Below, piece after piece: positions 1 to 32,000 of a DNA stretch of 32,000 bases. The translations under genes were made by a program, and so were the position numbers. The notes beneath the pieces were generated by a model. The model saw nothing but the letters and a program-made list of their open reading frames with translations. It was not told the origin of the DNA and did not search any database. Each line of letters starts with the position of its first letter. The first letter of the stretch is position 1. Source of the stretch: Oleispira antarctica RB-8 (GTDB lineage: Bacteria > Pseudomonadota > Gammaproteobacteria > Pseudomonadales > Oceanobacteraceae); NCBI GenBank assembly GCA_000967895.1, contig FO203512.1, positions 537,582 through 569,581 on the forward strand. Direction: 5' to 3'.

Positions 1-2
1 TC

Positions 3-140
3 ACCCGTCTTGAAGAGCAACGCTCGACCGATTGGATGCAGTATCAATCATTAACGGACTTTCTGGACGCCGATGATAAGAGCAAAACAGCGGAAGGCTA
101 CCCAGCGCCTTTGCGGGCAACGCTGATTGCTGAGGCTTAG
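3..140 (+). CDS. 3' end (last 45 codons) of a gene starting upstream of the window; product not identifiable
   Basis: This is the only + frame open from the window edge. It ends at TAG 138-140 (...[36 protein letters not shown]). No family is recognisable from the fragment. Confidence 0.4.
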
Positions 141-158
141 AATCATTTAAATGAACTA

Positions 159-180
159 TTTATAGAATAAATCACTGTCA
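159..180 (+). promoter_or_regulatory. Copy 1 of shared motif TTTATAGAAT-N6-CTGTCA upstream of the 265..744 gene
   Basis: TTTATAGAAT at 159-168, a 6-nt spacer, then CTGTCA at 175-180. The same 10-mer, spacing and hexamer recur at 1586-1607. A further CTGTCAT lies at 192-198. Confidence 0.3.
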
Positions 181-264
181 AATTGTTCGAATCTGTCATT
201 ACTGACTACACTCAATGAGCGTATAAAAATTTTAGCGTCGTTAATAACAGATGAAGAGTAAGTT

Positions 265-744
265 ATGTCAGAAGCTGAACAATTAAGTGATGAGCAGCGT
301 CTTAGCCTTTTAGAGGGTAAAGTCGGTAAAAATAGAACAGTGATCACCATTGTTGCAATTACTATGGTGATCATCTTGTCGGTGTCTTTCACGGTTTTAC
401 TTCTTAAATTACTACGTGCTGACTCGCCTTATGTCACAACGGCTGCTTTTGAAGAGCAAAAGGTTGTTATACAGACATTACGCACAGAGCTAGAAAAGCA
501 GAAAAGTAAGGTCAGTACGTTGACTCTTACTTACCAGCAAAGCGAAGTAGCGACGTTCCAGCAAACCATGATTGAGCAAGAGCAGAGCTACCAAGCGTTT
601 TTCGCGACTTTAAAATTGGGTATGTTTGATCTCGCGAAAATGGTGCAAGGCTCACGTACTTGGCTGGATGTTTATAACGAAAAAATAGATGATGCCAAAT
701 ATTTGAGTCAGCAACGAGAGAAGAAGCTTCAGCGCTTAAAGTAG
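265..744 (+). CDS. Hypothetical bitopic membrane protein with coiled-coil-like C-terminal region
   Basis: 159-aa ORF with a single TM helix (VITIVAITMVIILSVSFTVLLL) followed by a Q/E/K-rich, heptad-like region. The overlapping antisense ORF 156..392 looks like noise. No family recognised. Confidence 0.6.
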   Translation: MSEAEQLSDEQRLSLLEGKVGKNRTVITIVAITMVIILSVSFTVLLLKLLRADSPYVTTAAFEEQKVVIQTLRTELEKQKSKVSTLTLTYQQSEVATFQQTMIEQEQSYQAFFATLKLGMFDLAKMVQGSRTWLDVYNEKIDDAKYLSQQREKKLQRLK

Positions 745-763
745 AGCGTTTGAAATAACACGC

Positions 764-1078
764 TTATTCTATCCAAACTTCACGCACTGGCTCACCAAAA
801 TCGTCATAGATTATCTTCTTTCTAGGACGATTGCTTTTGGCTGGAGATGCTGGAGTTTCTGATTTTTTACGCTCATCAACTGCTTTTAACTCGTCTAAAA
901 GCGGTGTTCTCTTCTGTTTTCCTTGTTCGAAACCGCTACTGCGATCGTCAATCTTGCCATTAATCAAACCACTTTCTCCGCGCTGAAACTCACGCACTTC
1001 TCCACCCTTGTTAAGGTATTGGTCAACCTCGTTATTCATTTGCTGGCGGATTTCGCGCTTGGTTGGGCGTTTATTCAT
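764..1078 (-). CDS. Small basic K/R/E-rich hypothetical protein (weak resemblance to SutA-like RNAP-associated proteins)
   Basis: 104-aa ORF convergent with the previous gene. The segment KREIRQQMNNEVDQYLNKGGEVREFQRGESG recalls the conserved FL-xx-GG-x-V/I core of SutA-type proteins. That link is memory-based and weak. Confidence 0.55.
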   Translation of the reverse strand: MNKRPTKREIRQQMNNEVDQYLNKGGEVREFQRGESGLINGKIDDRSSGFEQGKQKRTPLLDELKAVDERKKSETPASPAKSNRPRKKIIYDDFGEPVREVWIE

Positions 1079-1233
1079 GGATAATGGTCATGATAGTAAT
1101 CATAGAGGTATCGACAGTTCGTTTTTCATTATGGGTGGTGAAAGTATAGATGGCAAAACTCACTCTACCACTTGATGCCTAATCTTGTTAGTTTAACGTA
1201 TATTAATCCATTCATGTTATACGAGAATTCTAA

Positions 1234-1554
1234 ATGAAAAACGATCGTTATTTACCTCAGGCCTTGCGTAAGCTTGCATTAGTCGTGGTGAGTATTTTTA
1301 TAATGACAGCCTGTACAGAAGAGACAATGAATAAGTGGTCACGTCAGGCAGATAATTTTTTAGGTGAAGATTTAACAGTATCGTATGTTGATGGCGGTAA
1401 AGTTGTTAAATCGTGGACGGTAAAAGACGGAAAGATCACGACAGGGCGCGACGATCAAGGCCGAGCCATTGGTTATTATTATTTTTGGAGTATTGAAACG
1501 GGCTATGTTCAGTTGCCAATTGAACGAACCTTGATTGAAGAGATCAGAAAGTAA
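1234..1554 (+). CDS. Small lipoprotein, unknown function
   Basis: Signal peptide with lipobox (VVSIFIMTA-C-TEE). 106 aa, with a beta-rich C-terminus. Confidence 0.6.
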   Translation: MKNDRYLPQALRKLALVVVSIFIMTACTEETMNKWSRQADNFLGEDLTVSYVDGGKVVKSWTVKDGKITTGRDDQGRAIGYYYFWSIETGYVQLPIERTLIEEIRK

Positions 1555-1585
1555 GCACGACTAGTCACTCGTTGATATTCGTCAT

Positions 1586-1607
1586 TTTATAGAATTGACA
1601 TCTGTCA
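1586..1607 (+). promoter_or_regulatory. Copy 2 of shared motif TTTATAGAAT-N6-CTGTCA upstream of the 1633..3000 gene
   Basis: TTTATAGAAT at 1586-1595, tgacat spacer, then CTGTCA(T) at 1602-1608. cGTCAT at 1580-1585 lies 22 nt (two helical turns) upstream of CTGTCAT. Confidence 0.3.
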
Positions 1608-1632
1608 TCTACTAATAATAAAAAGATAAAGC

Positions 1633-3000
1633 ATGAAAGAGACGTTACAGAAAATAATACAACCTTATGCTGCTCGTTTAATCTCCAGTAATAGGCTGTT
1701 AACGTTCAAGCGTCAGTTGCAAGAAGCGAAACGCAAGCTGCTTGGGCGTTCGCATCATATTGATGTTTATCTGCGTATTAATGACCCTTACAGTTATTTG
1801 TTGGTACAGGTCTTAGCGGATTTTGAGCAACGTTTTGATGTCGGTATTCAATTTAAGACCATCTTAAACCTACAGCAGGATATGTATCCCGAAGAAACTA
1901 TGTGGCATGACAATGGTTTCTTGGATGCGACCCATCTTGCAGATTTGTACAAGCTTGAATGGCCTGATAAAGCACCTGAAACAACAAGTGAAGAAGAGTT
2001 GAGTAAAGTAGGGCAAGGTACTTTATTGTTGTTACAGCTTGAAAGCTCAGGCGAACGCCCGAGTGACTGGGCTGCGGTTGAGAAAATATTTAAGCGCTAT
2101 TGGTTTCAGCAGCCTTTTGAATCTTTACCTGAGAGCGCGTTAACAGCTAATAAGCTAAGTGCTAATTCATTAAATGATCTTGCTTGCTCGCAGCAACTGC
2201 TGGCGAATGAGCAAGCCTTGGCTATTAAAGGCCATTATATGAGTGCAATGCTTAATTATGCCGGAGAGTGGTATTGGGGGCTCGATCGGTTAGATCATTT
2301 GGAAAAGCGTTTATTGCAGCTGGGCTTAGGGAATGGAAGTGAGGTTCTTTTTGATAAAACGTATCGTGACTTCTGTAAGACAGCACCTTTACTCGCTGCA
2401 AGTTCTCAGCATAAAAAATTGACGTTATATTTTTCTATTCGCAGTCCTTATTCTCACCTGGGCTTAAAGCAGGCAATTAAGCTGGCTCAGCATTATCAAT
2501 TAACATTTGAGGTTAAGCCCGTTCTGCCTATGGTGATGCGTGGATTACGAGTACCTGATACAAAAAAAATGTATATCTTTTATGATACCAAGCGTGAAGC
2601 CGAAAAATTGGGCATCGATTATGGTTTTGTAGCAGATCCTTTGGGTGAGGGTGTTAATCGCTGCTACTCATTATTTAAATATGCGCAATCGTGCAACAAA
2701 GAAACGGAGTATTTACTGAATTATGCTGAGGCCGTTAATGCCCAAGGCATTCGCTCCGAAACCGATGCGGGATTGAAACATATTGTTGAGCGCTCTGGGT
2801 TAGATTGGGATCATGCTAAGCCGTTATTAGTGCAGGATAATCGAGATCAGCAGTGGCAAGCTTGGGCAGAAGAAAATCGACAAGAAATGGTGGCATTAGG
2901 CTCTTGGGGTGTACCCACATTTCAATATGGCGACCTAGTATTGTGGGGGCAAGATAGGGCAGGCTTAATTGAACGAGCCGTTATACAGGACTTTTTATGA
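1633..3000 (+). CDS. Tandem DsbA-like thioredoxin-fold protein (2-hydroxychromene-2-carboxylate isomerase family, two domains fused)
   Basis: There are two internal repeats of the family N-terminal signature: IDVYLRINDPYSYL near the N-terminus and LTLYFSIRSPYSHLG mid-protein. The C-terminus carries the typical WGVPTFQYGDLVLWGQDR. Neither repeat has a CxxC, as is typical of HCCA-isomerase-type members. Confidence 0.7.
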   Translation: MKETLQKIIQPYAARLISSNRLLTFKRQLQEAKRKLLGRSHHIDVYLRINDPYSYLLVQVLADFEQRFDVGIQFKTILNLQQDMYPEETMWHDNGFLDATHLADLYKLEWPDKAPETTSEEELSKVGQGTLLLLQLESSGERPSDWAAVEKIFKRYWFQQPFESLPESALTANKLSANSLNDLACSQQLLANEQALAIKGHYMSAMLNYAGEWYWGLDRLDHLEKRLLQLGLGNGSEVLFDKTYRDFCKTAPLLAASSQHKKLTLYFSIRSPYSHLGLKQAIKLAQHYQLTFEVKPVLPMVMRGLRVPDTKKMYIFYDTKREAEKLGIDYGFVADPLGEGVNRCYSLFKYAQSCNKETEYLLNYAEAVNAQGIRSETDAGLKHIVERSGLDWDHAKPLLVQDNRDQQWQAWAEENRQEMVALGSWGVPTFQYGDLVLWGQDRAGLIERAVIQDFL

Positions 3001-3198
3001 GTGTTGAGTTTATTTTTAATTATTGATCAATAAATGAACTGTTTTGAGTGAAGAAAAGTCATTAATTGCGCCAGAAGAAAAAATTCATCAATGAATCTAT
3101 CTTTGTTTTAACAATCTGACATAAAACTCCATTACACTACGGCTCGCATTCAGTAGAATGCTTGGCTTATTGTGTGAAAATAATTAAAAGAGATAATT

Positions 3199-3966
3199 TT
3201 GAAGGTACTCTTGTCTGCTATATGGTCCGCTAAATGGTATTTATTAATCGGACTGTTCAGTTTTATTATATTTTTGGGAATGACGGCTCCATTGGCGTTT
3301 ATATGGCCTAAGGTTCAGCCTCATTTAGGACGCTTACCTGTTCAGGTCGAATTGGTCAGTGGTACCCTCTGGCAAGGCCAGGCGCGTGTGAATATTCCTA
3401 ATGTCGGTAAGGTTACTGGAAAGTGGGATATTCAATTGAGCGAGTTACTTGCTGGGCAACTTGCGGCAAATGTGAATATTTCAGGTGATGAGCTTAAGTT
3501 TAAGGGGCTCGTTCGTGGCAGTGCCGATCAAGTTGAAGTGATTGAAAGTGAAGCGTTTATGTCTTCACGCTATTTAGCGCCCTTATTACGACAAGGAAAT
3601 TCATCGTTGATCGGTGATTTTGAATTAAATAAATTTAATGCGCTTTTTTCTGTGAGCGATAAGCAGATATTAGCCGCTGATGGTCGACTGCTTTTTAGTG
3701 GTGGCGATGTTAGCTTTCCCCTTGATGGTAAAAAGATTAGTGCCACATTACCTATTTTGGTGGGGGTGATTAAAAAGCCTGCTGAGAATGTTGAATTGGT
3801 TATTACCAATACGGATGGTCAAGATATTGGTCGAGGATATGTACAGCCTGATGGCTGGGCGGGAATTGGTATTCGTCGTCGTTTCTTAGATATTTTAGGG
3901 TTACAGTGGCCTGCTGAAGTCGATGCAGAAAAAGTTATATTTGAAGCTTCCCAAAAGCTGTTATGA
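3199..3966 (+). CDS. gspN: Type II secretion system protein N
   Basis: TTG start preceded by AAGAGA. It has an N-terminal TM anchor, then the GspN-typical ...VSGTLWQGQA... segment, and is about 250 aa long. It lies directly upstream of gspC and gspD. Confidence 0.75.
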   Translation: MKVLLSAIWSAKWYLLIGLFSFIIFLGMTAPLAFIWPKVQPHLGRLPVQVELVSGTLWQGQARVNIPNVGKVTGKWDIQLSELLAGQLAANVNISGDELKFKGLVRGSADQVEVIESEAFMSSRYLAPLLRQGNSSLIGDFELNKFNALFSVSDKQILAADGRLLFSGGDVSFPLDGKKISATLPILVGVIKKPAENVELVITNTDGQDIGRGYVQPDGWAGIGIRRRFLDILGLQWPAEVDAEKVIFEASQKLL

Positions 3967-4044
3967 CCTCAATCAGAAAATAGACAAAGATTATACAAAG
4001 ACTATGGAAAGAAACATGAAACAGTTGGCAGTCAGGAGTGCAGA

Positions 4045-4914
4045 GTGACTGAACAAACAATCGTTATTTTGCCTTGGCAACGACTGGTTTTAATTTTAGG
4101 TAAGCTTACTTTTACCGTGTTAATCTCTAGCCAATTAGCCATTTTTACGTGGATGATATTAGCGCCTAGTTCCTTAGTATTGTCAGAACCAAGTCGCGCA
4201 CAAGGTGCCGCCGCAGTTATTCAAAATCAAAGTATTGCAGATATGCATATCTTTGGTGATGCGGTTGTGGAAGTGATGGAAGTTCCTAAAGAAGTAAATG
4301 CCCCTAAAACTCGTTTACGCCTAGAGTTGTTGGGAATTATGGCTGCAAGTATTGCAGAAAATTCTAGTGCGATCATTGCCCCGAAGGGCGGTGCAGGTGA
4401 AAATTACCGTATCGGAGATGTGGTTCAAGGCCGTACAAAGCTGGCAGCCGTGCAGCAAGATCAAGTGATCTTGGACAGTAATGGTAAGTTAGAAGCGCTG
4501 AAATTTGATCTAACCGACAAACAAGGCATTCAACAGTCCGCTAAGCCAACCCCCGCGCAAAGAAGAGCGCAAGCCGGTGGTACATTAAAAGAAAGATTCA
4601 GTCATATTCGCACTGCCTCAGATGCGGTAAGCCTATTAAGAGATGAGGTGGCTAATAATCCAGCGGGCGCCCTCAAGCAAATGGGGTTAGAAGTTGCGGG
4701 TAATGGCTCAGGCTATAAAGTTTCGAATTCGGGTTCAATGCTAACGCAGTTAGGCTTGCAACCGGGTGATGTGATTTTGTCTGTCAATGGACAGACATTG
4801 GGCAATTTAAATGATGATCAGATGTTATTAGAACAAGTGACTAATAGCGGTCAAGCGCGTTTGGAAATACAGCGTGGCAATCGTCGTTTTGTCGTTAACC
4901 ATACCATTAAATAA
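4045..4914 (+). CDS. gspC: Type II secretion system protein C (TM anchor, HR region, C-terminal PDZ)
   Basis: GTG start 6 nt after AGGAG. It has an N-terminal TM helix and a C-terminal PDZ-like segment (LGLQPGDVILSVNGQTLGNL). It lies directly upstream of the secretin gene. Confidence 0.8.
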   Translation: MTEQTIVILPWQRLVLILGKLTFTVLISSQLAIFTWMILAPSSLVLSEPSRAQGAAAVIQNQSIADMHIFGDAVVEVMEVPKEVNAPKTRLRLELLGIMAASIAENSSAIIAPKGGAGENYRIGDVVQGRTKLAAVQQDQVILDSNGKLEALKFDLTDKQGIQQSAKPTPAQRRAQAGGTLKERFSHIRTASDAVSLLRDEVANNPAGALKQMGLEVAGNGSGYKVSNSGSMLTQLGLQPGDVILSVNGQTLGNLNDDQMLLEQVTNSGQARLEIQRGNRRFVVNHTIK

Positions 4915-4925
4915 GGACTTAATCG

Positions 4926-6830
4926 GTGTTTAAGCGTTTTTGTAAAATTGCACTGTTGGCTATGACTATTGCCATCAGTATTCCTGCGTTGACTGTTCAT
5001 GCAGAAGATCAGAACTGGCAAGTAAATCTTAAAGATGCCGATATATCGGCGTTCATTGGACAGATTGCTGATATCACTGGTAAGAGCTTTGTTATTGACC
5101 CTAGGGTCAAAGGTAAGGTAACGGTGGTTTCAACTGAAACCATGAATACCGAAGCCGTTTATGAACTTTTCTTATCGGTGTTAAAAGTCCACGGCTATGC
5201 GGCGGTGCCAGCGGGTGATGTTGTCATGGTCGTGCAGCAAAACTCGGTTAAGCAGCAAGGTCGAGATTTAGAAGAGAAGTTCAAAAAACAAAGCCAAGAA
5301 ATGGTCACAAAAGTGATCATGATTAAAAATACACCGGCTTTGGATTTAGTGCCTATCTTGCGCCCGCTGGTGGCTAAATATGGCCACCTCGCGGGGGTGA
5401 AATCTGCCAATGCATTGATCATTTCCGATCATGCTTCAAACATCAATCGTATTGAACAGATTATCGATCGTCTTGATAAGTCTGGCTCTGAAGAGTTAGA
5501 AGTTATTCAATTGAAAGAAGCATGGGTTGGGAACGTTGTGACTATGTTGCAAAGTCTAGATCCCGATAAAGTGGCTCAAGGTAAAGGCTCTTCGAGTGGT
5601 GGTGCTGGTAGTATTCGAGTGGTTGCCGATGAGCGCAGCAATCGATTAATTATTAAGGGTGAGAAGACATCGCGAGAACGTATTCGTATATTGATTCAAC
5701 AGCTAGATAAGCCTTCTTATTTCTCAGGTAGCACCAAGGTTATTCGCTTGAAATACGCGGATGCCAAGAAGTTAGCAGAATTATTGAAAGGGGTTATGTC
5801 AGAATCGGACTCCGGTAGTAAAGATGCCAATAAAGCGAAAGGCAAAGCGAGTATTCATGCTGATGAAGAACTGAACGCTCTTGTGGTACGTGCTGAACCT
5901 TCTATTTTAAAAGAAATTGATGAAATTATTCATGAGCTGGATGTTCGTCGAGCTCAGGTACTAATTGAATCAGCTATTGTTGAAGTGACGGGTGAGGTGA
6001 GCGACTCTTTAGGTTTCCAATGGGCCTTGGGTGATACCGATAACCCTGTTGCGGGTACAAACTTTGGTAATGCTGGGCAGTCTTTATCAACGCTTGCCGC
6101 AGGTGTAGCGTCAGGCACTCCGACCTTGAGTAACGGTTTAACGTTAGGTGGCTTTAAAGAAACGAATGGTCAGGTAGATTTTGGTGTCATTCTACAAGCG
6201 TTAGAAAGTCAGAGTAATACTAACTTACTATCGACTCCTAGTATTATGACGCTTGATAACCAAGAAGCAGAAATTATTGTGGGCCAGAATGTTCCTTTCT
6301 TAACAGGTTCTACTTCGTCAAGTGCGAACAGCAATCCGTTTACCACCATTTCACGTGAAGATATTGGTGTAACGCTGAAAATTAAGCCGCATATCCATGA
6401 AGGTAATGAATTGCGTCTAGAGGTCGAGGTAAGCGCTGAGTCTGTGGCTAATACCACCGTTCAGGGACAGGCGGATTTGATTACCAATAAGCGTTCATTG
6501 AAAACAATGATTTTAGCCGCTGATGAAGAAACAATTGTATTAGGTGGTTTGATCAGTGACGACATTGTTGAAACAGAAAGTAAGGTTCCGCTGTTGGGTG
6601 ACATACCATTATTAGGTTGGTTATTTAAAAGTAAAAGTACACAACATGTGAAGCGTAATTTGATGGTTTTTTTACGCCCAACGATTGTATTGGATAAGCA
6701 AAAAGCGACGACTTTAACTCAAGACAAATACAATGGTGTTTGGGAGTTTGATTTGTCAGGTGATTTAGAAGTGGATGATGTGAATAGACGCATGAGTCGT
6801 TTATTTAAAGGTGTTCAACTGAGTAACTAA
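4926..6830 (+). CDS. gspD: Type II secretion system secretin GspD
   Basis: Signal peptide followed by the N0 domain (QVNLKDADISAFIGQIADITGKSFVIDPRVKGKVTVVS). The secretin core is present (NLLSTPSIMTLDNQEAEIIVGQNVPF...VPLLGDIPLLGWLFKS). Confidence 0.95.
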   Translation: MFKRFCKIALLAMTIAISIPALTVHAEDQNWQVNLKDADISAFIGQIADITGKSFVIDPRVKGKVTVVSTETMNTEAVYELFLSVLKVHGYAAVPAGDVVMVVQQNSVKQQGRDLEEKFKKQSQEMVTKVIMIKNTPALDLVPILRPLVAKYGHLAGVKSANALIISDHASNINRIEQIIDRLDKSGSEELEVIQLKEAWVGNVVTMLQSLDPDKVAQGKGSSSGGAGSIRVVADERSNRLIIKGEKTSRERIRILIQQLDKPSYFSGSTKVIRLKYADAKKLAELLKGVMSESDSGSKDANKAKGKASIHADEELNALVVRAEPSILKEIDEIIHELDVRRAQVLIESAIVEVTGEVSDSLGFQWALGDTDNPVAGTNFGNAGQSLSTLAAGVASGTPTLSNGLTLGGFKETNGQVDFGVILQALESQSNTNLLSTPSIMTLDNQEAEIIVGQNVPFLTGSTSSSANSNPFTTISREDIGVTLKIKPHIHEGNELRLEVEVSAESVANTTVQGQADLITNKRSLKTMILAADEETIVLGGLISDDIVETESKVPLLGDIPLLGWLFKSKSTQHVKRNLMVFLRPTIVLDKQKATTLTQDKYNGVWEFDLSGDLEVDDVNRRMSRLFKGVQLSN

Positions 6831-6870
6831 TCGCTTGAATTATCTTAAGTTAACGTTAAACAGTGAATAA

Positions 6871-6897
6871 AAAAGGCCAGCTTAGCTGGCTTTTTTT
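6871..6897. terminator. Bidirectional rho-independent terminator between gspD (+) and maf (-)
   Basis: Stem GCCAGC (6876-6881), loop TTA, stem GCTGGC (6885-6890). An A-run lies upstream and a T7 run downstream. Confidence 0.7.
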
Positions 6898-6936
6898 ATG
6901 CCTGTAATTCCGTCTTTAAGGTTAAAAGTTTAATCA

Positions 6937-7530
6937 TCAAAGCACCTGAATATCTTGTTGTTCTAATAAATCGATCAAGGCGATTAATGGTAAACCAATT
7001 AAAGTATTAGGGTCTCGGCCCTCTAAGGCGCTGAATAAACGAATGCCTAAGCCCTCTGATTTAAAACTGCCTGCACAATCTAATGGCATTTCTTGTTCTA
7101 TATAGCGTTCAATTTGCGGCCGTGTTAGCGTGCGAAAATGAACACTAAACGGTTCTACTAGGCTATGGCATTGTTGATTGTCGCTATTGTAAACACACAG
7201 TCCTGTTAAAAAAGTAACGTGCTGACCACTGGCTTGGCTAAGTTGTTGAATCGCGTTCTCAACCGTATGAGGCTTGCCTAAAATCTGCTGCTGGCCATTC
7301 ACCTCTAATACCGCACATTGGTCGCTACCAATAATAATATGATGCGGATATTCCATTTTCAACGCTTTGGCTTTTTCAATGGCCAGGCGTTGTACATAAT
7401 CACTGGGCTGTTCGCTGGGTAATATTGACTCGTCGATATCGGGACTGGCGCAAATAAACGGTAGCTGTAACTTTTCTAATAACTGTTTGCGGTAGACAGA
7501 GCTGGAAGCGAGTAAAAGCGGTAATGACAT
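6937..7530 (-). CDS. maf: Maf-like nucleoside triphosphate pyrophosphatase (YceF subfamily)
   Basis: The N-terminus LLLASSSVYRKQLLEKLQLPFICASPDIDES closely parallels E. coli YceF ([30 protein letters not shown]). Length is 197 aa. Confidence 0.9.
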   Translation of the reverse strand: MSLPLLLASSSVYRKQLLEKLQLPFICASPDIDESILPSEQPSDYVQRLAIEKAKALKMEYPHHIIIGSDQCAVLEVNGQQQILGKPHTVENAIQQLSQASGQHVTFLTGLCVYNSDNQQCHSLVEPFSVHFRTLTRPQIERYIEQEMPLDCAGSFKSEGLGIRLFSALEGRDPNTLIGLPLIALIDLLEQQDIQVL

Positions 7531-7570
7531 ACGTTGTGAGCCTTGTGAATAAATCGCCTAAAAATTATGC

Positions 7571-7600
7571 AAAAAAAAGGAGCCGAAGCTCCTTTTTCTT
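7571..7600 (-). terminator. Rho-independent terminator downstream of sodB
   Basis: Stem GGAGC (7579-7583), loop CGAA, stem GCTCC (7588-7592), flanked by A8 and a T-run. On the minus strand the stem is followed by T8. Confidence 0.7.
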
Positions 7601-7629
7601 TTTAGCTACTTATTATAGTAACTGATCAC

Positions 7630-8211
7630 TTACGCTAGGTTAGCGTTAGCGAATTCCCAGTTAACCAATGCCCAGAAACCTTTAAGGTAATCAGGACGTA
7701 CATTGCGGTAATCAATGTAATAAGCGTGTTCCCACAAATCAACAGTGATCAGCGGAGTAATACCTTCTTCTGTGATTGGCGTGCCAGCGTTAGATGTATT
7801 AACGATGTCTAAAGAACCGTCAGCTAGTTGAACCAACCAAGTCCAGCTAGAACCGAAGTTGTTAACCGCTTTGTCGTTCAATTTTTCTTTCATCGCTTCG
7901 AAAGAACCGAAAGAAGCATTGATCGCTTCAGCGATAGCGCCCGTTGGTTCGCCGCCGCCGTTAGGGCTCATGCTGTTCCAGTAGAACGTATGGTTCCAGA
8001 TTTGTGCTGCGTTATTGAAAACAGGACCGGTAGAAGTCTTAACGATTTCTTCTAAAGATTTGTTTTCATCAGCAGTTCCGCCGATAAGACCATTTAACTT
8101 AACTACGTAAGTATTGTGGTGCTTGCCATAGTGAAATGACAATGTTTCTGCAGAAATATGTGGCTCTAATGCATCTTGTGCATAAGGCAATGCTGGTAAT
8201 TCAAACGCCAT
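7630..8211 (-). CDS. sodB: Iron superoxide dismutase
   Basis: [36 protein letters not shown]...[18 protein letters not shown] is near-identical in pattern to Vibrio or Alteromonas Fe-SOD. Length is 193 aa. Confidence 0.97.
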
Positions 8212-8488
8212 GATTTTCTCTCCAATATTAGCTTGAATGATACGGATAACTGGTAAGGTTCAAATGGGAGTCGAAGCCTTACTTCCGCAATCTGGGGTGA
8301 ATAATAGCACACCTTAAATTATCCGCTACGCATGTAAAATGTGTGGTTTTAGTTTGATCACCTTATCCGTTATACTAGCGCCACTTAAATACCTAAGAAA
8401 ATACCTTAAAAGGCCTGTTTATAAAGCGCTAGGGTGTGAGTACAAGGTACTAATAATCATAATAATGAGCCAGATACTCGGGGCAACT

Positions 8489-9316
8489 ATGTCAAACGAT
8501 CAAGAATCCATACCAAAGATGCAAGCATCACAAGAAGACATGGCGATGCGCCAAAAGCAGTTACAGCAACGTCGTTTAGCAGCGCAGCGTGCAGCAAAGG
8601 CAAATCCATCGGCCGCACAGATAGCGGCACCAGCGCCTAAGCAAACACTTGCTATTATTGCTTTAGTATTGAGTTTGGGGATGGGCGGCTTTGCAGCTTT
8701 TTTGTTTATACAACTACAGGAAGCTAATGCACAGTTGGGGAAAACAGAAGATATTTTAAATGGGCACGCAACCAATTTAGCAGTCTTAAATGATAAATTA
8801 TCGGCTTCCGATGAAAATTCAAATCTATCGGTTGGCGCATTGAAAGTATTATTAAAAGATAACGCCAAAGAAATTCGCAAGCTTTGGGATCTTACGAACA
8901 AAGCGAACAAACCTAACATTGAGAAAAATACTAAAGCGATTTCTAGTGTAAAAGCATCGGTGGTTAAGGTTGATAAAAAAGCGACAGGTATCGATAAAAA
9001 AGTTGTATCGGCCAATAGCAATATTACTGGCAACAAAAACAGCATCGCCGCGCTAAAAACCAGCTTAGCCAATAGCCAAAAATCGTTAGAAACAAAGCTC
9101 GCTGATCTTAAGTCATCCGTTACAGGTTTACCTGAAGCGACTGAAAAGCGTATTGGTAATAATGAGCAGTCAATTCGTTCTATCGATGCGACCCGTAAGA
9201 AGTTAAACAGCTCTATGGCGGAAGTTGAATCTCAGTTTAATGAAATGAAATTAGAAATTGAAGATATTCAAATTCGTTTAGACCGTATGCAAAATGCGAT
9301 GACGGGTACTCTTTAG
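8489..9316 (+). CDS. Bitopic membrane protein with long A/K/N/S-rich coiled-coil ectodomain, unknown function
   Basis: The ORF is open from 8339, but the first 42-50 codons look non-coding. Plausible starts are ATG 8465 or ATG 8489 (MSNDQES...). It has a TM helix (LAIIALVLSLGMGGFAAFLFI) followed by a heptad-rich region. The 190-aa antisense ORF 8500..9072 is rejected. Confidence 0.55.
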   Translation: MSNDQESIPKMQASQEDMAMRQKQLQQRRLAAQRAAKANPSAAQIAAPAPKQTLAIIALVLSLGMGGFAAFLFIQLQEANAQLGKTEDILNGHATNLAVLNDKLSASDENSNLSVGALKVLLKDNAKEIRKLWDLTNKANKPNIEKNTKAISSVKASVVKVDKKATGIDKKVVSANSNITGNKNSIAALKTSLANSQKSLETKLADLKSSVTGLPEATEKRIGNNEQSIRSIDATRKKLNSSMAEVESQFNEMKLEIEDIQIRLDRMQNAMTGTL

Positions 9317-9320
9317 TTCA

Positions 9321-10220
9321 TTGTCTTATTTAGCTAACTCACAAGGTGTGCTCGCTATATTGCGGCATGCCTTGGAACTTCCTCCGCTTCAATTCTCAGA
9401 TATAAAAATCTTTCGTCAGCATTTAGCCTCCGGTTTTCAACGTTATTCTACAGTACAGAATGCTTTTTATTTAGGCGCGCAAGCGGCAACTTCAGGCATG
9501 GCTTTCTTAGCGGGCTATCAGAATGCGATACGGTGTTTGGATGTGAATTGTCCCAGCGATGAATTGGCTGCATTTTGTGTATCTGAAAAAGGGGTTAAGA
9601 AACCCTGGGATATGGCGACCCGACTATCGGTATCTGATGACGGTTATCTACTCGATGGAAAAAAAGGCTATGTGATGCTTTTACCAGGCGAGTTAGATCG
9701 TATGTATGTGGTTGCAAAAAACGACAAAGATCAGCTTGGTTGTCTTTATGTGCTGGCTAATACAGCCGGTATTTCAACGACCGATGCTTTAGCGGCTCCT
9801 TTTGTAGAAGATATTCCTCATAGTGGAGTGTGTTTTGATAAGGTAAAAATCCCGGCTGATCAGGTATTCGATATAGATGGCCATCAACAAGCAAATAAGC
9901 CGTTTCGTTATTGGGAAGATGTGCACGTTGCGCTGTCTATGATGGGGTGGATGTCACGAGAACTGTTAGGGAGGCAGCAATCATTCGATGGATTGGATGA
10001 TATGGTACAACTCATCTGTCAGTTAATAGAACAGTATGAAGAGCACCCAGACTATTATTGTCTTGAGAGTCTTTTGTTATTAGATAAAAGCCATGAAATC
10101 ATGGATAACTACTCCCAAAACTTATCAGAAGAATCGAAAATTCTATGGCTGAAAGACAGGTTGTTATTACAGATGGGGCAGAAAATGCGCCACCTTGTGA
10201 GAGCTAAAATGGTTAATTAA
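9321..10220 (+). CDS. Hypothetical protein with degenerate acyl-CoA dehydrogenase-like middle and C-terminal regions
   Basis: TTG start 5 nt after the preceding stop. The segment ...FCVSEKG..WDMATRLSVSDDGYLLDGKKGYV resembles the ACAD beta-barrel motif (TEP..GSD...T.A...gd.y.lnG.K.wi). Key residues differ, so the assignment is weak. Confidence 0.45.
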   Translation: MSYLANSQGVLAILRHALELPPLQFSDIKIFRQHLASGFQRYSTVQNAFYLGAQAATSGMAFLAGYQNAIRCLDVNCPSDELAAFCVSEKGVKKPWDMATRLSVSDDGYLLDGKKGYVMLLPGELDRMYVVAKNDKDQLGCLYVLANTAGISTTDALAAPFVEDIPHSGVCFDKVKIPADQVFDIDGHQQANKPFRYWEDVHVALSMMGWMSRELLGRQQSFDGLDDMVQLICQLIEQYEEHPDYYCLESLLLLDKSHEIMDNYSQNLSEESKILWLKDRLLLQMGQKMRHLVRAKMVN

Positions 10221-10256
10221 CGCTAAAAAAACGTCTTGTAAAATCTTTGTAAATAT

Positions 10257-10688
10257 TCAGCGAGCAATAACATTTGTTATAACACTGGGTAATCTTAAGC
10301 CTGAGTTGTTAGTGGAGGGCGCACCTGTATTGATTGGTAGAATGCGATTCTCTGTTACACCTTCAGCATTAATTTCATATTGTTGCTGGTTAACAGAATC
10401 ATCCGCTACATTGCCGGGGCTTTCACCTTGGCTTTCAATACTTGTAATGCTCATCTCTTGATTTAAAAGTCTAGGGATATCAAGGCTTTGCGTCGTAGAT
10501 CGATTATAACGTTTAGCCGTGCTGTAGTCGTAGTGATGAGGATTTCTTTTGGCCTCATTAATCGCAGTGAAAATATCATTGTCATAATATTTATCATGAG
10601 GATTTATAGCCCAACTCAATGAAGGAGCGAGGGCTGTGATTATTACGGCTAATGCTTGGGTAACGGAAATCTTCATTAACTTCACCAT
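10257..10688 (-). CDS. Secreted hypothetical protein, tandem paralogue A
   Basis: Signal peptide (MKISVTQALAVIITALAPSLSWA). It shares a conserved N-terminal block with the upstream gene: DKYYDNDIFTAINEAKRNP...YNRSTTQSLDIPRLLNQEMS. Confidence 0.6.
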   Translation of the reverse strand: MVKLMKISVTQALAVIITALAPSLSWAINPHDKYYDNDIFTAINEAKRNPHHYDYSTAKRYNRSTTQSLDIPRLLNQEMSITSIESQGESPGNVADDSVNQQQYEINAEGVTENRILPINTGAPSTNNSGLRLPSVITNVIAR

Positions 10689-10692
10689 TAGA

Positions 10693-11232
10693 TCAAGGTT
10701 CTGGAGTTATATAGGCTCTTGAGCTGGCTTCTGAGCGAATATTTGTAGCGCTTCCAGAGAAGCTCTCGGTACGATACTCAACTTTATCCACCTTATAGAC
10801 CGCGGGTGAGAGCTCAGACGTTTCTGTAGAAGGCTGAATTGAAATGTCGAATCTATTGCTTTTAGTATCGGCTAAGAAGTCCAGTTCAGAGTCATCTTGT
10901 TTATTCGCAATAACATCTTCTGCATTCAGCTCCAAAGGCGATGTTCGCACAGGAGCAACGTCTCCAGGACCTGCGGCAGTAGCGTCGAGAGCGCCATCGA
11001 CAATTTCAGAAGACATTTCAGTATTCATTAATTTGGGGAAATCAAAGCTTTTTGATGTCGTTCGATTATACCAACGATTGCCCACGTAGGTTTCATTACT
11101 GGGGCTATTTTCAGCTTCTTTAACGGCTGCATCAATGTCATTCGAGTAATAAGGGTTGTCGCTTGATTGCGCGTTCGCAAGCATGACGCCACTAATTAAT
11201 AAGAATGAAGTGATAAAGAGTGGGGTTTTCAT
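10693..11232 (-). CDS. Secreted hypothetical protein, tandem paralogue B
   Basis: I place the start at ATG 11232, where GGGAG lies 8 nt upstream and the signal peptide MKTPLFITSFLLISGVMLANA follows. The ORF-track start at 11394 would overlap the divergent gene. Shared block: NPYYSNDIDAAVKEAENSP...YNRTTSKSFDFPKLMNTEMS. Confidence 0.6.
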   Translation of the reverse strand: MKTPLFITSFLLISGVMLANAQSSDNPYYSNDIDAAVKEAENSPSNETYVGNRWYNRTTSKSFDFPKLMNTEMSSEIVDGALDATAAGPGDVAPVRTSPLELNAEDVIANKQDDSELDFLADTKSNRFDISIQPSTETSELSPAVYKVDKVEYRTESFSGSATNIRSEASSRAYITPEP

Positions 11233-11246
11233 TTTCAAACTCCCTA

Positions 11247-11276
11247 TTTTTTGTTGTTTTTTGTTATTTTTTGTTA
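11247..11276. repeat. Three tandem 10-bp units TTTTTTGTT(G/A): helically phased T6/A6 tracts
   Basis: ttttttgttg (11247-56), ttttttgtta (11257-66), ttttttgtta (11267-76). They sit in the divergent intergenic region, immediately upstream of the RBS of the minus-strand gene. Confidence 0.8.
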
Positions 11277-11341
11277 TGCATGGCATCATACAAGTGACAA
11301 CAAAATGATGCAAATGATCCCTTTGTGGATAGGACATAATA

Positions 11342-12001
11342 ATGATAAAAATCGGATTATTGCTGTTATCGGTATTCATGTTACCGAGCTGCACAATTTA
11401 CCAGTCTATTGGTCATAGTTTCGGAAGTTTTGTTTCTACCCCTAATGGACAAGATTTTCAACCTGTCGGCTATCGCTGGGATTATGAACATACCGCTTTA
11501 GTTTATGTGTATCGCCCAGCGTCGACTTGGGCGAATGACGAACTAGAATCGCCGAGCTTTTATTTGAATGGCGAGCGCTTATTCAATATTAAAGGCAATG
11601 GCTATACTTGGTATGAATTAAAACCAGGGACTTATGAAATTAAAATTCGTCGACCTCTATTGGGGCTAGAAGGCATTGAAGTAACTAATGCCGTCGATTT
11701 CACTTTAAGAATGGTCACAGAATTAGACTTAAATGCGAAAGCCGGCAGCGTTTATTACCTTCGATATTCTGAAGTTGATAAAGATGCGGCTAAGTTTGAG
11801 AATATGACTTTCCATGAAAATCCTTTGCAGTTAGTTACGCCAGAAGTGGCATTGGCTGAGATTCAGCAAACAAAAATGTTGGATGAAGGGCGAGGCTTAA
11901 TAGCAGATATCCCCGAAGAGGAAGTAAAAATAGCCGCACCTGCAAAAGAGAAGCCTCAGCAAGAGGAAAGCCCAGGAACGAAAAGTTGGAATCCTTTCTA
12001 G
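11342..12001 (+). CDS. Lipoprotein, DUF2846-like
   Basis: Lipobox LLSVFMLPS-C-TIY. The core VYVYRPAS...FYLNGERLFNIKGNGYTWYELKPGTYEIKI fits the DUF2846 pattern as I remember it. The C-terminal tail is E/K/P-rich. Confidence 0.6.
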   Translation: MIKIGLLLLSVFMLPSCTIYQSIGHSFGSFVSTPNGQDFQPVGYRWDYEHTALVYVYRPASTWANDELESPSFYLNGERLFNIKGNGYTWYELKPGTYEIKIRRPLLGLEGIEVTNAVDFTLRMVTELDLNAKAGSVYYLRYSEVDKDAAKFENMTFHENPLQLVTPEVALAEIQQTKMLDEGRGLIADIPEEEVKIAAPAKEKPQQEESPGTKSWNPF

Positions 12002-12071
12002 CGTCACCGTAGGCAAACAAAGCAATAGCCTGACGCTCTGTTTGAATTGAGTTACAATAAGCTATAACTAG

Positions 12072-12101
12072 ATACCCGCCTCCCAGCGGGTATTATTTTT
12101 T
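12072..12101 (+). terminator. Rho-independent terminator
   Basis: Stem ATACCCGC (12072-79), loop CTCCCA, stem GCGGGTAT (12086-93), then TATTTTTT. Confidence 0.75.
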
Positions 12102-12147
12102 AGAAAGCTGGTTTTATAGCGCTAATAACTTGATGAGGACGTGACCC

Positions 12148-13674
12148 ATGGCAAATGCCGTCACCGTTGTTCGCCAAGATGATCTGATTGAGAGCATCGC
12201 GGACGCACTGCAATATATTTCGTATTACCACCCAAAAGACTTCATCGACGCGGTCCATGAAGCGTATCTAAGAGAAGAATCAAAAGCGGCCAAAGATGCC
12301 ATGGCTCAGATTCTAATCAACTCTCGCATGTGTGCTCAAGGCCACCGTCCAATTTGCCAAGATACCGGTATTGTTACCGTATTTTTAGAAATTGGTATGG
12401 ATGTGCGCTTCGAAGACGCCACGATGGGCATTGAAGATATCGCTAATGAAGGTGTGCGTCGCGCTTATACTCACCCTGATAACGTATTACGTGCTTCTGT
12501 TCTGGCCGATCCTGATGGTGCCCGCAGAAATACCAAAGATAATACGCCAGCGGTTATCCACGTTAAATTAGTTCCTGGTAATACGGTAGACGTTCATGTT
12601 GCAGCCAAAGGCGGCGGCTCTGAAGCTAAGTCTAAATTTGCGATGTTGAATCCATCTGACTCTGTTGTTGATTGGGTGCTTGAGCAAATTCCAAAAATGG
12701 GCGCAGGCTGGTGTCCACCAGGCATGCTGGGTATAGGCATCGGTGGTACGGCAGAAAAAGCGATGATGATTGCTAAAGAAGCGTTATTAGAGCCTGTAAA
12801 TATTCAAGAGCTACAAGCTCGTGGCGCTCAAACACGCGCTGAAGAGATTCGTTTAGAATTGTTCGATAAAGTGAACAAGCTAGGCATTGGCGCACAAGGC
12901 CTTGGTGGTCTAACCACCGTTGTTGATATCAAGGTTGCTGATTTCCCAACCCACGCTGCCAACAAGCCTGTGGCAATCATTCCAAACTGTGCGGCAACCC
13001 GTCACGCGCACTTCGTTTTAGATGGCAGCGGCCCAGTGGCATTGCCTGCACCTAAGCTTGAAGATTGGCCTGAAATTACGTGGGAAATTGGTGAAGGCGT
13101 TCGTCGCGTTAACCTAAACGAAATCACCCCAGAAATGGTTAAAGACTGGCAGCCAGGCGAGACCGTATTATTGTCTGGCAAGATGCTTACTGGTCGTGAT
13201 GCTGCGCACAAACGTATGGTTGATATGATCAATAAAGGCGAAGAACTGCCGGTTGATCTGAAAGGTCGCTTCATCTATTACGTAGGCCCTGTTGATCCAG
13301 TGCGTGAAGAAGTGGTTGGTCCTGCTGGCCCAACGACGGCTACTCGTATGGATAAATTTACCCGTACAGTCTTAGAAGAAACTGGCTTGCTAGGCATGAT
13401 CGGTAAAGCGGAACGTGGTCCAATGGCGATAGAAGCCATTCGTGATAACGAAGCGGTTTATTTAATGGCTGTGGGTGGTGCTGCTTACTTAGTATCACAA
13501 GCGATTAAAGGCGCTGAAGTGGTTGGTTTTGCTGATTTGGGTATGGAAGCAATCTATGAATTTGACGTTGTTGATATGCCAGTAACGGTTGCGGTTGATT
13601 CTCGTGGTTCTTCAGTGCACATCACTGGACCGCAAGAATGGAAAGCTAAAATTGCAGCACGACAAATTGATTAA
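12148..13674 (+). CDS. fumA: Class I (Fe-S dependent) fumarate hydratase, single-chain ~500-aa type
   Basis: The N-terminal half carries ...RPICQDTGIVTVFLEIG...AAKGGGSEAKSKF, the Fe-S hydro-lyase alpha region. The C-terminal half carries the beta region (LLSGKMLTGRDAAHKRM...GKAERGP). Length is 508 aa. Confidence 0.92.
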   Translation: MANAVTVVRQDDLIESIADALQYISYYHPKDFIDAVHEAYLREESKAAKDAMAQILINSRMCAQGHRPICQDTGIVTVFLEIGMDVRFEDATMGIEDIANEGVRRAYTHPDNVLRASVLADPDGARRNTKDNTPAVIHVKLVPGNTVDVHVAAKGGGSEAKSKFAMLNPSDSVVDWVLEQIPKMGAGWCPPGMLGIGIGGTAEKAMMIAKEALLEPVNIQELQARGAQTRAEEIRLELFDKVNKLGIGAQGLGGLTTVVDIKVADFPTHAANKPVAIIPNCAATRHAHFVLDGSGPVALPAPKLEDWPEITWEIGEGVRRVNLNEITPEMVKDWQPGETVLLSGKMLTGRDAAHKRMVDMINKGEELPVDLKGRFIYYVGPVDPVREEVVGPAGPTTATRMDKFTRTVLEETGLLGMIGKAERGPMAIEAIRDNEAVYLMAVGGAAYLVSQAIKGAEVVGFADLGMEAIYEFDVVDMPVTVAVDSRGSSVHITGPQEWKAKIAARQID

Positions 13675-13693
13675 GCTTTAATCAATTTAAAAG

Positions 13694-13727
13694 GCCGAGC
13701 TTATGGCAACATAAGTTCGGCTTTTTT
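13694..13727 (+). terminator. Rho-independent terminator after the fumarase gene
   Basis: Stem GCCGAGCTTAT (13694-13704), loop GGCAAC, stem ATAAGTTCGGC (13711-13721, one mismatch), then T6. Confidence 0.75.
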
Positions 13728-13830
13728 ATGCCTGTTGATAAATGCATGTGAATAAATACTAAGTAGCCGCAAAGTGAAGAGTCGCTATACTGATCCTATG
13801 CGAACCATCAATCTCTATAAGGAATTAATC

Positions 13831-14130
13831 ATGAGTTGTGACGCGAAGAAATTGGATAACCTGACTAGCGAAGATATTCCTGAAGGCTGGAAAATTAAAG
13901 AGGTTACGGGTATTGGGCAACTGGTGAAGGAATTTAAATTTAAAAACTTTGTCACTGCCATGCACTTTAGTAATGAAATCGCTGAATTAGCAGAATTACA
14001 CAATCATCATCCTATGATTATTAGTGAGTGGGGCAAGGTTACACTCTATTGGTGGACTCATACTGCGAAAGGAGTCAGTGCTCTCGATATTAAACTCGCC
14101 CAACTTTCTGATGAATTAAGCACCTCCTAA
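13831..14130 (+). CDS. phhB: Pterin-4-alpha-carbinolamine dehydratase
   Basis: Start moved to ATG 13831, with AAGGA 7 nt upstream. The PCD signature is present: ...FKFKNFVTAMHFSNEIAELAELHNHHPMIISEWGKVTLYWWTH. Confidence 0.9.
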   Translation: MSCDAKKLDNLTSEDIPEGWKIKEVTGIGQLVKEFKFKNFVTAMHFSNEIAELAELHNHHPMIISEWGKVTLYWWTHTAKGVSALDIKLAQLSDELSTS

Positions 14131-14175
14131 CATAAGCTTATTAATTATAGGTTTAAGCTTAAATTAAATCTCAGC

Positions 14176-14523
14176 TCAATGGCTAATCCCAATGTAGTCG
14201 ACCAGCATTGAGCGTCCTTCACAGCCTAATGATTTAATACTCACTTTATGCTTAAAATTAAGCGCCGCGAGTACTAACTGAAACTTTCTCTTTGCTACTT
14301 CTTGATTGTCACTATAAGACCGATACCTGTTTGACAATTTCCCGCCGCACTTATGTGATTTTAGTGACGTAAAGAAATCAAAGCCAGCCTGAGTATCGTC
14401 CTCTATTTGGTATAAAGAAATAATCAATAAGTTATTTTTTACATTATTCTCTTCGGCAAAAGAGGTTTGAATACCCCCTAGAACGAATGAAAATAAAAAA
14501 GCTACCTGAATCAATGACTTCAT
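14176..14523 (-). CDS. Small secreted hypothetical protein (two Cys), divergent from the rotor-stator operon
   Basis: Start at ATG 14523, preceded by the strong RBS AAGGAGGG. Signal peptide MKSLIQVAFLFSFVLGGIQTSFA. The mature part is about 90 aa with 2 Cys. Confidence 0.55.
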   Translation of the reverse strand: MKSLIQVAFLFSFVLGGIQTSFAEENNVKNNLLIISLYQIEDDTQAGFDFFTSLKSHKCGGKLSNRYRSYSDNQEVAKRKFQLVLAALNFKHKVSIKSLGCEGRSMLVDYIGISH

Positions 14524-14632
14524 AAACCCTCCTTTAGATAAAAGTATAGCCAATTTTTTAAAACCATCATCAAACCTGAATATATGAACTATGCTGACAT
14601 TAGAAATCTGATAAAAACATCAGGGTTAAGGA

Positions 14633-15700
14633 ATGTTGATGGTCGTTAAAAATTTAAGAATATTATGCATCGGTTTATTAATGTCACTGAATTATGTTCA
14701 GGCGGCAGAACCTGATTTACCGCACATGGCTGAGCCAGCACCGACTCTCTATACAGGCTTTGGCCAATTATTAGATGACGATAAAACGCTGGTCTTAGAA
14801 GAATTAATGGACTTAGATCAAAATATTCAGCGTATCGCACTTTATCATAATGGCGATCGCTTGCACCGCTTAATCCCCAAGCAAGTGCACCAAATGATCG
14901 AGAATAAACTCATGCGTCGTTTAATTGCGAATGGCCGTTTTGATGTCATTCAGTGTCTCGAATGTCGAACGACTAAAGTAGTGATGGCTGTTGATGAGTT
15001 GAAAATATCACAAGCTGCTGAAAATAATCAGCAATTAAGAGCGCTATCAAAAAAAGTGCGTGCAGATGCCTTTATGTTCTGGAGTGCATCTGTACATGAA
15101 AATAAATTTACTATTAATTTGCGCTTAGTCGATGGTAAAAATAATGAGCTGCTATGGCTGAAAGAATATTCTAAAAAGACCACTCAAGAAGCGGAAGAAA
15201 ATGATTTTGATAGAGTTCAATATGAATTCATTGTCGGCGCTTGGGGGGTGAAAGGAAAACGTGAAAGTACCGTTGCCGCCGGGAGTACTGAACTAAAGGG
15301 AGCAACAGTTTTTGGTATACGTCGTAGAGAAAGCACAGAGTTAAATGAAGATATTGAATATACCTTAGGTTTTGAATACTTCACAAACTATTCGTCTGAA
15401 GAACTATTTGATCTCAGTGGTTATAATCTTGAAGGTCGAGTTATTGCAGATATTCCTGCCTTAGATGATGTGCTGGATACGAAAGTTTATCTTGGCATAG
15501 GGCAGTCATTTTTTAATGATGCAAACAGTCTGATCTTTCGTTTTGGCTTTGAATTTCCCTTCTTTAAAGACGGATTTATGGATTTTGGTGTGATGTATAT
15601 GCGAGAAGCCAATGTTAAGTGGAAGACCGATGCTGCGTTTGAAGAAATAGGCACTTTCGGTGGTGCAAGTTATGACTTAACACTCGGTGTGCGCTTCTAA
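14633..15700 (+). CDS. Putative outer-membrane protein: TolB-N/CsgG/FlgO-like N-domain plus C-terminal beta-barrel (operon gene 1)
   Basis: Signal peptide ...LLMSLNYVQA/AEP. The alternative start ATG 14639 sits 6 nt after AAGGA. The N-domain pattern LRALSKKVRADAFMFWSASVHENKFTINLRLVDGKNNELLWLKEY matches the ...A..lg..lgaD.vl.G.v......i..rLvd..tge.lW motif of TolB-N-like periplasmic domains. The C-terminal ~170 aa has alternating hydrophobic strands ending ...YDLTLGVRF (terminal Phe). Confidence 0.65.
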   Translation: MLMVVKNLRILCIGLLMSLNYVQAAEPDLPHMAEPAPTLYTGFGQLLDDDKTLVLEELMDLDQNIQRIALYHNGDRLHRLIPKQVHQMIENKLMRRLIANGRFDVIQCLECRTTKVVMAVDELKISQAAENNQQLRALSKKVRADAFMFWSASVHENKFTINLRLVDGKNNELLWLKEYSKKTTQEAEENDFDRVQYEFIVGAWGVKGKRESTVAAGSTELKGATVFGIRRRESTELNEDIEYTLGFEYFTNYSSEELFDLSGYNLEGRVIADIPALDDVLDTKVYLGIGQSFFNDANSLIFRFGFEFPFFKDGFMDFGVMYMREANVKWKTDAAFEEIGTFGGASYDLTLGVRF

Positions 15701-15709
15701 GGACGAATT

Positions 15710-16432
15710 ATGAAACAGTTAATAATTGCTTTATTGATAGTATTAATCAGTGCATGTACGCATGAAAGAACAAATAGAATGCTTACCCAGTATGGTGATA
15801 GTCAGCCTGATTTATTGGGAATTGGCGAACAGAGTACTGAAGCAACTGCTGAAATCTCGCTTGAGACCATAGAGAAGCGTAAGCAAGTTGCTGATTTAGC
15901 AAAAAAGAATCATGGTTTAATGCACATCCATCGCTACGGCCCTGGGTTTGATGTCTTAATGACATTAGATACGGGGGATAGCGATGTTAGTTTTAGTATG
16001 GCGCTGCCTTCAACACCGGGAAGTCTGCAAGACTCACTTCGAAGTGATTTACAAAAAAGTGCAGAAGAAATTGCTGAACAAAACAAACAAGTTCTTGAAA
16101 GCTTGGATGACGATAAAGCTGAACTTCATCATGAAGAATTAGATGAGCGCAGTGAATTAATTGAGCAAAAGAAAATTCAAGACTTTCAAGCTTCAACAAA
16201 ACACATCTTTAGTGCGCAGTCTTTATTTTATAAAAAGCAATATTGGCAATCATTGGATGAAACTAATAAAGCGCTAGAGCTAGTTCCAGACTCTGCTCAA
16301 GCGCATGCTTTGAAAGGCAGCATTTATTACAAAATGGGATTAAGTGCTGAAGCCAAAGCTAGTTGGCAGCAAGCGTTAGAAATAGATCCAACGATGGAAC
16401 AAGTCAAAACCAGTTTGACGCGCTTGAAGTAG
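15710..16432 (+). CDS. TPR-containing lipoprotein (operon gene 2)
   Basis: Lipobox LIVLISA-C-THE. An acidic, coiled middle region is followed by C-terminal TPR-like repeats (YWQSLDETNKALELVPDSAQAHALKGSIYYKMGLSAEAKASWQQALEIDP). It starts 9 nt after gene 1, with AAGGA overlapping the preceding stop. Confidence 0.7.
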   Translation: MKQLIIALLIVLISACTHERTNRMLTQYGDSQPDLLGIGEQSTEATAEISLETIEKRKQVADLAKKNHGLMHIHRYGPGFDVLMTLDTGDSDVSFSMALPSTPGSLQDSLRSDLQKSAEEIAEQNKQVLESLDDDKAELHHEELDERSELIEQKKIQDFQASTKHIFSAQSLFYKKQYWQSLDETNKALELVPDSAQAHALKGSIYYKMGLSAEAKASWQQALEIDPTMEQVKTSLTRLK

Positions 16433-16443
16433 GGGAACGGAAT

Positions 16444-18369
16444 ATGAAATTATTGATACAAGGTATCCTCAATCTGTGTCTGATCTGTGCAGTAGCTTAT
16501 CCTATTGTGAATGCTACGGCTGAGACTGGGAAAACCTTTGAAGTACCGGCTAAAAAAGATGAAATCGAAGAGGTGCGTTTTAAAGATGAAATGGAAGCGC
16601 GATTGAATCGAGACTTACAGGCATATCTTGGGAATAATCGCTTTATCATTCATGTTGAAGCCGAATTGAAAAAAACACGTACTGTTGTAAAAGAACGATC
16701 TAATACCGCGGCTAAGAATATTCCAGAACGCCCAGTATTTACTTCACAACCTTTGCCAGTATCAATCGATAATCGAACAAGAGAAATCGAAGAAACACTC
16801 CCTGGGCTTCCGACCAGTGATTTACCCATTTTCGAAGATAACAGTGTGGAAGTCGATGCGTTGAAAGGCCGTGTTCAGCAATTAGAGAATGAGCGGCAGC
16901 AAGCTCTGGGATATGCTGAAAAATTACGCCAAGAAGCTGAAAAGCAGATAGAAAAAATTAAAGAAAAAACGCTAGGTTATAGAAATTCTATTAATAAACT
17001 CACTATAACCGTGGTATTAGATAAAAGTTTAAAAGATGAGCAAATAGAATTCATTCGTAATTTGATTACTCGTAAAGCGCGCTTAGATGAATTACGAGGA
17101 GACTCTTTAAGCATTGTTCGTACAGAGTTTAAAGACGTTAAGCAAGATGTTGTACTGGATGGTTGGCAACAATACCAAGGCTGGATCATGTTAGCTTGTT
17201 TTGGCTTTATGATGTTGTTATTACTGCTGGTGCTCTATTTATTTAATAAGCGCTTGAGTGAGAGTCTAAAAGAGAATCAGCGAAGAAGTGATAACTTTGA
17301 TAGCCTGACTGTTCCGGCTGCCGTTGAAATGGCTCCTATTGATCATTCGGAAAATGAGGGTAATGATAAGCGTCGTCAGCTTAATGAAATGCGCCAAGAG
17401 CTCGTGACGATTGGCTTAGGCCAGCCACAGCTATTTCAACAGCGTATTAACGAACAGTTAAATAGCGGAAATAGTCAAAATGTAGCGGCCTTATATGAAG
17501 TATTAGGAAAGGGGTTGTTTCGCAGTCTTTGCCCAAAAATATTAAATTCTGATGCTGAAACTTTAGCAGACCAAGTCGCACAACAGCCTTTAGATAATGA
17601 ACAAAAACTTACTTATTTAAATAATCTGCGTCACGAGATGTTAAAAGCGTTAAGTGATGATGAAACGGGTAATGCTCCCTTTGCTTTTTTGGAAAAATTA
17701 AATGATTCACAAGTTTTATATTTAATAAAAGAAGAAGAAACGCGGATCAAAGCGTTGGTTTTATCGCAAGTTCCTGCAAAAAGAGCGGCCAGTTTAGTGC
17801 AGCGACTAGAGGGGCGTGAGCAATCTGCGGTAGCGTATGAATTGGGTGAGTTTGAAACCTTACCCGTATCAACCTTCAAAGACGTTGCGGATCGTTTAGC
17901 ACAAAAATCTTTGAATGTTCCAAGCTTTGAGAATGTATCTGCGAATGGTCTGTCAGTATTAATTAATATGCTAGACACCATGAGCAGTGGTGAAGAAACT
18001 CGTTTACTTAAAACATTAAAAGCGGATAAACCTGAAACCTATTATCGTTTGCGCCAAGTATATTATACCTATGCTGATTTGATGCGAACCCCTGAGCGAG
18101 TGATTGCGAATGAGCTTAGAGATGTTGATCGTACGGTGATGGCGTTATCGCTATGCCATACTACAACCGAATTCAAACGACATGTGTTAACGGGGTTGCC
18201 AGCCAAGCTACGATCTTCTGTCATTGCAGAATTGAAAATACAAGAAGGCCAAGCAGCACAAGAGCAAACTGAGCAGGCTAGAAATCAAGTTGTGGCTAAG
18301 ATGCGTGAAGTATTAAAAGCAGGCCGCTTTTCTATGGAAGAATTGATCGCTGTTGCGAATCCAAGTTAA
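16444..18369 (+). CDS. Bitopic FliF-like (periplasmic ring-building motifs) / FliG-like (cytoplasmic N-M-C domains) fusion protein (operon gene 3)
   Basis: I place the start at ATG 16444, with GGGGAACGG upstream and an N-terminal hydrophobic segment. The ORF-track start at 16363 would overlap gene 2. Periplasmic part: MEARLNRDLQAYLGNNRFIIHVEAEL and INKLTITVVLDKSL..EQIEFIRNLITRKARLDELRGDSLSIVRTEF, with the RGD-x-v-x-V...F motif placed before the TM as in FliF. TM about aa 247-267 (nt 17182-17244). Cytoplasmic part: AALYEVLGKGLFRSLCPKILNSDAETLADQVAQ (FliG-N like), EEETRIKALVLSQVPAKRAASLVQRLEGREQSAVAYELGEFETLP (FliG-M like, at the EHPQ position), and VYYTYADL...VIANELRDVD..VMALSL...LPAKLRSSVIAEL....ARNQVVAKMREVLKAGRF (FliG-C like). 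Confidence 0.7.
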   Translation: MKLLIQGILNLCLICAVAYPIVNATAETGKTFEVPAKKDEIEEVRFKDEMEARLNRDLQAYLGNNRFIIHVEAELKKTRTVVKERSNTAAKNIPERPVFTSQPLPVSIDNRTREIEETLPGLPTSDLPIFEDNSVEVDALKGRVQQLENERQQALGYAEKLRQEAEKQIEKIKEKTLGYRNSINKLTITVVLDKSLKDEQIEFIRNLITRKARLDELRGDSLSIVRTEFKDVKQDVVLDGWQQYQGWIMLACFGFMMLLLLLVLYLFNKRLSESLKENQRRSDNFDSLTVPAAVEMAPIDHSENEGNDKRRQLNEMRQELVTIGLGQPQLFQQRINEQLNSGNSQNVAALYEVLGKGLFRSLCPKILNSDAETLADQVAQQPLDNEQKLTYLNNLRHEMLKALSDDETGNAPFAFLEKLNDSQVLYLIKEEETRIKALVLSQVPAKRAASLVQRLEGREQSAVAYELGEFETLPVSTFKDVADRLAQKSLNVPSFENVSANGLSVLINMLDTMSSGEETRLLKTLKADKPETYYRLRQVYYTYADLMRTPERVIANELRDVDRTVMALSLCHTTTEFKRHVLTGLPAKLRSSVIAELKIQEGQAAQEQTEQARNQVVAKMREVLKAGRFSMEELIAVANPS

Positions 18370-18378
18370 GGATCAAGT

Positions 18379-19182
18379 ATGAATCGATTTTCGTTTAGTA
18401 CACTGGTTGGGATAACGGTCGCTATTAGCCTTTTCATGTACGCCATTGTTTCGAGCACCAATAACTATTTAATGTTTATTAGTGTCTCAAGCTTTGCTTT
18501 GGTGGCGGGAAGCACGTTTGCAGCCTCTTTGATTAGCTATACCACAGCAGACGTCCTTACCGCGATTAAAGCATTATTTGAGACCTTGTTTCATGCGCCG
18601 ACCAGTTCGAAACATTTACGCGGCCATGTAGAGCGCTTTATTGAATGGGGAAGTATTTATCGTCAACAAGGTATTGCGGGATTAGAGTCTTCGCTAACGG
18701 ACAAAGAGCGCAGAGATCCATTTTTAGCACACGGTATGGAGCTATTAAGCAGTGGTTATAAAAACCATGACATTCGTACTATTTTAACCGATGACATGGA
18801 CGCTTTCTGGCAACGAATGACTGTCGAGTCAAAAGTATTAAATACGATGGCTGTTTATGCTCCCGGCTTTGGTATGGTTGGTACCATCATCGGTTTGATT
18901 ATTATGCTCGATAATATGAATGGCGATATGGCCGCCTTAGGTAAAGGTTTGGCATTGGCATTAATTACAACGCTATATGGCGTTGTATTGGCCAACATTT
19001 TCTTTAGACCTGCTGCCAACCAAGTGACCGAAAAACAAGAATCATTATACTTTCGTGATCAAATGATTGTTGAAGGGTTTGTATTGTTAGCCGAGAAGCG
19101 TGACGCATTATTTATGCAAGATCGGTTGAATGCTTACCTCAAACCAAGTGCACGTTATCAGCCAATAGAAGAAGAGCTGTAA
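18379..19182 (+). CDS. MotA/PomA-family stator A subunit (operon gene 4)
   Basis: The 267-aa, 4-TM layout aligns by eye with V. alginolyticus PomA: APGFGMVGTIIGLIIMLDNM...LALALITTLYGVVLANIFFRPAANQV versus APAMGMIGTLVGLVAMLSNM...MAVALLTTLYGAILSNMVFFPIADKL. The cytoplasmic loop YRQQGIAGLE aligns with PomA ARKGGFLALE. Confidence 0.9.
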   Translation: MNRFSFSTLVGITVAISLFMYAIVSSTNNYLMFISVSSFALVAGSTFAASLISYTTADVLTAIKALFETLFHAPTSSKHLRGHVERFIEWGSIYRQQGIAGLESSLTDKERRDPFLAHGMELLSSGYKNHDIRTILTDDMDAFWQRMTVESKVLNTMAVYAPGFGMVGTIIGLIIMLDNMNGDMAALGKGLALALITTLYGVVLANIFFRPAANQVTEKQESLYFRDQMIVEGFVLLAEKRDALFMQDRLNAYLKPSARYQPIEEEL

Positions 19183-19862
19183 TGACAGAGTCGGTTTCTA
19201 ATAAACACAGGGGGCTAAGACGTCGTCGCCCCAATTTTGAGGATTCATCCAGCTCTTGGTTAATTACCTACTCTGATGCAGTTACTTTGCTGCTCGCTTT
19301 TTTTGTAATGATATTATCTGTCTCAGATTTGAATCAGGGAAAAGTGGAAGCGCTAAAAGAAGGTCTAACAGAAGCGATGACAGGAGAGGCGCCTCCTACA
19401 CCATTTACCGATATTAAAAATGGCTTAGAGCAATTAATTGAGCAGGATGGCTTGCAAGATCAAGTCTCTGTTACTCTAGATAAAGAAGGTGTGAAAATAG
19501 AGTTTTCAAATGTTTCATTATATCAATCAGGTTCGGCCGATATTAAAATTGATGCGATTAAAACACTGAATAAAGTAACTCAAGTTATACTAAAAACCAG
19601 CCATAAGACTCACATGGTCGAAGTGGGTGGGCATACTGATAATGTTCCAATTCATACCGAAAAATTCCCATCAAATTGGGAGTTGTCGTCTGCGCGAGCA
19701 ACCAATGTTGTTAAGTACTTATTAGCAGAAGGAATCGAAAAAGAACGACTAAAAGCGGCAGGTTACGCCGATAGCCGACCTAAAGAAAACAGCCTTAATT
19801 TACCCCTCAATCAGCAGCGTGAAGATAATCGACGCGTGGTTATTTTTGTAAAGCGTTACTAG
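19182..19862 (+). CDS. MotB/PomB-family stator B subunit with OmpA-like peptidoglycan-binding domain (operon gene 5)
   Basis: TAATG overlap with gene 4. The TM segment WLITYSDAVTLLLAFFVMIL carries the invariant Asp. The C-terminus GGHTDNVP...SNWELSSARATNVVKYL...NRRVVIFV is an OmpA/MotB PG-binding motif. Confidence 0.9.
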   Translation: MTESVSNKHRGLRRRRPNFEDSSSSWLITYSDAVTLLLAFFVMILSVSDLNQGKVEALKEGLTEAMTGEAPPTPFTDIKNGLEQLIEQDGLQDQVSVTLDKEGVKIEFSNVSLYQSGSADIKIDAIKTLNKVTQVILKTSHKTHMVEVGGHTDNVPIHTEKFPSNWELSSARATNVVKYLLAEGIEKERLKAAGYADSRPKENSLNLPLNQQREDNRRVVIFVKRY

Positions 19863-19903
19863 CGTTACATCATCAAACCCATCACTCAAGATCTTAATTC
19901 ATA

Positions 19904-19923
19904 GATGACATGAAAGTGTCATC
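19904..19923 (+). terminator. Hairpin downstream of the motB-like gene (possible weak terminator)
   Basis: Stem GATGACA (19904-10), loop TGAAAG, stem TGTCATC (19917-23). It is followed by an AT-rich stretch but not a clean T-run, and it overlaps the Pho-box-like element. Confidence 0.35.
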
Positions 19924-19948
19924 TAATGTTATTAAATCTGTCACTTTC
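19916..19948 (+). promoter_or_regulatory. Pho-box-like element (three 11-bp phased units) upstream of the phoX-like gene
   Basis: GTGTCAT-CTAA | TGTTATT-AAAT | CTGTCAC-TTTC, compared with the E. coli PhoB consensus CTGTCAT-AAAA-CTGTCAT. A perfect TATAAT lies at 19981-19986, 20 nt before the ATG. Confidence 0.35.
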
Positions 19949-20005
19949 ATAAGCTACTCTGCGCTCTCCAGTAATTAATTTATAATAATTGAGAGAGAAT
20001 AGATT

Positions 20006-21913
20006 ATGGAACTCCTTCAGAAAAACGCTTTATACAAGGCGGTATTACTCGCGATGACAACGAGTATGTTAGTTGCTTGCGGCGGAGATTCGGATGGCGA
20101 CGATGGTATAAATGGTGCTAGCGGTGCTAACGGTACTAATGGTGCTAACGGTACTAATGGTGCAGACGGTCAAAATGCGGGAGGACCTGTTTCAGTAATT
20201 GACCCAACAAGCCTTGTTTTTACCGGTGTAAAAGCCCCAATGACTGATGCTGAAAAACGTACGGTTTTAGCCTCTGATGCCATGATTGACGGTAAGGTTT
20301 ATGGCGGTGCTTATAAAACATTAGTACGTTCTGGTGAGGATGTTAATGGTATCTACTTTGGTCAATTAGTTGATGAGTCGGGTAGCGTATTAAAAGCGGG
20401 TGATGGATCTATTAAAATCTCTGATTCAAATGAATTTACCTCATTATTACCGATCGGCAATAAATTATTCTCAGTTTCTCAGTTTGAAAGTAAGCCAGGT
20501 GCAATGTTCTTGATGGAATTAAATCAAGATGCTGTCGATGGTGAATTAACTGTAAAAAACATGAGCCAAATAGACCAGTCTGGCATTGATGGAGGCTGGG
20601 TTCATTGCGCGGCATCCGTAACCCCTTGGACAACGCATTTAGCGTCAGAAGAATATGAGCCGAATGCTCGTTCTCTGGTTACAGGGTCTGATGCTCAATC
20701 CGATGGCTATACAAGTGGCATGTTGGATTATTACGCCGATATTAACCAATGGAATCCGTATTTCTATGGTTGGAATATTGAAGTTGTTGTCTCAGAAGAT
20801 GCTCAAGTAACAAGTACAAAGCATTATGCAATGGGGCGTTTAGCATTTGAACTTTCTTATGTGATGCCTGATAAAAAAACAACCTATATGACGGATGATG
20901 GAACGAACGTTGGCTTATATATGTTCGTTGCTGATACAGCTGAAGATCTGAGCGCAGGCACGGCTTATGCCGCTAAATGGAATCAAACGTCTGCCGATGG
21001 CATGGGCGCGGCTGACTTAGAATGGATTTCTTTAGGTCATGCGACAGATGCTGAGATTAAAGATTATGTGAAAGGCACCAACGGTAAAACTGTTGCAACT
21101 TTCGCAGATATCTTCACGACGGCAGATGCGACAGGATCGACATGTCCTGATACTTTTACTGCGGTTAATGCCGGTGGTAAAGGACTTGAGTGTTTGAAAG
21201 TGAATGCAGGTATGGAAAAAGCGGCTTCTCGTTTAGAGACACGTCGTTATGCTGCATTAATGGGTGCAACGACAGAATTCAGAAAAGAAGAAGGCGTTAC
21301 TTTCGATAGTAAGCGTAACAAGCTGTATGTTGCTATGTCATCTATTGAAAAAGGCATGATGGATAATGACTCAAATGATTTTGGTGGGCCAAATCACATT
21401 GCACTTAATACCTTAAACAAATGCGGTGGCGTATACGAATTAGACCTTGGAGCAAATGCTGGAATGGGGTCCGACTTTGTTGCACAAAACATGAAGGGCC
21501 TGATTGCTGGTCGCCCAGTCGATGGCAGTGGTTATGGTACAACAACCGAGCCACAAGCTGTTGGTTATGAGAATGGTAATAAGTGTCACATTGATGGAAT
21601 ATCAAACCCAGATAACGTTACGTATATGACGGGCTACGATAAGTTAATTGTCGGTGAAGATACGGGTTCTGGTCACCAGAATGATGTTATTTGGGCTTAT
21701 GACTTTACCTCAGAAGATCTTGTTCGAATTCAAACCACACCTTATGGTTCTGAAACAACGTCTCCTTACTGGTATCCAAATATCAATGGCTGGGCGTACA
21801 TGACTTCCGTTATTCAGCATCCTTATGGTGAGTCTGATGGTGGTGAGAATACTGGGGCAGGAGAAGCGCGTGCTTACACGGGTTATGTCGGTCCTTTCCC
21901 CGCTGTAAACTAA
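20006..21913 (+). CDS. PhoX/DUF839-family phosphatase-like lipoprotein with collagen-like Gly-X-Y linker
   Basis: Lipobox TSMLVA-C-GGD, then 8 GXY triplets. The core ...GGWVHCAASVTPWTTHLASEEYEPNA resembles the PhoX ...NCAGG.TPWGT.LTcEEN motif. The C-terminus ...GEDTGSGHQNDVIWAYD...GSETTSPYWYPNINGWAYMTSVIQHP resembles the PhoX end (E.tG..fsPdg.tlFvniQHP). Confidence 0.65.
   Translation: MELLQKNALYKAVLLAMTTSMLVACGGDSDGDDGINGASGANGTNGANGTNGADGQNAGGPVSVIDPTSLVFTGVKAPMTDAEKRTVLASDAMIDGKVYGGAYKTLVRSGEDVNGIYFGQLVDESGSVLKAGDGSIKISDSNEFTSLLPIGNKLFSVSQFESKPGAMFLMELNQDAVDGELTVKNMSQIDQSGIDGGWVHCAASVTPWTTHLASEEYEPNARSLVTGSDAQSDGYTSGMLDYYADINQWNPYFYGWNIEVVVSEDAQVTSTKHYAMGRLAFELSYVMPDKKTTYMTDDGTNVGLYMFVADTAEDLSAGTAYAAKWNQTSADGMGAADLEWISLGHATDAEIKDYVKGTNGKTVATFADIFTTADATGSTCPDTFTAVNAGGKGLECLKVNAGMEKAASRLETRRYAALMGATTEFRKEEGVTFDSKRNKLYVAMSSIEKGMMDNDSNDFGGPNHIALNTLNKCGGVYELDLGANAGMGSDFVAQNMKGLIAGRPVDGSGYGTTTEPQAVGYENGNKCHIDGISNPDNVTYMTGYDKLIVGEDTGSGHQNDVIWAYDFTSEDLVRIQTTPYGSETTSPYWYPNINGWAYMTSVIQHPYGESDGGENTGAGEARAYTGYVGPFPAVN
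20105..20176 (+). repeat. In-frame GGT-NNN-NNN triplet repeat with a perfect 18-bp tandem duplication
   Basis: ggtgctaacggtactaat occurs at 20123-20140 and again at 20141-20158, flanked by degenerate units. The region encodes GINGASGANGTNGANGTNGADGQN. Confidence 0.85.
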
Positions 21914-21940
21914 TCGTAATAATTGCAGGTTAGTATTGAA

Positions 21941-21966
21941 AGGGTGGCATTAGCCACCCTTTTTTT
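21941..21966 (+). terminator. Rho-independent terminator after the phoX-like gene
   Basis: Stem AGGGTGGC (21941-48), loop ATTA, stem GCCACCCT (21953-60), then T6. Confidence 0.8.
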
Positions 21967-21984
21967 ATTGAGAATATGTAAATT

Positions 21985-23724
21985 ATGTTTCGTTCTATTA
22001 ATTGTACTATTAATCGTACTATGCCTTGTCTGATAGTTTCTTGCTGTGTAGTTTTATGCCTTACGGCTTGTGATTTTTCTCAAGCTGATGAGCCTTCTCA
22101 ATCGAATGAGCTTTTCCAATCTAATAGTTCAGCAATAGATAAAAGTGCATTAACCAGTGATGTACTCAACAACCCCACTGCTTATATTCCCCCGCAGTGT
22201 TATACAAAAACTACCGCCACAGATGGCGCGATCCATAATCCTTGTTATGTTTGTCACACGGCCAGTAAAGCGCCCAATTTTTTAAATGATACCGATGTTC
22301 AGCAAGAACTTGTATTTCCTGAACCGGGCGTGATTAATCGTTGGGACAATATGTTTAAAGATTACAGTAAGCAAGTAGCCAAGATTAGCGATGAAACAAT
22401 ACTAAAGTATGTCCGCCAAGATAATTATAAAAACAGTCAAAATGAATTAATTTTAGCGGATAAATTACAAGCTTTACCTGCAGAGTGGGATAGAAATAAA
22501 AACGGCCAATGGGATGGGTTCATTCCCGACAGTTATTACAATTTTAATGACAAAGGATTTGATGTCGCCCCTAGTGGTGAATTAACAGGTTGGCGTGTCT
22601 TTGCTTATTATCCTTTTTTAGGCACCTTTATGCCTGTTAATGGTTCCACTGACGATGTCATGATTCGTTTACCAGAGATATTTAGGCAAGATGATAAGGG
22701 CATATTTGATGAGCGCGTTTATGAACTCAATCTATCTATTATCGAATCACTGCTAAAACAAAAAGATATTAATATTGCTGAAGTGGATGAAAATTTATAT
22801 CAAGTAGATTTGAACAAAGATGGCAAGTTGTCACACACAAGTACTATTCGTTTTTCATGGTCTCCAAACGATAATATTTTTATGAGCTACGTTGGCTTGG
22901 CTAAAGCTAAGCTGGCGGCTAAAGAAATAAATCTAGCAGCAGGACTTTACCCCGTTGGCACAGAGTTTCTTCACAGTGTTCGTTACATCGATGAAAAAGA
23001 CGGCAATACAGCAATGGCTGCTAGGATGAAAGAGTTGCGTTATGCCCGAAAAGAAAACTGGCGTAATTATTACCAGCTAGAACGCATTGCGATGAAAGAA
23101 GTAAAAGAACGCCATGATTTTCCCGATAGAACCAAGCAAGTTATCGGCAATATGGAAGTTGGATTAACCGTAGCGCAAGGTTGGACGTATCAAGGTTTTA
23201 TTGAAGATAAACAGGGCGACCTTAGACCCCAATCTTATGAAGAAAGTTATTTTTGTGTCGGTTGTCATAGTGGTACCGGAGCCACCGCAGATACCACTTT
23301 CTCGTTTTCGCGAAAATTTGATAGTGACAGTTTTAAGCAAGGTTGGTACAGCTGGCTTGAAAAAGACTTAGCTGGAATTAGCGATCCATTACGAAATGAT
23401 GGCTTAGGTGAGTATGGATATTATTTAACTCATAACCCGAGTGGTAATGAATACCGCAATAACGATGCGGTCAAAAATAAGTTTTATGATAAGCAGGGTA
23501 ATAAAAAAATAGGTGCTTTTAATGATCTGAAAACAGATATCAGTACCTTGTTAATGCCTGACGTTAAGCACGCGCTGATAATGAATAAAGCCTACAAGGT
23601 TATTGTTGATGAACAAAGTTATAGCCAAGGTCGAGATGGCCATGTTTCTGAGATTGTTAATATTCACAAAGAAGTCGAGTTAGGGCAGGATACCGGCATT
23701 GTTGATGTGCTTAATTTCCACTAG
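21985..23724 (+). CDS. Putative dihaem c-type cytochrome lipoprotein, unknown function
   Basis: Lipobox VVLCLTA-C-DFS, where Asp at +2 is the inner-membrane retention signal by the E. coli rule. There are two CxxCH motifs: CYVCH (nt 22243-22257) and CVGCH (nt 23254-23268). Length is 579 aa and no family name is recognised. Confidence 0.6.
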   Translation: MFRSINCTINRTMPCLIVSCCVVLCLTACDFSQADEPSQSNELFQSNSSAIDKSALTSDVLNNPTAYIPPQCYTKTTATDGAIHNPCYVCHTASKAPNFLNDTDVQQELVFPEPGVINRWDNMFKDYSKQVAKISDETILKYVRQDNYKNSQNELILADKLQALPAEWDRNKNGQWDGFIPDSYYNFNDKGFDVAPSGELTGWRVFAYYPFLGTFMPVNGSTDDVMIRLPEIFRQDDKGIFDERVYELNLSIIESLLKQKDINIAEVDENLYQVDLNKDGKLSHTSTIRFSWSPNDNIFMSYVGLAKAKLAAKEINLAAGLYPVGTEFLHSVRYIDEKDGNTAMAARMKELRYARKENWRNYYQLERIAMKEVKERHDFPDRTKQVIGNMEVGLTVAQGWTYQGFIEDKQGDLRPQSYEESYFCVGCHSGTGATADTTFSFSRKFDSDSFKQGWYSWLEKDLAGISDPLRNDGLGEYGYYLTHNPSGNEYRNNDAVKNKFYDKQGNKKIGAFNDLKTDISTLLMPDVKHALIMNKAYKVIVDEQSYSQGRDGHVSEIVNIHKEVELGQDTGIVDVLNFH

Positions 23725-23758
23725 TTAATCATAAATAGGAATCAACAGAGAATTTATT

Positions 23759-24487
23759 ATGATGCATCTAGATTTATTATCTGAATTTATTTTAGCCTGC
23801 TTTATTATGGGTTGTGGTATTGGCGCTGATGTAGCGATTGCTACGTTTGTTAGAGCGCATCAATTAGCTAAGCAAAAACAAACGAGGTACTGGGTTGTCG
23901 GGGTGACGGTTACTCATACCGTATTTCCAATGGTTGGCTATTTATTAGCGTATTTTAGTATTCAGTCTATTCCTCTATTAACCCCAATTGTTGGGGTGCT
24001 CGCTTTTTCATTCATTGCTTATTTTCTCTGGCAAGAACTGAATGGTTATTTAAATTCTGATGAAGGCGATCATGACGATCGACAATCGTTGGTCACATTC
24101 GCGTTGATTTTAGCCGTCAGTTGGGATGCTTTGTGGTCAGGCCCTGCTAAATCTGCACAGGTAATGAATTGGCCGCATGAGCTAGTGTGGGTTTCATTTA
24201 TTGTGGTGGGCTTCTTTGTTGCACTGTGTGCCTATGCTGGCTTACGGCTGGCTAAAAGGTTTAAGCAAACGAGTACTGAGTTCTCTGTCTTTATTATCGT
24301 AGGATTATGGATTCAATATTCAGTCATAGCGTATTTTGGCTTGCTGGCCCTTTTACGCTATACACTGTCATTAATGATTGATAGTTGGCAAGTATTCTCG
24401 ATTTCATCTGCAGTAGTTGCGATCGTAATGATGCTGCTCTTTATTCGAAATCAAAAAAACTTACCTGCACAGAAAACAGTTACTTAA
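23759..24487 (+). CDS. Polytopic membrane protein, MntP/DUF204-like (putative metal exporter family)
   Basis: Six hydrophobic helices with a two-fold internal repeat. By eye it corresponds to E. coli MntP: GADVAIATF vs SMDAFAASI, an acidic central loop (NSDEGDHDDRQS vs GADDEDEEPRR), and SWDALWSG vs SLDAMAVG. Confidence 0.5.
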   Translation: MMHLDLLSEFILACFIMGCGIGADVAIATFVRAHQLAKQKQTRYWVVGVTVTHTVFPMVGYLLAYFSIQSIPLLTPIVGVLAFSFIAYFLWQELNGYLNSDEGDHDDRQSLVTFALILAVSWDALWSGPAKSAQVMNWPHELVWVSFIVVGFFVALCAYAGLRLAKRFKQTSTEFSVFIIVGLWIQYSVIAYFGLLALLRYTLSLMIDSWQVFSISSAVVAIVMMLLFIRNQKNLPAQKTVT

Positions 24488-25838
24488 CTATTTCATAACA
24501 AGGGATGTAATCGCCATTAATTTTCATGCGCCCTTGAGCCGCCATTTGGGTTAATAACGCATCCATTGCATGCATGATATTCGCGTCGCCATTGATCTGA
24601 AATACGCCATGCTTTTTCACAGCCATAACACCATCTTCTTTTACATTACCTGCAACAATTCCAGAGAATGCACGTCTTAAATTGGCTGCTAGTTCGTGTA
24701 TGGGCATCGATTTTGATATTTCTAAAGCGGCCATATTTTCATGCGTTGGTTCAAAAGTCTGCTGAAAACTTTTTGCAATCGTAATGCCCCAGTTGAAAAA
24801 GAAAGCATCGTTAGTCGATTTACGATACTCCAAAACGTCGACTAAACCTGATTTCATTTTCTTGGCAACTCTTACTGGATCATCAATCACAATGTCGTAT
24901 CGTTGCTGTGCTTTTTTACCCAAGGTTAAGCCAATAAAATCATTTACCTGATCAAAGTATTCTGCACTCTCGGCAGGGCCTGTGAGTATCACGGGAAAGG
25001 GCATGTCTACATTGCTTGGGTGTAATAAAATACCTAATAGATAAAGTATTTCTTCTAACGTACCTGGGCCGCCAGGGAATACGATAATGCCATGAGATAA
25101 ACGGATGAAGCTTTCAAGGCGTTTTTCAATGTCGGGCAAAATAACCAATTCATTAACGATAGGATTGGGTGCTTCCGCGGCTATAATTCCTGGCTCTGTA
25201 ATACCAATGTAGCGGCCCGTTTTTATATGTTGTTTGGCATGACCAATGGTTGCACCTTTCATTGGGCCTTTCATCGCGCCTGGGCCGCAACCTGTACCCA
25301 CATCTAAGCCCCGTAAACCTAATTCATAGCCAACTTTTTTACTGTAGTTATACTCTTCACGTGGAATAGAGTGGCCACCCCAACAAACAACCAGTCGAGG
25401 TGAATAATCAGGTTGTAAAATATTAGCATTACGTAAAATATGAAAAGTGGCGTTGGTAATATCTTCGCTATTGTTCAAATCAAAGCGCTGACTTTGAATC
25501 ACTGAATCTTCGGTATATAGAATATCTCGTAGTACCGAAAACAAATGCTCTCTAATACCTTTAATGATGACACCATCTACAAAGGCATGAGAGGGTGCGC
25601 CTTTCACGTCGAGAGTAATGCCTCGGTCTTCTTGACTGACTCTAATATCAAAATCATGAAATTGCTTTATGGAGGATAAATAATCGTCAGAATTGCTTCC
25701 GCAATTTAATACCGCAAAAGCACAGCGACGGAAAAGCTCGTAGGTTTTACTGTTGATATCGCATATTTGTGAGACTTCATGTTTCGATAAAACCCGTAAG
25801 TTTTTCTTCGGGTGTATGTGTGCGTTAATTGTGTGCAT
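24480..25838 (-). CDS. ppnN: Pyrimidine/purine nucleotide 5'-monophosphate nucleosidase (LOG-family, PpnN/YgdH)
   Basis: Collinear with remembered E. coli PpnN over the full length, e.g. VVCWGGHSI..EY.Y...VG..LGLR.L...TGCGPGAM..PMKGA..GHA, PDIEKRLE.F.R..HGII.FPGG.GT.EE.LYLLGIL, and RRAFSGIVAGNVKE...IPCYEI. Start set at ATG 25838, with AAGGA upstream. Confidence 0.93.
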   Translation of the reverse strand: MHTINAHIHPKKNLRVLSKHEVSQICDINSKTYELFRRCAFAVLNCGSNSDDYLSSIKQFHDFDIRVSQEDRGITLDVKGAPSHAFVDGVIIKGIREHLFSVLRDILYTEDSVIQSQRFDLNNSEDITNATFHILRNANILQPDYSPRLVVCWGGHSIPREEYNYSKKVGYELGLRGLDVGTGCGPGAMKGPMKGATIGHAKQHIKTGRYIGITEPGIIAAEAPNPIVNELVILPDIEKRLESFIRLSHGIIVFPGGPGTLEEILYLLGILLHPSNVDMPFPVILTGPAESAEYFDQVNDFIGLTLGKKAQQRYDIVIDDPVRVAKKMKSGLVDVLEYRKSTNDAFFFNWGITIAKSFQQTFEPTHENMAALEISKSMPIHELAANLRRAFSGIVAGNVKEDGVMAVKKHGVFQINGDANIMHAMDALLTQMAAQGRMKINGDYIPCYEIVK

Positions 25839-25884
25839 ATAAAATCCTTCTGTGTGCATTGTCTGTCAGTCATCATTAATTGAG

Positions 25885-26559
25885 TTAAGCCCATAGCTCT
25901 AAAGGCCCGTAATGGCTGACTATTTTTATGATATCAGTACGAGTAACAATGCCTAATAGTTCATGTTGATCTGAAATAATCGGTAATGCGCCAAGGTCAT
26001 ACTCATACAGCGTACGAGTCGCTTGATGAATATCGGTATCGGGAGAAAAACAAAATACACGTTGTGTTGCAAACAGCATGATGTTTTTCAGGTTAATATT
26101 TTCTTGTATGCCTGGGCCTTGTAAAATATCGCGTTCGGACAGCATCGCTAAAACAGTATTGTCTTCAGCGGTAATAGGAATATGTTGGAAGCGATGGCGC
26201 TGAAAAAGCTGCCAAGCATCGGCAACGGTTGCTTTGGGGCTTAGGCTCACGACATTTTTTGACATGATATCGGCGAGTAGAAAAACTTGGCTGGGTTCTT
26301 TTTCGGCTTGGCGCTGTTTTTGAATGCTGTACGGATCTGCACGTTTAGCAATGGCCTGTTCAGAAGACTGTTGCGTACTGTCTTGTGTTGGCTGCTTTGC
26401 ATTATGGTTTTGTTGAGGTTGTTGATTATTACCCGAGAAGTGATGGTATTGGTCAATACCTGAACTACTTTTAGTCGCTTGAACTTTGATTGAATCTCGA
26501 GTATCTGCTTTTTGCGGTGTAACCACACGCCTGCCCATCTCTACAACGATCAGTGCCAA
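25885..26559 (-). CDS. CBS-pair domain protein with Q-rich disordered N-terminus
   Basis: Two CBS motifs (IMSKNVVSLSPKATVADAWQLFQRHRFQHIPIT... and ...LGALPIISDQHELLGIVTRTDIIKIV). Start is TTG 26559 or ATG 26538. It lies 46 nt upstream of ppnN on the same strand. Confidence 0.8.
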   Translation of the reverse strand: MALIVVEMGRRVVTPQKADTRDSIKVQATKSSSGIDQYHHFSGNNQQPQQNHNAKQPTQDSTQQSSEQAIAKRADPYSIQKQRQAEKEPSQVFLLADIMSKNVVSLSPKATVADAWQLFQRHRFQHIPITAEDNTVLAMLSERDILQGPGIQENINLKNIMLFATQRVFCFSPDTDIHQATRTLYEYDLGALPIISDQHELLGIVTRTDIIKIVSHYGPLELWA

Positions 26560-26722
26560 CTTGATTTCCTATTCTTAATATATACAAATCACTACTTTCT
26601 TCATAAGACCACTATCTATATTCTAGTGCAAGTTTAATGGTCTAATGTGAGTTATGGTGCGAGTGGTTGTGCGAGCGCTATCACCTAGTAAAATACAGTA
26701 TATAGAGTGTATCGAGTAAACA

Positions 26723-27589
26723 ATGGAACAAGTGTATAGATTAACCATATCTTGCCCTGATCGGGTAGGGATTGTGGCAAAAGTCGGAGAGTTTGTCTCC
26801 TCTCATGGTGGTTGGATTATTGAGGCGAATCACTACGCCGATACTTCCGTTGAGCTAGGGGGCAGTGGTTGGTTTTTTATGCGTCATTGCATCAAAGCTA
26901 ATTCCTTGCCGTTTGGCCTAGCAGAATTCAGAGAAAAATTTGCCGCCATCGCTGAAGAGTTCGGAATGGATTGGCAAATTAATGACAGTGCGCAAGCAAA
27001 GAAAATTATTCTAATGGCGAGTAAAGAAAGCCATTGCTTAAGTGACTTATTACACCGCGTACATAGCAAAGAATTATTCTGCGAAATTCCCTGTGTTATT
27101 TCTAACCATGACGATTTACGTTCGATGGTCGAATGGCACGGTATTCCATTTTTCCATGTGCCTGTGGATAAAAATAATAAGCAAGAACACTTCGATCGGG
27201 TGAATAGCATTATTGCTGAGCACAAAGCCGATAGCATTGTACTTGCTCGCTATATGCAGATTTTGCCTGCAGAAATTTGTCAGCAGTACGCTGGGCAGGT
27301 AATTAATATTCACCATAGCTTCTTACCGTCTTTTGCGGGTGCTAAGCCTTATCATCAAGCAGCAGAACGCGGCGTGAAGTTAATTGGTGCTACTTGCCAC
27401 TATGTAACAGAAGAATTAGATGCTGGGCCTATTATTGACCAAGACGTCATGCGTATTAGTCATCGTGATAGCATTGAAGATACAGTACGTTTAGGAAAAG
27501 ATGTTGAGAAACAGGTCTTGGCACGTGGCGTAAGAAGTCATGTTGAAGATCGTGTTTTATTACACGGTAATAAAACCATCGTATTCTAA
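26723..27589 (+). CDS. purU: Formyltetrahydrofolate deformylase
   Basis: N-terminal ACT domain (LTISCPDRVGIVAKVGEFV) plus a formyltransferase core (ILARYMQILP...INIHHSFLPSF.GAKPYHQA..RGVKLIGATCHYVT..LD.GPII.Q). Length is 288 aa. Confidence 0.95.
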   Translation: MEQVYRLTISCPDRVGIVAKVGEFVSSHGGWIIEANHYADTSVELGGSGWFFMRHCIKANSLPFGLAEFREKFAAIAEEFGMDWQINDSAQAKKIILMASKESHCLSDLLHRVHSKELFCEIPCVISNHDDLRSMVEWHGIPFFHVPVDKNNKQEHFDRVNSIIAEHKADSIVLARYMQILPAEICQQYAGQVINIHHSFLPSFAGAKPYHQAAERGVKLIGATCHYVTEELDAGPIIDQDVMRISHRDSIEDTVRLGKDVEKQVLARGVRSHVEDRVLLHGNKTIVF

Positions 27590-27597
27590 AGAAAAGA

Positions 27598-27653
27598 CAA
27601 CGCTGAGATGCAGCGTTGAATAATAAAAAGGGCGCTAATAAGCGCCCTTTTTT
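27598..27653. terminator. Two hairpins forming a bidirectional terminator between purU (+) and fbp (-)
   Basis: Hairpin 1: CAACGCTG (27598-605) / CAGCGTTG (27611-18). Hairpin 2: A5, GGGCGCT (27630-36), AATA, AGCGCCC (27641-47), T6. Confidence 0.8.
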
Positions 27654-27681
27654 ATTTACCATCGATGTTAAGCGAGAGGTC

Positions 27682-28653
27682 TTACTTTTTATGGTAAGAC
27701 AAAGCGACATCAACTTCATCAATAGATCCCATCACCACAGAAACACGCTGATGAATATCGGTAGGTGTTACTTCCATAATAGGGGCATGAGCGGTACTGG
27801 CTTTACCACCGGCTTGCTCGATCAGCATGCTCATAGGATTTCCTTCGTACATTAAACGCAGCTTACCTGGCTTAGAAGGATCGCGGTTATCGTATGGGTA
27901 CATAAAAATACCGCCACGAGTAAGAATACGGTGAACTTCAGCAACCATGGCTGCAACCCAGCGCATGTTATAACGCTTACCTAATGGGCCTTCTTCACCT
28001 TGTAGCAAATCGGCTACGTAGTTTTGCATCTCAGGCAGCCAAAAACGCTGGTTAGACATGTTGATTGCGAATTCTTGAGTTTGTGCTGGGATTTGAACAT
28101 TTTCACGCATCAACAAAAACTCACCTGTTGCAGGATCCATTGCGAAAGAATGAACACCCTGGCCAGTGGTTAGCATCAAGATAGTGGATGGGCCATACAA
28201 AACATAACCGGCAGACACTTGTTCGGTACCGGCTTGCAAATAAGCTTCAGGTTTCGAGGCATCAACGTCTTTTGTTGTTTTTAAAATCGAAAAAATAGTA
28301 CCAACGGTTACGTTCACATCGATATTAGAAGAGCCATCTAGCGGATCAAACAAGACTAAGTATTCGCCGTTCTCATTACAGGCAACAGGAAAGTCTTCTT
28401 CTTCACTTGCCATGCCTTTGACCATGCTCATGCTGGCAAGCTGGTCTTTAATGATGTCGTTAGAGATGACATCTAATTTCTTTTGAGTCTCACCTTGAAT
28501 ATTCTCTTCGCCTGCACAACCTAAGATACCTGCTAATGCACCCTGTTGCAGTTTGTTAGAAATATCTACACAAGAAGTCATAAGACCATTAAGGATGGCA
28601 GCAATATCGCTAGGAGTATTGTGCGCTTGCAGGAAAGAAGGCAAAGATTGCAT
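27682..28653 (-). CDS. fbp: Fructose-1,6-bisphosphatase class 1
   Basis: ...[14 protein letters not shown]...ASEEE......[25 protein letters not shown]...GGIFMYP......[11 protein letters not shown]. Length is 323 aa. Confidence 0.97.
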
Positions 28654-28903
28654 ATCTGGTTCTCGGCAGTGATGAGACGAATGAGTAGGTGAATATAAAA
28701 CTGCTGCATCTTACCTGAAGTTGGCTTCAGTTTGAATGCCTAACGATTGAACAGTCGTCTAAGACAACAAAGAGTCTTAACGAATAATACTAAAATATTA
28801 GTAATGCGTCTTAGCCCCGTATGGACTGACCTATTGGTCTCTCACTAGCGACGAAAGGCAAGAGCAAGTACACTAGCGCAATACGATTATTGTGGTAGTT
28901 GGT

Positions 28904-30316
28904 ATGCATCTTCATATTTTGGGTATTTGTGGCACCTTCATGGGCAGTCTTGCCCAATTAGCAAAAGCTCAAGGGCATAAAGTAACGGGTTCAGATCAGG
29001 GGATTTACCCCCCAATGAGCGATCAACTTGCGCAAGCGGGCATTGACGTTATTGCAGGCTTTGATCCTGAGCAATTAGATCCCGCACCAGATTATGTGAT
29101 CGTTGGTAATGCCATGAGTCGCGGTAATCCAGCGGTTGAATATGTTTTAGATCGTGGTTTACCTTACATCTCTGGCCCTGACTGGATGGGTAAGTACTTA
29201 CTCGCCGATAAATGGGTGATGGCGGTTGCCGGTACTCATGGTAAAACCACGACTTCCAGCATGTTGGCTTGGATCTTAGAATTCGGCGGCATGAATCCGG
29301 GTTATCTGATAGGGGGCGTCCCTGAAAACTTCTCTACTTCTGCACGACTCACCGATTCTAATTTCTTTATAATAGAAGCAGACGAATACGATACGGCTTT
29401 TTTTGATAAGCGTTCTAAGTTTGTTCATTACCACCCAAGAACCTTGGTCATGAACAATCTTGAGTTTGATCATGCCGATATTTTTGATGATCTTGCTGCA
29501 ATCGAACGTCAATTTCATCACCTCGTGCGAACGGTGCCGTCTACGGGGCAAGTGATCTATCCCGTCGACAATGCCGCTTTGCAAAGAGTCATTGCGCAAG
29601 GGTGCTGGAGTGAGCAAGCACTTCTTAACCATTCTGGCGGATGGATGGTTGAAGCAATGTTAGCCGATTGCAGCCAGTTCAATGTTCTATATCGTGGCGA
29701 AAATGTGGCCAGTGTGATCTGGAAATTAAGCGGTGAACATAACATGGCGAATGCTTTAGCCGCTATTGTAGCGGCTCGCCATGTAGGAATAGAGCCTCAT
29801 ATCGCCGCCGAAGCCTTGGCAGAATTTCAATCTGTTAAGCGTCGCATGGAGCTGGTAGGAGAAGTCGGTGTAAAGGGGGGGGGCGATAGCATCCGCATTT
29901 ACGATGACTTTGCTCATCACCCAACAGCGATCAAGCTGACTCTCTCAGGCGCGAAAGCCGCTCAACAAGTGCAAAAAAGACGTGGGCGTTTAATCGCCGT
30001 ATTAGAACCCCGTTCGAATACAATGAAACTAGGCGAGCATAAAGCTAAGTTAGCTGCCAGTGTTGAAGATGCTGATGCGAGCTATTGGTTGGAGCCGGAA
30101 GGTTTGTCTTGGTCATTAACCGATGCTGTATCGGGTATGAAAAATCAGCAGGTATTTGATACCGTCGAAGCATTAGAGCAGCAATTGCTGGCCGATATTA
30201 AAAGCGGCGATGATGTTGTGATGATGTCGAATGGCAGTTTCTCAGGAATACATCGTTCGTTATTGGCGAAGTTGCTTGATCGAGTCGCAGTAGAAAAAAA
30301 AGGTGAATTATTATGA
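28904..30316 (+). CDS. mpl: UDP-N-acetylmuramate:L-alanyl-gamma-D-glutamyl-meso-diaminopimelate ligase
   Basis: MHLHILGICGTFMGSLAQLAKAQGHKVTGSD...VAGTHGKTTTSSMLAWIL. Divergent from fbp, as in E. coli. I prefer start ATG 28904 over GTG 28892. Confidence 0.95.
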   Translation: MHLHILGICGTFMGSLAQLAKAQGHKVTGSDQGIYPPMSDQLAQAGIDVIAGFDPEQLDPAPDYVIVGNAMSRGNPAVEYVLDRGLPYISGPDWMGKYLLADKWVMAVAGTHGKTTTSSMLAWILEFGGMNPGYLIGGVPENFSTSARLTDSNFFIIEADEYDTAFFDKRSKFVHYHPRTLVMNNLEFDHADIFDDLAAIERQFHHLVRTVPSTGQVIYPVDNAALQRVIAQGCWSEQALLNHSGGWMVEAMLADCSQFNVLYRGENVASVIWKLSGEHNMANALAAIVAARHVGIEPHIAAEALAEFQSVKRRMELVGEVGVKGGGDSIRIYDDFAHHPTAIKLTLSGAKAAQQVQKRRGRLIAVLEPRSNTMKLGEHKAKLAASVEDADASYWLEPEGLSWSLTDAVSGMKNQQVFDTVEALEQQLLADIKSGDDVVMMSNGSFSGIHRSLLAKLLDRVAVEKKGELL

Positions 30317-30942
30317 GCCGCTCAGATACTCATGTGAATGCAGCGTCTAATGTTTGTATTGCCATCACGGGCGCATCTGGTTCGCCTTATGCGATGCGCT
30401 TAATCGAAGTCTTACTAAAAAGCGGTTGCACTGTATCGGTTATTATTTCTAAAGCCGCACAGCTAGTAATGGCAACAGAAACAGAATTTAAAATTCCGGG
30501 TCAAGTACGAGGCCAAGCTGAATACTTGCGTGAATATTTTGGTGCAAACGAAGAACAATTAAAGGTATACGGTCGAGAAGATTGGATGTCGCCTTGGGCA
30601 TCAGGCTCAGGCCGCAATGGCGCGTTGGTTATTTGTCCTTGCAGTACGGGCACATTATCGGCGGTTGCAACCGGTGCGAGTAATAATCTAATTGAACGCG
30701 CAGCGGATGTTGCATTAAAAGAACGTCGACAGCTTATTTTAGTGCCTCGAGAAACTCCATTTTCTACTTTGCACTTACAAAACATGTTAACCCTAAGCCA
30801 AATGGGGGCTGTTATTTTACCCGCCAGCCCAGGTTTTTATCGTCAGCCAGAGAGCATTGCGGATTTAGTCGATTTTCTCGTGGCGCGTATTCTTAATCAA
30901 TTAAACATTGAGCATGATTTGTTACCACGCTGGGGCGAATAG
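30313..30942 (+). CDS. ubiX: Flavin prenyltransferase UbiX
   Basis: IAITGASGSPYAMRLIEVLL...VICPCSTGTLSAVATGASNNLIERAADVALKERR.LILVPRETP. ATGA overlap with the mpl stop. Confidence 0.95.
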   Translation: MSRSDTHVNAASNVCIAITGASGSPYAMRLIEVLLKSGCTVSVIISKAAQLVMATETEFKIPGQVRGQAEYLREYFGANEEQLKVYGREDWMSPWASGSGRNGALVICPCSTGTLSAVATGASNNLIERAADVALKERRQLILVPRETPFSTLHLQNMLTLSQMGAVILPASPGFYRQPESIADLVDFLVARILNQLNIEHDLLPRWGE

Positions 30943-30998
30943 CGAGCGATGGGTCAATACGAATCACCTTCTTAAATTAATAATTCTGGAAAATTAGT

Positions 30999-31334
30999 AT
31001 GAGCAAAGTAGAAAAGCGCGTATCAAAAGATGGCGATAAAGTAACTCACATGATAATGGGGCTTGTAGCCGGTATCATAATATCGGTTGTATCGTTGGAA
31101 TATTATGGTTACTTACGTCATTCAAAAGAATCAGATTCAGCCATGATTGAAGATTTCAAATTGTTAACACTAAAACCTGGCTACGATGTAAAAACATCGT
31201 CTAAACCTTCAGGAAAAACCGCTTTTTGCTCGGGTGGCAGCTTATTAATGAGAGCGGATAAAAATCCTGGTGTATCAGGCATATTGGTGGATAAAAAAGG
31301 CAGAATAATTCACTGTGATAATAAACAAATGTAA
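30999..31334 (+). CDS. Small membrane-anchored hypothetical protein
   Basis: 111-aa ORF with one TM helix (MIMGLVAGIIISVVSL). No family recognised. Confidence 0.5.
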   Translation: MSKVEKRVSKDGDKVTHMIMGLVAGIIISVVSLEYYGYLRHSKESDSAMIEDFKLLTLKPGYDVKTSSKPSGKTAFCSGGSLLMRADKNPGVSGILVDKKGRIIHCDNKQM

Positions 31335-31434
31335 GGACTTTGCTTCAGACCCATGATCAAAATATAACAATTAGAAAGATCTGACCGTTACAGATTCAAA
31401 TTTAAAAAAGATACGATATATAAAGATAATAATT

Positions 31435-32000
31435 ATGAAATCACCACATTTAATCTTGTTGGGCAGTGCATTTTTGTTAGCACTGAACAGCCCACTTACG
31501 GTCGCTAGCATTGACGATATAGATAATGACGGCATCGCTGATAGCGTTGATACCGATCGCGATGGTGATGGACTTTCTAATTTTATGGAAACGGCCAGCG
31601 GTACTGATCCCGATGTGGCTGATCAATATGATATTGATAATGATGGTATTCCCGATGCCATTGATTCTGATCAGGATGGCGATGGCGTTCTTGATAAGAA
31701 TGATGACTTTCCGCGTGATGCCAATGCGATAAGAGATACCGATGGTGATGGCGTACCGGATCAACGCGATCAAGATATTGACGGCGATAATATTAGTAAT
31801 AACTACGAGCAGCAGCTCGGGTTTTCTATGAGTGACGCCAATGAAACACCTAATGATTATGATAATGACGGTTGGCCTGATGTACTCGATCCTGACATGG
31901 ATAATGATGGGTATGAAAACCAAAAAGATGCTTTCCCATTACTAGCATCTGAATGGAGCGATCTTGATGGCGATGGAGAAGGCGATAATACCGATACCGA
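31435..32000 (+). CDS. Secreted thrombospondin type-3 repeat (Asp-rich Ca-binding) protein, 5' part only (runs off window)
   Basis: ATG 31435, signal peptide MKSPHLILLGSAFLLALNSPLTVAS, then repeated DxDxDGxxDxxD units (DNDGIADSVDTDRDGDG, DNDGIPDAIDSDQDGDG, DTDGDGVPDQRDQDIDGD...). It is absent from the ORF track because there is no stop in the window. The track ORFs 31477..31923(-) and 31526..31732(+) are shadows of this repeat. Confidence 0.75.
   Translation, partial: MKSPHLILLGSAFLLALNSPLTVASIDDIDNDGIADSVDTDRDGDGLSNFMETASGTDPDVADQYDIDNDGIPDAIDSDQDGDGVLDKNDDFPRDANAIRDTDGDGVPDQRDQDIDGDNISNNYEQQLGFSMSDANETPNDYDNDGWPDVLDPDMDNDGYENQKDAFPLLASEWSDLDGDGEGDNTDT

What the first reader, a model, noticed from the sequence alone, without database searches (positions are those of the whole stretch)
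14633..19862. Orphan rotor-stator operon: OM barrel + TPR lipoprotein + FliF/FliG-like fusion + MotA/MotB, with no other flagellar genes nearby
Five + strand ORFs are separated by 9, 11, 9 and -1 nt, each with its own AAGGA or GGGGA RBS, and genes 4 and 5 share TAATG. Upstream lies a divergent gene. Downstream lie a hairpin and a separately regulated phoX-like gene. Together this reads as one operon. Its products could span the envelope: (1) a secreted TolB-N/CsgG-like domain fused to a beta-barrel ending in Phe; (2) an OM-type TPR lipoprotein; (3) a bitopic inner-membrane protein with FliF-like periplasmic ring-building motifs and a FliG-like cytoplasmic domain; (4,5) a complete PomA/MotA plus MotB/OmpA stator. 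The 32 kb contains no fliM/N, export gate, rod, hook, flagellin or che genes, and the neighbours are fumarase, phhB and phoX-like genes. The known non-flagellar relatives of the 5:2 motor family (Tol, Exb, GldLM, AglRQS, ZorAB) do not use a FliG-like partner. A stator paired with a minimal FliF/FliG rotor and dedicated OM parts therefore looks like a distinct, possibly undescribed, ion-driven rotary envelope machine.
Basis: partly seen in the sequence, partly recalled or inferred. Interest (0 to 1): 0.9.

Follow-up and report, generated by a model that had tools for sequence, protein, structure and literature searches.

The report
Stand-alone FliF/FliG rotor–stator envelope operon
A conserved five-gene operon in the marine oil-degrading bacterium Oleispira encodes a stripped-down flagellar rotor fused into one protein, its own ion-driven stator and two outer-membrane proteins, with no other flagellum parts, so it probably builds an undescribed ion-powered machine in the cell envelope.

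Summary
Five tightly packed + strand genes (14633/14639-19862) form one unit, and all five evolve under strong purifying selection.

- **g3:** a real FliF-FliG fusion. It has a signal peptide, a FliF RBM3/S-ring domain, one TM helix, and FliG N, M and C domains. It lacks FliF RBM1/2 and the FliM-binding EHPQR motif.
- **g4/g5:** a flagellar-type stator. MotA R90/E98/P173/P222 and MotB D32, the plug and the OmpA domain are all in place.
- **g1:** an LpoB/TolB-N-like periplasmic domain fused to a small OM beta-barrel.
- **g2:** an OM-type TPR lipoprotein.

The window contains no other flagellar gene. The host, Oleispira antarctica, has a complete flagellar cluster elsewhere.

The same five genes recur in the same order in unrelated genomic contexts at 22-30% g3 identity, including Vibrio nigripulchritudo and metagenomic contigs. 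More distant variants keep g3 with a TPR protein and often an OM barrel, but have no adjacent MotAB.

Best reading: an autonomous, non-switching, export-less rotor-stator ring linked to OM partners. Its output is unknown. Rotation and independence from the flagellum are inferred, not shown, and every named host is, from my own knowledge, flagellated.

The parts
14586..14611 (+). Candidate sigmaE/AlgU-type promoter, GAACTA-N15-TCTGA, 22-47 nt upstream of the annotated g1 ATG
   Evidence: This is the most conserved block of the upstream intergenic region across Oleispira, Thalassolituus and related loci. The pattern GAACT-N16-18-TCTGA occurs twice in the window against 0.14 expected, and 1 of 100 shuffles reaches 2. 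The published consensus is GAACTT-N16-17-TCtgA (PMC3819740; Shewanella RpoE promoters). The spacer here is one base short. Not tested experimentally.
14633..15700 (+). g1: secreted protein with an LpoB/TolB-N-like periplasmic domain (about residues 67-190), an invariant CxxC (C108, C111) and a C-terminal small OM beta-barrel (about 194-355) ending in Phe. The likely true start is 14639.
   Evidence: Signal peptide and terminal Phe. AF2 model with pLDDT 74. Foldseek hits to NspA, OmpA, OmpX and OmpW barrels, and to LpoB, TolB-N and GNA1162. Only sub-threshold Pfam hits to FlgT_M, FlgO and LpoB. No match by sequence to any PDB chain. Homologues occupy the same position in L010-L014, L016 and L019.
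15710..16432 (+). g2: lipoprotein (lipobox LISAC, Cys16, Thr at +2, so OM-type) with a region of about 140 residues followed by two C-terminal TPR repeats (about 162-238)
   Evidence: Pfam TPR_1, TPR_2 and TPR_11 above threshold. Lipobox read from the sequence. Only generic TPR matches in the PDB. A homologue sits next to g3 in every module and in most distant variants.
16444..18369 (+). g3: FliF(RBM3)-FliG fusion. Layout: signal peptide or TM1 (1-26); periplasmic alpha-beta-[insertion 84-171 with invariant LPGLP 119-123 and a 38-residue helix]-beta-alpha-beta; TM 244-271; FliG N, M and C-like domains (about 303-630) with torque-helix residues K588 and E596
18379..19182 (+). g4: MotA/PomA-type stator A subunit with 4 TM helices. 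R95 and E103 correspond to E. coli R90 and E98; P162 and P211 correspond to P173 and P222. It is the short, PomA-like form.
   Evidence: Pfam MotA_ExbB, 90.8 bits. Best NCBIfam hits are MotP, MotA and PomA, all below their equivalog cut-offs. PDB MotA and PomA matches at E 1e-24 to 4e-29. Residue mapping.
19182..19862 (+). g5: MotB-type stator B subunit with one TM helix carrying D32 (equivalent to E. coli MotB D32), a plug and an OmpA-like peptidoglycan-binding domain
   Evidence: Pfam MotB_plug (53.9 bits) and OmpA (57.9 bits). Best NCBIfam hit is MotD at 180 bits, below its cut-off of 283. The Asp is invariant in all modules.
19902..19925 (+). Hairpin with a 10-bp stem, a possible operon terminator with a weak T tail
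   Evidence: sequence.

Best explanation
The operon encodes a self-contained rotor-stator device built from flagellar-motor parts. It lacks everything that makes a flagellum.

**Rotor (composition shown, assembly inferred).** g3 is a single-chain rotor subunit. Its periplasmic FliF-RBM3-like domain would oligomerise into an S-ring-like ring in the inner membrane. This would place one covalently attached FliG (N, M and C domains) per subunit on the cytoplasmic face.

**Stator (residues shown, action inferred).** g4 and g5 would form MotA5B2-type stator units anchored to peptidoglycan through the OmpA-like domain of g5. Ion flow past g5 D32 would turn the MotA pentamer. MotA R95/E103 would push on the FliG torque helix (K588/E596) and spin the ring.

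**What is absent.**
- The FliM-binding EHPQR motif and fliM/fliN are absent, so there is no switch. The ring would turn in one direction only.
- RBM1/RBM2, the export gate, the rod, the hook and the filament are absent, so nothing is exported and there is no axle.

**Output (inferred).** The insertion that replaces the FliF beta-collar carries the invariant LPGLP motif and a long helix. Together with the two OM-tethered proteins, g1 (LpoB/TolB-N-like domain plus OM barrel) and g2 (TPR lipoprotein), it forms either the periplasmic scaffold for the stators or the load that receives the torque.

**Physiological role.** Unknown. A conserved sigmaE/AlgU-like promoter and the constant OM partners point to an envelope or outer-membrane function rather than swimming.
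For: **g3 is a FliF-FliG fusion.**
- Pfam YscJ_FliF_C (38.1 bits), FliG_M (51.8) and FliG_C (52.6), all above gathering thresholds.
- hhalign of the family profile against E. coli FliG 6-324: Prob 98.8. Against FliF 373-447: Prob 95, sharing the motif RGDSL.V....F.
- A colinear local alignment of g3 42-229 with E. coli FliF 230-429 scores 88, against 35.5 +/- 5.8 for shuffles.
- The AF2 model has RBM topology, a TM helix and an all-helical FliG part.
- Foldseek hits full-length FliG (3hjl at 2e-10, and Salmonella C-ring chains) and FliF RBM3/S-ring entries.

**The stator is intact.** MotA R90/E98/P173/P222 and MotB D32 equivalents, the plug and the OmpA domain are all present. The roles of these residues are taken from PMC12505986.

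**The torque helix keeps charge.** It carries K588 (equivalent to R281) and E596 (equivalent to D289).

**Paired loss of interacting charges.** In two of the four modules that have lost one of these FliG charges, the interacting MotA charge is lost too. In L013, the FliG R281 position is Gly and the MotA E98 position is Gln. In L019, the FliG D289 position is Leu and the MotA R90 position is Thr. In the other two (L012, L016) the MotA charge is kept.

**No switch.** EHPQ is absent in 0 of 127 full-length family representatives. No fliM or fliN lies in any module.

**The five genes form a unit.**
- Same order in 9 Oleispira/Thalassolituus species genomes.
- Same order in Thalassolituus hydrocarboniclasticus and in a relative at 38% identity.
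- Same order in V. nigripulchritudo and in four metagenomic contexts with different neighbours.
- Homology of every member confirmed.
- Identity matrices are congruent, r 0.73-0.96.
- dN/dS is at most 0.06.

**Family size.** 306 cluster representatives score E <= 1e-10, and most share the same architecture.

**Host flagellar genes lie elsewhere**. None is in the window.

**Engineered precedent.** Engineered FliF-FliG fusions form S-rings (PMC10941966 and PMC11481574, listed). A 1:1 fusion is therefore compatible with ring assembly.
Against: - No experiment or multimer model shows that g3 forms a ring, that g4/g5 bind it, or that anything rotates.
- Only two of the five classical FliG charged residues are kept. 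K264, D288 and R297 correspond to C, A and A.
- In some subfamilies (L013/L016, L012/L019) even those two are lost.
- More distant g3 relatives have no adjacent MotAB (L017, L018, L038-L041). The rotor-like protein can therefore exist without a dedicated stator.
- All hosts with names (Oleispira, Thalassolituus, Bermanella, Vibrio, Bdellovibrionaceae) are, from my own knowledge, flagellated. A role in or with the flagellum is not excluded.
- The genome paper counts 'MotAB and PomAB' as flagellar stators, and this pair may be one of them.
- The promoter call rests on a consensus match whose spacer is one base short.
Confidence: 0.55

Rival explanations
1. The module is an accessory of the polar flagellum. 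It could be an alternative or additional rotor/stator set, or an extra ring, that assembles with or around the normal basal body. g1 and g2 would then play H-ring/T-ring-like scaffold roles for stator recruitment, as FlgT/FlgO/FlgP, MotX/MotY and PflA/PflB do.
For: - Every named host is, from my own knowledge, flagellated (taxa).
- g4/g5 are flagellar-type stators with a plug and an OmpA-like domain.
- g1 gives weak FlgT_M (E 0.006) and FlgO (E 0.037) hits.
- One distant variant pairs g3 with a Sel1-repeat protein, the repeat type found in MotX.
- The genome paper interprets two stator systems as flagellar.
- Distant g3 relatives have no adjacent stator genes and would have to borrow stators encoded elsewhere.
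Against: - The module is never adjacent to flagellar genes in any of about 20 contexts seen.
- It carries its own FliF-type ring domain and TM helix, which a canonical MS-ring does not need.
- The FliM-binding motif is lost family-wide.
- g3 is only about 15% identical to FliF RBM3, which makes co-assembly into a 34-mer FliF ring unlikely.
- In L013 and L016 the module is flanked by an integrase and TraG-like genes, suggesting it moves as an autonomous cassette.
- The upstream motif resembles a sigmaE promoter. I saw no sigma28- or sigma54-like motif by eye, though I ran no formal scan for either.
Confidence: 0.2
2. The module is a non-rotary device. The FliG-like domain acts as a regulatory or docking domain, as the related MgtE N-domain does. 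It would gate or sense ion flow through g4/g5, or sequester stator units, signalling envelope state without mechanical output.
For: - The FliG fold is shared with the MgtE N-domain. Pfam MgtE_N gives weak hits in g3 and in some relatives.
- Three of the five torque charges are lost.
- V. nigripulchritudo has a GGDEF response regulator immediately upstream.
Against: - The RBM3-type ring-building domain, the complete set of torque-coupling residues in MotA and the retained K588/E596 pair are hard to explain without rotor-stator mechanics.
- In L013 and L019 the interacting MotA and FliG charges are lost together, which suggests a functional contact.
- The GGDEF neighbour is seen in one context only.
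Confidence: 0.1
3. The operon is a decaying relic of a second, lost flagellar system, for example a lateral one.
For: Flagellar-derived domains lie away from the flagellar cluster. In one metagenomic copy (L012) motA is split into two ORFs.
Against: - All five genes are intact and under strong purifying selection, with dN 0.05-0.19 while dS is saturated.
- The same five-gene order survives divergence to 22-30% identity in unrelated contexts.
- The fusion architecture holds in more than 115 cluster representatives.
Confidence: 0.03
4. The module is a Zorya-like anti-phage defence system built on a MotAB-type motor.
For: MotB-like g5 matches ZorB models through shared MotB homology. Two variants lie near integrase and TraG-like genes.
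Against: - There is no meaningful ZorA match: E is at best 0.0017 and covers the channel core only. g4 has no long ZorA tail, and no ZorC or ZorD nuclease/helicase partner is present.
- In Oleispira and Thalassolituus the locus is syntenic core chromosome.
- No hit in the plasmid collection.
Confidence: 0.03

Closest known systems
Core of the bacterial flagellar motor (FliF MS-ring, FliG, and MotAB/PomAB stator)
   Same: g3 is homologous to FliF RBM3 through TM2 and to FliG N, M and C. g4/g5 are flagellar-type stator subunits with the plug, the OmpA-like domain and all key residues (R90, E98, P173, P222, D32). The expected working principle is the same: an ion-driven MotA5B2 unit pushing on a FliG torque helix.
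   Different: - FliF and FliG are one polypeptide.
- FliF RBM1/RBM2 are absent (no PF01514 hit). In FliF these domains house the export gate.
- The beta-collar region is replaced by a disordered segment carrying LPGLP plus a long helix.
- The EHPQR FliM-binding motif is lost.
- No fliM/fliN, export apparatus, rod, hook, filament or che genes are present.
- Dedicated OM barrel and TPR lipoprotein partners are present.
- The locus lies outside the flagellar cluster.
- NCBIfam equivalog cut-offs for FliG, FliF, MotA/PomA and MotB are not reached.
Chlamydiaceae FliF-FliG natural fusion (Bergeron 2016, PMC4768692)
   Same: It is a natural single-chain fusion of a FliF-type periplasmic RBM region, a TM helix and a FliG domain, in a setting without a flagellum.
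   Different: - The chlamydial protein is about 330 aa.
- It keeps RBM2 plus a second RBM-like region, and only the FliG M domain.
- It has no adjacent MotAB and is proposed to interact with the injectisome.
- g3 instead keeps RBM3 only, has all three FliG domains including the torque helix, and is co-encoded with a stator.
Engineered FliF-FliG fusions of Salmonella and Vibrio (PMC10941966, PMC11481574; Thomas et al. 2001, cited in PMC4768692)
   Same: They show that 1:1 covalent FliF-FliG fusions assemble into MS/S-rings. From my own knowledge, the Salmonella fusions also support rotation.
   Different: They are full-length FliF constructs working inside a complete flagellum. g3 is a natural, truncated form without the flagellar context.
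Periplasmic and OM stator scaffolds of complex motors (Vibrio H-/T-ring FlgT/FlgO/FlgP and MotX/MotY; Campylobacter PflA/PflB)
   Same: Both use OM-associated proteins with a TolB-N/LpoB-type fold and TPR/Sel1-repeat proteins beside a MotB-type stator. g1 gives weak FlgT_M and FlgO hits, and one variant carries a Sel1 protein.
   Different: The similarity is sub-threshold or at fold level only. g1 adds an integral OM barrel. No homology to these proteins is established.
Non-flagellar 5:2 ion-driven motors (TolQR, ExbBD, GldLM/PorLM, AglRQS, ZorAB)
   Same: These are ion-driven A5B2 motors encoded away from flagellar genes that energise outer-envelope processes.
   Different: From my own knowledge, and supported by the single FliG mention in PMC12505986, none uses a FliG-like rotor. 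Their B subunits lack the flagellar-type plug, linker and OmpA domain. g4/g5 belong to the flagellar-type (FIT, short TGI4-like) class by their features.

Membership tests
FliG (flagellar rotor/switch protein) | FliG_N, FliG_M and FliG_C armadillo-type domains | tested here: met
   Pfam FliG_M and FliG_C are above gathering thresholds. hhalign covers E. coli FliG 6-324 at Prob 98.8. Foldseek matches full-length FliG. FliG_N passes its threshold in the L041 relative.
FliG (flagellar rotor/switch protein) | EHPQR motif that binds FliM | tested here: not met
   E. coli E125-H-P-Q and R160 correspond to E-E-T-R and E466 in g3. EHPQ is present in 0 of 127 full-length family representatives.
FliG (flagellar rotor/switch protein) | Charged torque-helix residues (E. 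coli K264, R281, D288, D289, R297) | tested here: inconclusive
   R281 corresponds to K588 and D289 to E596, both kept. K264, D288 and R297 correspond to C, A and A. The pattern varies between subfamilies.
FliG (flagellar rotor/switch protein) | Soluble protein of about 330 aa encoded in a fliF-fliG-fliH context; NCBIfam equivalog score | tested here: not met
   It is fused behind a TM helix. No fliF or fliH lies nearby. TIGR00207 scores 58.6 bits against a cut-off of 226.7.
FliF (MS-ring protein) | RBM3/S-ring domain (Pfam YscJ_FliF_C) followed by TM2 | tested here: met
   Pfam gives 38.1 bits against a threshold of 23.8, over the full profile. hhalign, local alignment and Foldseek agree. The TM helix lies at 244-271.
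FliF (MS-ring protein) | RBM1 and RBM2 (Pfam YscJ_FliF, SctJ-like), which form the inner M-ring around the export gate | tested here: not met
   There is no PF01514 hit. Only about 30 residues separate the signal peptide from the RBM3-like helix.
FliF (MS-ring protein) | Assembly into a ring of about 33-34 subunits | not testable with these tools
   No multimer prediction was available. Only a monomer model was made.
MotA/PomA flagellar-type stator A subunit | Four TM helices, the MotA_ExbB domain, cytoplasmic R90/E98, and P173/P222 | tested here: met
   However, every NCBIfam equivalog cut-off (MotP, MotA, PomA) is missed, so this is a separate subfamily.
MotB/PomB flagellar-type stator B subunit | Single TM helix with the essential Asp, a plug, and an OmpA-like PG-binding domain | tested here: met
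   D32 is present, with MotB_plug at 53.9 bits and OmpA at 57.9 bits. The MotD equivalog cut-off is missed, 180 against 283.
Complete flagellar system | Export gate (FlhA/B, FliPQR), rod, hook, filament and FliM/N encoded with or near the motor genes | tested here: not met
   None is present in the 32-kb window or in any related locus.
Zorya anti-phage system | ZorA with a long cytoplasmic tail, plus ZorC/D or ZorE partners | tested here: not met
   PADLOC gives only weak channel-core ZorA hits (E at best 0.0017) and no partner genes.
Vibrio H-ring/T-ring components (FlgT, FlgO, MotX) | Significant sequence match to the FlgT, FlgO or MotX families | tested here: not met
   FlgT_M scores 17.2 bits (cut-off 31.2) and FlgO 14.3 (cut-off 22.6). 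The profile of g1 finds nothing in the PDB by sequence. Similarity to LpoB and TolB-N is at fold level only.
SigmaE/AlgU regulon | Promoter GAACTT-N16-17-TCtgA; dependence on RpoE | tested here: inconclusive
   GAACTA-N15-TCTGA at 14586-14611 is conserved across Oleispira. The consensus comes from PMC3819740. The spacer is one base short, and no expression data exist.

The most novel reading that the evidence does not exclude
This is a previously undescribed, autonomous rotary machine of the Gram-negative envelope. A hollow ring of FliF(RBM3)-FliG fusion subunits would be spun in one direction by its own flagellar-type stators. It would pass torque, or torque-dependent conformational work, through a periplasmic helical collar to a dedicated OM barrel and TPR lipoprotein. 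It would be the first non-flagellar use of the FliG-MotA interface. It would also be a living example of a flagellar motor core working without type III export, which bears on how the flagellum could have evolved.
Probability: 0.4. Interest if true: 0.92.

Novelty: new variant of a known kind. Interest (0 to 1): 0.8.

Why it matters
The flagellar rotor-stator pair (FliG with MotAB) is, as far as I know, understood only as part of the flagellum. To my knowledge every other 5:2 ion-driven motor uses a different partner. A conserved operon that keeps just the ring-forming part of FliF, all of FliG and a matching stator, and adds outer-membrane partners, has three consequences.

1. It would extend the known uses of this torque-generating interface beyond swimming.
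2. It would give a minimal five-protein, genetically tractable system for studying rotor assembly and torque generation, free of the roughly 40 other flagellar genes.
3. It would provide a natural test of whether a motor core can work without the export apparatus, a long-standing question in flagellar evolution.

There is also a practical point. Annotation pipelines label these proteins 'flagellar motor switch protein FliG' and count the motAB pair as a flagellar stator. That may mislead motility inferences for marine Gammaproteobacteria.

Tried and rejected
- **Genome scan too narrow.** The genome-contig scan used the single g3 protein and returned only Oleispira and Thalassolituus relatives.
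- **Third word-index search uninformative.** Run with the diverse alignment A2, it was saturated by close relatives and added only Bermanella and Marinicellulosiphila.
- **Metagenome scan.** A2 was too diverse for the metagenome scan. The narrower A5 worked.
- **Missing records.** P0251 (V. nigripulchritudo) had no gene record; a cluster member did. Looking up the RB-8 g1 protein returned metagenome contigs, not the RB-8 chromosome. The operon's distance from the flagellar cluster is therefore not known.
- **Genome paper supplements not held**. I could not tell which loci that paper calls MotAB and PomAB.
- **Plasmids.** tblastn of g3 against plasmids found nothing.
- **Defence system rejected**.
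- **Relic or pseudogene reading rejected** by dN/dS and deep co-conservation.
- **Flagellar promoter types.** A sigma28-type promoter was considered because of a CTGATAA resemblance to GCCGATAA. I found no matching -35 element by eye, and the conserved block fits the sigmaE/AlgU pattern better.
- **Ion type (Na+ or H+).** Left open. Thr at the position of E. coli MotA A180 is present in every module MotA. From my own knowledge this Thr also occurs in H+-driven short-type stators, so it does not discriminate.
- **Literature.** Seven looked for a description of this module and found none. The library lacks most subscription-journal papers.

Full report
**What is in the sequence.**

The window is from Oleispira antarctica or a near-identical strain. 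g1 is 100% identical to a 'conserved hypothetical protein' of strain RB-8. g3 is 100% identical on a marine metagenome contig. The lineage is Gammaproteobacteria, Oceanospirillales.

Five + strand ORFs lie at 14633-15700, 15710-16432, 16444-18369, 18379-19182 and 19182-19862. They are separated by 9, 11, 9 and -1 nt. AAGGA or GGGGA ribosome-binding sites precede g1-g4, and g4/g5 share a TAATG overlap. A divergent 125-aa ORF lies upstream. A 10-bp hairpin (19902-19925) lies downstream, followed by a PhoX-like gene.

One correction applies. The first ATG of g1 abuts the RBS and is not conserved in relatives, so ATG 14639 is the likely start, giving 353 aa as annotated for RB-8.

The rest of the 32 kb has no flagellar or chemotaxis gene.

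**The five proteins.**

*g3 (641 aa)* scores above Pfam thresholds for YscJ_FliF_C (residues 58-229), FliG_M (422-492) and FliG_C (524-630).

- A profile of 42 diverse family members aligns to E. coli FliG residues 6-324 (Prob 98.8, E 8e-17).
- The same profile aligns to E. coli FliF 373-447 (Prob 95, E 3.6e-8). The match includes the shared motif RGDSL.V....F just before the TM helix.
- A colinear pairwise alignment covers g3 42-229 against FliF 230-429. It scores 88, against 35.5 +/- 5.8 for shuffles.
- In that alignment g3's LPGLPTSDLP (from residue 119; LPGLP invariant among close relatives) lies in the same insertion as FliF's VPGALSNQP (from residue 309), a few residues out of register. 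I read the two motifs as counterparts.
- The AF2 model has pLDDT 73.8. It shows a signal-peptide-like helix and an alpha-beta-[insertion]-beta-alpha-beta ring-building-motif fold. The insertion holds a disordered stretch and a 38-residue helix. One TM helix and an all-helical cytoplasmic region follow.
- Foldseek returns full-length FliG (3hjl at 2e-10, and Salmonella C-ring FliG chains). It then returns FliF RBM3/S-ring entries at about 4e-4 to 1e-3, and more weakly PrgK and SpoIIIAG.

g3 is therefore FliF with TM1, RBM1 and RBM2 removed, fused to a complete FliG.

*g4* is a four-TM MotA/PomA-type protein. *g5* is a MotB-type protein with a plug and an OmpA-like domain. Both miss every NCBIfam equivalog cut-off, so they form their own subfamily of flagellar-type stators.

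*g2* is a lipoprotein (LISAC lipobox, Thr at +2) with two C-terminal TPR repeats.

*g1* has no Pfam or NCBIfam family. Its AF2 model (pLDDT 74.2) combines an LpoB/TolB-N/GNA1162-like alpha/beta domain with a small NspA/OmpA/OmpX-like barrel ending in Phe. FlgT_M, FlgO and LpoB hits are sub-threshold. A profile search finds nothing in the PDB by sequence.

**Functional residues.**

PMC12505986 states that MotA R90 pairs with FliG D288/D289, and MotA E98 with FliG R281.

| E. coli residue | Equivalent here | Source |
|---|---|---|
| MotA R90, E98 | g4 R95, E103 | |
| MotA P173, P222 | g4 P162, P211 | |
| MotB D32 | g5 D32 | |
| FliG R281 | g3 K588 | |
| FliG D289 | g3 E596 | |
| FliG K264, D288, R297 | g3 C, A, A | |

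Across modules, two of the four that have lost a FliG charge have also lost its MotA partner. In L013 the FliG R281 position is Gly and the MotA E98 position is Gln. In L019 the FliG D289 position is Leu and the MotA R90 position is Thr. In L012 and L016 the MotA charge is kept. This suggests a real contact, but the sample is small.

The EHPQR motif that binds FliM is not kept. g3 has EEETR and E466 at those positions. EHPQ is absent from all 127 full-length family representatives examined. With no fliM or fliN in any module, a switch complex is not expected.

**Is it a unit?**

The same five genes in the same order occur in many places.

- Nine Oleispira/Thalassolituus species genomes.
- The T. 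hydrocarboniclasticus chromosome.
- A contig at 38% g3 identity with different downstream genes.
- At 22-30% g3 identity, in wholly different contexts: V. nigripulchritudo, between a GGDEF response regulator and an AsmA-family gene; contigs L012 and L019; and L013 and L016, which carry TraG-like and integrase genes plus extra module-linked genes.

Homology of each of the five proteins was confirmed by phmmer and profile searches. The one exception is g1 of L012, which phmmer missed and the profile search recovered.

A metagenome scan added 17 loci. Every locus with g3 at 38% identity or more, and with enough flanking DNA, has the full set.

The pairwise-identity matrices of the five genes across eight modules give the same subgroups, with r between 0.73 and 0.96. 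Against other Oleispira copies, dN is 0.05-0.19 while dS is saturated. Where dN/dS can be computed it is at most 0.06.

The g3 family is large. An exhaustive phmmer search found 306 cluster representatives at E <= 1e-10. Among the best 150, more than 115 of 127 full-length proteins have a mid-protein TM helix followed by FliG domains, and about 80 carry LPG[LIVMF]P.

Named hosts are Oleispira, Thalassolituus, Bermanella, Marinicellulosiphila, Saccharospirillaceae, two Vibrio lineages, unclassified Gammaproteobacteria and Bdellovibrionaceae MAGs.

**Variation that limits the claim.**

- One variant (L015) lacks g1 and is followed by MoxR/DUF58/VWA genes.
- L012 and L019 add a sixth, barrel-like secreted protein.
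- More distant g3 relatives have a TPR or Sel1 protein, and often a g1-like or barrel-like protein, but no adjacent MotAB (L018, L038-L041).
- One Bdellovibrionaceae copy (L017) has no adjacent MotAB, TPR or g1-like gene and sits before two giant FG-GAP/fn3 proteins.

The constant core is therefore g3 plus a repeat protein, usually with an OM barrel. The dedicated stator is a feature of the gammaproteobacterial clades that include this window.

**Relation to the flagellum.**

The genome paper reports a monopolar flagellum for O. antarctica. It also reports a complete flagellar and chemotaxis cluster at 1,272,898-1,348,300 and 'two stator systems MotAB and PomAB' (PMC3759055). The supplements are not held, so I cannot say whether g4/g5 is one of those two. 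At least one other stator exists.

None of about 20 related loci places the module next to flagellar genes. On the other hand, every named host is, from my own knowledge, flagellated. A functional link to the flagellum cannot be excluded.

**Regulation.**

The best-conserved block upstream of g1 is GAACTATGCTGAC...TCTG(A/G). In the window it reads GAACTA-N15-TCTGA (14586-14611).

This resembles the AlgU/RpoE consensus GAACTT-N16-17-TCtgA (PMC3819740; Shewanella RpoE promoters such as bamE GAACTA...). The pattern occurs twice in the window against 0.14 expected. The spacer is one base short of the consensus, and no expression data exist, so this is a lead only.

**Most likely mechanism.**

*Shown.* The composition, topology, key residues and co-conservation of the parts.

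*Inferred.*

- g3 oligomerises through its RBM3-like domain into an inner-membrane ring with a 1:1 FliG ring beneath it. Engineered FliF-FliG fusions do form S-rings (PMC10941966 and PMC11481574).
- Peptidoglycan-anchored g4/g5 units use ion flow to push on the FliG torque helix.
- With no switch, the ring turns one way only.
- With no RBM1/2, export gate or rod, nothing is secreted and there is no axle.
- The LPGLP-plus-helix insertion, g1 and g2 connect the ring or the stators to the outer membrane.

The physiological output is unknown. The OM partners and the sigmaE-like promoter suggest an envelope function.

**Rivals.**

| Explanation | Confidence |
|---|---|
| Autonomous rotor-stator module (main model) | 0.55 |
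| Flagellar accessory or alternative rotor/stator | 0.2 |
| Non-rotary sensor or regulator | 0.1 |
| Relic of a lost flagellar system | 0.03 (contradicted by selection and deep conservation) |
| Zorya-like defence system | 0.03 (no ZorA tail or partner genes) |

**Comparison with known systems, and novelty.**

- The nearest thing is the flagellar motor core itself. This module fails several defining features of FliG, FliF and the flagellar system; see the membership table.
- The nearest natural precedent is the chlamydial FliF-FliG fusion. It keeps different FliF domains and only FliG_M, and has no stator (PMC4768692).
- The other non-flagellar 5:2 motors use no FliG-like partner.
- The recent MotAB phylogeny treats flagellar-type stators as flagellum-associated and mentions FliG only as the flagellar rotor.

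Seven looked for a description of this module and found none. The library omits most subscription journals, so prior description cannot be fully excluded.

I rate it a new variant of a known kind: a flagellar-type rotor-stator in a new, flagellum-free architecture. There is a substantial chance that it is a distinct machine in its own right.

Noticed in passing
window 3199-6830 (+): Type II secretion genes lie about 8 kb upstream of the operon: T2SSN-like at 3199-3966, gspC-like at 4045-4914 and the secretin gspD at 4926-6830. The secretin, maf, sodB, DUF2846, fumarase and phhB run, followed by the module, is syntenic in Thalassolituus. The relative at 38% g3 identity shares it from maf onward. 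This is probably plain vertical synteny.
   Followed up: partly
window 14176-14553 (-): A divergent 125-aa secreted protein with no Pfam family lies directly upstream of the operon. It is conserved in most Oleispira copies (38-74% identity). A minus-strand gene of similar size occupies the same position in L011, but none is called there in T. hydrocarboniclasticus.
   Followed up: partly
window 8339-11394: Four conserved genes without a Pfam family lie here: 325 and 299 aa on the + strand, and 143 and 233 aa on the - strand. The 325-aa protein has a weak coiled-coil (tropomyosin-like) hit. Genes of similar sizes occupy the same positions in Thalassolituus and in L011.
   Followed up: no
window 24035-24060 (+): The second match to the sigmaE-like pattern GAACT-N16-18-TCTGA lies inside the MntP-like ORF (23759-24487). 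It is probably a chance match.
   Followed up: no
L013 5272-15588; L016 4622-14786: This module subfamily is flanked by TraG-like genes, and in L016 also by a phage-type integrase. It carries extra co-oriented genes: an upstream protein of 256-282 aa, a downstream protein of 1044 aa with a glucodextranase-B (Ig-like) domain, and a lipoprotein of about 395 aa. This suggests a mobile, extended version of the system.
   Followed up: partly
L015 13496-16573: A variant without g1 is followed directly by MoxR-type AAA+, DUF58, DUF4381 and VWA genes, a Bat/MoxR-like cluster.
   Followed up: no
L017 5052-15027: In a Bdellovibrionaceae MAG, the g3 homologue has no adjacent MotAB and is followed by two giant FG-GAP/fn3 proteins (1566 and 1762 aa). 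This hints at a link to surface or adhesin-like proteins in that lineage.
   Followed up: no
L012 12150-12939: In this metagenomic copy, motA is split into two overlapping ORFs (131 and 137 aa). This is either a frameshift or pseudogene, or an assembly error.
   Followed up: no
proteins P0283, P0313, P0366 (about 310 aa): These are soluble, unfused FliG-like proteins that lack EHPQ. They score E 1e-19 to 1e-30 against g3, which suggests unfused paralogues of the same FliG-like lineage.
   Followed up: no
window 14954-14965 (g1 residues 108-111): An invariant CxxC (QCLECRTT) sits in the periplasmic domain of g1 across 30 homologues. It could be a disulfide or a metal site.
   Followed up: no
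window 1633-3000 (+): A 455-aa protein has a DsbA-like thioredoxin domain only in its C-terminal half (263-448). The N-terminal half is unassigned.
   Followed up: no

Follow-up and report, generated by a model that had tools for sequence, protein, structure and literature searches.

The open reading frame at positions 16444–18369 of the 32,000-nt stretch of Oleispira antarctica RB-8 DNA analyzed here (the window) encodes a genuine, selected single chain: a FliF RBM3 module, a single transmembrane segment, and an apparently complete FliG, with M and C domains and a diverged, probable N domain. The gene is the third of an operon that also encodes a predicted outer-membrane β-barrel protein, a TPR lipoprotein, MotA, and MotB. 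Conservation of this five-gene context in three divergent clades is a more important point than the fusion alone. These properties suggest a so far undescribed motor, related to that of flagella but stripped down, which probably works without a flagellum. The interpretation that we favor, with a probability of about 0.6, is that the five proteins form an autonomous, ion-driven, non-switching rotor–stator machine that spans the envelope and is coupled to the outer membrane. The features assigned in the window, with the evidence for each, are as follows.

14633–15700, + strand: gene 1, predicted outer-membrane protein, 355 aa (AF2, Foldseek, weak Pfam matches)
15710–16432, + strand: gene 2, TPR lipoprotein, 240 aa (Pfam TPR_1, TPR_2, and TPR_11; lipobox)
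16444–18369, + strand: gene 3, FliF–FliG fusion, 641 aa (Pfam, NCBIfam, profile, AF2, fold search)
16444–16521, + strand: probable cleavable signal peptide of the fusion, aa 1–26, ending ...VNATA before E (hydropathy, A-x-A site)
16531–17139, + strand: FliF RBM3-like domain, aa 30–232 (Pfam YscJ_FliF_C, HMM alignment, Foldseek)
17176–17256, + strand: transmembrane helix, approximately aa 245–271, N-out/C-in (Kyte-Doolittle peak 2.79; AF2 helix 245–281)
17356–17673, + strand: diverged FliG N-terminal domain, aa 305–410 (profile to Aquifex FliG, Foldseek)
17674–17943, + strand: FliG middle domain, aa 411–500 (Pfam FliG_M)
17944–18348, + strand: FliG C-terminal domain, aa 501–635 (Pfam FliG_C, fold match)
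18379–19182, + strand: gene 4, flagellar-type MotA/PomA/MotP-like stator A subunit, 267 aa (Pfam MotA_ExbB)
19182–19862, + strand: gene 5, MotB-like stator B subunit, 226 aa (Pfam MotB_plug, OmpA)
19902–19925, + strand: hairpin with a 10-bp stem, likely the operon terminator, 40 nt after the motB stop codon

An initial annotation, made from the letters of the window, had proposed that this 641-aa frame is a natural FliF–FliG fusion. The frame is present as claimed, and Pfam matches, end-to-end alignment of the family profile, and fold matches of the AF2 model all supported that reading. Translation starts at the ATG at 16444, which lies 11 nt past the upstream stop codon and is preceded by the ribosome-binding site AGGGGA; the start Met is common to all of the fusion homologues. 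The protein passed the Pfam thresholds for YscJ_FliF_C, FliG_M, and FliG_C, and its AF2 monomer model (pLDDT 72.9, pTM 0.29) retrieved both FliG and the FliF RBM3/collar in Foldseek searches. Scores against the NCBIfam equivalogs fell far below their cutoffs, with 58.6 bits vs. 226.7 for FliG (TIGR00207) and 17.5 bits vs. 129.75 for FliF (TIGR00206). A Kyte-Doolittle scan found two hydrophobic segments, aa 1–26 and aa 244–271, giving the layout that had been described: approximately 220 periplasmic residues, a transmembrane helix, and approximately 370 cytoplasmic residues. The basic residues NKRLSESLKENQRR come after the second segment. The first segment had been called a signal sequence or TM1; it is hydrophobic as stated, and because it ends NATA before E, a cleaved signal peptide is likelier than TM1.

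The periplasmic part of the fusion corresponds to the RBM3 end of FliF. YscJ_FliF_C (PF08345) matched aa 58–229 with 38.1 bits (gathering cutoff 23.8), and HMM alignment placed the domain on residues 233–526 of E. coli FliF. In a PDB profile search the family profile matched residues 235–534 of 6scn (E 1e-8), which is Salmonella FliF from RBM3 on. Foldseek gave E values of ~3e-4 for the FliF RBM3/collar structures 8ftf and 6sd1, with modest TM-scores of 0.4–0.5; the RBM3/collar match is seen both in sequence and in the modeled fold. Both segments that had been singled out as ring-building motifs align with E. coli FliF: LRGDSLSIVRTEF with KRGDSLNVVNSPF, and LTITVVLD, located before the transmembrane helix, with LSVAVVVN. 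The secondary structure is α40–62, β67–83, an insert, β174–193, α198–212, and β221–227. The insert, of 90 aa, splits the domain at the position of the β-collar; it carries an LPGLP motif (aa 119–123) that is invariant in alignment A1 and a long helix, predicted by AF2 at aa 134–171, in the place of the central coiled coil noted earlier. An RGD motif, kept in every locus covering that position, closes the domain just before the transmembrane helix. Neither RBM1 nor RBM2 was found in the fusion: there was no PF01514 match, and the periplasmic part starts at the RBM3 helix. The FliF part is thus much shorter than flagellar FliF, as had been claimed.

The cytoplasmic part begins with a disordered linker (aa 274–304) and continues as a FliG-like region to which three domains are assigned. 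In flagella, helices at the FliF C-terminus dock into FliG-N; any remnant of them here would lie in the linker stretch of aa 274–326. Profile positions 312–632 aligned with residues 6–326 of Aquifex FliG (3hjl; E 3e-20), and Foldseek aligned 318 columns to the same structure; the fold search gave E 3e-9 for FliG. Pfam FliG_N had no significant match in the Oleispira fusion and was significant in some relatives only. FliG_M (PF14841; aa 422–492) scored 51.8 bits vs. a cutoff of 25, and FliG_C (PF01706; aa 524–630) scored 52.6 bits vs. 23.3. The collinearity with FliG that was initially seen by eye holds clearly for the M and C domains and probably for N, and the match is not one to generic MgtE-N repeats only. 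The modeled C-domain superposed on MotAB-bound FliG (8ucs_H) with a TM-score of 0.84 and an rmsd of 1.5 Å; the range for 8ucs_H and 1qc7 was 0.84–0.87, the rmsd to the FliG fold was 1.5–1.8 Å, and the FliG part also matched 1lkv.

Alignment with E. coli FliG showed which functional residues are kept. The helix proposed to lie at the EHPQ position does so, with EEETR opposite EHPQI; the FliM-binding motif EHPQR itself is not kept, the equivalents across clades being DEDxR, HEDxR, and GESDE/DEQDG. YYTYADL aligns to MFLFENL, as expected for the MFxF position. The Gly-Gly hinge between the M and C domains is missing, since MGGV aligns to ANGL or ADGL, with a single Gly. The torque-helix-like segment LPAKLRSSVIAELK, encoded at nt 18196–18237, aligns to MSQRAADILRDDL, and the suggestion that some of its charged positions are retained holds for two of five: K588 (equivalent to R281) and E596 (equivalent to D289). 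Every locus with sequence there has a basic residue, K or R, at the R281 position. Among the losses, K264 is replaced by an invariant Cys and D288 by Ala or variable residues, and R297 is not conserved. In the PDB profile search the FliG part scored 75 bits with Aquifex, 71 bits with Thermotoga, and 49 bits with Vibrio FliG; because the first two scores are higher, the gene is no recent copy of a gammaproteobacterial flagellar gene.

The two genes downstream encode a stator of the flagellar type. Gene 4 matched MotA_ExbB with 90.8 bits and, among NCBIfam models, MotP (E 2e-48) and PomA (E 7e-37) vs. E 4e-3 for ExbB/TolQ; it remained below the equivalog cutoffs (MotP, the best, 164.6 vs. 394 bits; PomA, 127.1 vs. 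341). It carries equivalents of MotA R90, E98, P173, and P222. The R90 and E98 equivalents are R and E in 36 of 38 gammaproteobacterial loci, the exceptions being L023 (Q at R90) and L034 (S at E98). They are variable in the Fibrobacterota-linked clade, a distance at which the alignment is less reliable. In the gene 5 product the essential Asp (D32) lies in the transmembrane helix; the protein also has a plug (MotB_plug, 53.9 bits) and a peptidoglycan-binding domain of the OmpA type (OmpA, 57.9 bits). Its MotB score is far below the NCBIfam equivalog cutoff, and the Asp is present in all 43 loci.

The two genes upstream encode envelope proteins. The gene 1 product combines a signal peptide with an N-terminal α/β domain of the FlgO/FlgT_M/LpoB/TolB-N type and a C-terminal small β-barrel ending ...LTLGVRF. 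Its AF2 model (pLDDT 71.9) matched NspA/OmpA/OmpW/Ail barrels, the LpoB C-domain, and TolB in Foldseek; a PDB sequence search with gene 1 found nothing. Weak, sub-threshold Pfam matches to FlgO and FlgT_M occurred in 15 and 7, respectively, of 16 gene 1 orthologues. Gene 2 has the lipobox LISAC with Thr at +2, an acidic, coiled-coil-like middle, and a C-terminal TPR region. Both have counterparts in distant modules, with E values of 2e-9 and 1e-84 for gene 1 orthologues and 1e-14 and 1e-12 for lipoproteins homologous to gene 2.

The operon order is β-barrel gene, TPR lipoprotein gene, fusion, motA, and motB, with intergenic gaps of 9–11 nt; the stop codon of motA and the start codon of motB overlap in TAATG. 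Across 37 loci, the region ahead of the operon showed neither a σ28 nor a σ54 consensus; apart from the hairpin after motB, simple scans for σ70 promoters and terminators were uninformative. Wherever the contig reaches, the five genes are syntenic in 37 of 37 Oceanospirillales genome loci (Oleispira, Thalassolituus, Bermanella, Oceanobacter, Bacterioplanoides, Gynuella, and Saccharospirillaceae). Five loci in a clade with Fibrobacterota-named or Fibrobacterota-linked members have the same five genes in a different order, and the set recurs in a third, metagenomic clade. Labels found in the clades were "Fibrobacterales/Fibrobacteres bacterium," "Gammaproteobacteria bacterium," and "Saccharospirillaceae." No neighbor besides the five module genes is common to different clades; a Fib_succ_major domain protein is encoded near the module in one distant locus.

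Relatives of the fusion form 164 clusters at 50% identity with E<1e-30. Approximately 130 of the best 150 such clusters have a signal peptide or transmembrane segment, ~200 periplasmic aa, a transmembrane helix, and FliG. At 90% identity, more than 100 clusters, drawn from independent assemblies, contain the intact frame. The dN/dS of the fusion was ~0.02–0.04 across all domains, with FliG_M and FliG_C the most constrained; dS was saturated in these estimates, making the ratios approximate.

A complete array of flagellar genes lies at positions 1272898–1348300 of the O. antarctica genome, and the flagellum has been credited with "two stator systems MotAB and PomAB" (PMC3759055). The MotAB of that paper may be the module's pair. 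Outside the five-gene module the 32-kb window contains no flagellar genes, and no FliM/FliN, export-gate, rod, hook, or filament genes were found in it. The literature searched, which included PMC1586193, PMC12505986, PMC7318663, and a T9SS preprint, gave no description of a natural fusion or of the module, an absence that is no proof of undescribed status. The only FliF–FliG fusions in it were engineered. A MotAB phylogeny paper (FIT vs. GIT) does not mention the module, and a Fibrobacter proteomics study (PMC6851124) names MotA/ExbB-family proteins, none identifiable as belonging to it.

In the mechanism that we propose, the fusion would oligomerize through its RBM3-like domain into a periplasmic, S-ring-like ring, which would set the FliG C-domains in a circle at the cytoplasmic face of the inner membrane. 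The MotA and MotB encoded downstream would be its dedicated stator, with MotB anchored to peptidoglycan and conducting ions through the conserved Asp. The cytoplasmic loop of MotA (R90/E98 equivalents) would push the torque helix of the fusion (R281/D289 equivalents), so that the ring rotates in the membrane or, at the least, experiences force there. Because FliM/FliN genes, EHPQR, and the Gly-Gly hinge are missing, the rotor should neither switch direction nor answer CheY. Because RBM1 and RBM2 are missing and there are no export-gate, rod, or hook genes, it can neither build nor carry an axial filament. The likely recipients of work from the periplasmic ring would be the TPR lipoprotein and the predicted outer-membrane β-barrel protein; candidate outputs are surface motility or adhesion, outer-membrane remodeling, and secretion. 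We put forward only tentatively, at somewhat less than even odds, the specific form of this idea: a free-standing rotary ring, lacking rod, export gate, and switch, that couples FliG/MotAB torque to outer-membrane partners.

With the flagellar rotor–stator core the module shares the RBM3-type domain with RGD just ahead of a transmembrane helix, the order of the FliG domains (clear for M and C, probable for N), the basic R281 and acidic D289 positions of the torque helix, and, in the stator, the R90/E98/P173/P222 and Asp32 equivalents, the plug, and the peptidoglycan-binding domain. It differs in having FliF and FliG as one polypeptide, in lacking RBM1, RBM2, and probably TM1, in the LPGLP-and-helix insert at the collar position, in the loss of EHPQR and the Gly-Gly hinge, in having no FliM/FliN, export, rod, hook, or filament genes, and in possessing its own outer-membrane barrel and TPR lipoprotein. 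A flagellar FliF ring has roughly 33–34 subunits. A covalent FliF–FliG junction is also found in engineered or spontaneous fusions of Salmonella and Vibrio (PMC10941966; PMC6079021; PDB 8z4d/8z4g). Engineered fusions form rings, and a Salmonella one supports flagellation and motility (PMC10941966); a 1:1 covalent rotor is therefore mechanically viable. The laboratory proteins combine full-length FliF (~560–580 aa) with FliG (945 aa in 8z4d) inside a complete flagellum, whereas the Oleispira fusion is natural, 641 aa long, cut to RBM3, and located away from flagellar gene sets.

In the Zorya system, too, a small operon separate from flagellar loci encodes a MotAB-like pair. Zorya was rejected as an identification: PADLOC gave a ZorA match of E 2e-3 only (15 bits), vs. 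1e-48 for flagellar MotP, and there was no ZorA tail, ZorC, ZorD, or ZorE.

Alternatively, though this is unlikely, the module could serve the canonical polar flagellum as an accessory. Its MotAB would be a second stator, as in Shewanella MotAB/PomAB or Pseudomonas MotCD, and the fusion would act as a decoy, reservoir, or regulator, or would form an additional ring, either to dock stators or to co-assemble with the MS-ring. The flagellar-type MotA and MotB and the retained FliG-contacting residues are in keeping with such a role, and all of the named gammaproteobacterial hosts belong to flagellated, motile genera. In Vibrio the flagellar outer rings include FlgO and FlgT; MotX is a Sel1/TPR-like protein. 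Gene 1, with its weak FlgO/FlgT_M matches, and a repeat-containing periplasmic or lipoprotein partner adjoining the stator recall the Vibrio outer rings (FlgO/FlgP/FlgT H-ring; MotX/MotY T-ring). However, those matches are below the Pfam thresholds, gene 1 has its own β-barrel, and the module lacks MotY, FlgP, and P/L-ring genes. The five genes, moreover, are always together and away from flagellar genes, with no σ28/σ54 consensus upstream. A fusion lacking RBM1/2 and the FliM-binding motif cannot stand in for flagellar FliF or FliG, and its FliG part is closer to the Aquifex and Thermotoga proteins than to that of Vibrio. The module also occurs in Fibrobacterota-labeled MAGs.

The module could instead be a non-rotating force transducer or scaffold, an alternative that we consider improbable. 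The FliG ring would only recruit and activate MotAB units, with no sustained rotation of the large ring. The work of those units would be spent locally, in the manner of Tol-Pal or ExbBD-TonB, by pulling on the TPR lipoprotein and the β-barrel in the service of uptake or of maintaining the outer membrane. The envelope-spanning gene set does resemble the Tol-Pal layout, there is no axial or rod component to take up torque, and the torque-helix charges are only partly conserved. More broadly, the MotAB-family 5:2 motor machines (T9SS GldLM/PorLM, Tol-Pal [TolQRA-TolB-Pal-CpoB], ExbBD-TonB, and Agl-Glt) likewise combine, in a small operon, an ion-driven inner-membrane motor with periplasmic and outer-membrane partners, including a TPR protein and a TolB-N/LpoB-fold domain. 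None of these machines uses FliG; their motors work by means of a long periplasmic arm that belongs to the B-type or TonB/TolA/GldM subunit. In the module the stator is of the flagellar type, with a plug and a MotP/PomA-like loop in place of an ExbB/TolQ-type cytoplasmic domain, and its predicted target is a cytoplasmic FliG ring. The strong constraint on the FliG M-C architecture and on the basic R281 equivalent, together with retention of the RBM3 ring-building domain, also argues against this alternative.

An artifact or decaying gene, in which misassembly or a frameshift has joined adjacent remnants of fliF and fliG, or a generic MgtE-N-like helical-repeat protein mislabeled as FliG, is suggested by the low equivalog scores and by weak MgtE_N matches in some relatives, but is effectively refuted by the intact frame in so many clusters at both identity levels, the dN/dS of ~0.03, the above-threshold FliG_C and FliG_M matches, and the close fit to the FliG fold.

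The FliG of the fusion stands at least as far from gammaproteobacterial FliG as from that of Aquifex or Thermotoga. The module may have arisen from the flagellar motor by streamlining, or it could be a relative of the rotor–stator core, surviving from a time before the axial and export parts. If the rotor–stator interpretation is true, this would be the smallest known system with a complete flagellar-type torque generator (one rotor, two stator, and two envelope proteins), and a minimal platform in which FliG–MotAB torque could be reconstituted and imaged in the absence of the other flagellar proteins, approximately 30 in number; with FliF and FliG covalently joined 1:1, stoichiometry would no longer be a problem. 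It would bear on the origin of the flagellum, by asking whether a rotor–stator pair is useful without secretion and axial parts. It would give flagellar-type stators a new role outside motility organelles, in ecologically important bacteria that degrade oil and polymers, and the "second stator system" of genomes like that of O. antarctica may not be flagellar. The module would then be a further kind of bacterial rotary envelope machine, present in oil-degrading marine Oceanospirillales and in Fibrobacterota-linked clades.

The 641-aa protein that the initial annotation had proposed to be a natural FliF–FliG fusion is encoded by a real ORF, flanked by two genes upstream and two downstream. The five genes form a module with intergenic gaps of 9–11 nt, a motA/motB overlap, and a 10-bp hairpin 3' of motB:

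14633-15700 (+), gene 1, 355-aa protein with a predicted β-barrel
15710-16432 (+), gene 2, TPR lipoprotein with lipobox LISAC
16444-18369 (+), gene 3, FliF–FliG fusion
18379-19182 (+), motA
19182-19862 (+), motB

A mechanical ORF listing opened the fusion ORF at TTG 16363; however, ATG 16444 is the better start, because an AGGGGA ribosome-binding site precedes it, the upstream gene stops 11 nt before it, and all homologues begin there. Two hydrophobic stretches emerged from hydropathy analysis, at aa 1-26 and at aa 244-271 (the second followed by NKRLSESLKENQRR), which matches the topology first suggested, with approximately 220 residues outside and 370 inside. Because the segment at aa 1-26 ends NATA↓E, it was read as a probable cleavable signal peptide rather than TM1. 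Among Oleispira orthologues dN/dS was ~0.02–0.04, with dS saturated; FliG_M and FliG_C were the most constrained parts and the TM/linker region the least.

The domain identity of the fusion was examined with Pfam, with a family profile of 14 sequences searched against PDB sequences, and with a Foldseek search of the PDB using an AlphaFold2 model (pLDDT 72.9).

Pfam matches in the fusion
aa 58-229, YscJ_FliF_C, 38.1 bits (gathering cutoff 23.8)
aa 422-492, FliG_M, 51.8 bits (above gathering threshold)
aa 524-630, FliG_C, 52.6 bits (above gathering threshold)

Profile positions 312-632 matched residues 6-326 of full-length Aquifex aeolicus FliG (3hjl, E 3e-20), and positions 43-325 matched Salmonella FliF residues 235-534 (6scn, E 1e-8). 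The top Foldseek matches were full-length FliG and Salmonella C-ring FliG chains (E 3e-9 to 1e-7), followed by the FliF RBM3/collar structures 8ftf, 6sd1, and 8zdt (E ~3e-4). The C-domain of the model alone superposed on MotAB-bound FliG (8ucs_H) with a TM score of 0.84 and an rmsd of 1.5 Å, and on 1qc7 with a TM score of 0.87. Thus the Pfam, PDB-profile, and Foldseek matches gave both a FliG-C match in the cytoplasmic part and an RBM fold in the periplasmic part, the two points on which the proposal of a fusion had been staked. The protein falls below the NCBIfam equivalog cutoffs for FliG and for FliF, and by those cutoffs it is neither.

The periplasmic part contains an αββαβ ring-building motif (α40-62, β67-83, β174-193, α198-212, β221-227), split between β1 and β2, at the β-collar site of FliF, by a 90-residue insert that contains a disordered stretch with LPGLP (invariant in the family alignment) and then a long helix, aa 134-171. 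The two segments originally picked out as ring-building motifs could be placed on E. coli FliF: LTITVVLD aligned with LSVAVVVN, and LRGDSLSIVRTEF with KRGDSLNVVNSPF. RBM1 and RBM2 are absent.

Alignment of the fusion with E. coli FliG gave the following correspondences.

E. coli FliG features and their counterparts in the fusion
EHPQ: EEET
MFLFENL: YYTYADL
Torque helix MSQRAADILRDDL: LPAKLRSSVIAELK
R281: K588, invariant in the family alignment
D289: E596, E or D in the family
D288: Ala or variable in the family
K264: invariant Cys in the family
R297: not conserved in the family
Gly-Gly hinge: single Gly

The EHPQ and MFxF positions assigned by eye in the initial annotation therefore stand, as does its view that the torque helix retains some charges. 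The stator-facing pairs have been described as R90/D288-D289 and E98/R281 (PMC12505986); with K588 and E596 kept and the other charges not, these pairs are kept in part. The FliM-binding and switching features of FliG are lost.

The MotA-family protein matched MotP (E 2e-48) and PomA (E 7e-37), versus E 4e-3 for ExbB/TolQ, and has equivalents of R90, E98, P173, and P222. MotB has a plug, an OmpA-like domain, and an equivalent of D32. In its TM segment (aa 26-48) it carries Met at the position of E. coli MotB V43, after FF (…AFFVMILS…); this position has been linked to ion selectivity in Bacillus MotB/MotS, where H+ goes with Val, Na+ with Leu, and K+ with Met. A model of the 355-aa protein (AF2, pLDDT 71.9) combines an α/β domain at the N-terminus with a small C-terminal β-barrel ending ...LTLGVRF, and its Foldseek matches include NspA, OmpA, OmpW, Ail, the LpoB C-domain, and TolB. 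Sub-threshold Pfam FlgO matches were found in 15 of 16 orthologues of this protein.

A genome scan found 37 Oceanospirillales loci of the fusion (Oleispira, Thalassolituus, Bermanella, Oceanobacter, Bacterioplanoides, Gynuella, and Saccharospirillaceae), across which its identity falls to 34% and the five genes are syntenic as far as the contigs extend. The same gene order was present on metagenomic contigs of 75–82 kb. The profile was also searched exhaustively against 1.84 billion cluster representatives, which yielded 164 clusters at E<1e-30; approximately 130 of the best 150 have a signal peptide or TM, ~200 periplasmic residues, a TM helix, and then FliG N, M, and C. In a Fibrobacterota-linked clade (members labelled Fibrobacterales or Fibrobacteres, or beside a Fib_succ_major protein) the order is fusion, barrel protein, TPR lipoprotein, MotA, MotB; a third, metagenomic clade has the Oleispira order. 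Both accessory proteins are homologous across clades, and apart from the five module genes no neighbours were common to several clades. One locus (L028, JBLHVV010000051.1) is labelled a Crocinitomicaceae (Bacteroidota) MAG and has a Bermanella-type module with the same fumarase/pterin-dehydratase synteny; the label is most likely a binning error, not a Bacteroidota occurrence.

Key residues were compared across 43 loci. The MotB Asp was present in 43/43, and the FliF RGD and a basic residue at the R281 equivalent were found in every locus covering those positions. In the gammaproteobacterial clade the MotA R90/E98 equivalents are R/E at all but two loci (L023 and L034); in the distant clade, for which the alignment is less secure, they vary.

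The rest of the 32-kb window carries housekeeping genes (T2SS C/D/N, Maf, SodB, fumarase, FBPase, Mpl, and others) and no flagellar gene. Several other features were recorded in it:

3199-6830 (+), partial type II secretion cluster: GspN-like (T2SSN), GspC (T2SSC + PDZ), secretin GspD
8339-10220 (+) and 10257-11394 (-), four consecutive ORFs (325, 299, 143, and 233 aa) without a Pfam family
11342-12001, DUF2846 gene
14176-14553 (-), small divergent ORF
14554-14632, 79-nt gap between the divergent ORF and gene 1
20006-21913 (+), PhoX-like protein, 635 aa (Pfam PhoX E 6e-20)
21985-23724 (+), 579-aa protein with only a faint Cytochrome_P460 match

The secretion cluster is preceded by a 455-aa protein with a DsbA-like domain confined to its C-terminal 190 residues. 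The 325-aa ORF had only a sub-threshold tropomyosin-like coiled-coil match; the 233-aa ORF, on the minus strand, shares ~50 nt with the beginning of the DUF2846 gene, so that probably either its own start or that of DUF2846 has been miscalled. The divergent ORF encodes a secreted protein (MKSLIQ..., signal peptide ...TSFA↓EE) of ~92 mature residues with 2 Cys and no Pfam match. It adjoins the module in most Oceanospirillales loci (33–73% identity, tblastn) and is not conserved in Fibrobacterota-linked loci; it may be a lineage-specific addition to the module or a mere neighbour. The 79-nt gap contains a block, CTGAATAT.TGAACTATGCTGACAT, kept among Oleispira loci ~25–50 nt ahead of the gene 1 start codon; it fits neither the σ28 nor the σ54 consensus and may be a promoter or operator of the operon. 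The PhoX-like/579-aa pair stays together even where moved or inverted (e.g., loci L010 and L013) and exists in two divergent versions (~27–30% vs. ~70–85% identity). A near-identical Oleispira metagenomic contig (L048, 3982-5001) has, relative to locus L047 and the window, three extra genes between fumarase and pterin dehydratase, including a 339-aa Sel1-repeat protein. These genes lie just upstream of the module and reflect variation at the strain level.

O. antarctica bears one polar flagellum, and its genome carries a complete flagellar and chemotaxis gene array at 1272898-1348300; two stator systems, MotAB and PomAB, have been remarked on (PMC3759055). The motility of the hosts, those two stators, and the FlgO/FlgT-like hints would fit a module that is an accessory of the polar flagellum, a second stator plus a regulator or decoy. 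This is unlikely, however: the module synteny is separate and self-contained, a σ28 or σ54 consensus is absent upstream of the operon in 37 loci, the domain losses of the fusion are incompatible with such a role, and the module occurs in Fibrobacterota-labelled MAGs. Moreover, the FliG part scores higher against Aquifex/Thermotoga FliG than against Vibrio FliG and is therefore not a recent copy. That the module is a non-rotating Tol/Ton-like force transducer we consider similarly improbable. A Zorya-like defence reading was rejected, and an artefact, pseudogene, or generic helical repeat is effectively refuted by the FliG fold match, the number of clusters, and the low dN/dS.

The simplest mechanism consistent with the evidence would be a dedicated rotor–stator pair. 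In it, ring assembly would be driven by the RBM3 domain, the TM helix and covalent link would put one FliG per subunit beneath the membrane, and cognate peptidoglycan-anchored MotAB units would act on the FliG C-domains. A covalent junction is mechanically acceptable, because engineered FliF–FliG fusions assemble rings and sustain motility (PMC10941966). Without FliM/FliN, EHPQR (the FliM-binding motif), and the hinge, the rotor would be expected to be unidirectional and CheY-blind; without RBM1/2, an export gate, and a rod, it cannot carry a flagellum. Co-conservation of the lipoprotein and the predicted β-barrel suggests that its output is directed to the outer membrane. That a ring forms, that rotor and stator pair, that rotation occurs, and that the module is coupled to the outer membrane are all inferred.

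A full-text literature search found only laboratory FliF–FliG fusions and no account of the module, although absence there is not proof of absence. The component families are all known. Three features appear to be new: that the fusion occurs in nature, that its FliF part is truncated to RBM3, and, most of all, that the five-gene context is flagellum-free and conserved across phyla. The identified hosts attach to insoluble substrates, alkane droplets in Oceanospirillales and polysaccharide fibres in Fibrobacterota, and any bearing of this on the role of the module is speculation only. We regard the module as a variant of the flagellar-type rotor–stator motor, with a substantial chance that it is a distinct machine.

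Follow-up and report, generated by a model that had tools for sequence, protein, structure and literature searches.

The locus considered here raises the question of what a flagellar-type stator does when it is encoded away from the flagellum. In the window (the whole stretch of DNA analyzed, 32,000 nt of Oleispira antarctica RB-8 contig FO203512.1), a motA/motB-type gene pair lies among housekeeping genes, at a distance of 0.75 Mb from the flagellar cluster. The organism has flagella, a canonical FliG and three stator pairs besides this one. The pair studied here is probably an intact, ion-driven MotA/MotB-type stator of the PomA-like group (TGI4), most likely with the FliF-FliG fusion encoded upstream as its dedicated partner and not the flagellar C-ring.

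Three genes precede the pair:

14633-15700, + strand: gene 1, secreted protein of 355 aa with an N-terminal LpoB-C/TolB-N-like domain and a C-terminal small outer-membrane beta-barrel
15710-16432, + strand: gene 2, TPR lipoprotein of 240 aa (Pfam TPR_1/TPR_2/TPR_11)
16444-18369, + strand: gene 3, FliF_C - TM - FliG_M - FliG_C fusion, 641 aa from the ATG at 16444

The order of the operon is thus outer-membrane barrel protein, TPR lipoprotein, FliF-FliG fusion, MotA and MotB, and the open frame of gene 3 begins at a TTG (16363) upstream of the ATG. The FliG-like domain that the original prediction placed 9 nt upstream belongs to gene 3, which carries both FliG_M and FliG_C; motA starts 9 nt past the stop of this gene and is preceded by an AAGGA. 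The motA stop and motB start overlap (TAATG), an arrangement by which motB is translationally coupled to motA. Judging by the arrangement, the pair would be co-transcribed with the fusion, the TPR lipoprotein and the outer-membrane barrel protein. In Foldseek searches with the AF2 model of gene 1 (pLDDT 78.8), the barrel matched NspA, OmpX, OmpA and OmpW and the N-terminal domain LpoB, TolB and GNA1162; there was also a weak FlgT_M match. Genes 1 and 2 are co-conserved with the stator across operon loci. In the supplement of the published O. antarctica proteome, whose columns are shifted, so that presence in the list was used and not abundance, gene 1 (OLEAN_C05040) and the fusion (OLEAN_C05060, 'FliG-like protein') are among the detected proteins, while MotA and MotB (OLEAN_C05070 and OLEAN_C05080) are absent from that list.

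The A subunit and its key positions are:

18379-19182, + strand: motA-type A subunit, 267 aa, PomA-like (TGI4) flagellar-type fold (intact ORF, Pfam, AF2, Foldseek)
18661-18687, + strand: rotor-interface motif RQQGIAGLE (R95...E103), equivalent to PomA R88-E96 and MotA R90-E98 (alignment)
18862-18864, + strand: P162, equivalent to MotA P173 and PomA P151 (alignment; invariant)
18883-18885, + strand: T169, equivalent to PomA T158 (alignment)
18967-18972, + strand: T197-T198, equivalent to PomA T185/T186 (E. coli G208/T209) (alignment)
19009-19011, + strand: P211, equivalent to MotA P222 and PomA P199 (alignment; invariant)

The equivalence of R95 and E103 to the FliG-contacting charges of known stators had been proposed from an alignment by eye, and it is exact in the computed one (MAFFT), where R95 falls on E. 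coli MotA R90 and PomA R88 and E103 on E98 and E96. Both conserved prolines named in the original prediction are likewise in place, P162 on P173/P151 and P211 on P222/P199 of E. coli MotA and PomA, and they are invariant in all 99 aligned A subunits. PomA numbering can be transferred because the genome's own PomA ortholog aligns without a gap to V. alginolyticus PomA (8brd; residues 1-249 to 1-249, E 1e-95). Residues 95-103 match the published PomA motif RxxG-phi-phi-xLE (bioRxiv 10.1101/2021.01.07.425829). Since R95 is found in 37/38 and E103 in 34/38 of the homologs that are at least 47% identical, the two residues are kept beyond chance; among operon-linked A subunits the counts are 12/14 and 11/14.

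The overall architecture points the same way. The A subunit scores 90.8 bits against Pfam MotA_ExbB, and its AF2 model (pLDDT 87.8) has helices at residues 6-26, 36-53, 56-68, 77-104, 108-124, 129-179 and 185-238, predicting four TM helices and a four-helix cytoplasmic domain, with TM3 modeled as a continuous helix. The 15-residue insertion of the E. coli type is missing from the alignment. The best 23 Foldseek matches of the model are all PomA or MotA (TM 0.78-0.85). None of the named-equivalog cut-offs for MotA, PomA or MotP in NCBIfam is reached, the best score being that of MotP (NF005383, 164.6 bits vs a cut-off of 394), with PomA at 127 vs 341 (NF006527). The protein is a flagellar-type stator A subunit (FIT clade, TGI4) and the equivalog of no named stator.

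The B subunit contains the following features:

19182-19862, + strand: motB-type B subunit, 226 aa (intact ORF, Pfam)
19275-19277, + strand: D32, channel aspartate in TM segment 27-45 (alignment)
19317-19379, + strand: plug segment after the TM helix, residues about 46-66 (Pfam MotB_plug, conservation)
19521-19790, + strand: OmpA-type peptidoglycan-binding domain, residues 114-203 by Pfam span (Pfam, motif, PDB matches)

D32, put forward as the invariant TM aspartate, aligns with D32 of E. coli MotB and is present in 14/14 operon-linked B subunits. A plug after the TM helix is borne out by Pfam (MotB_plug, 53.9 bits vs a cut-off of 24, residues 20-66) and by the block SDLNQGKxExLKEGL, conserved among operon-linked B subunits, but the amphipathic character ascribed to this segment is only moderate (maximum hydrophobic moment 0.47, residues 55-65). 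The peptidoglycan-binding motif was correctly called complete: OmpA scores 57.9 bits vs a cut-off of 27.2, GHTD...SNWELSxARA...NRRV is conserved in operon-linked B subunits, and the PDB matches of the domain are the C-terminal domains of MotB, MotS and PomB. The B subunits are 221-241 aa long as called, with a minimal linker; at locus L119 the ORF call is 252 aa. With channel aspartate, plug and OmpA-type domain all present, the B subunit is flagellar-type.

The residues of a PomA-type sodium site are also present, namely T169 and T198 (PomA T158 and T186) together with D32 of the B subunit (PomB D24). Of 66 other TGI4 A subunits, 63-65 have equivalent threonines, as does the MotA of C. sporogenes in its alignment. 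H+ drives some members of TGI4, B. subtilis MotAB among them. Because threonine is near-universal at these positions in TGI4 and this group includes H+-driven members, T169, T197 and T198 are not diagnostic of Na+ use.

In trees, the pair falls within the PomA-like (TGI4) radiation of flagellar stators and does not nest with the ordinary stators of near relatives without genes 1-3. All 14 operon-linked stators fall in one clade of 17 rows in the concatenated A+B tree (support 99/98), but three stand-alone pairs from other phyla nest within it, and strict monophyly of the operon-linked stators was not seen in the best tree; their monophyly was not rejected by the AU test (p 0.465). The sister group consists of stand-alone pairs in flagellated Alphaproteobacteria. 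Stand-alone pairs both inside and next to the clade indicate that the lineage has moved between contexts.

The candidate partner has a FliF-like and a FliG-like part. Pfam identifies YscJ_FliF_C (residues 85-256), FliG_M and FliG_C in the fusion, and the best PDB matches by phmmer are the FliG structures 3hjl and 1lkv. One segment bears on the proposed contact with the stator:

18196-18249, + strand: torque-helix equivalent in the fusion's FliG_C (LPAKLRSSVIAELKIQEG) (MAFFT vs E. coli FliG and the genome's own FliG)

Here K615 corresponds to E. coli FliG R281 and E623 to D289 (MAFFT; 668-aa fusion numbering), and the equivalents of K264, D288 and R297 are not kept, which leaves two of the five classical FliG charged positions. 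A basic residue stands at R281 in 14/16 fusions and an acidic one at D289 in 11/16. The one fusion-bearing genome without any MotA has T/Y/T at the FliG charge positions, and the fusion that accompanies the single MotA with R95 replaced by E lacks the acidic residue. Simple charge pairing is broken at two loci: in L113, MotA has R and D but the fusion S/T, and in L122, E103 is replaced by S.

The five-gene operon was found in Thalassolituus, Bermanella, Moritella, an Aliivibrio-like contig and further gammaproteobacteria, with the gene set kept from 94% down to about 33% identity and the order unchanged except in L113. Among 301 genomes from the order, 7 have the fusion, and these 7 are also the ones with a close MotA ortholog (at least 285 bits); none of the remaining 294 has either one alone, and two genomes of the same family lack both. 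In a comparison with an Oleispira relative, motA has a dN of 0.06 and motB one of 0.13; dS is saturated, which leaves no dN/dS ratio, and the pair is under strong purifying selection. Five other fusion-bearing gammaproteobacterial genomes (93-99% complete, three of them single contigs) contain no FHIPEP/FlhA, flagellin or ordinary FliG, and their only FliG_C match is the fusion. In four of these five, the operon-type MotA is the only MotA-type gene.

From these observations we infer that the stator engages the FliG domain of the fusion, since the fusion keeps the basic R281 and acidic D289 equivalents and since in non-flagellated genomes it is the only FliG-like protein and the operon-type MotA the only MotA. 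The original prediction of a FliG-engaging stator is supported to this extent, with the fusion, and not the flagellum, as the probable partner. Because relatives without any flagellar genes keep the same pair, it appears to work on the fusion; the pair is probably a flagellar-type stator dedicated to this protein and not a flagellar stator in the functional sense.

In the proposed mechanism, ion flow (H+ or Na+) via MotB D32 would turn the MotA ring around a MotB dimer anchored to peptidoglycan by its OmpA-type domain. R95 and E103 of MotA would then push on the torque-helix K/E pair of the fusion. The fusion would move in turn, as a ring or as a smaller assembly, and its periplasmic, FliF-like portion would relay the force to the outer-membrane protein and the TPR lipoprotein. 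It is quite possible, if short of probable, that the operon encodes a self-contained, envelope-spanning rotary machine made of flagellar parts (stator, FliF-FliG ring, barrel plus TPR lipoprotein) that turns or pulls a target at the outer membrane, in bacteria some of which may lack a flagellum altogether.

The fusion might instead be driven without forming a rotating ring, as a force transducer present in one or a few copies whose FliG domain serves as a handle for the MotA ring, much as ExbBD pulls TonB, TolQR drives TolA and AglRQS drives the Glt proteins. All known non-flagellar relatives of MotAB act via a periplasm-spanning adaptor on an outer-membrane partner (overview in PMC12505986), and this operon brings an outer-membrane barrel with a LpoB/TolB-N-like domain as well as a TPR lipoprotein. 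The fusion, moreover, has only the C-terminal part of FliF and is without FliG_N and FliM or FliN partners. Against such a transducer, however, both the ring-building C-terminal region of FliF and FliG_M, which chains FliG in the C-ring, are kept, and engineered FliF-FliG fusions do form rings; we consider it rather unlikely. Fusion of FliF and FliG in one polypeptide, without a working flagellum, is known from Chlamydiaceae (Bergeron 2016, PMC4768692) and from engineered proteins (PDB 8z4d). The chlamydial fusion as described has a FliG_M-like region only and no stator reported (PMC4768692), whereas the operon fusion includes FliG_C with a charged torque helix and is followed by a dedicated MotAB pair.

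A different role would be that of an auxiliary flagellar stator that acts in some conditions on the canonical FliG ring of the polar flagellum, comparable to MotCD in Pseudomonas or MotAB beside PomAB in Shewanella, with the fusion as a regulator, a reservoir or an unrelated protein. This role would agree with the position of the pair inside the flagellar TGI4 radiation, with its conserved FliG-contacting R/E pair and with its nearest stand-alone relatives in flagellated bacteria having FlhA and ordinary FliG; O. antarctica itself is flagellated and already has several stator sets. It is nevertheless improbable given the perfect co-occurrence with the fusion in 301 genomes, the genomes in which the pair is the only MotA and FlhA, flagellin and ordinary FliG are missing, and the distant location among housekeeping neighbors. 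Genetics in Vibrio fischeri also speaks against it. In Brennan et al. (2013, PMC3948606), swimming is normal in motA2/motB2 mutants, and motA1/motB1 mutants are fully non-motile; motA2B2 are described there as paralogs of unassigned role that are dispensable for soft-agar motility and not activated by FlrA, and the accessible text does not mention an adjacent FliG-like gene. The motA2/motB2 primers of the paper, along with their encoded peptides, match the operon-linked pair of contig L137, the MotA of which is 44% identical to the O. antarctica operon MotA. On the strength of these matches, V. fischeri motA2B2 is probably orthologous to the operon pair.

That the pair is a decaying or non-functional paralog, kept by chance beside the FliG-like gene, is most improbable, as the original prediction also held: its absence from the detected proteins and its scores far under every NCBIfam equivalog cut-off could be read in this way, but the ORFs are intact with all functional residues kept, dN is far below the saturated dS, and the operon persists to about 33% identity in several gammaproteobacterial families, providing the sole MotA in some genomes.

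The pair shares with stators of the PomAB/MotPS/MotCD type (FIT, TGI4; Puente-Lelievre et al. 2025, PMC12505986) the A-subunit fold, TM3, and a B subunit with channel aspartate, plug and OmpA-type domain, although its A subunit has an identity of only 27% with the PomA of this genome and of 17% with MotA from E. coli. Unlike them, it is tied genetically to a FliF-FliG fusion and two outer-membrane proteins and not to flagellar genes, has a short B subunit with a minimal linker and is kept in genomes without flagellar genes. ExbBD-TonB, TolQR-TolA, AglRQS, GldLM and ZorAB are ion-driven A5B2-type units that serve envelope processes other than swimming, usually via a partner reaching the outer membrane. 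These non-flagellar 5:2 motors have a condensed cytoplasmic domain, no FliG-contact motif and no FliG-like partner, and the operon pair differs from them in these respects. Two such identities were considered and rejected. Scores against the NCBIfam models for TolQ/ExbB are 17 bits vs cut-offs of 135-221, and Foldseek comparison with ExbB/TolQ gives a TM of at most 0.50. For Zorya ZorAB, ZorA models score at most 15.4 bits and the A subunit has 267 aa vs more than 500 aa in the long-tailed ZorA, which in Zorya goes together with ZorB and either ZorC/D or ZorE; PADLOC models gave no significant match elsewhere in the operon.

Flagellar-class stators are currently held to be a single group devoted to flagella, apart from the Exb, Tol, Agl, Gld and Zor motors (PMC12505986). 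The pair described here has every flagellar hallmark, is linked to a FliG-bearing membrane protein of its own and is retained in genomes that encode no flagellum. The charged pairs, R95/E103 of MotA and K615/E623 of the fusion, offer a direct and cheap genetic test, and both O. antarctica and V. fischeri, which probably carries the orthologous motA2B2, can be cultured. If the proposed role is true, the pair would mark the first case of a flagellar-class (FIT) stator at work outside the flagellum, and it may show what role the rotor-stator core had other than swimming.

The motA- and motB-type genes that close the operon encode a pair with the hallmarks of functional flagellar stators.

18379-19182, + strand: motA-type open reading frame, 267 aa, fourth gene of the operon
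19182-19862, + strand: motB-type open reading frame, 226 aa, fifth and last gene of the operon

The host genome is a single contig of 4,406,383 bp (window, G000:C1:537582-569581). By Pfam domains, the tight five-gene operon (14633-19862) encodes a secreted protein, a TPR lipoprotein, a FliF_C-TM-FliG_M-FliG_C fusion, MotA, and MotB, and is flanked by housekeeping genes for fumarase, a pterin dehydratase, and PhoX. Nine nucleotides separate the fusion stop from the motA start, which is preceded by AAGGA, and motA and motB overlap in TAATG. A perfect 10-bp inverted repeat, TAGATGACAT, with the loop GAAA and no T run behind it (19902-19925, 40 nt past the motB stop), could mark the operon end or be part of the phoX control region. 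Rows of a published O. antarctica proteome table (OLEAN_C05010, fumarate hydratase; C05040; C05060, "FliG-like protein", 641 aa; C05090, alkaline phosphatase, 635 aa; PMC7318663) agree in gene order and length with the window. In that table (Supplementary file 4, as stored) accessions and lengths are out of register with locus tags and descriptions, which puts R4YK22 (641 aa) on the C05010 row, so abundances for the operon genes are not safely readable. The PhoX-family genes of the window (20006-21913) and of a syntenic Oleispira relative (L132:7584-9440) share 33% identity by codon alignment, compared with 82-96% for their neighbors, which reflects either fast divergence, gene replacement, or an alignment problem.

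In a computed alignment with E. coli MotA (MG1655) and the three other A subunits of the genome, every MotA residue equivalence of the original prediction was borne out. R95, E103, P162, and P211 correspond to E. coli R90, E98, P173, and P222, and further T169 to A180 and T197/T198 to G208/T209. The host's PomA orthologue pairs position by position with V. alginolyticus PomA (PDB 8brd; residues 1-249, E 1e-95), so the same columns correspond to PomA R88, E96, P151, P199, T158, and T185/T186, as had been claimed by eye for the charged pair and both prolines. MotA residues 95-103 (RQQGIAGLE) match the pattern RxxG-phi-phi-xLE, mapped by crosslinking to the FliG-facing surface of PomA (bioRxiv 10.1101/2021.01.07.425829). 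The features proposed for MotB are likewise present: the channel aspartate, D32, falls on E. coli D32, both plug and OmpA-type domain score above Pfam cut-offs, and the peptidoglycan-binding motif (GHTD / SNWELSxARA / NRRV) is intact. The first 23 Foldseek matches of the MotA AlphaFold model (pLDDT 87.8) were all flagellar A subunits (TM 0.78-0.85), with TM to ExbB/TolQ of at most 0.50. In the alignment the protein lacks the insertion typical of E. coli-type (TGI5) MotA, which places it in the PomA-like class, TGI4 in the definition of PMC12505986. An NCBIfam search returned no named stator equivalog for the pair, and a Zorya identity was rejected by a ZorA/PADLOC model search.

Phylogeny placed the pair on its own branch, and a 99-row MotA tree and a carefully searched 69-row tree of concatenated MotA and MotB agreed. 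All 14 operon-linked stators, i.e., those encoded in operons carrying the fusion, fell in one 17-row clade (support 99/98), together with unlinked pairs from Melioribacteraceae, Margulisiibacteriota, and UBP8. Stand-alone alphaproteobacterial pairs form the sister group of this clade (100/100), followed by Pseudomonas, Halomonas, and Guyparkeria pairs, which we take to be MotCD-like; PomA falls with other TGI4 stators, and MotA of the E. coli type is distant. Forcing the 14 operon-linked rows into one clade cost 1.34 log-likelihood units (p-AU 0.465), so their monophyly is not rejected. The unlinked relatives that were checked have FlhA and ordinary FliG in their genomes and are presumably flagellar stators. 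Position 95 is R in 12 of 14 operon-linked MotA proteins and Q or K in 18 of 19 stand-alone ones (sister group plus the three nested pairs). By this placement the window pair forms a distinct branch inside the flagellar stator radiation; it is no Exb/Tol-like outlier and not an orthologue of the ordinary stators of relatives.

The host genome encodes three further stator pairs: a true PomAB (G000:C1:4060304-4062046), a pair adjoining the flagellar cluster (1343733-1345174), and an E. coli-type, TGI5 pair (3948384-3950282). For a bacterium that has only one polar flagellum, four pairs are unusually many. Window MotA shares 17-27% identity with the other A subunits. Decay of a paralogue, already doubted in the original prediction, is contradicted by low dN against a syntenic Oleispira relative (0.062 for motA, 0.131 for motB) where dS is saturated, and by recurrence of the whole operon in relatives.

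The operon is also found in Thalassolituus (same chromosomal neighborhood), Bermanella, Moritella (different neighborhood), an Aliivibrio-like contig, and several further gammaproteobacterial genomes, with MotA identity down to about 33%. In one gammaproteobacterium (L113, G367:C79) MotA and MotB precede gene 1, the TPR gene, and the fusion; the gene set is kept even though the order is altered. Across 301 evenly sampled genomes of the order, the fusion and a close MotA orthologue (at least 285 bits) occurred in the identical seven genomes, and two same-family genomes had neither. A class sample of 401 genomes added six carriers of a fusion-type protein, five of which were inspected (93-99% complete, three being single contigs). 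None of the five had a match to FHIPEP/FlhA or flagellin, and in all five the only FliG_C match was the fusion. In four the operon-type MotA was the sole MotA-type gene of the genome, adjacent to the fusion in three and, in G426, 657 kb away, still with its own MotB. The pair is thus retained in genomes that encode no flagellum, with the fusion as the sole FliG-like partner there. The fifth carrier, G671, has no MotA-type gene anywhere; its locus (L115, G671:C3:1-15000) encodes a 789-aa fusion-type protein and a TPR protein, with a 498-aa Sel1-repeat protein after the fusion. A second module type occurs in Margulisiibacteriota and UBP8 (L128, G699:C10:12420-15734; L129, G700:C41), where a different MotA/MotB pair (about 91-94 bits against window MotA) directly follows the gene for a 476-aa protein that combines a TM region and FliG_M/FliG_C; these genomes additionally carry a stand-alone pair from the window's stator clade.

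The partner surface was compared by aligning the C-terminal domains of 16 fusions to FliG from E. coli and from the host genome. In E. coli, charge-reversal genetics pairs FliG R281 with MotA E98, and D288/D289 with MotA R90 (summarized in bioRxiv 10.1101/2021.01.07.425829). A basic residue (K or R) occupies the R281 position in 14 of the 16 fusions (K615 in the window) and an acidic one (E or D) the D289 position in 11 of them (E623), while K264, D288, and R297 are not conserved. The MotA-less G671 fusion has T/Y/T at the torque-helix positions; L116, with the most divergent MotA, has E instead of R95 and a fusion without the acidic residue; and G426, with unlinked MotAB, combines R/E in MotA with R/E/E in its fusion. 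This co-variation would fit charge pairing between MotA and the fusion; the L113 and L122 operons depart from neat pairing, and case numbers are too small for statistics. Co-occurrence and the matched charged pairs support the reading that the stator may act on the FliG-like domain encoded 9 nt upstream.

Vibrio fischeri mutants in motA1 or motB1 are non-motile, those in motA2 or motB2 show normal soft-agar swimming, and motA2B2 is without FlrA activation (Brennan et al. 2013, PMC3948606). Peptides encoded by that study's motA2 and motB2 primers (GLLMAFG, LDETNVT, KVVDTSAH, SEAMKEV) match P0081, a MotA-type protein with 44% identity to window MotA, and its adjoining MotB with one or two changes and the right spacing. 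Two of the four primers match contig L137, which has all five operon genes, within motA and motB (4/24 and 2/23 mismatches). From these matches, V. fischeri motA2B2 is likely orthologous to the operon-linked pair.

The gene 1 model (pLDDT 78.8) has an LpoB-C/TolB-N-like periplasmic domain and a small OmpX/NspA/OmpA-like barrel, and gene 2 encodes a TPR lipoprotein. In the Vibrio polar motor, PomAB is held via FlgT, whose middle domain is TolB-N-like, and MotX, which is of Sel1/TPR type. By this likeness, the products of genes 1 and 2 could hold the stator in place in addition to being an output, which we regard as a lead.

A literature search found no account of this five-gene operon. The FliF-FliG fusions found were engineered or chlamydial; the natural chlamydial fusion differs in having, as described, FliG_M only and no stator reported alongside (PMC4768692). 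One survey notes rotor proteins without filaments. The stator hallmarks are confirmed, and the interpretation of the pair as a stator that would engage a FliG-type partner is supported. Four new points weigh most: stator and fusion co-occur perfectly; in genomes that lack flagellar genes they are retained as the sole MotA and sole FliG; their charged pairs match; and a link to a published mutant without a swimming defect is likely.
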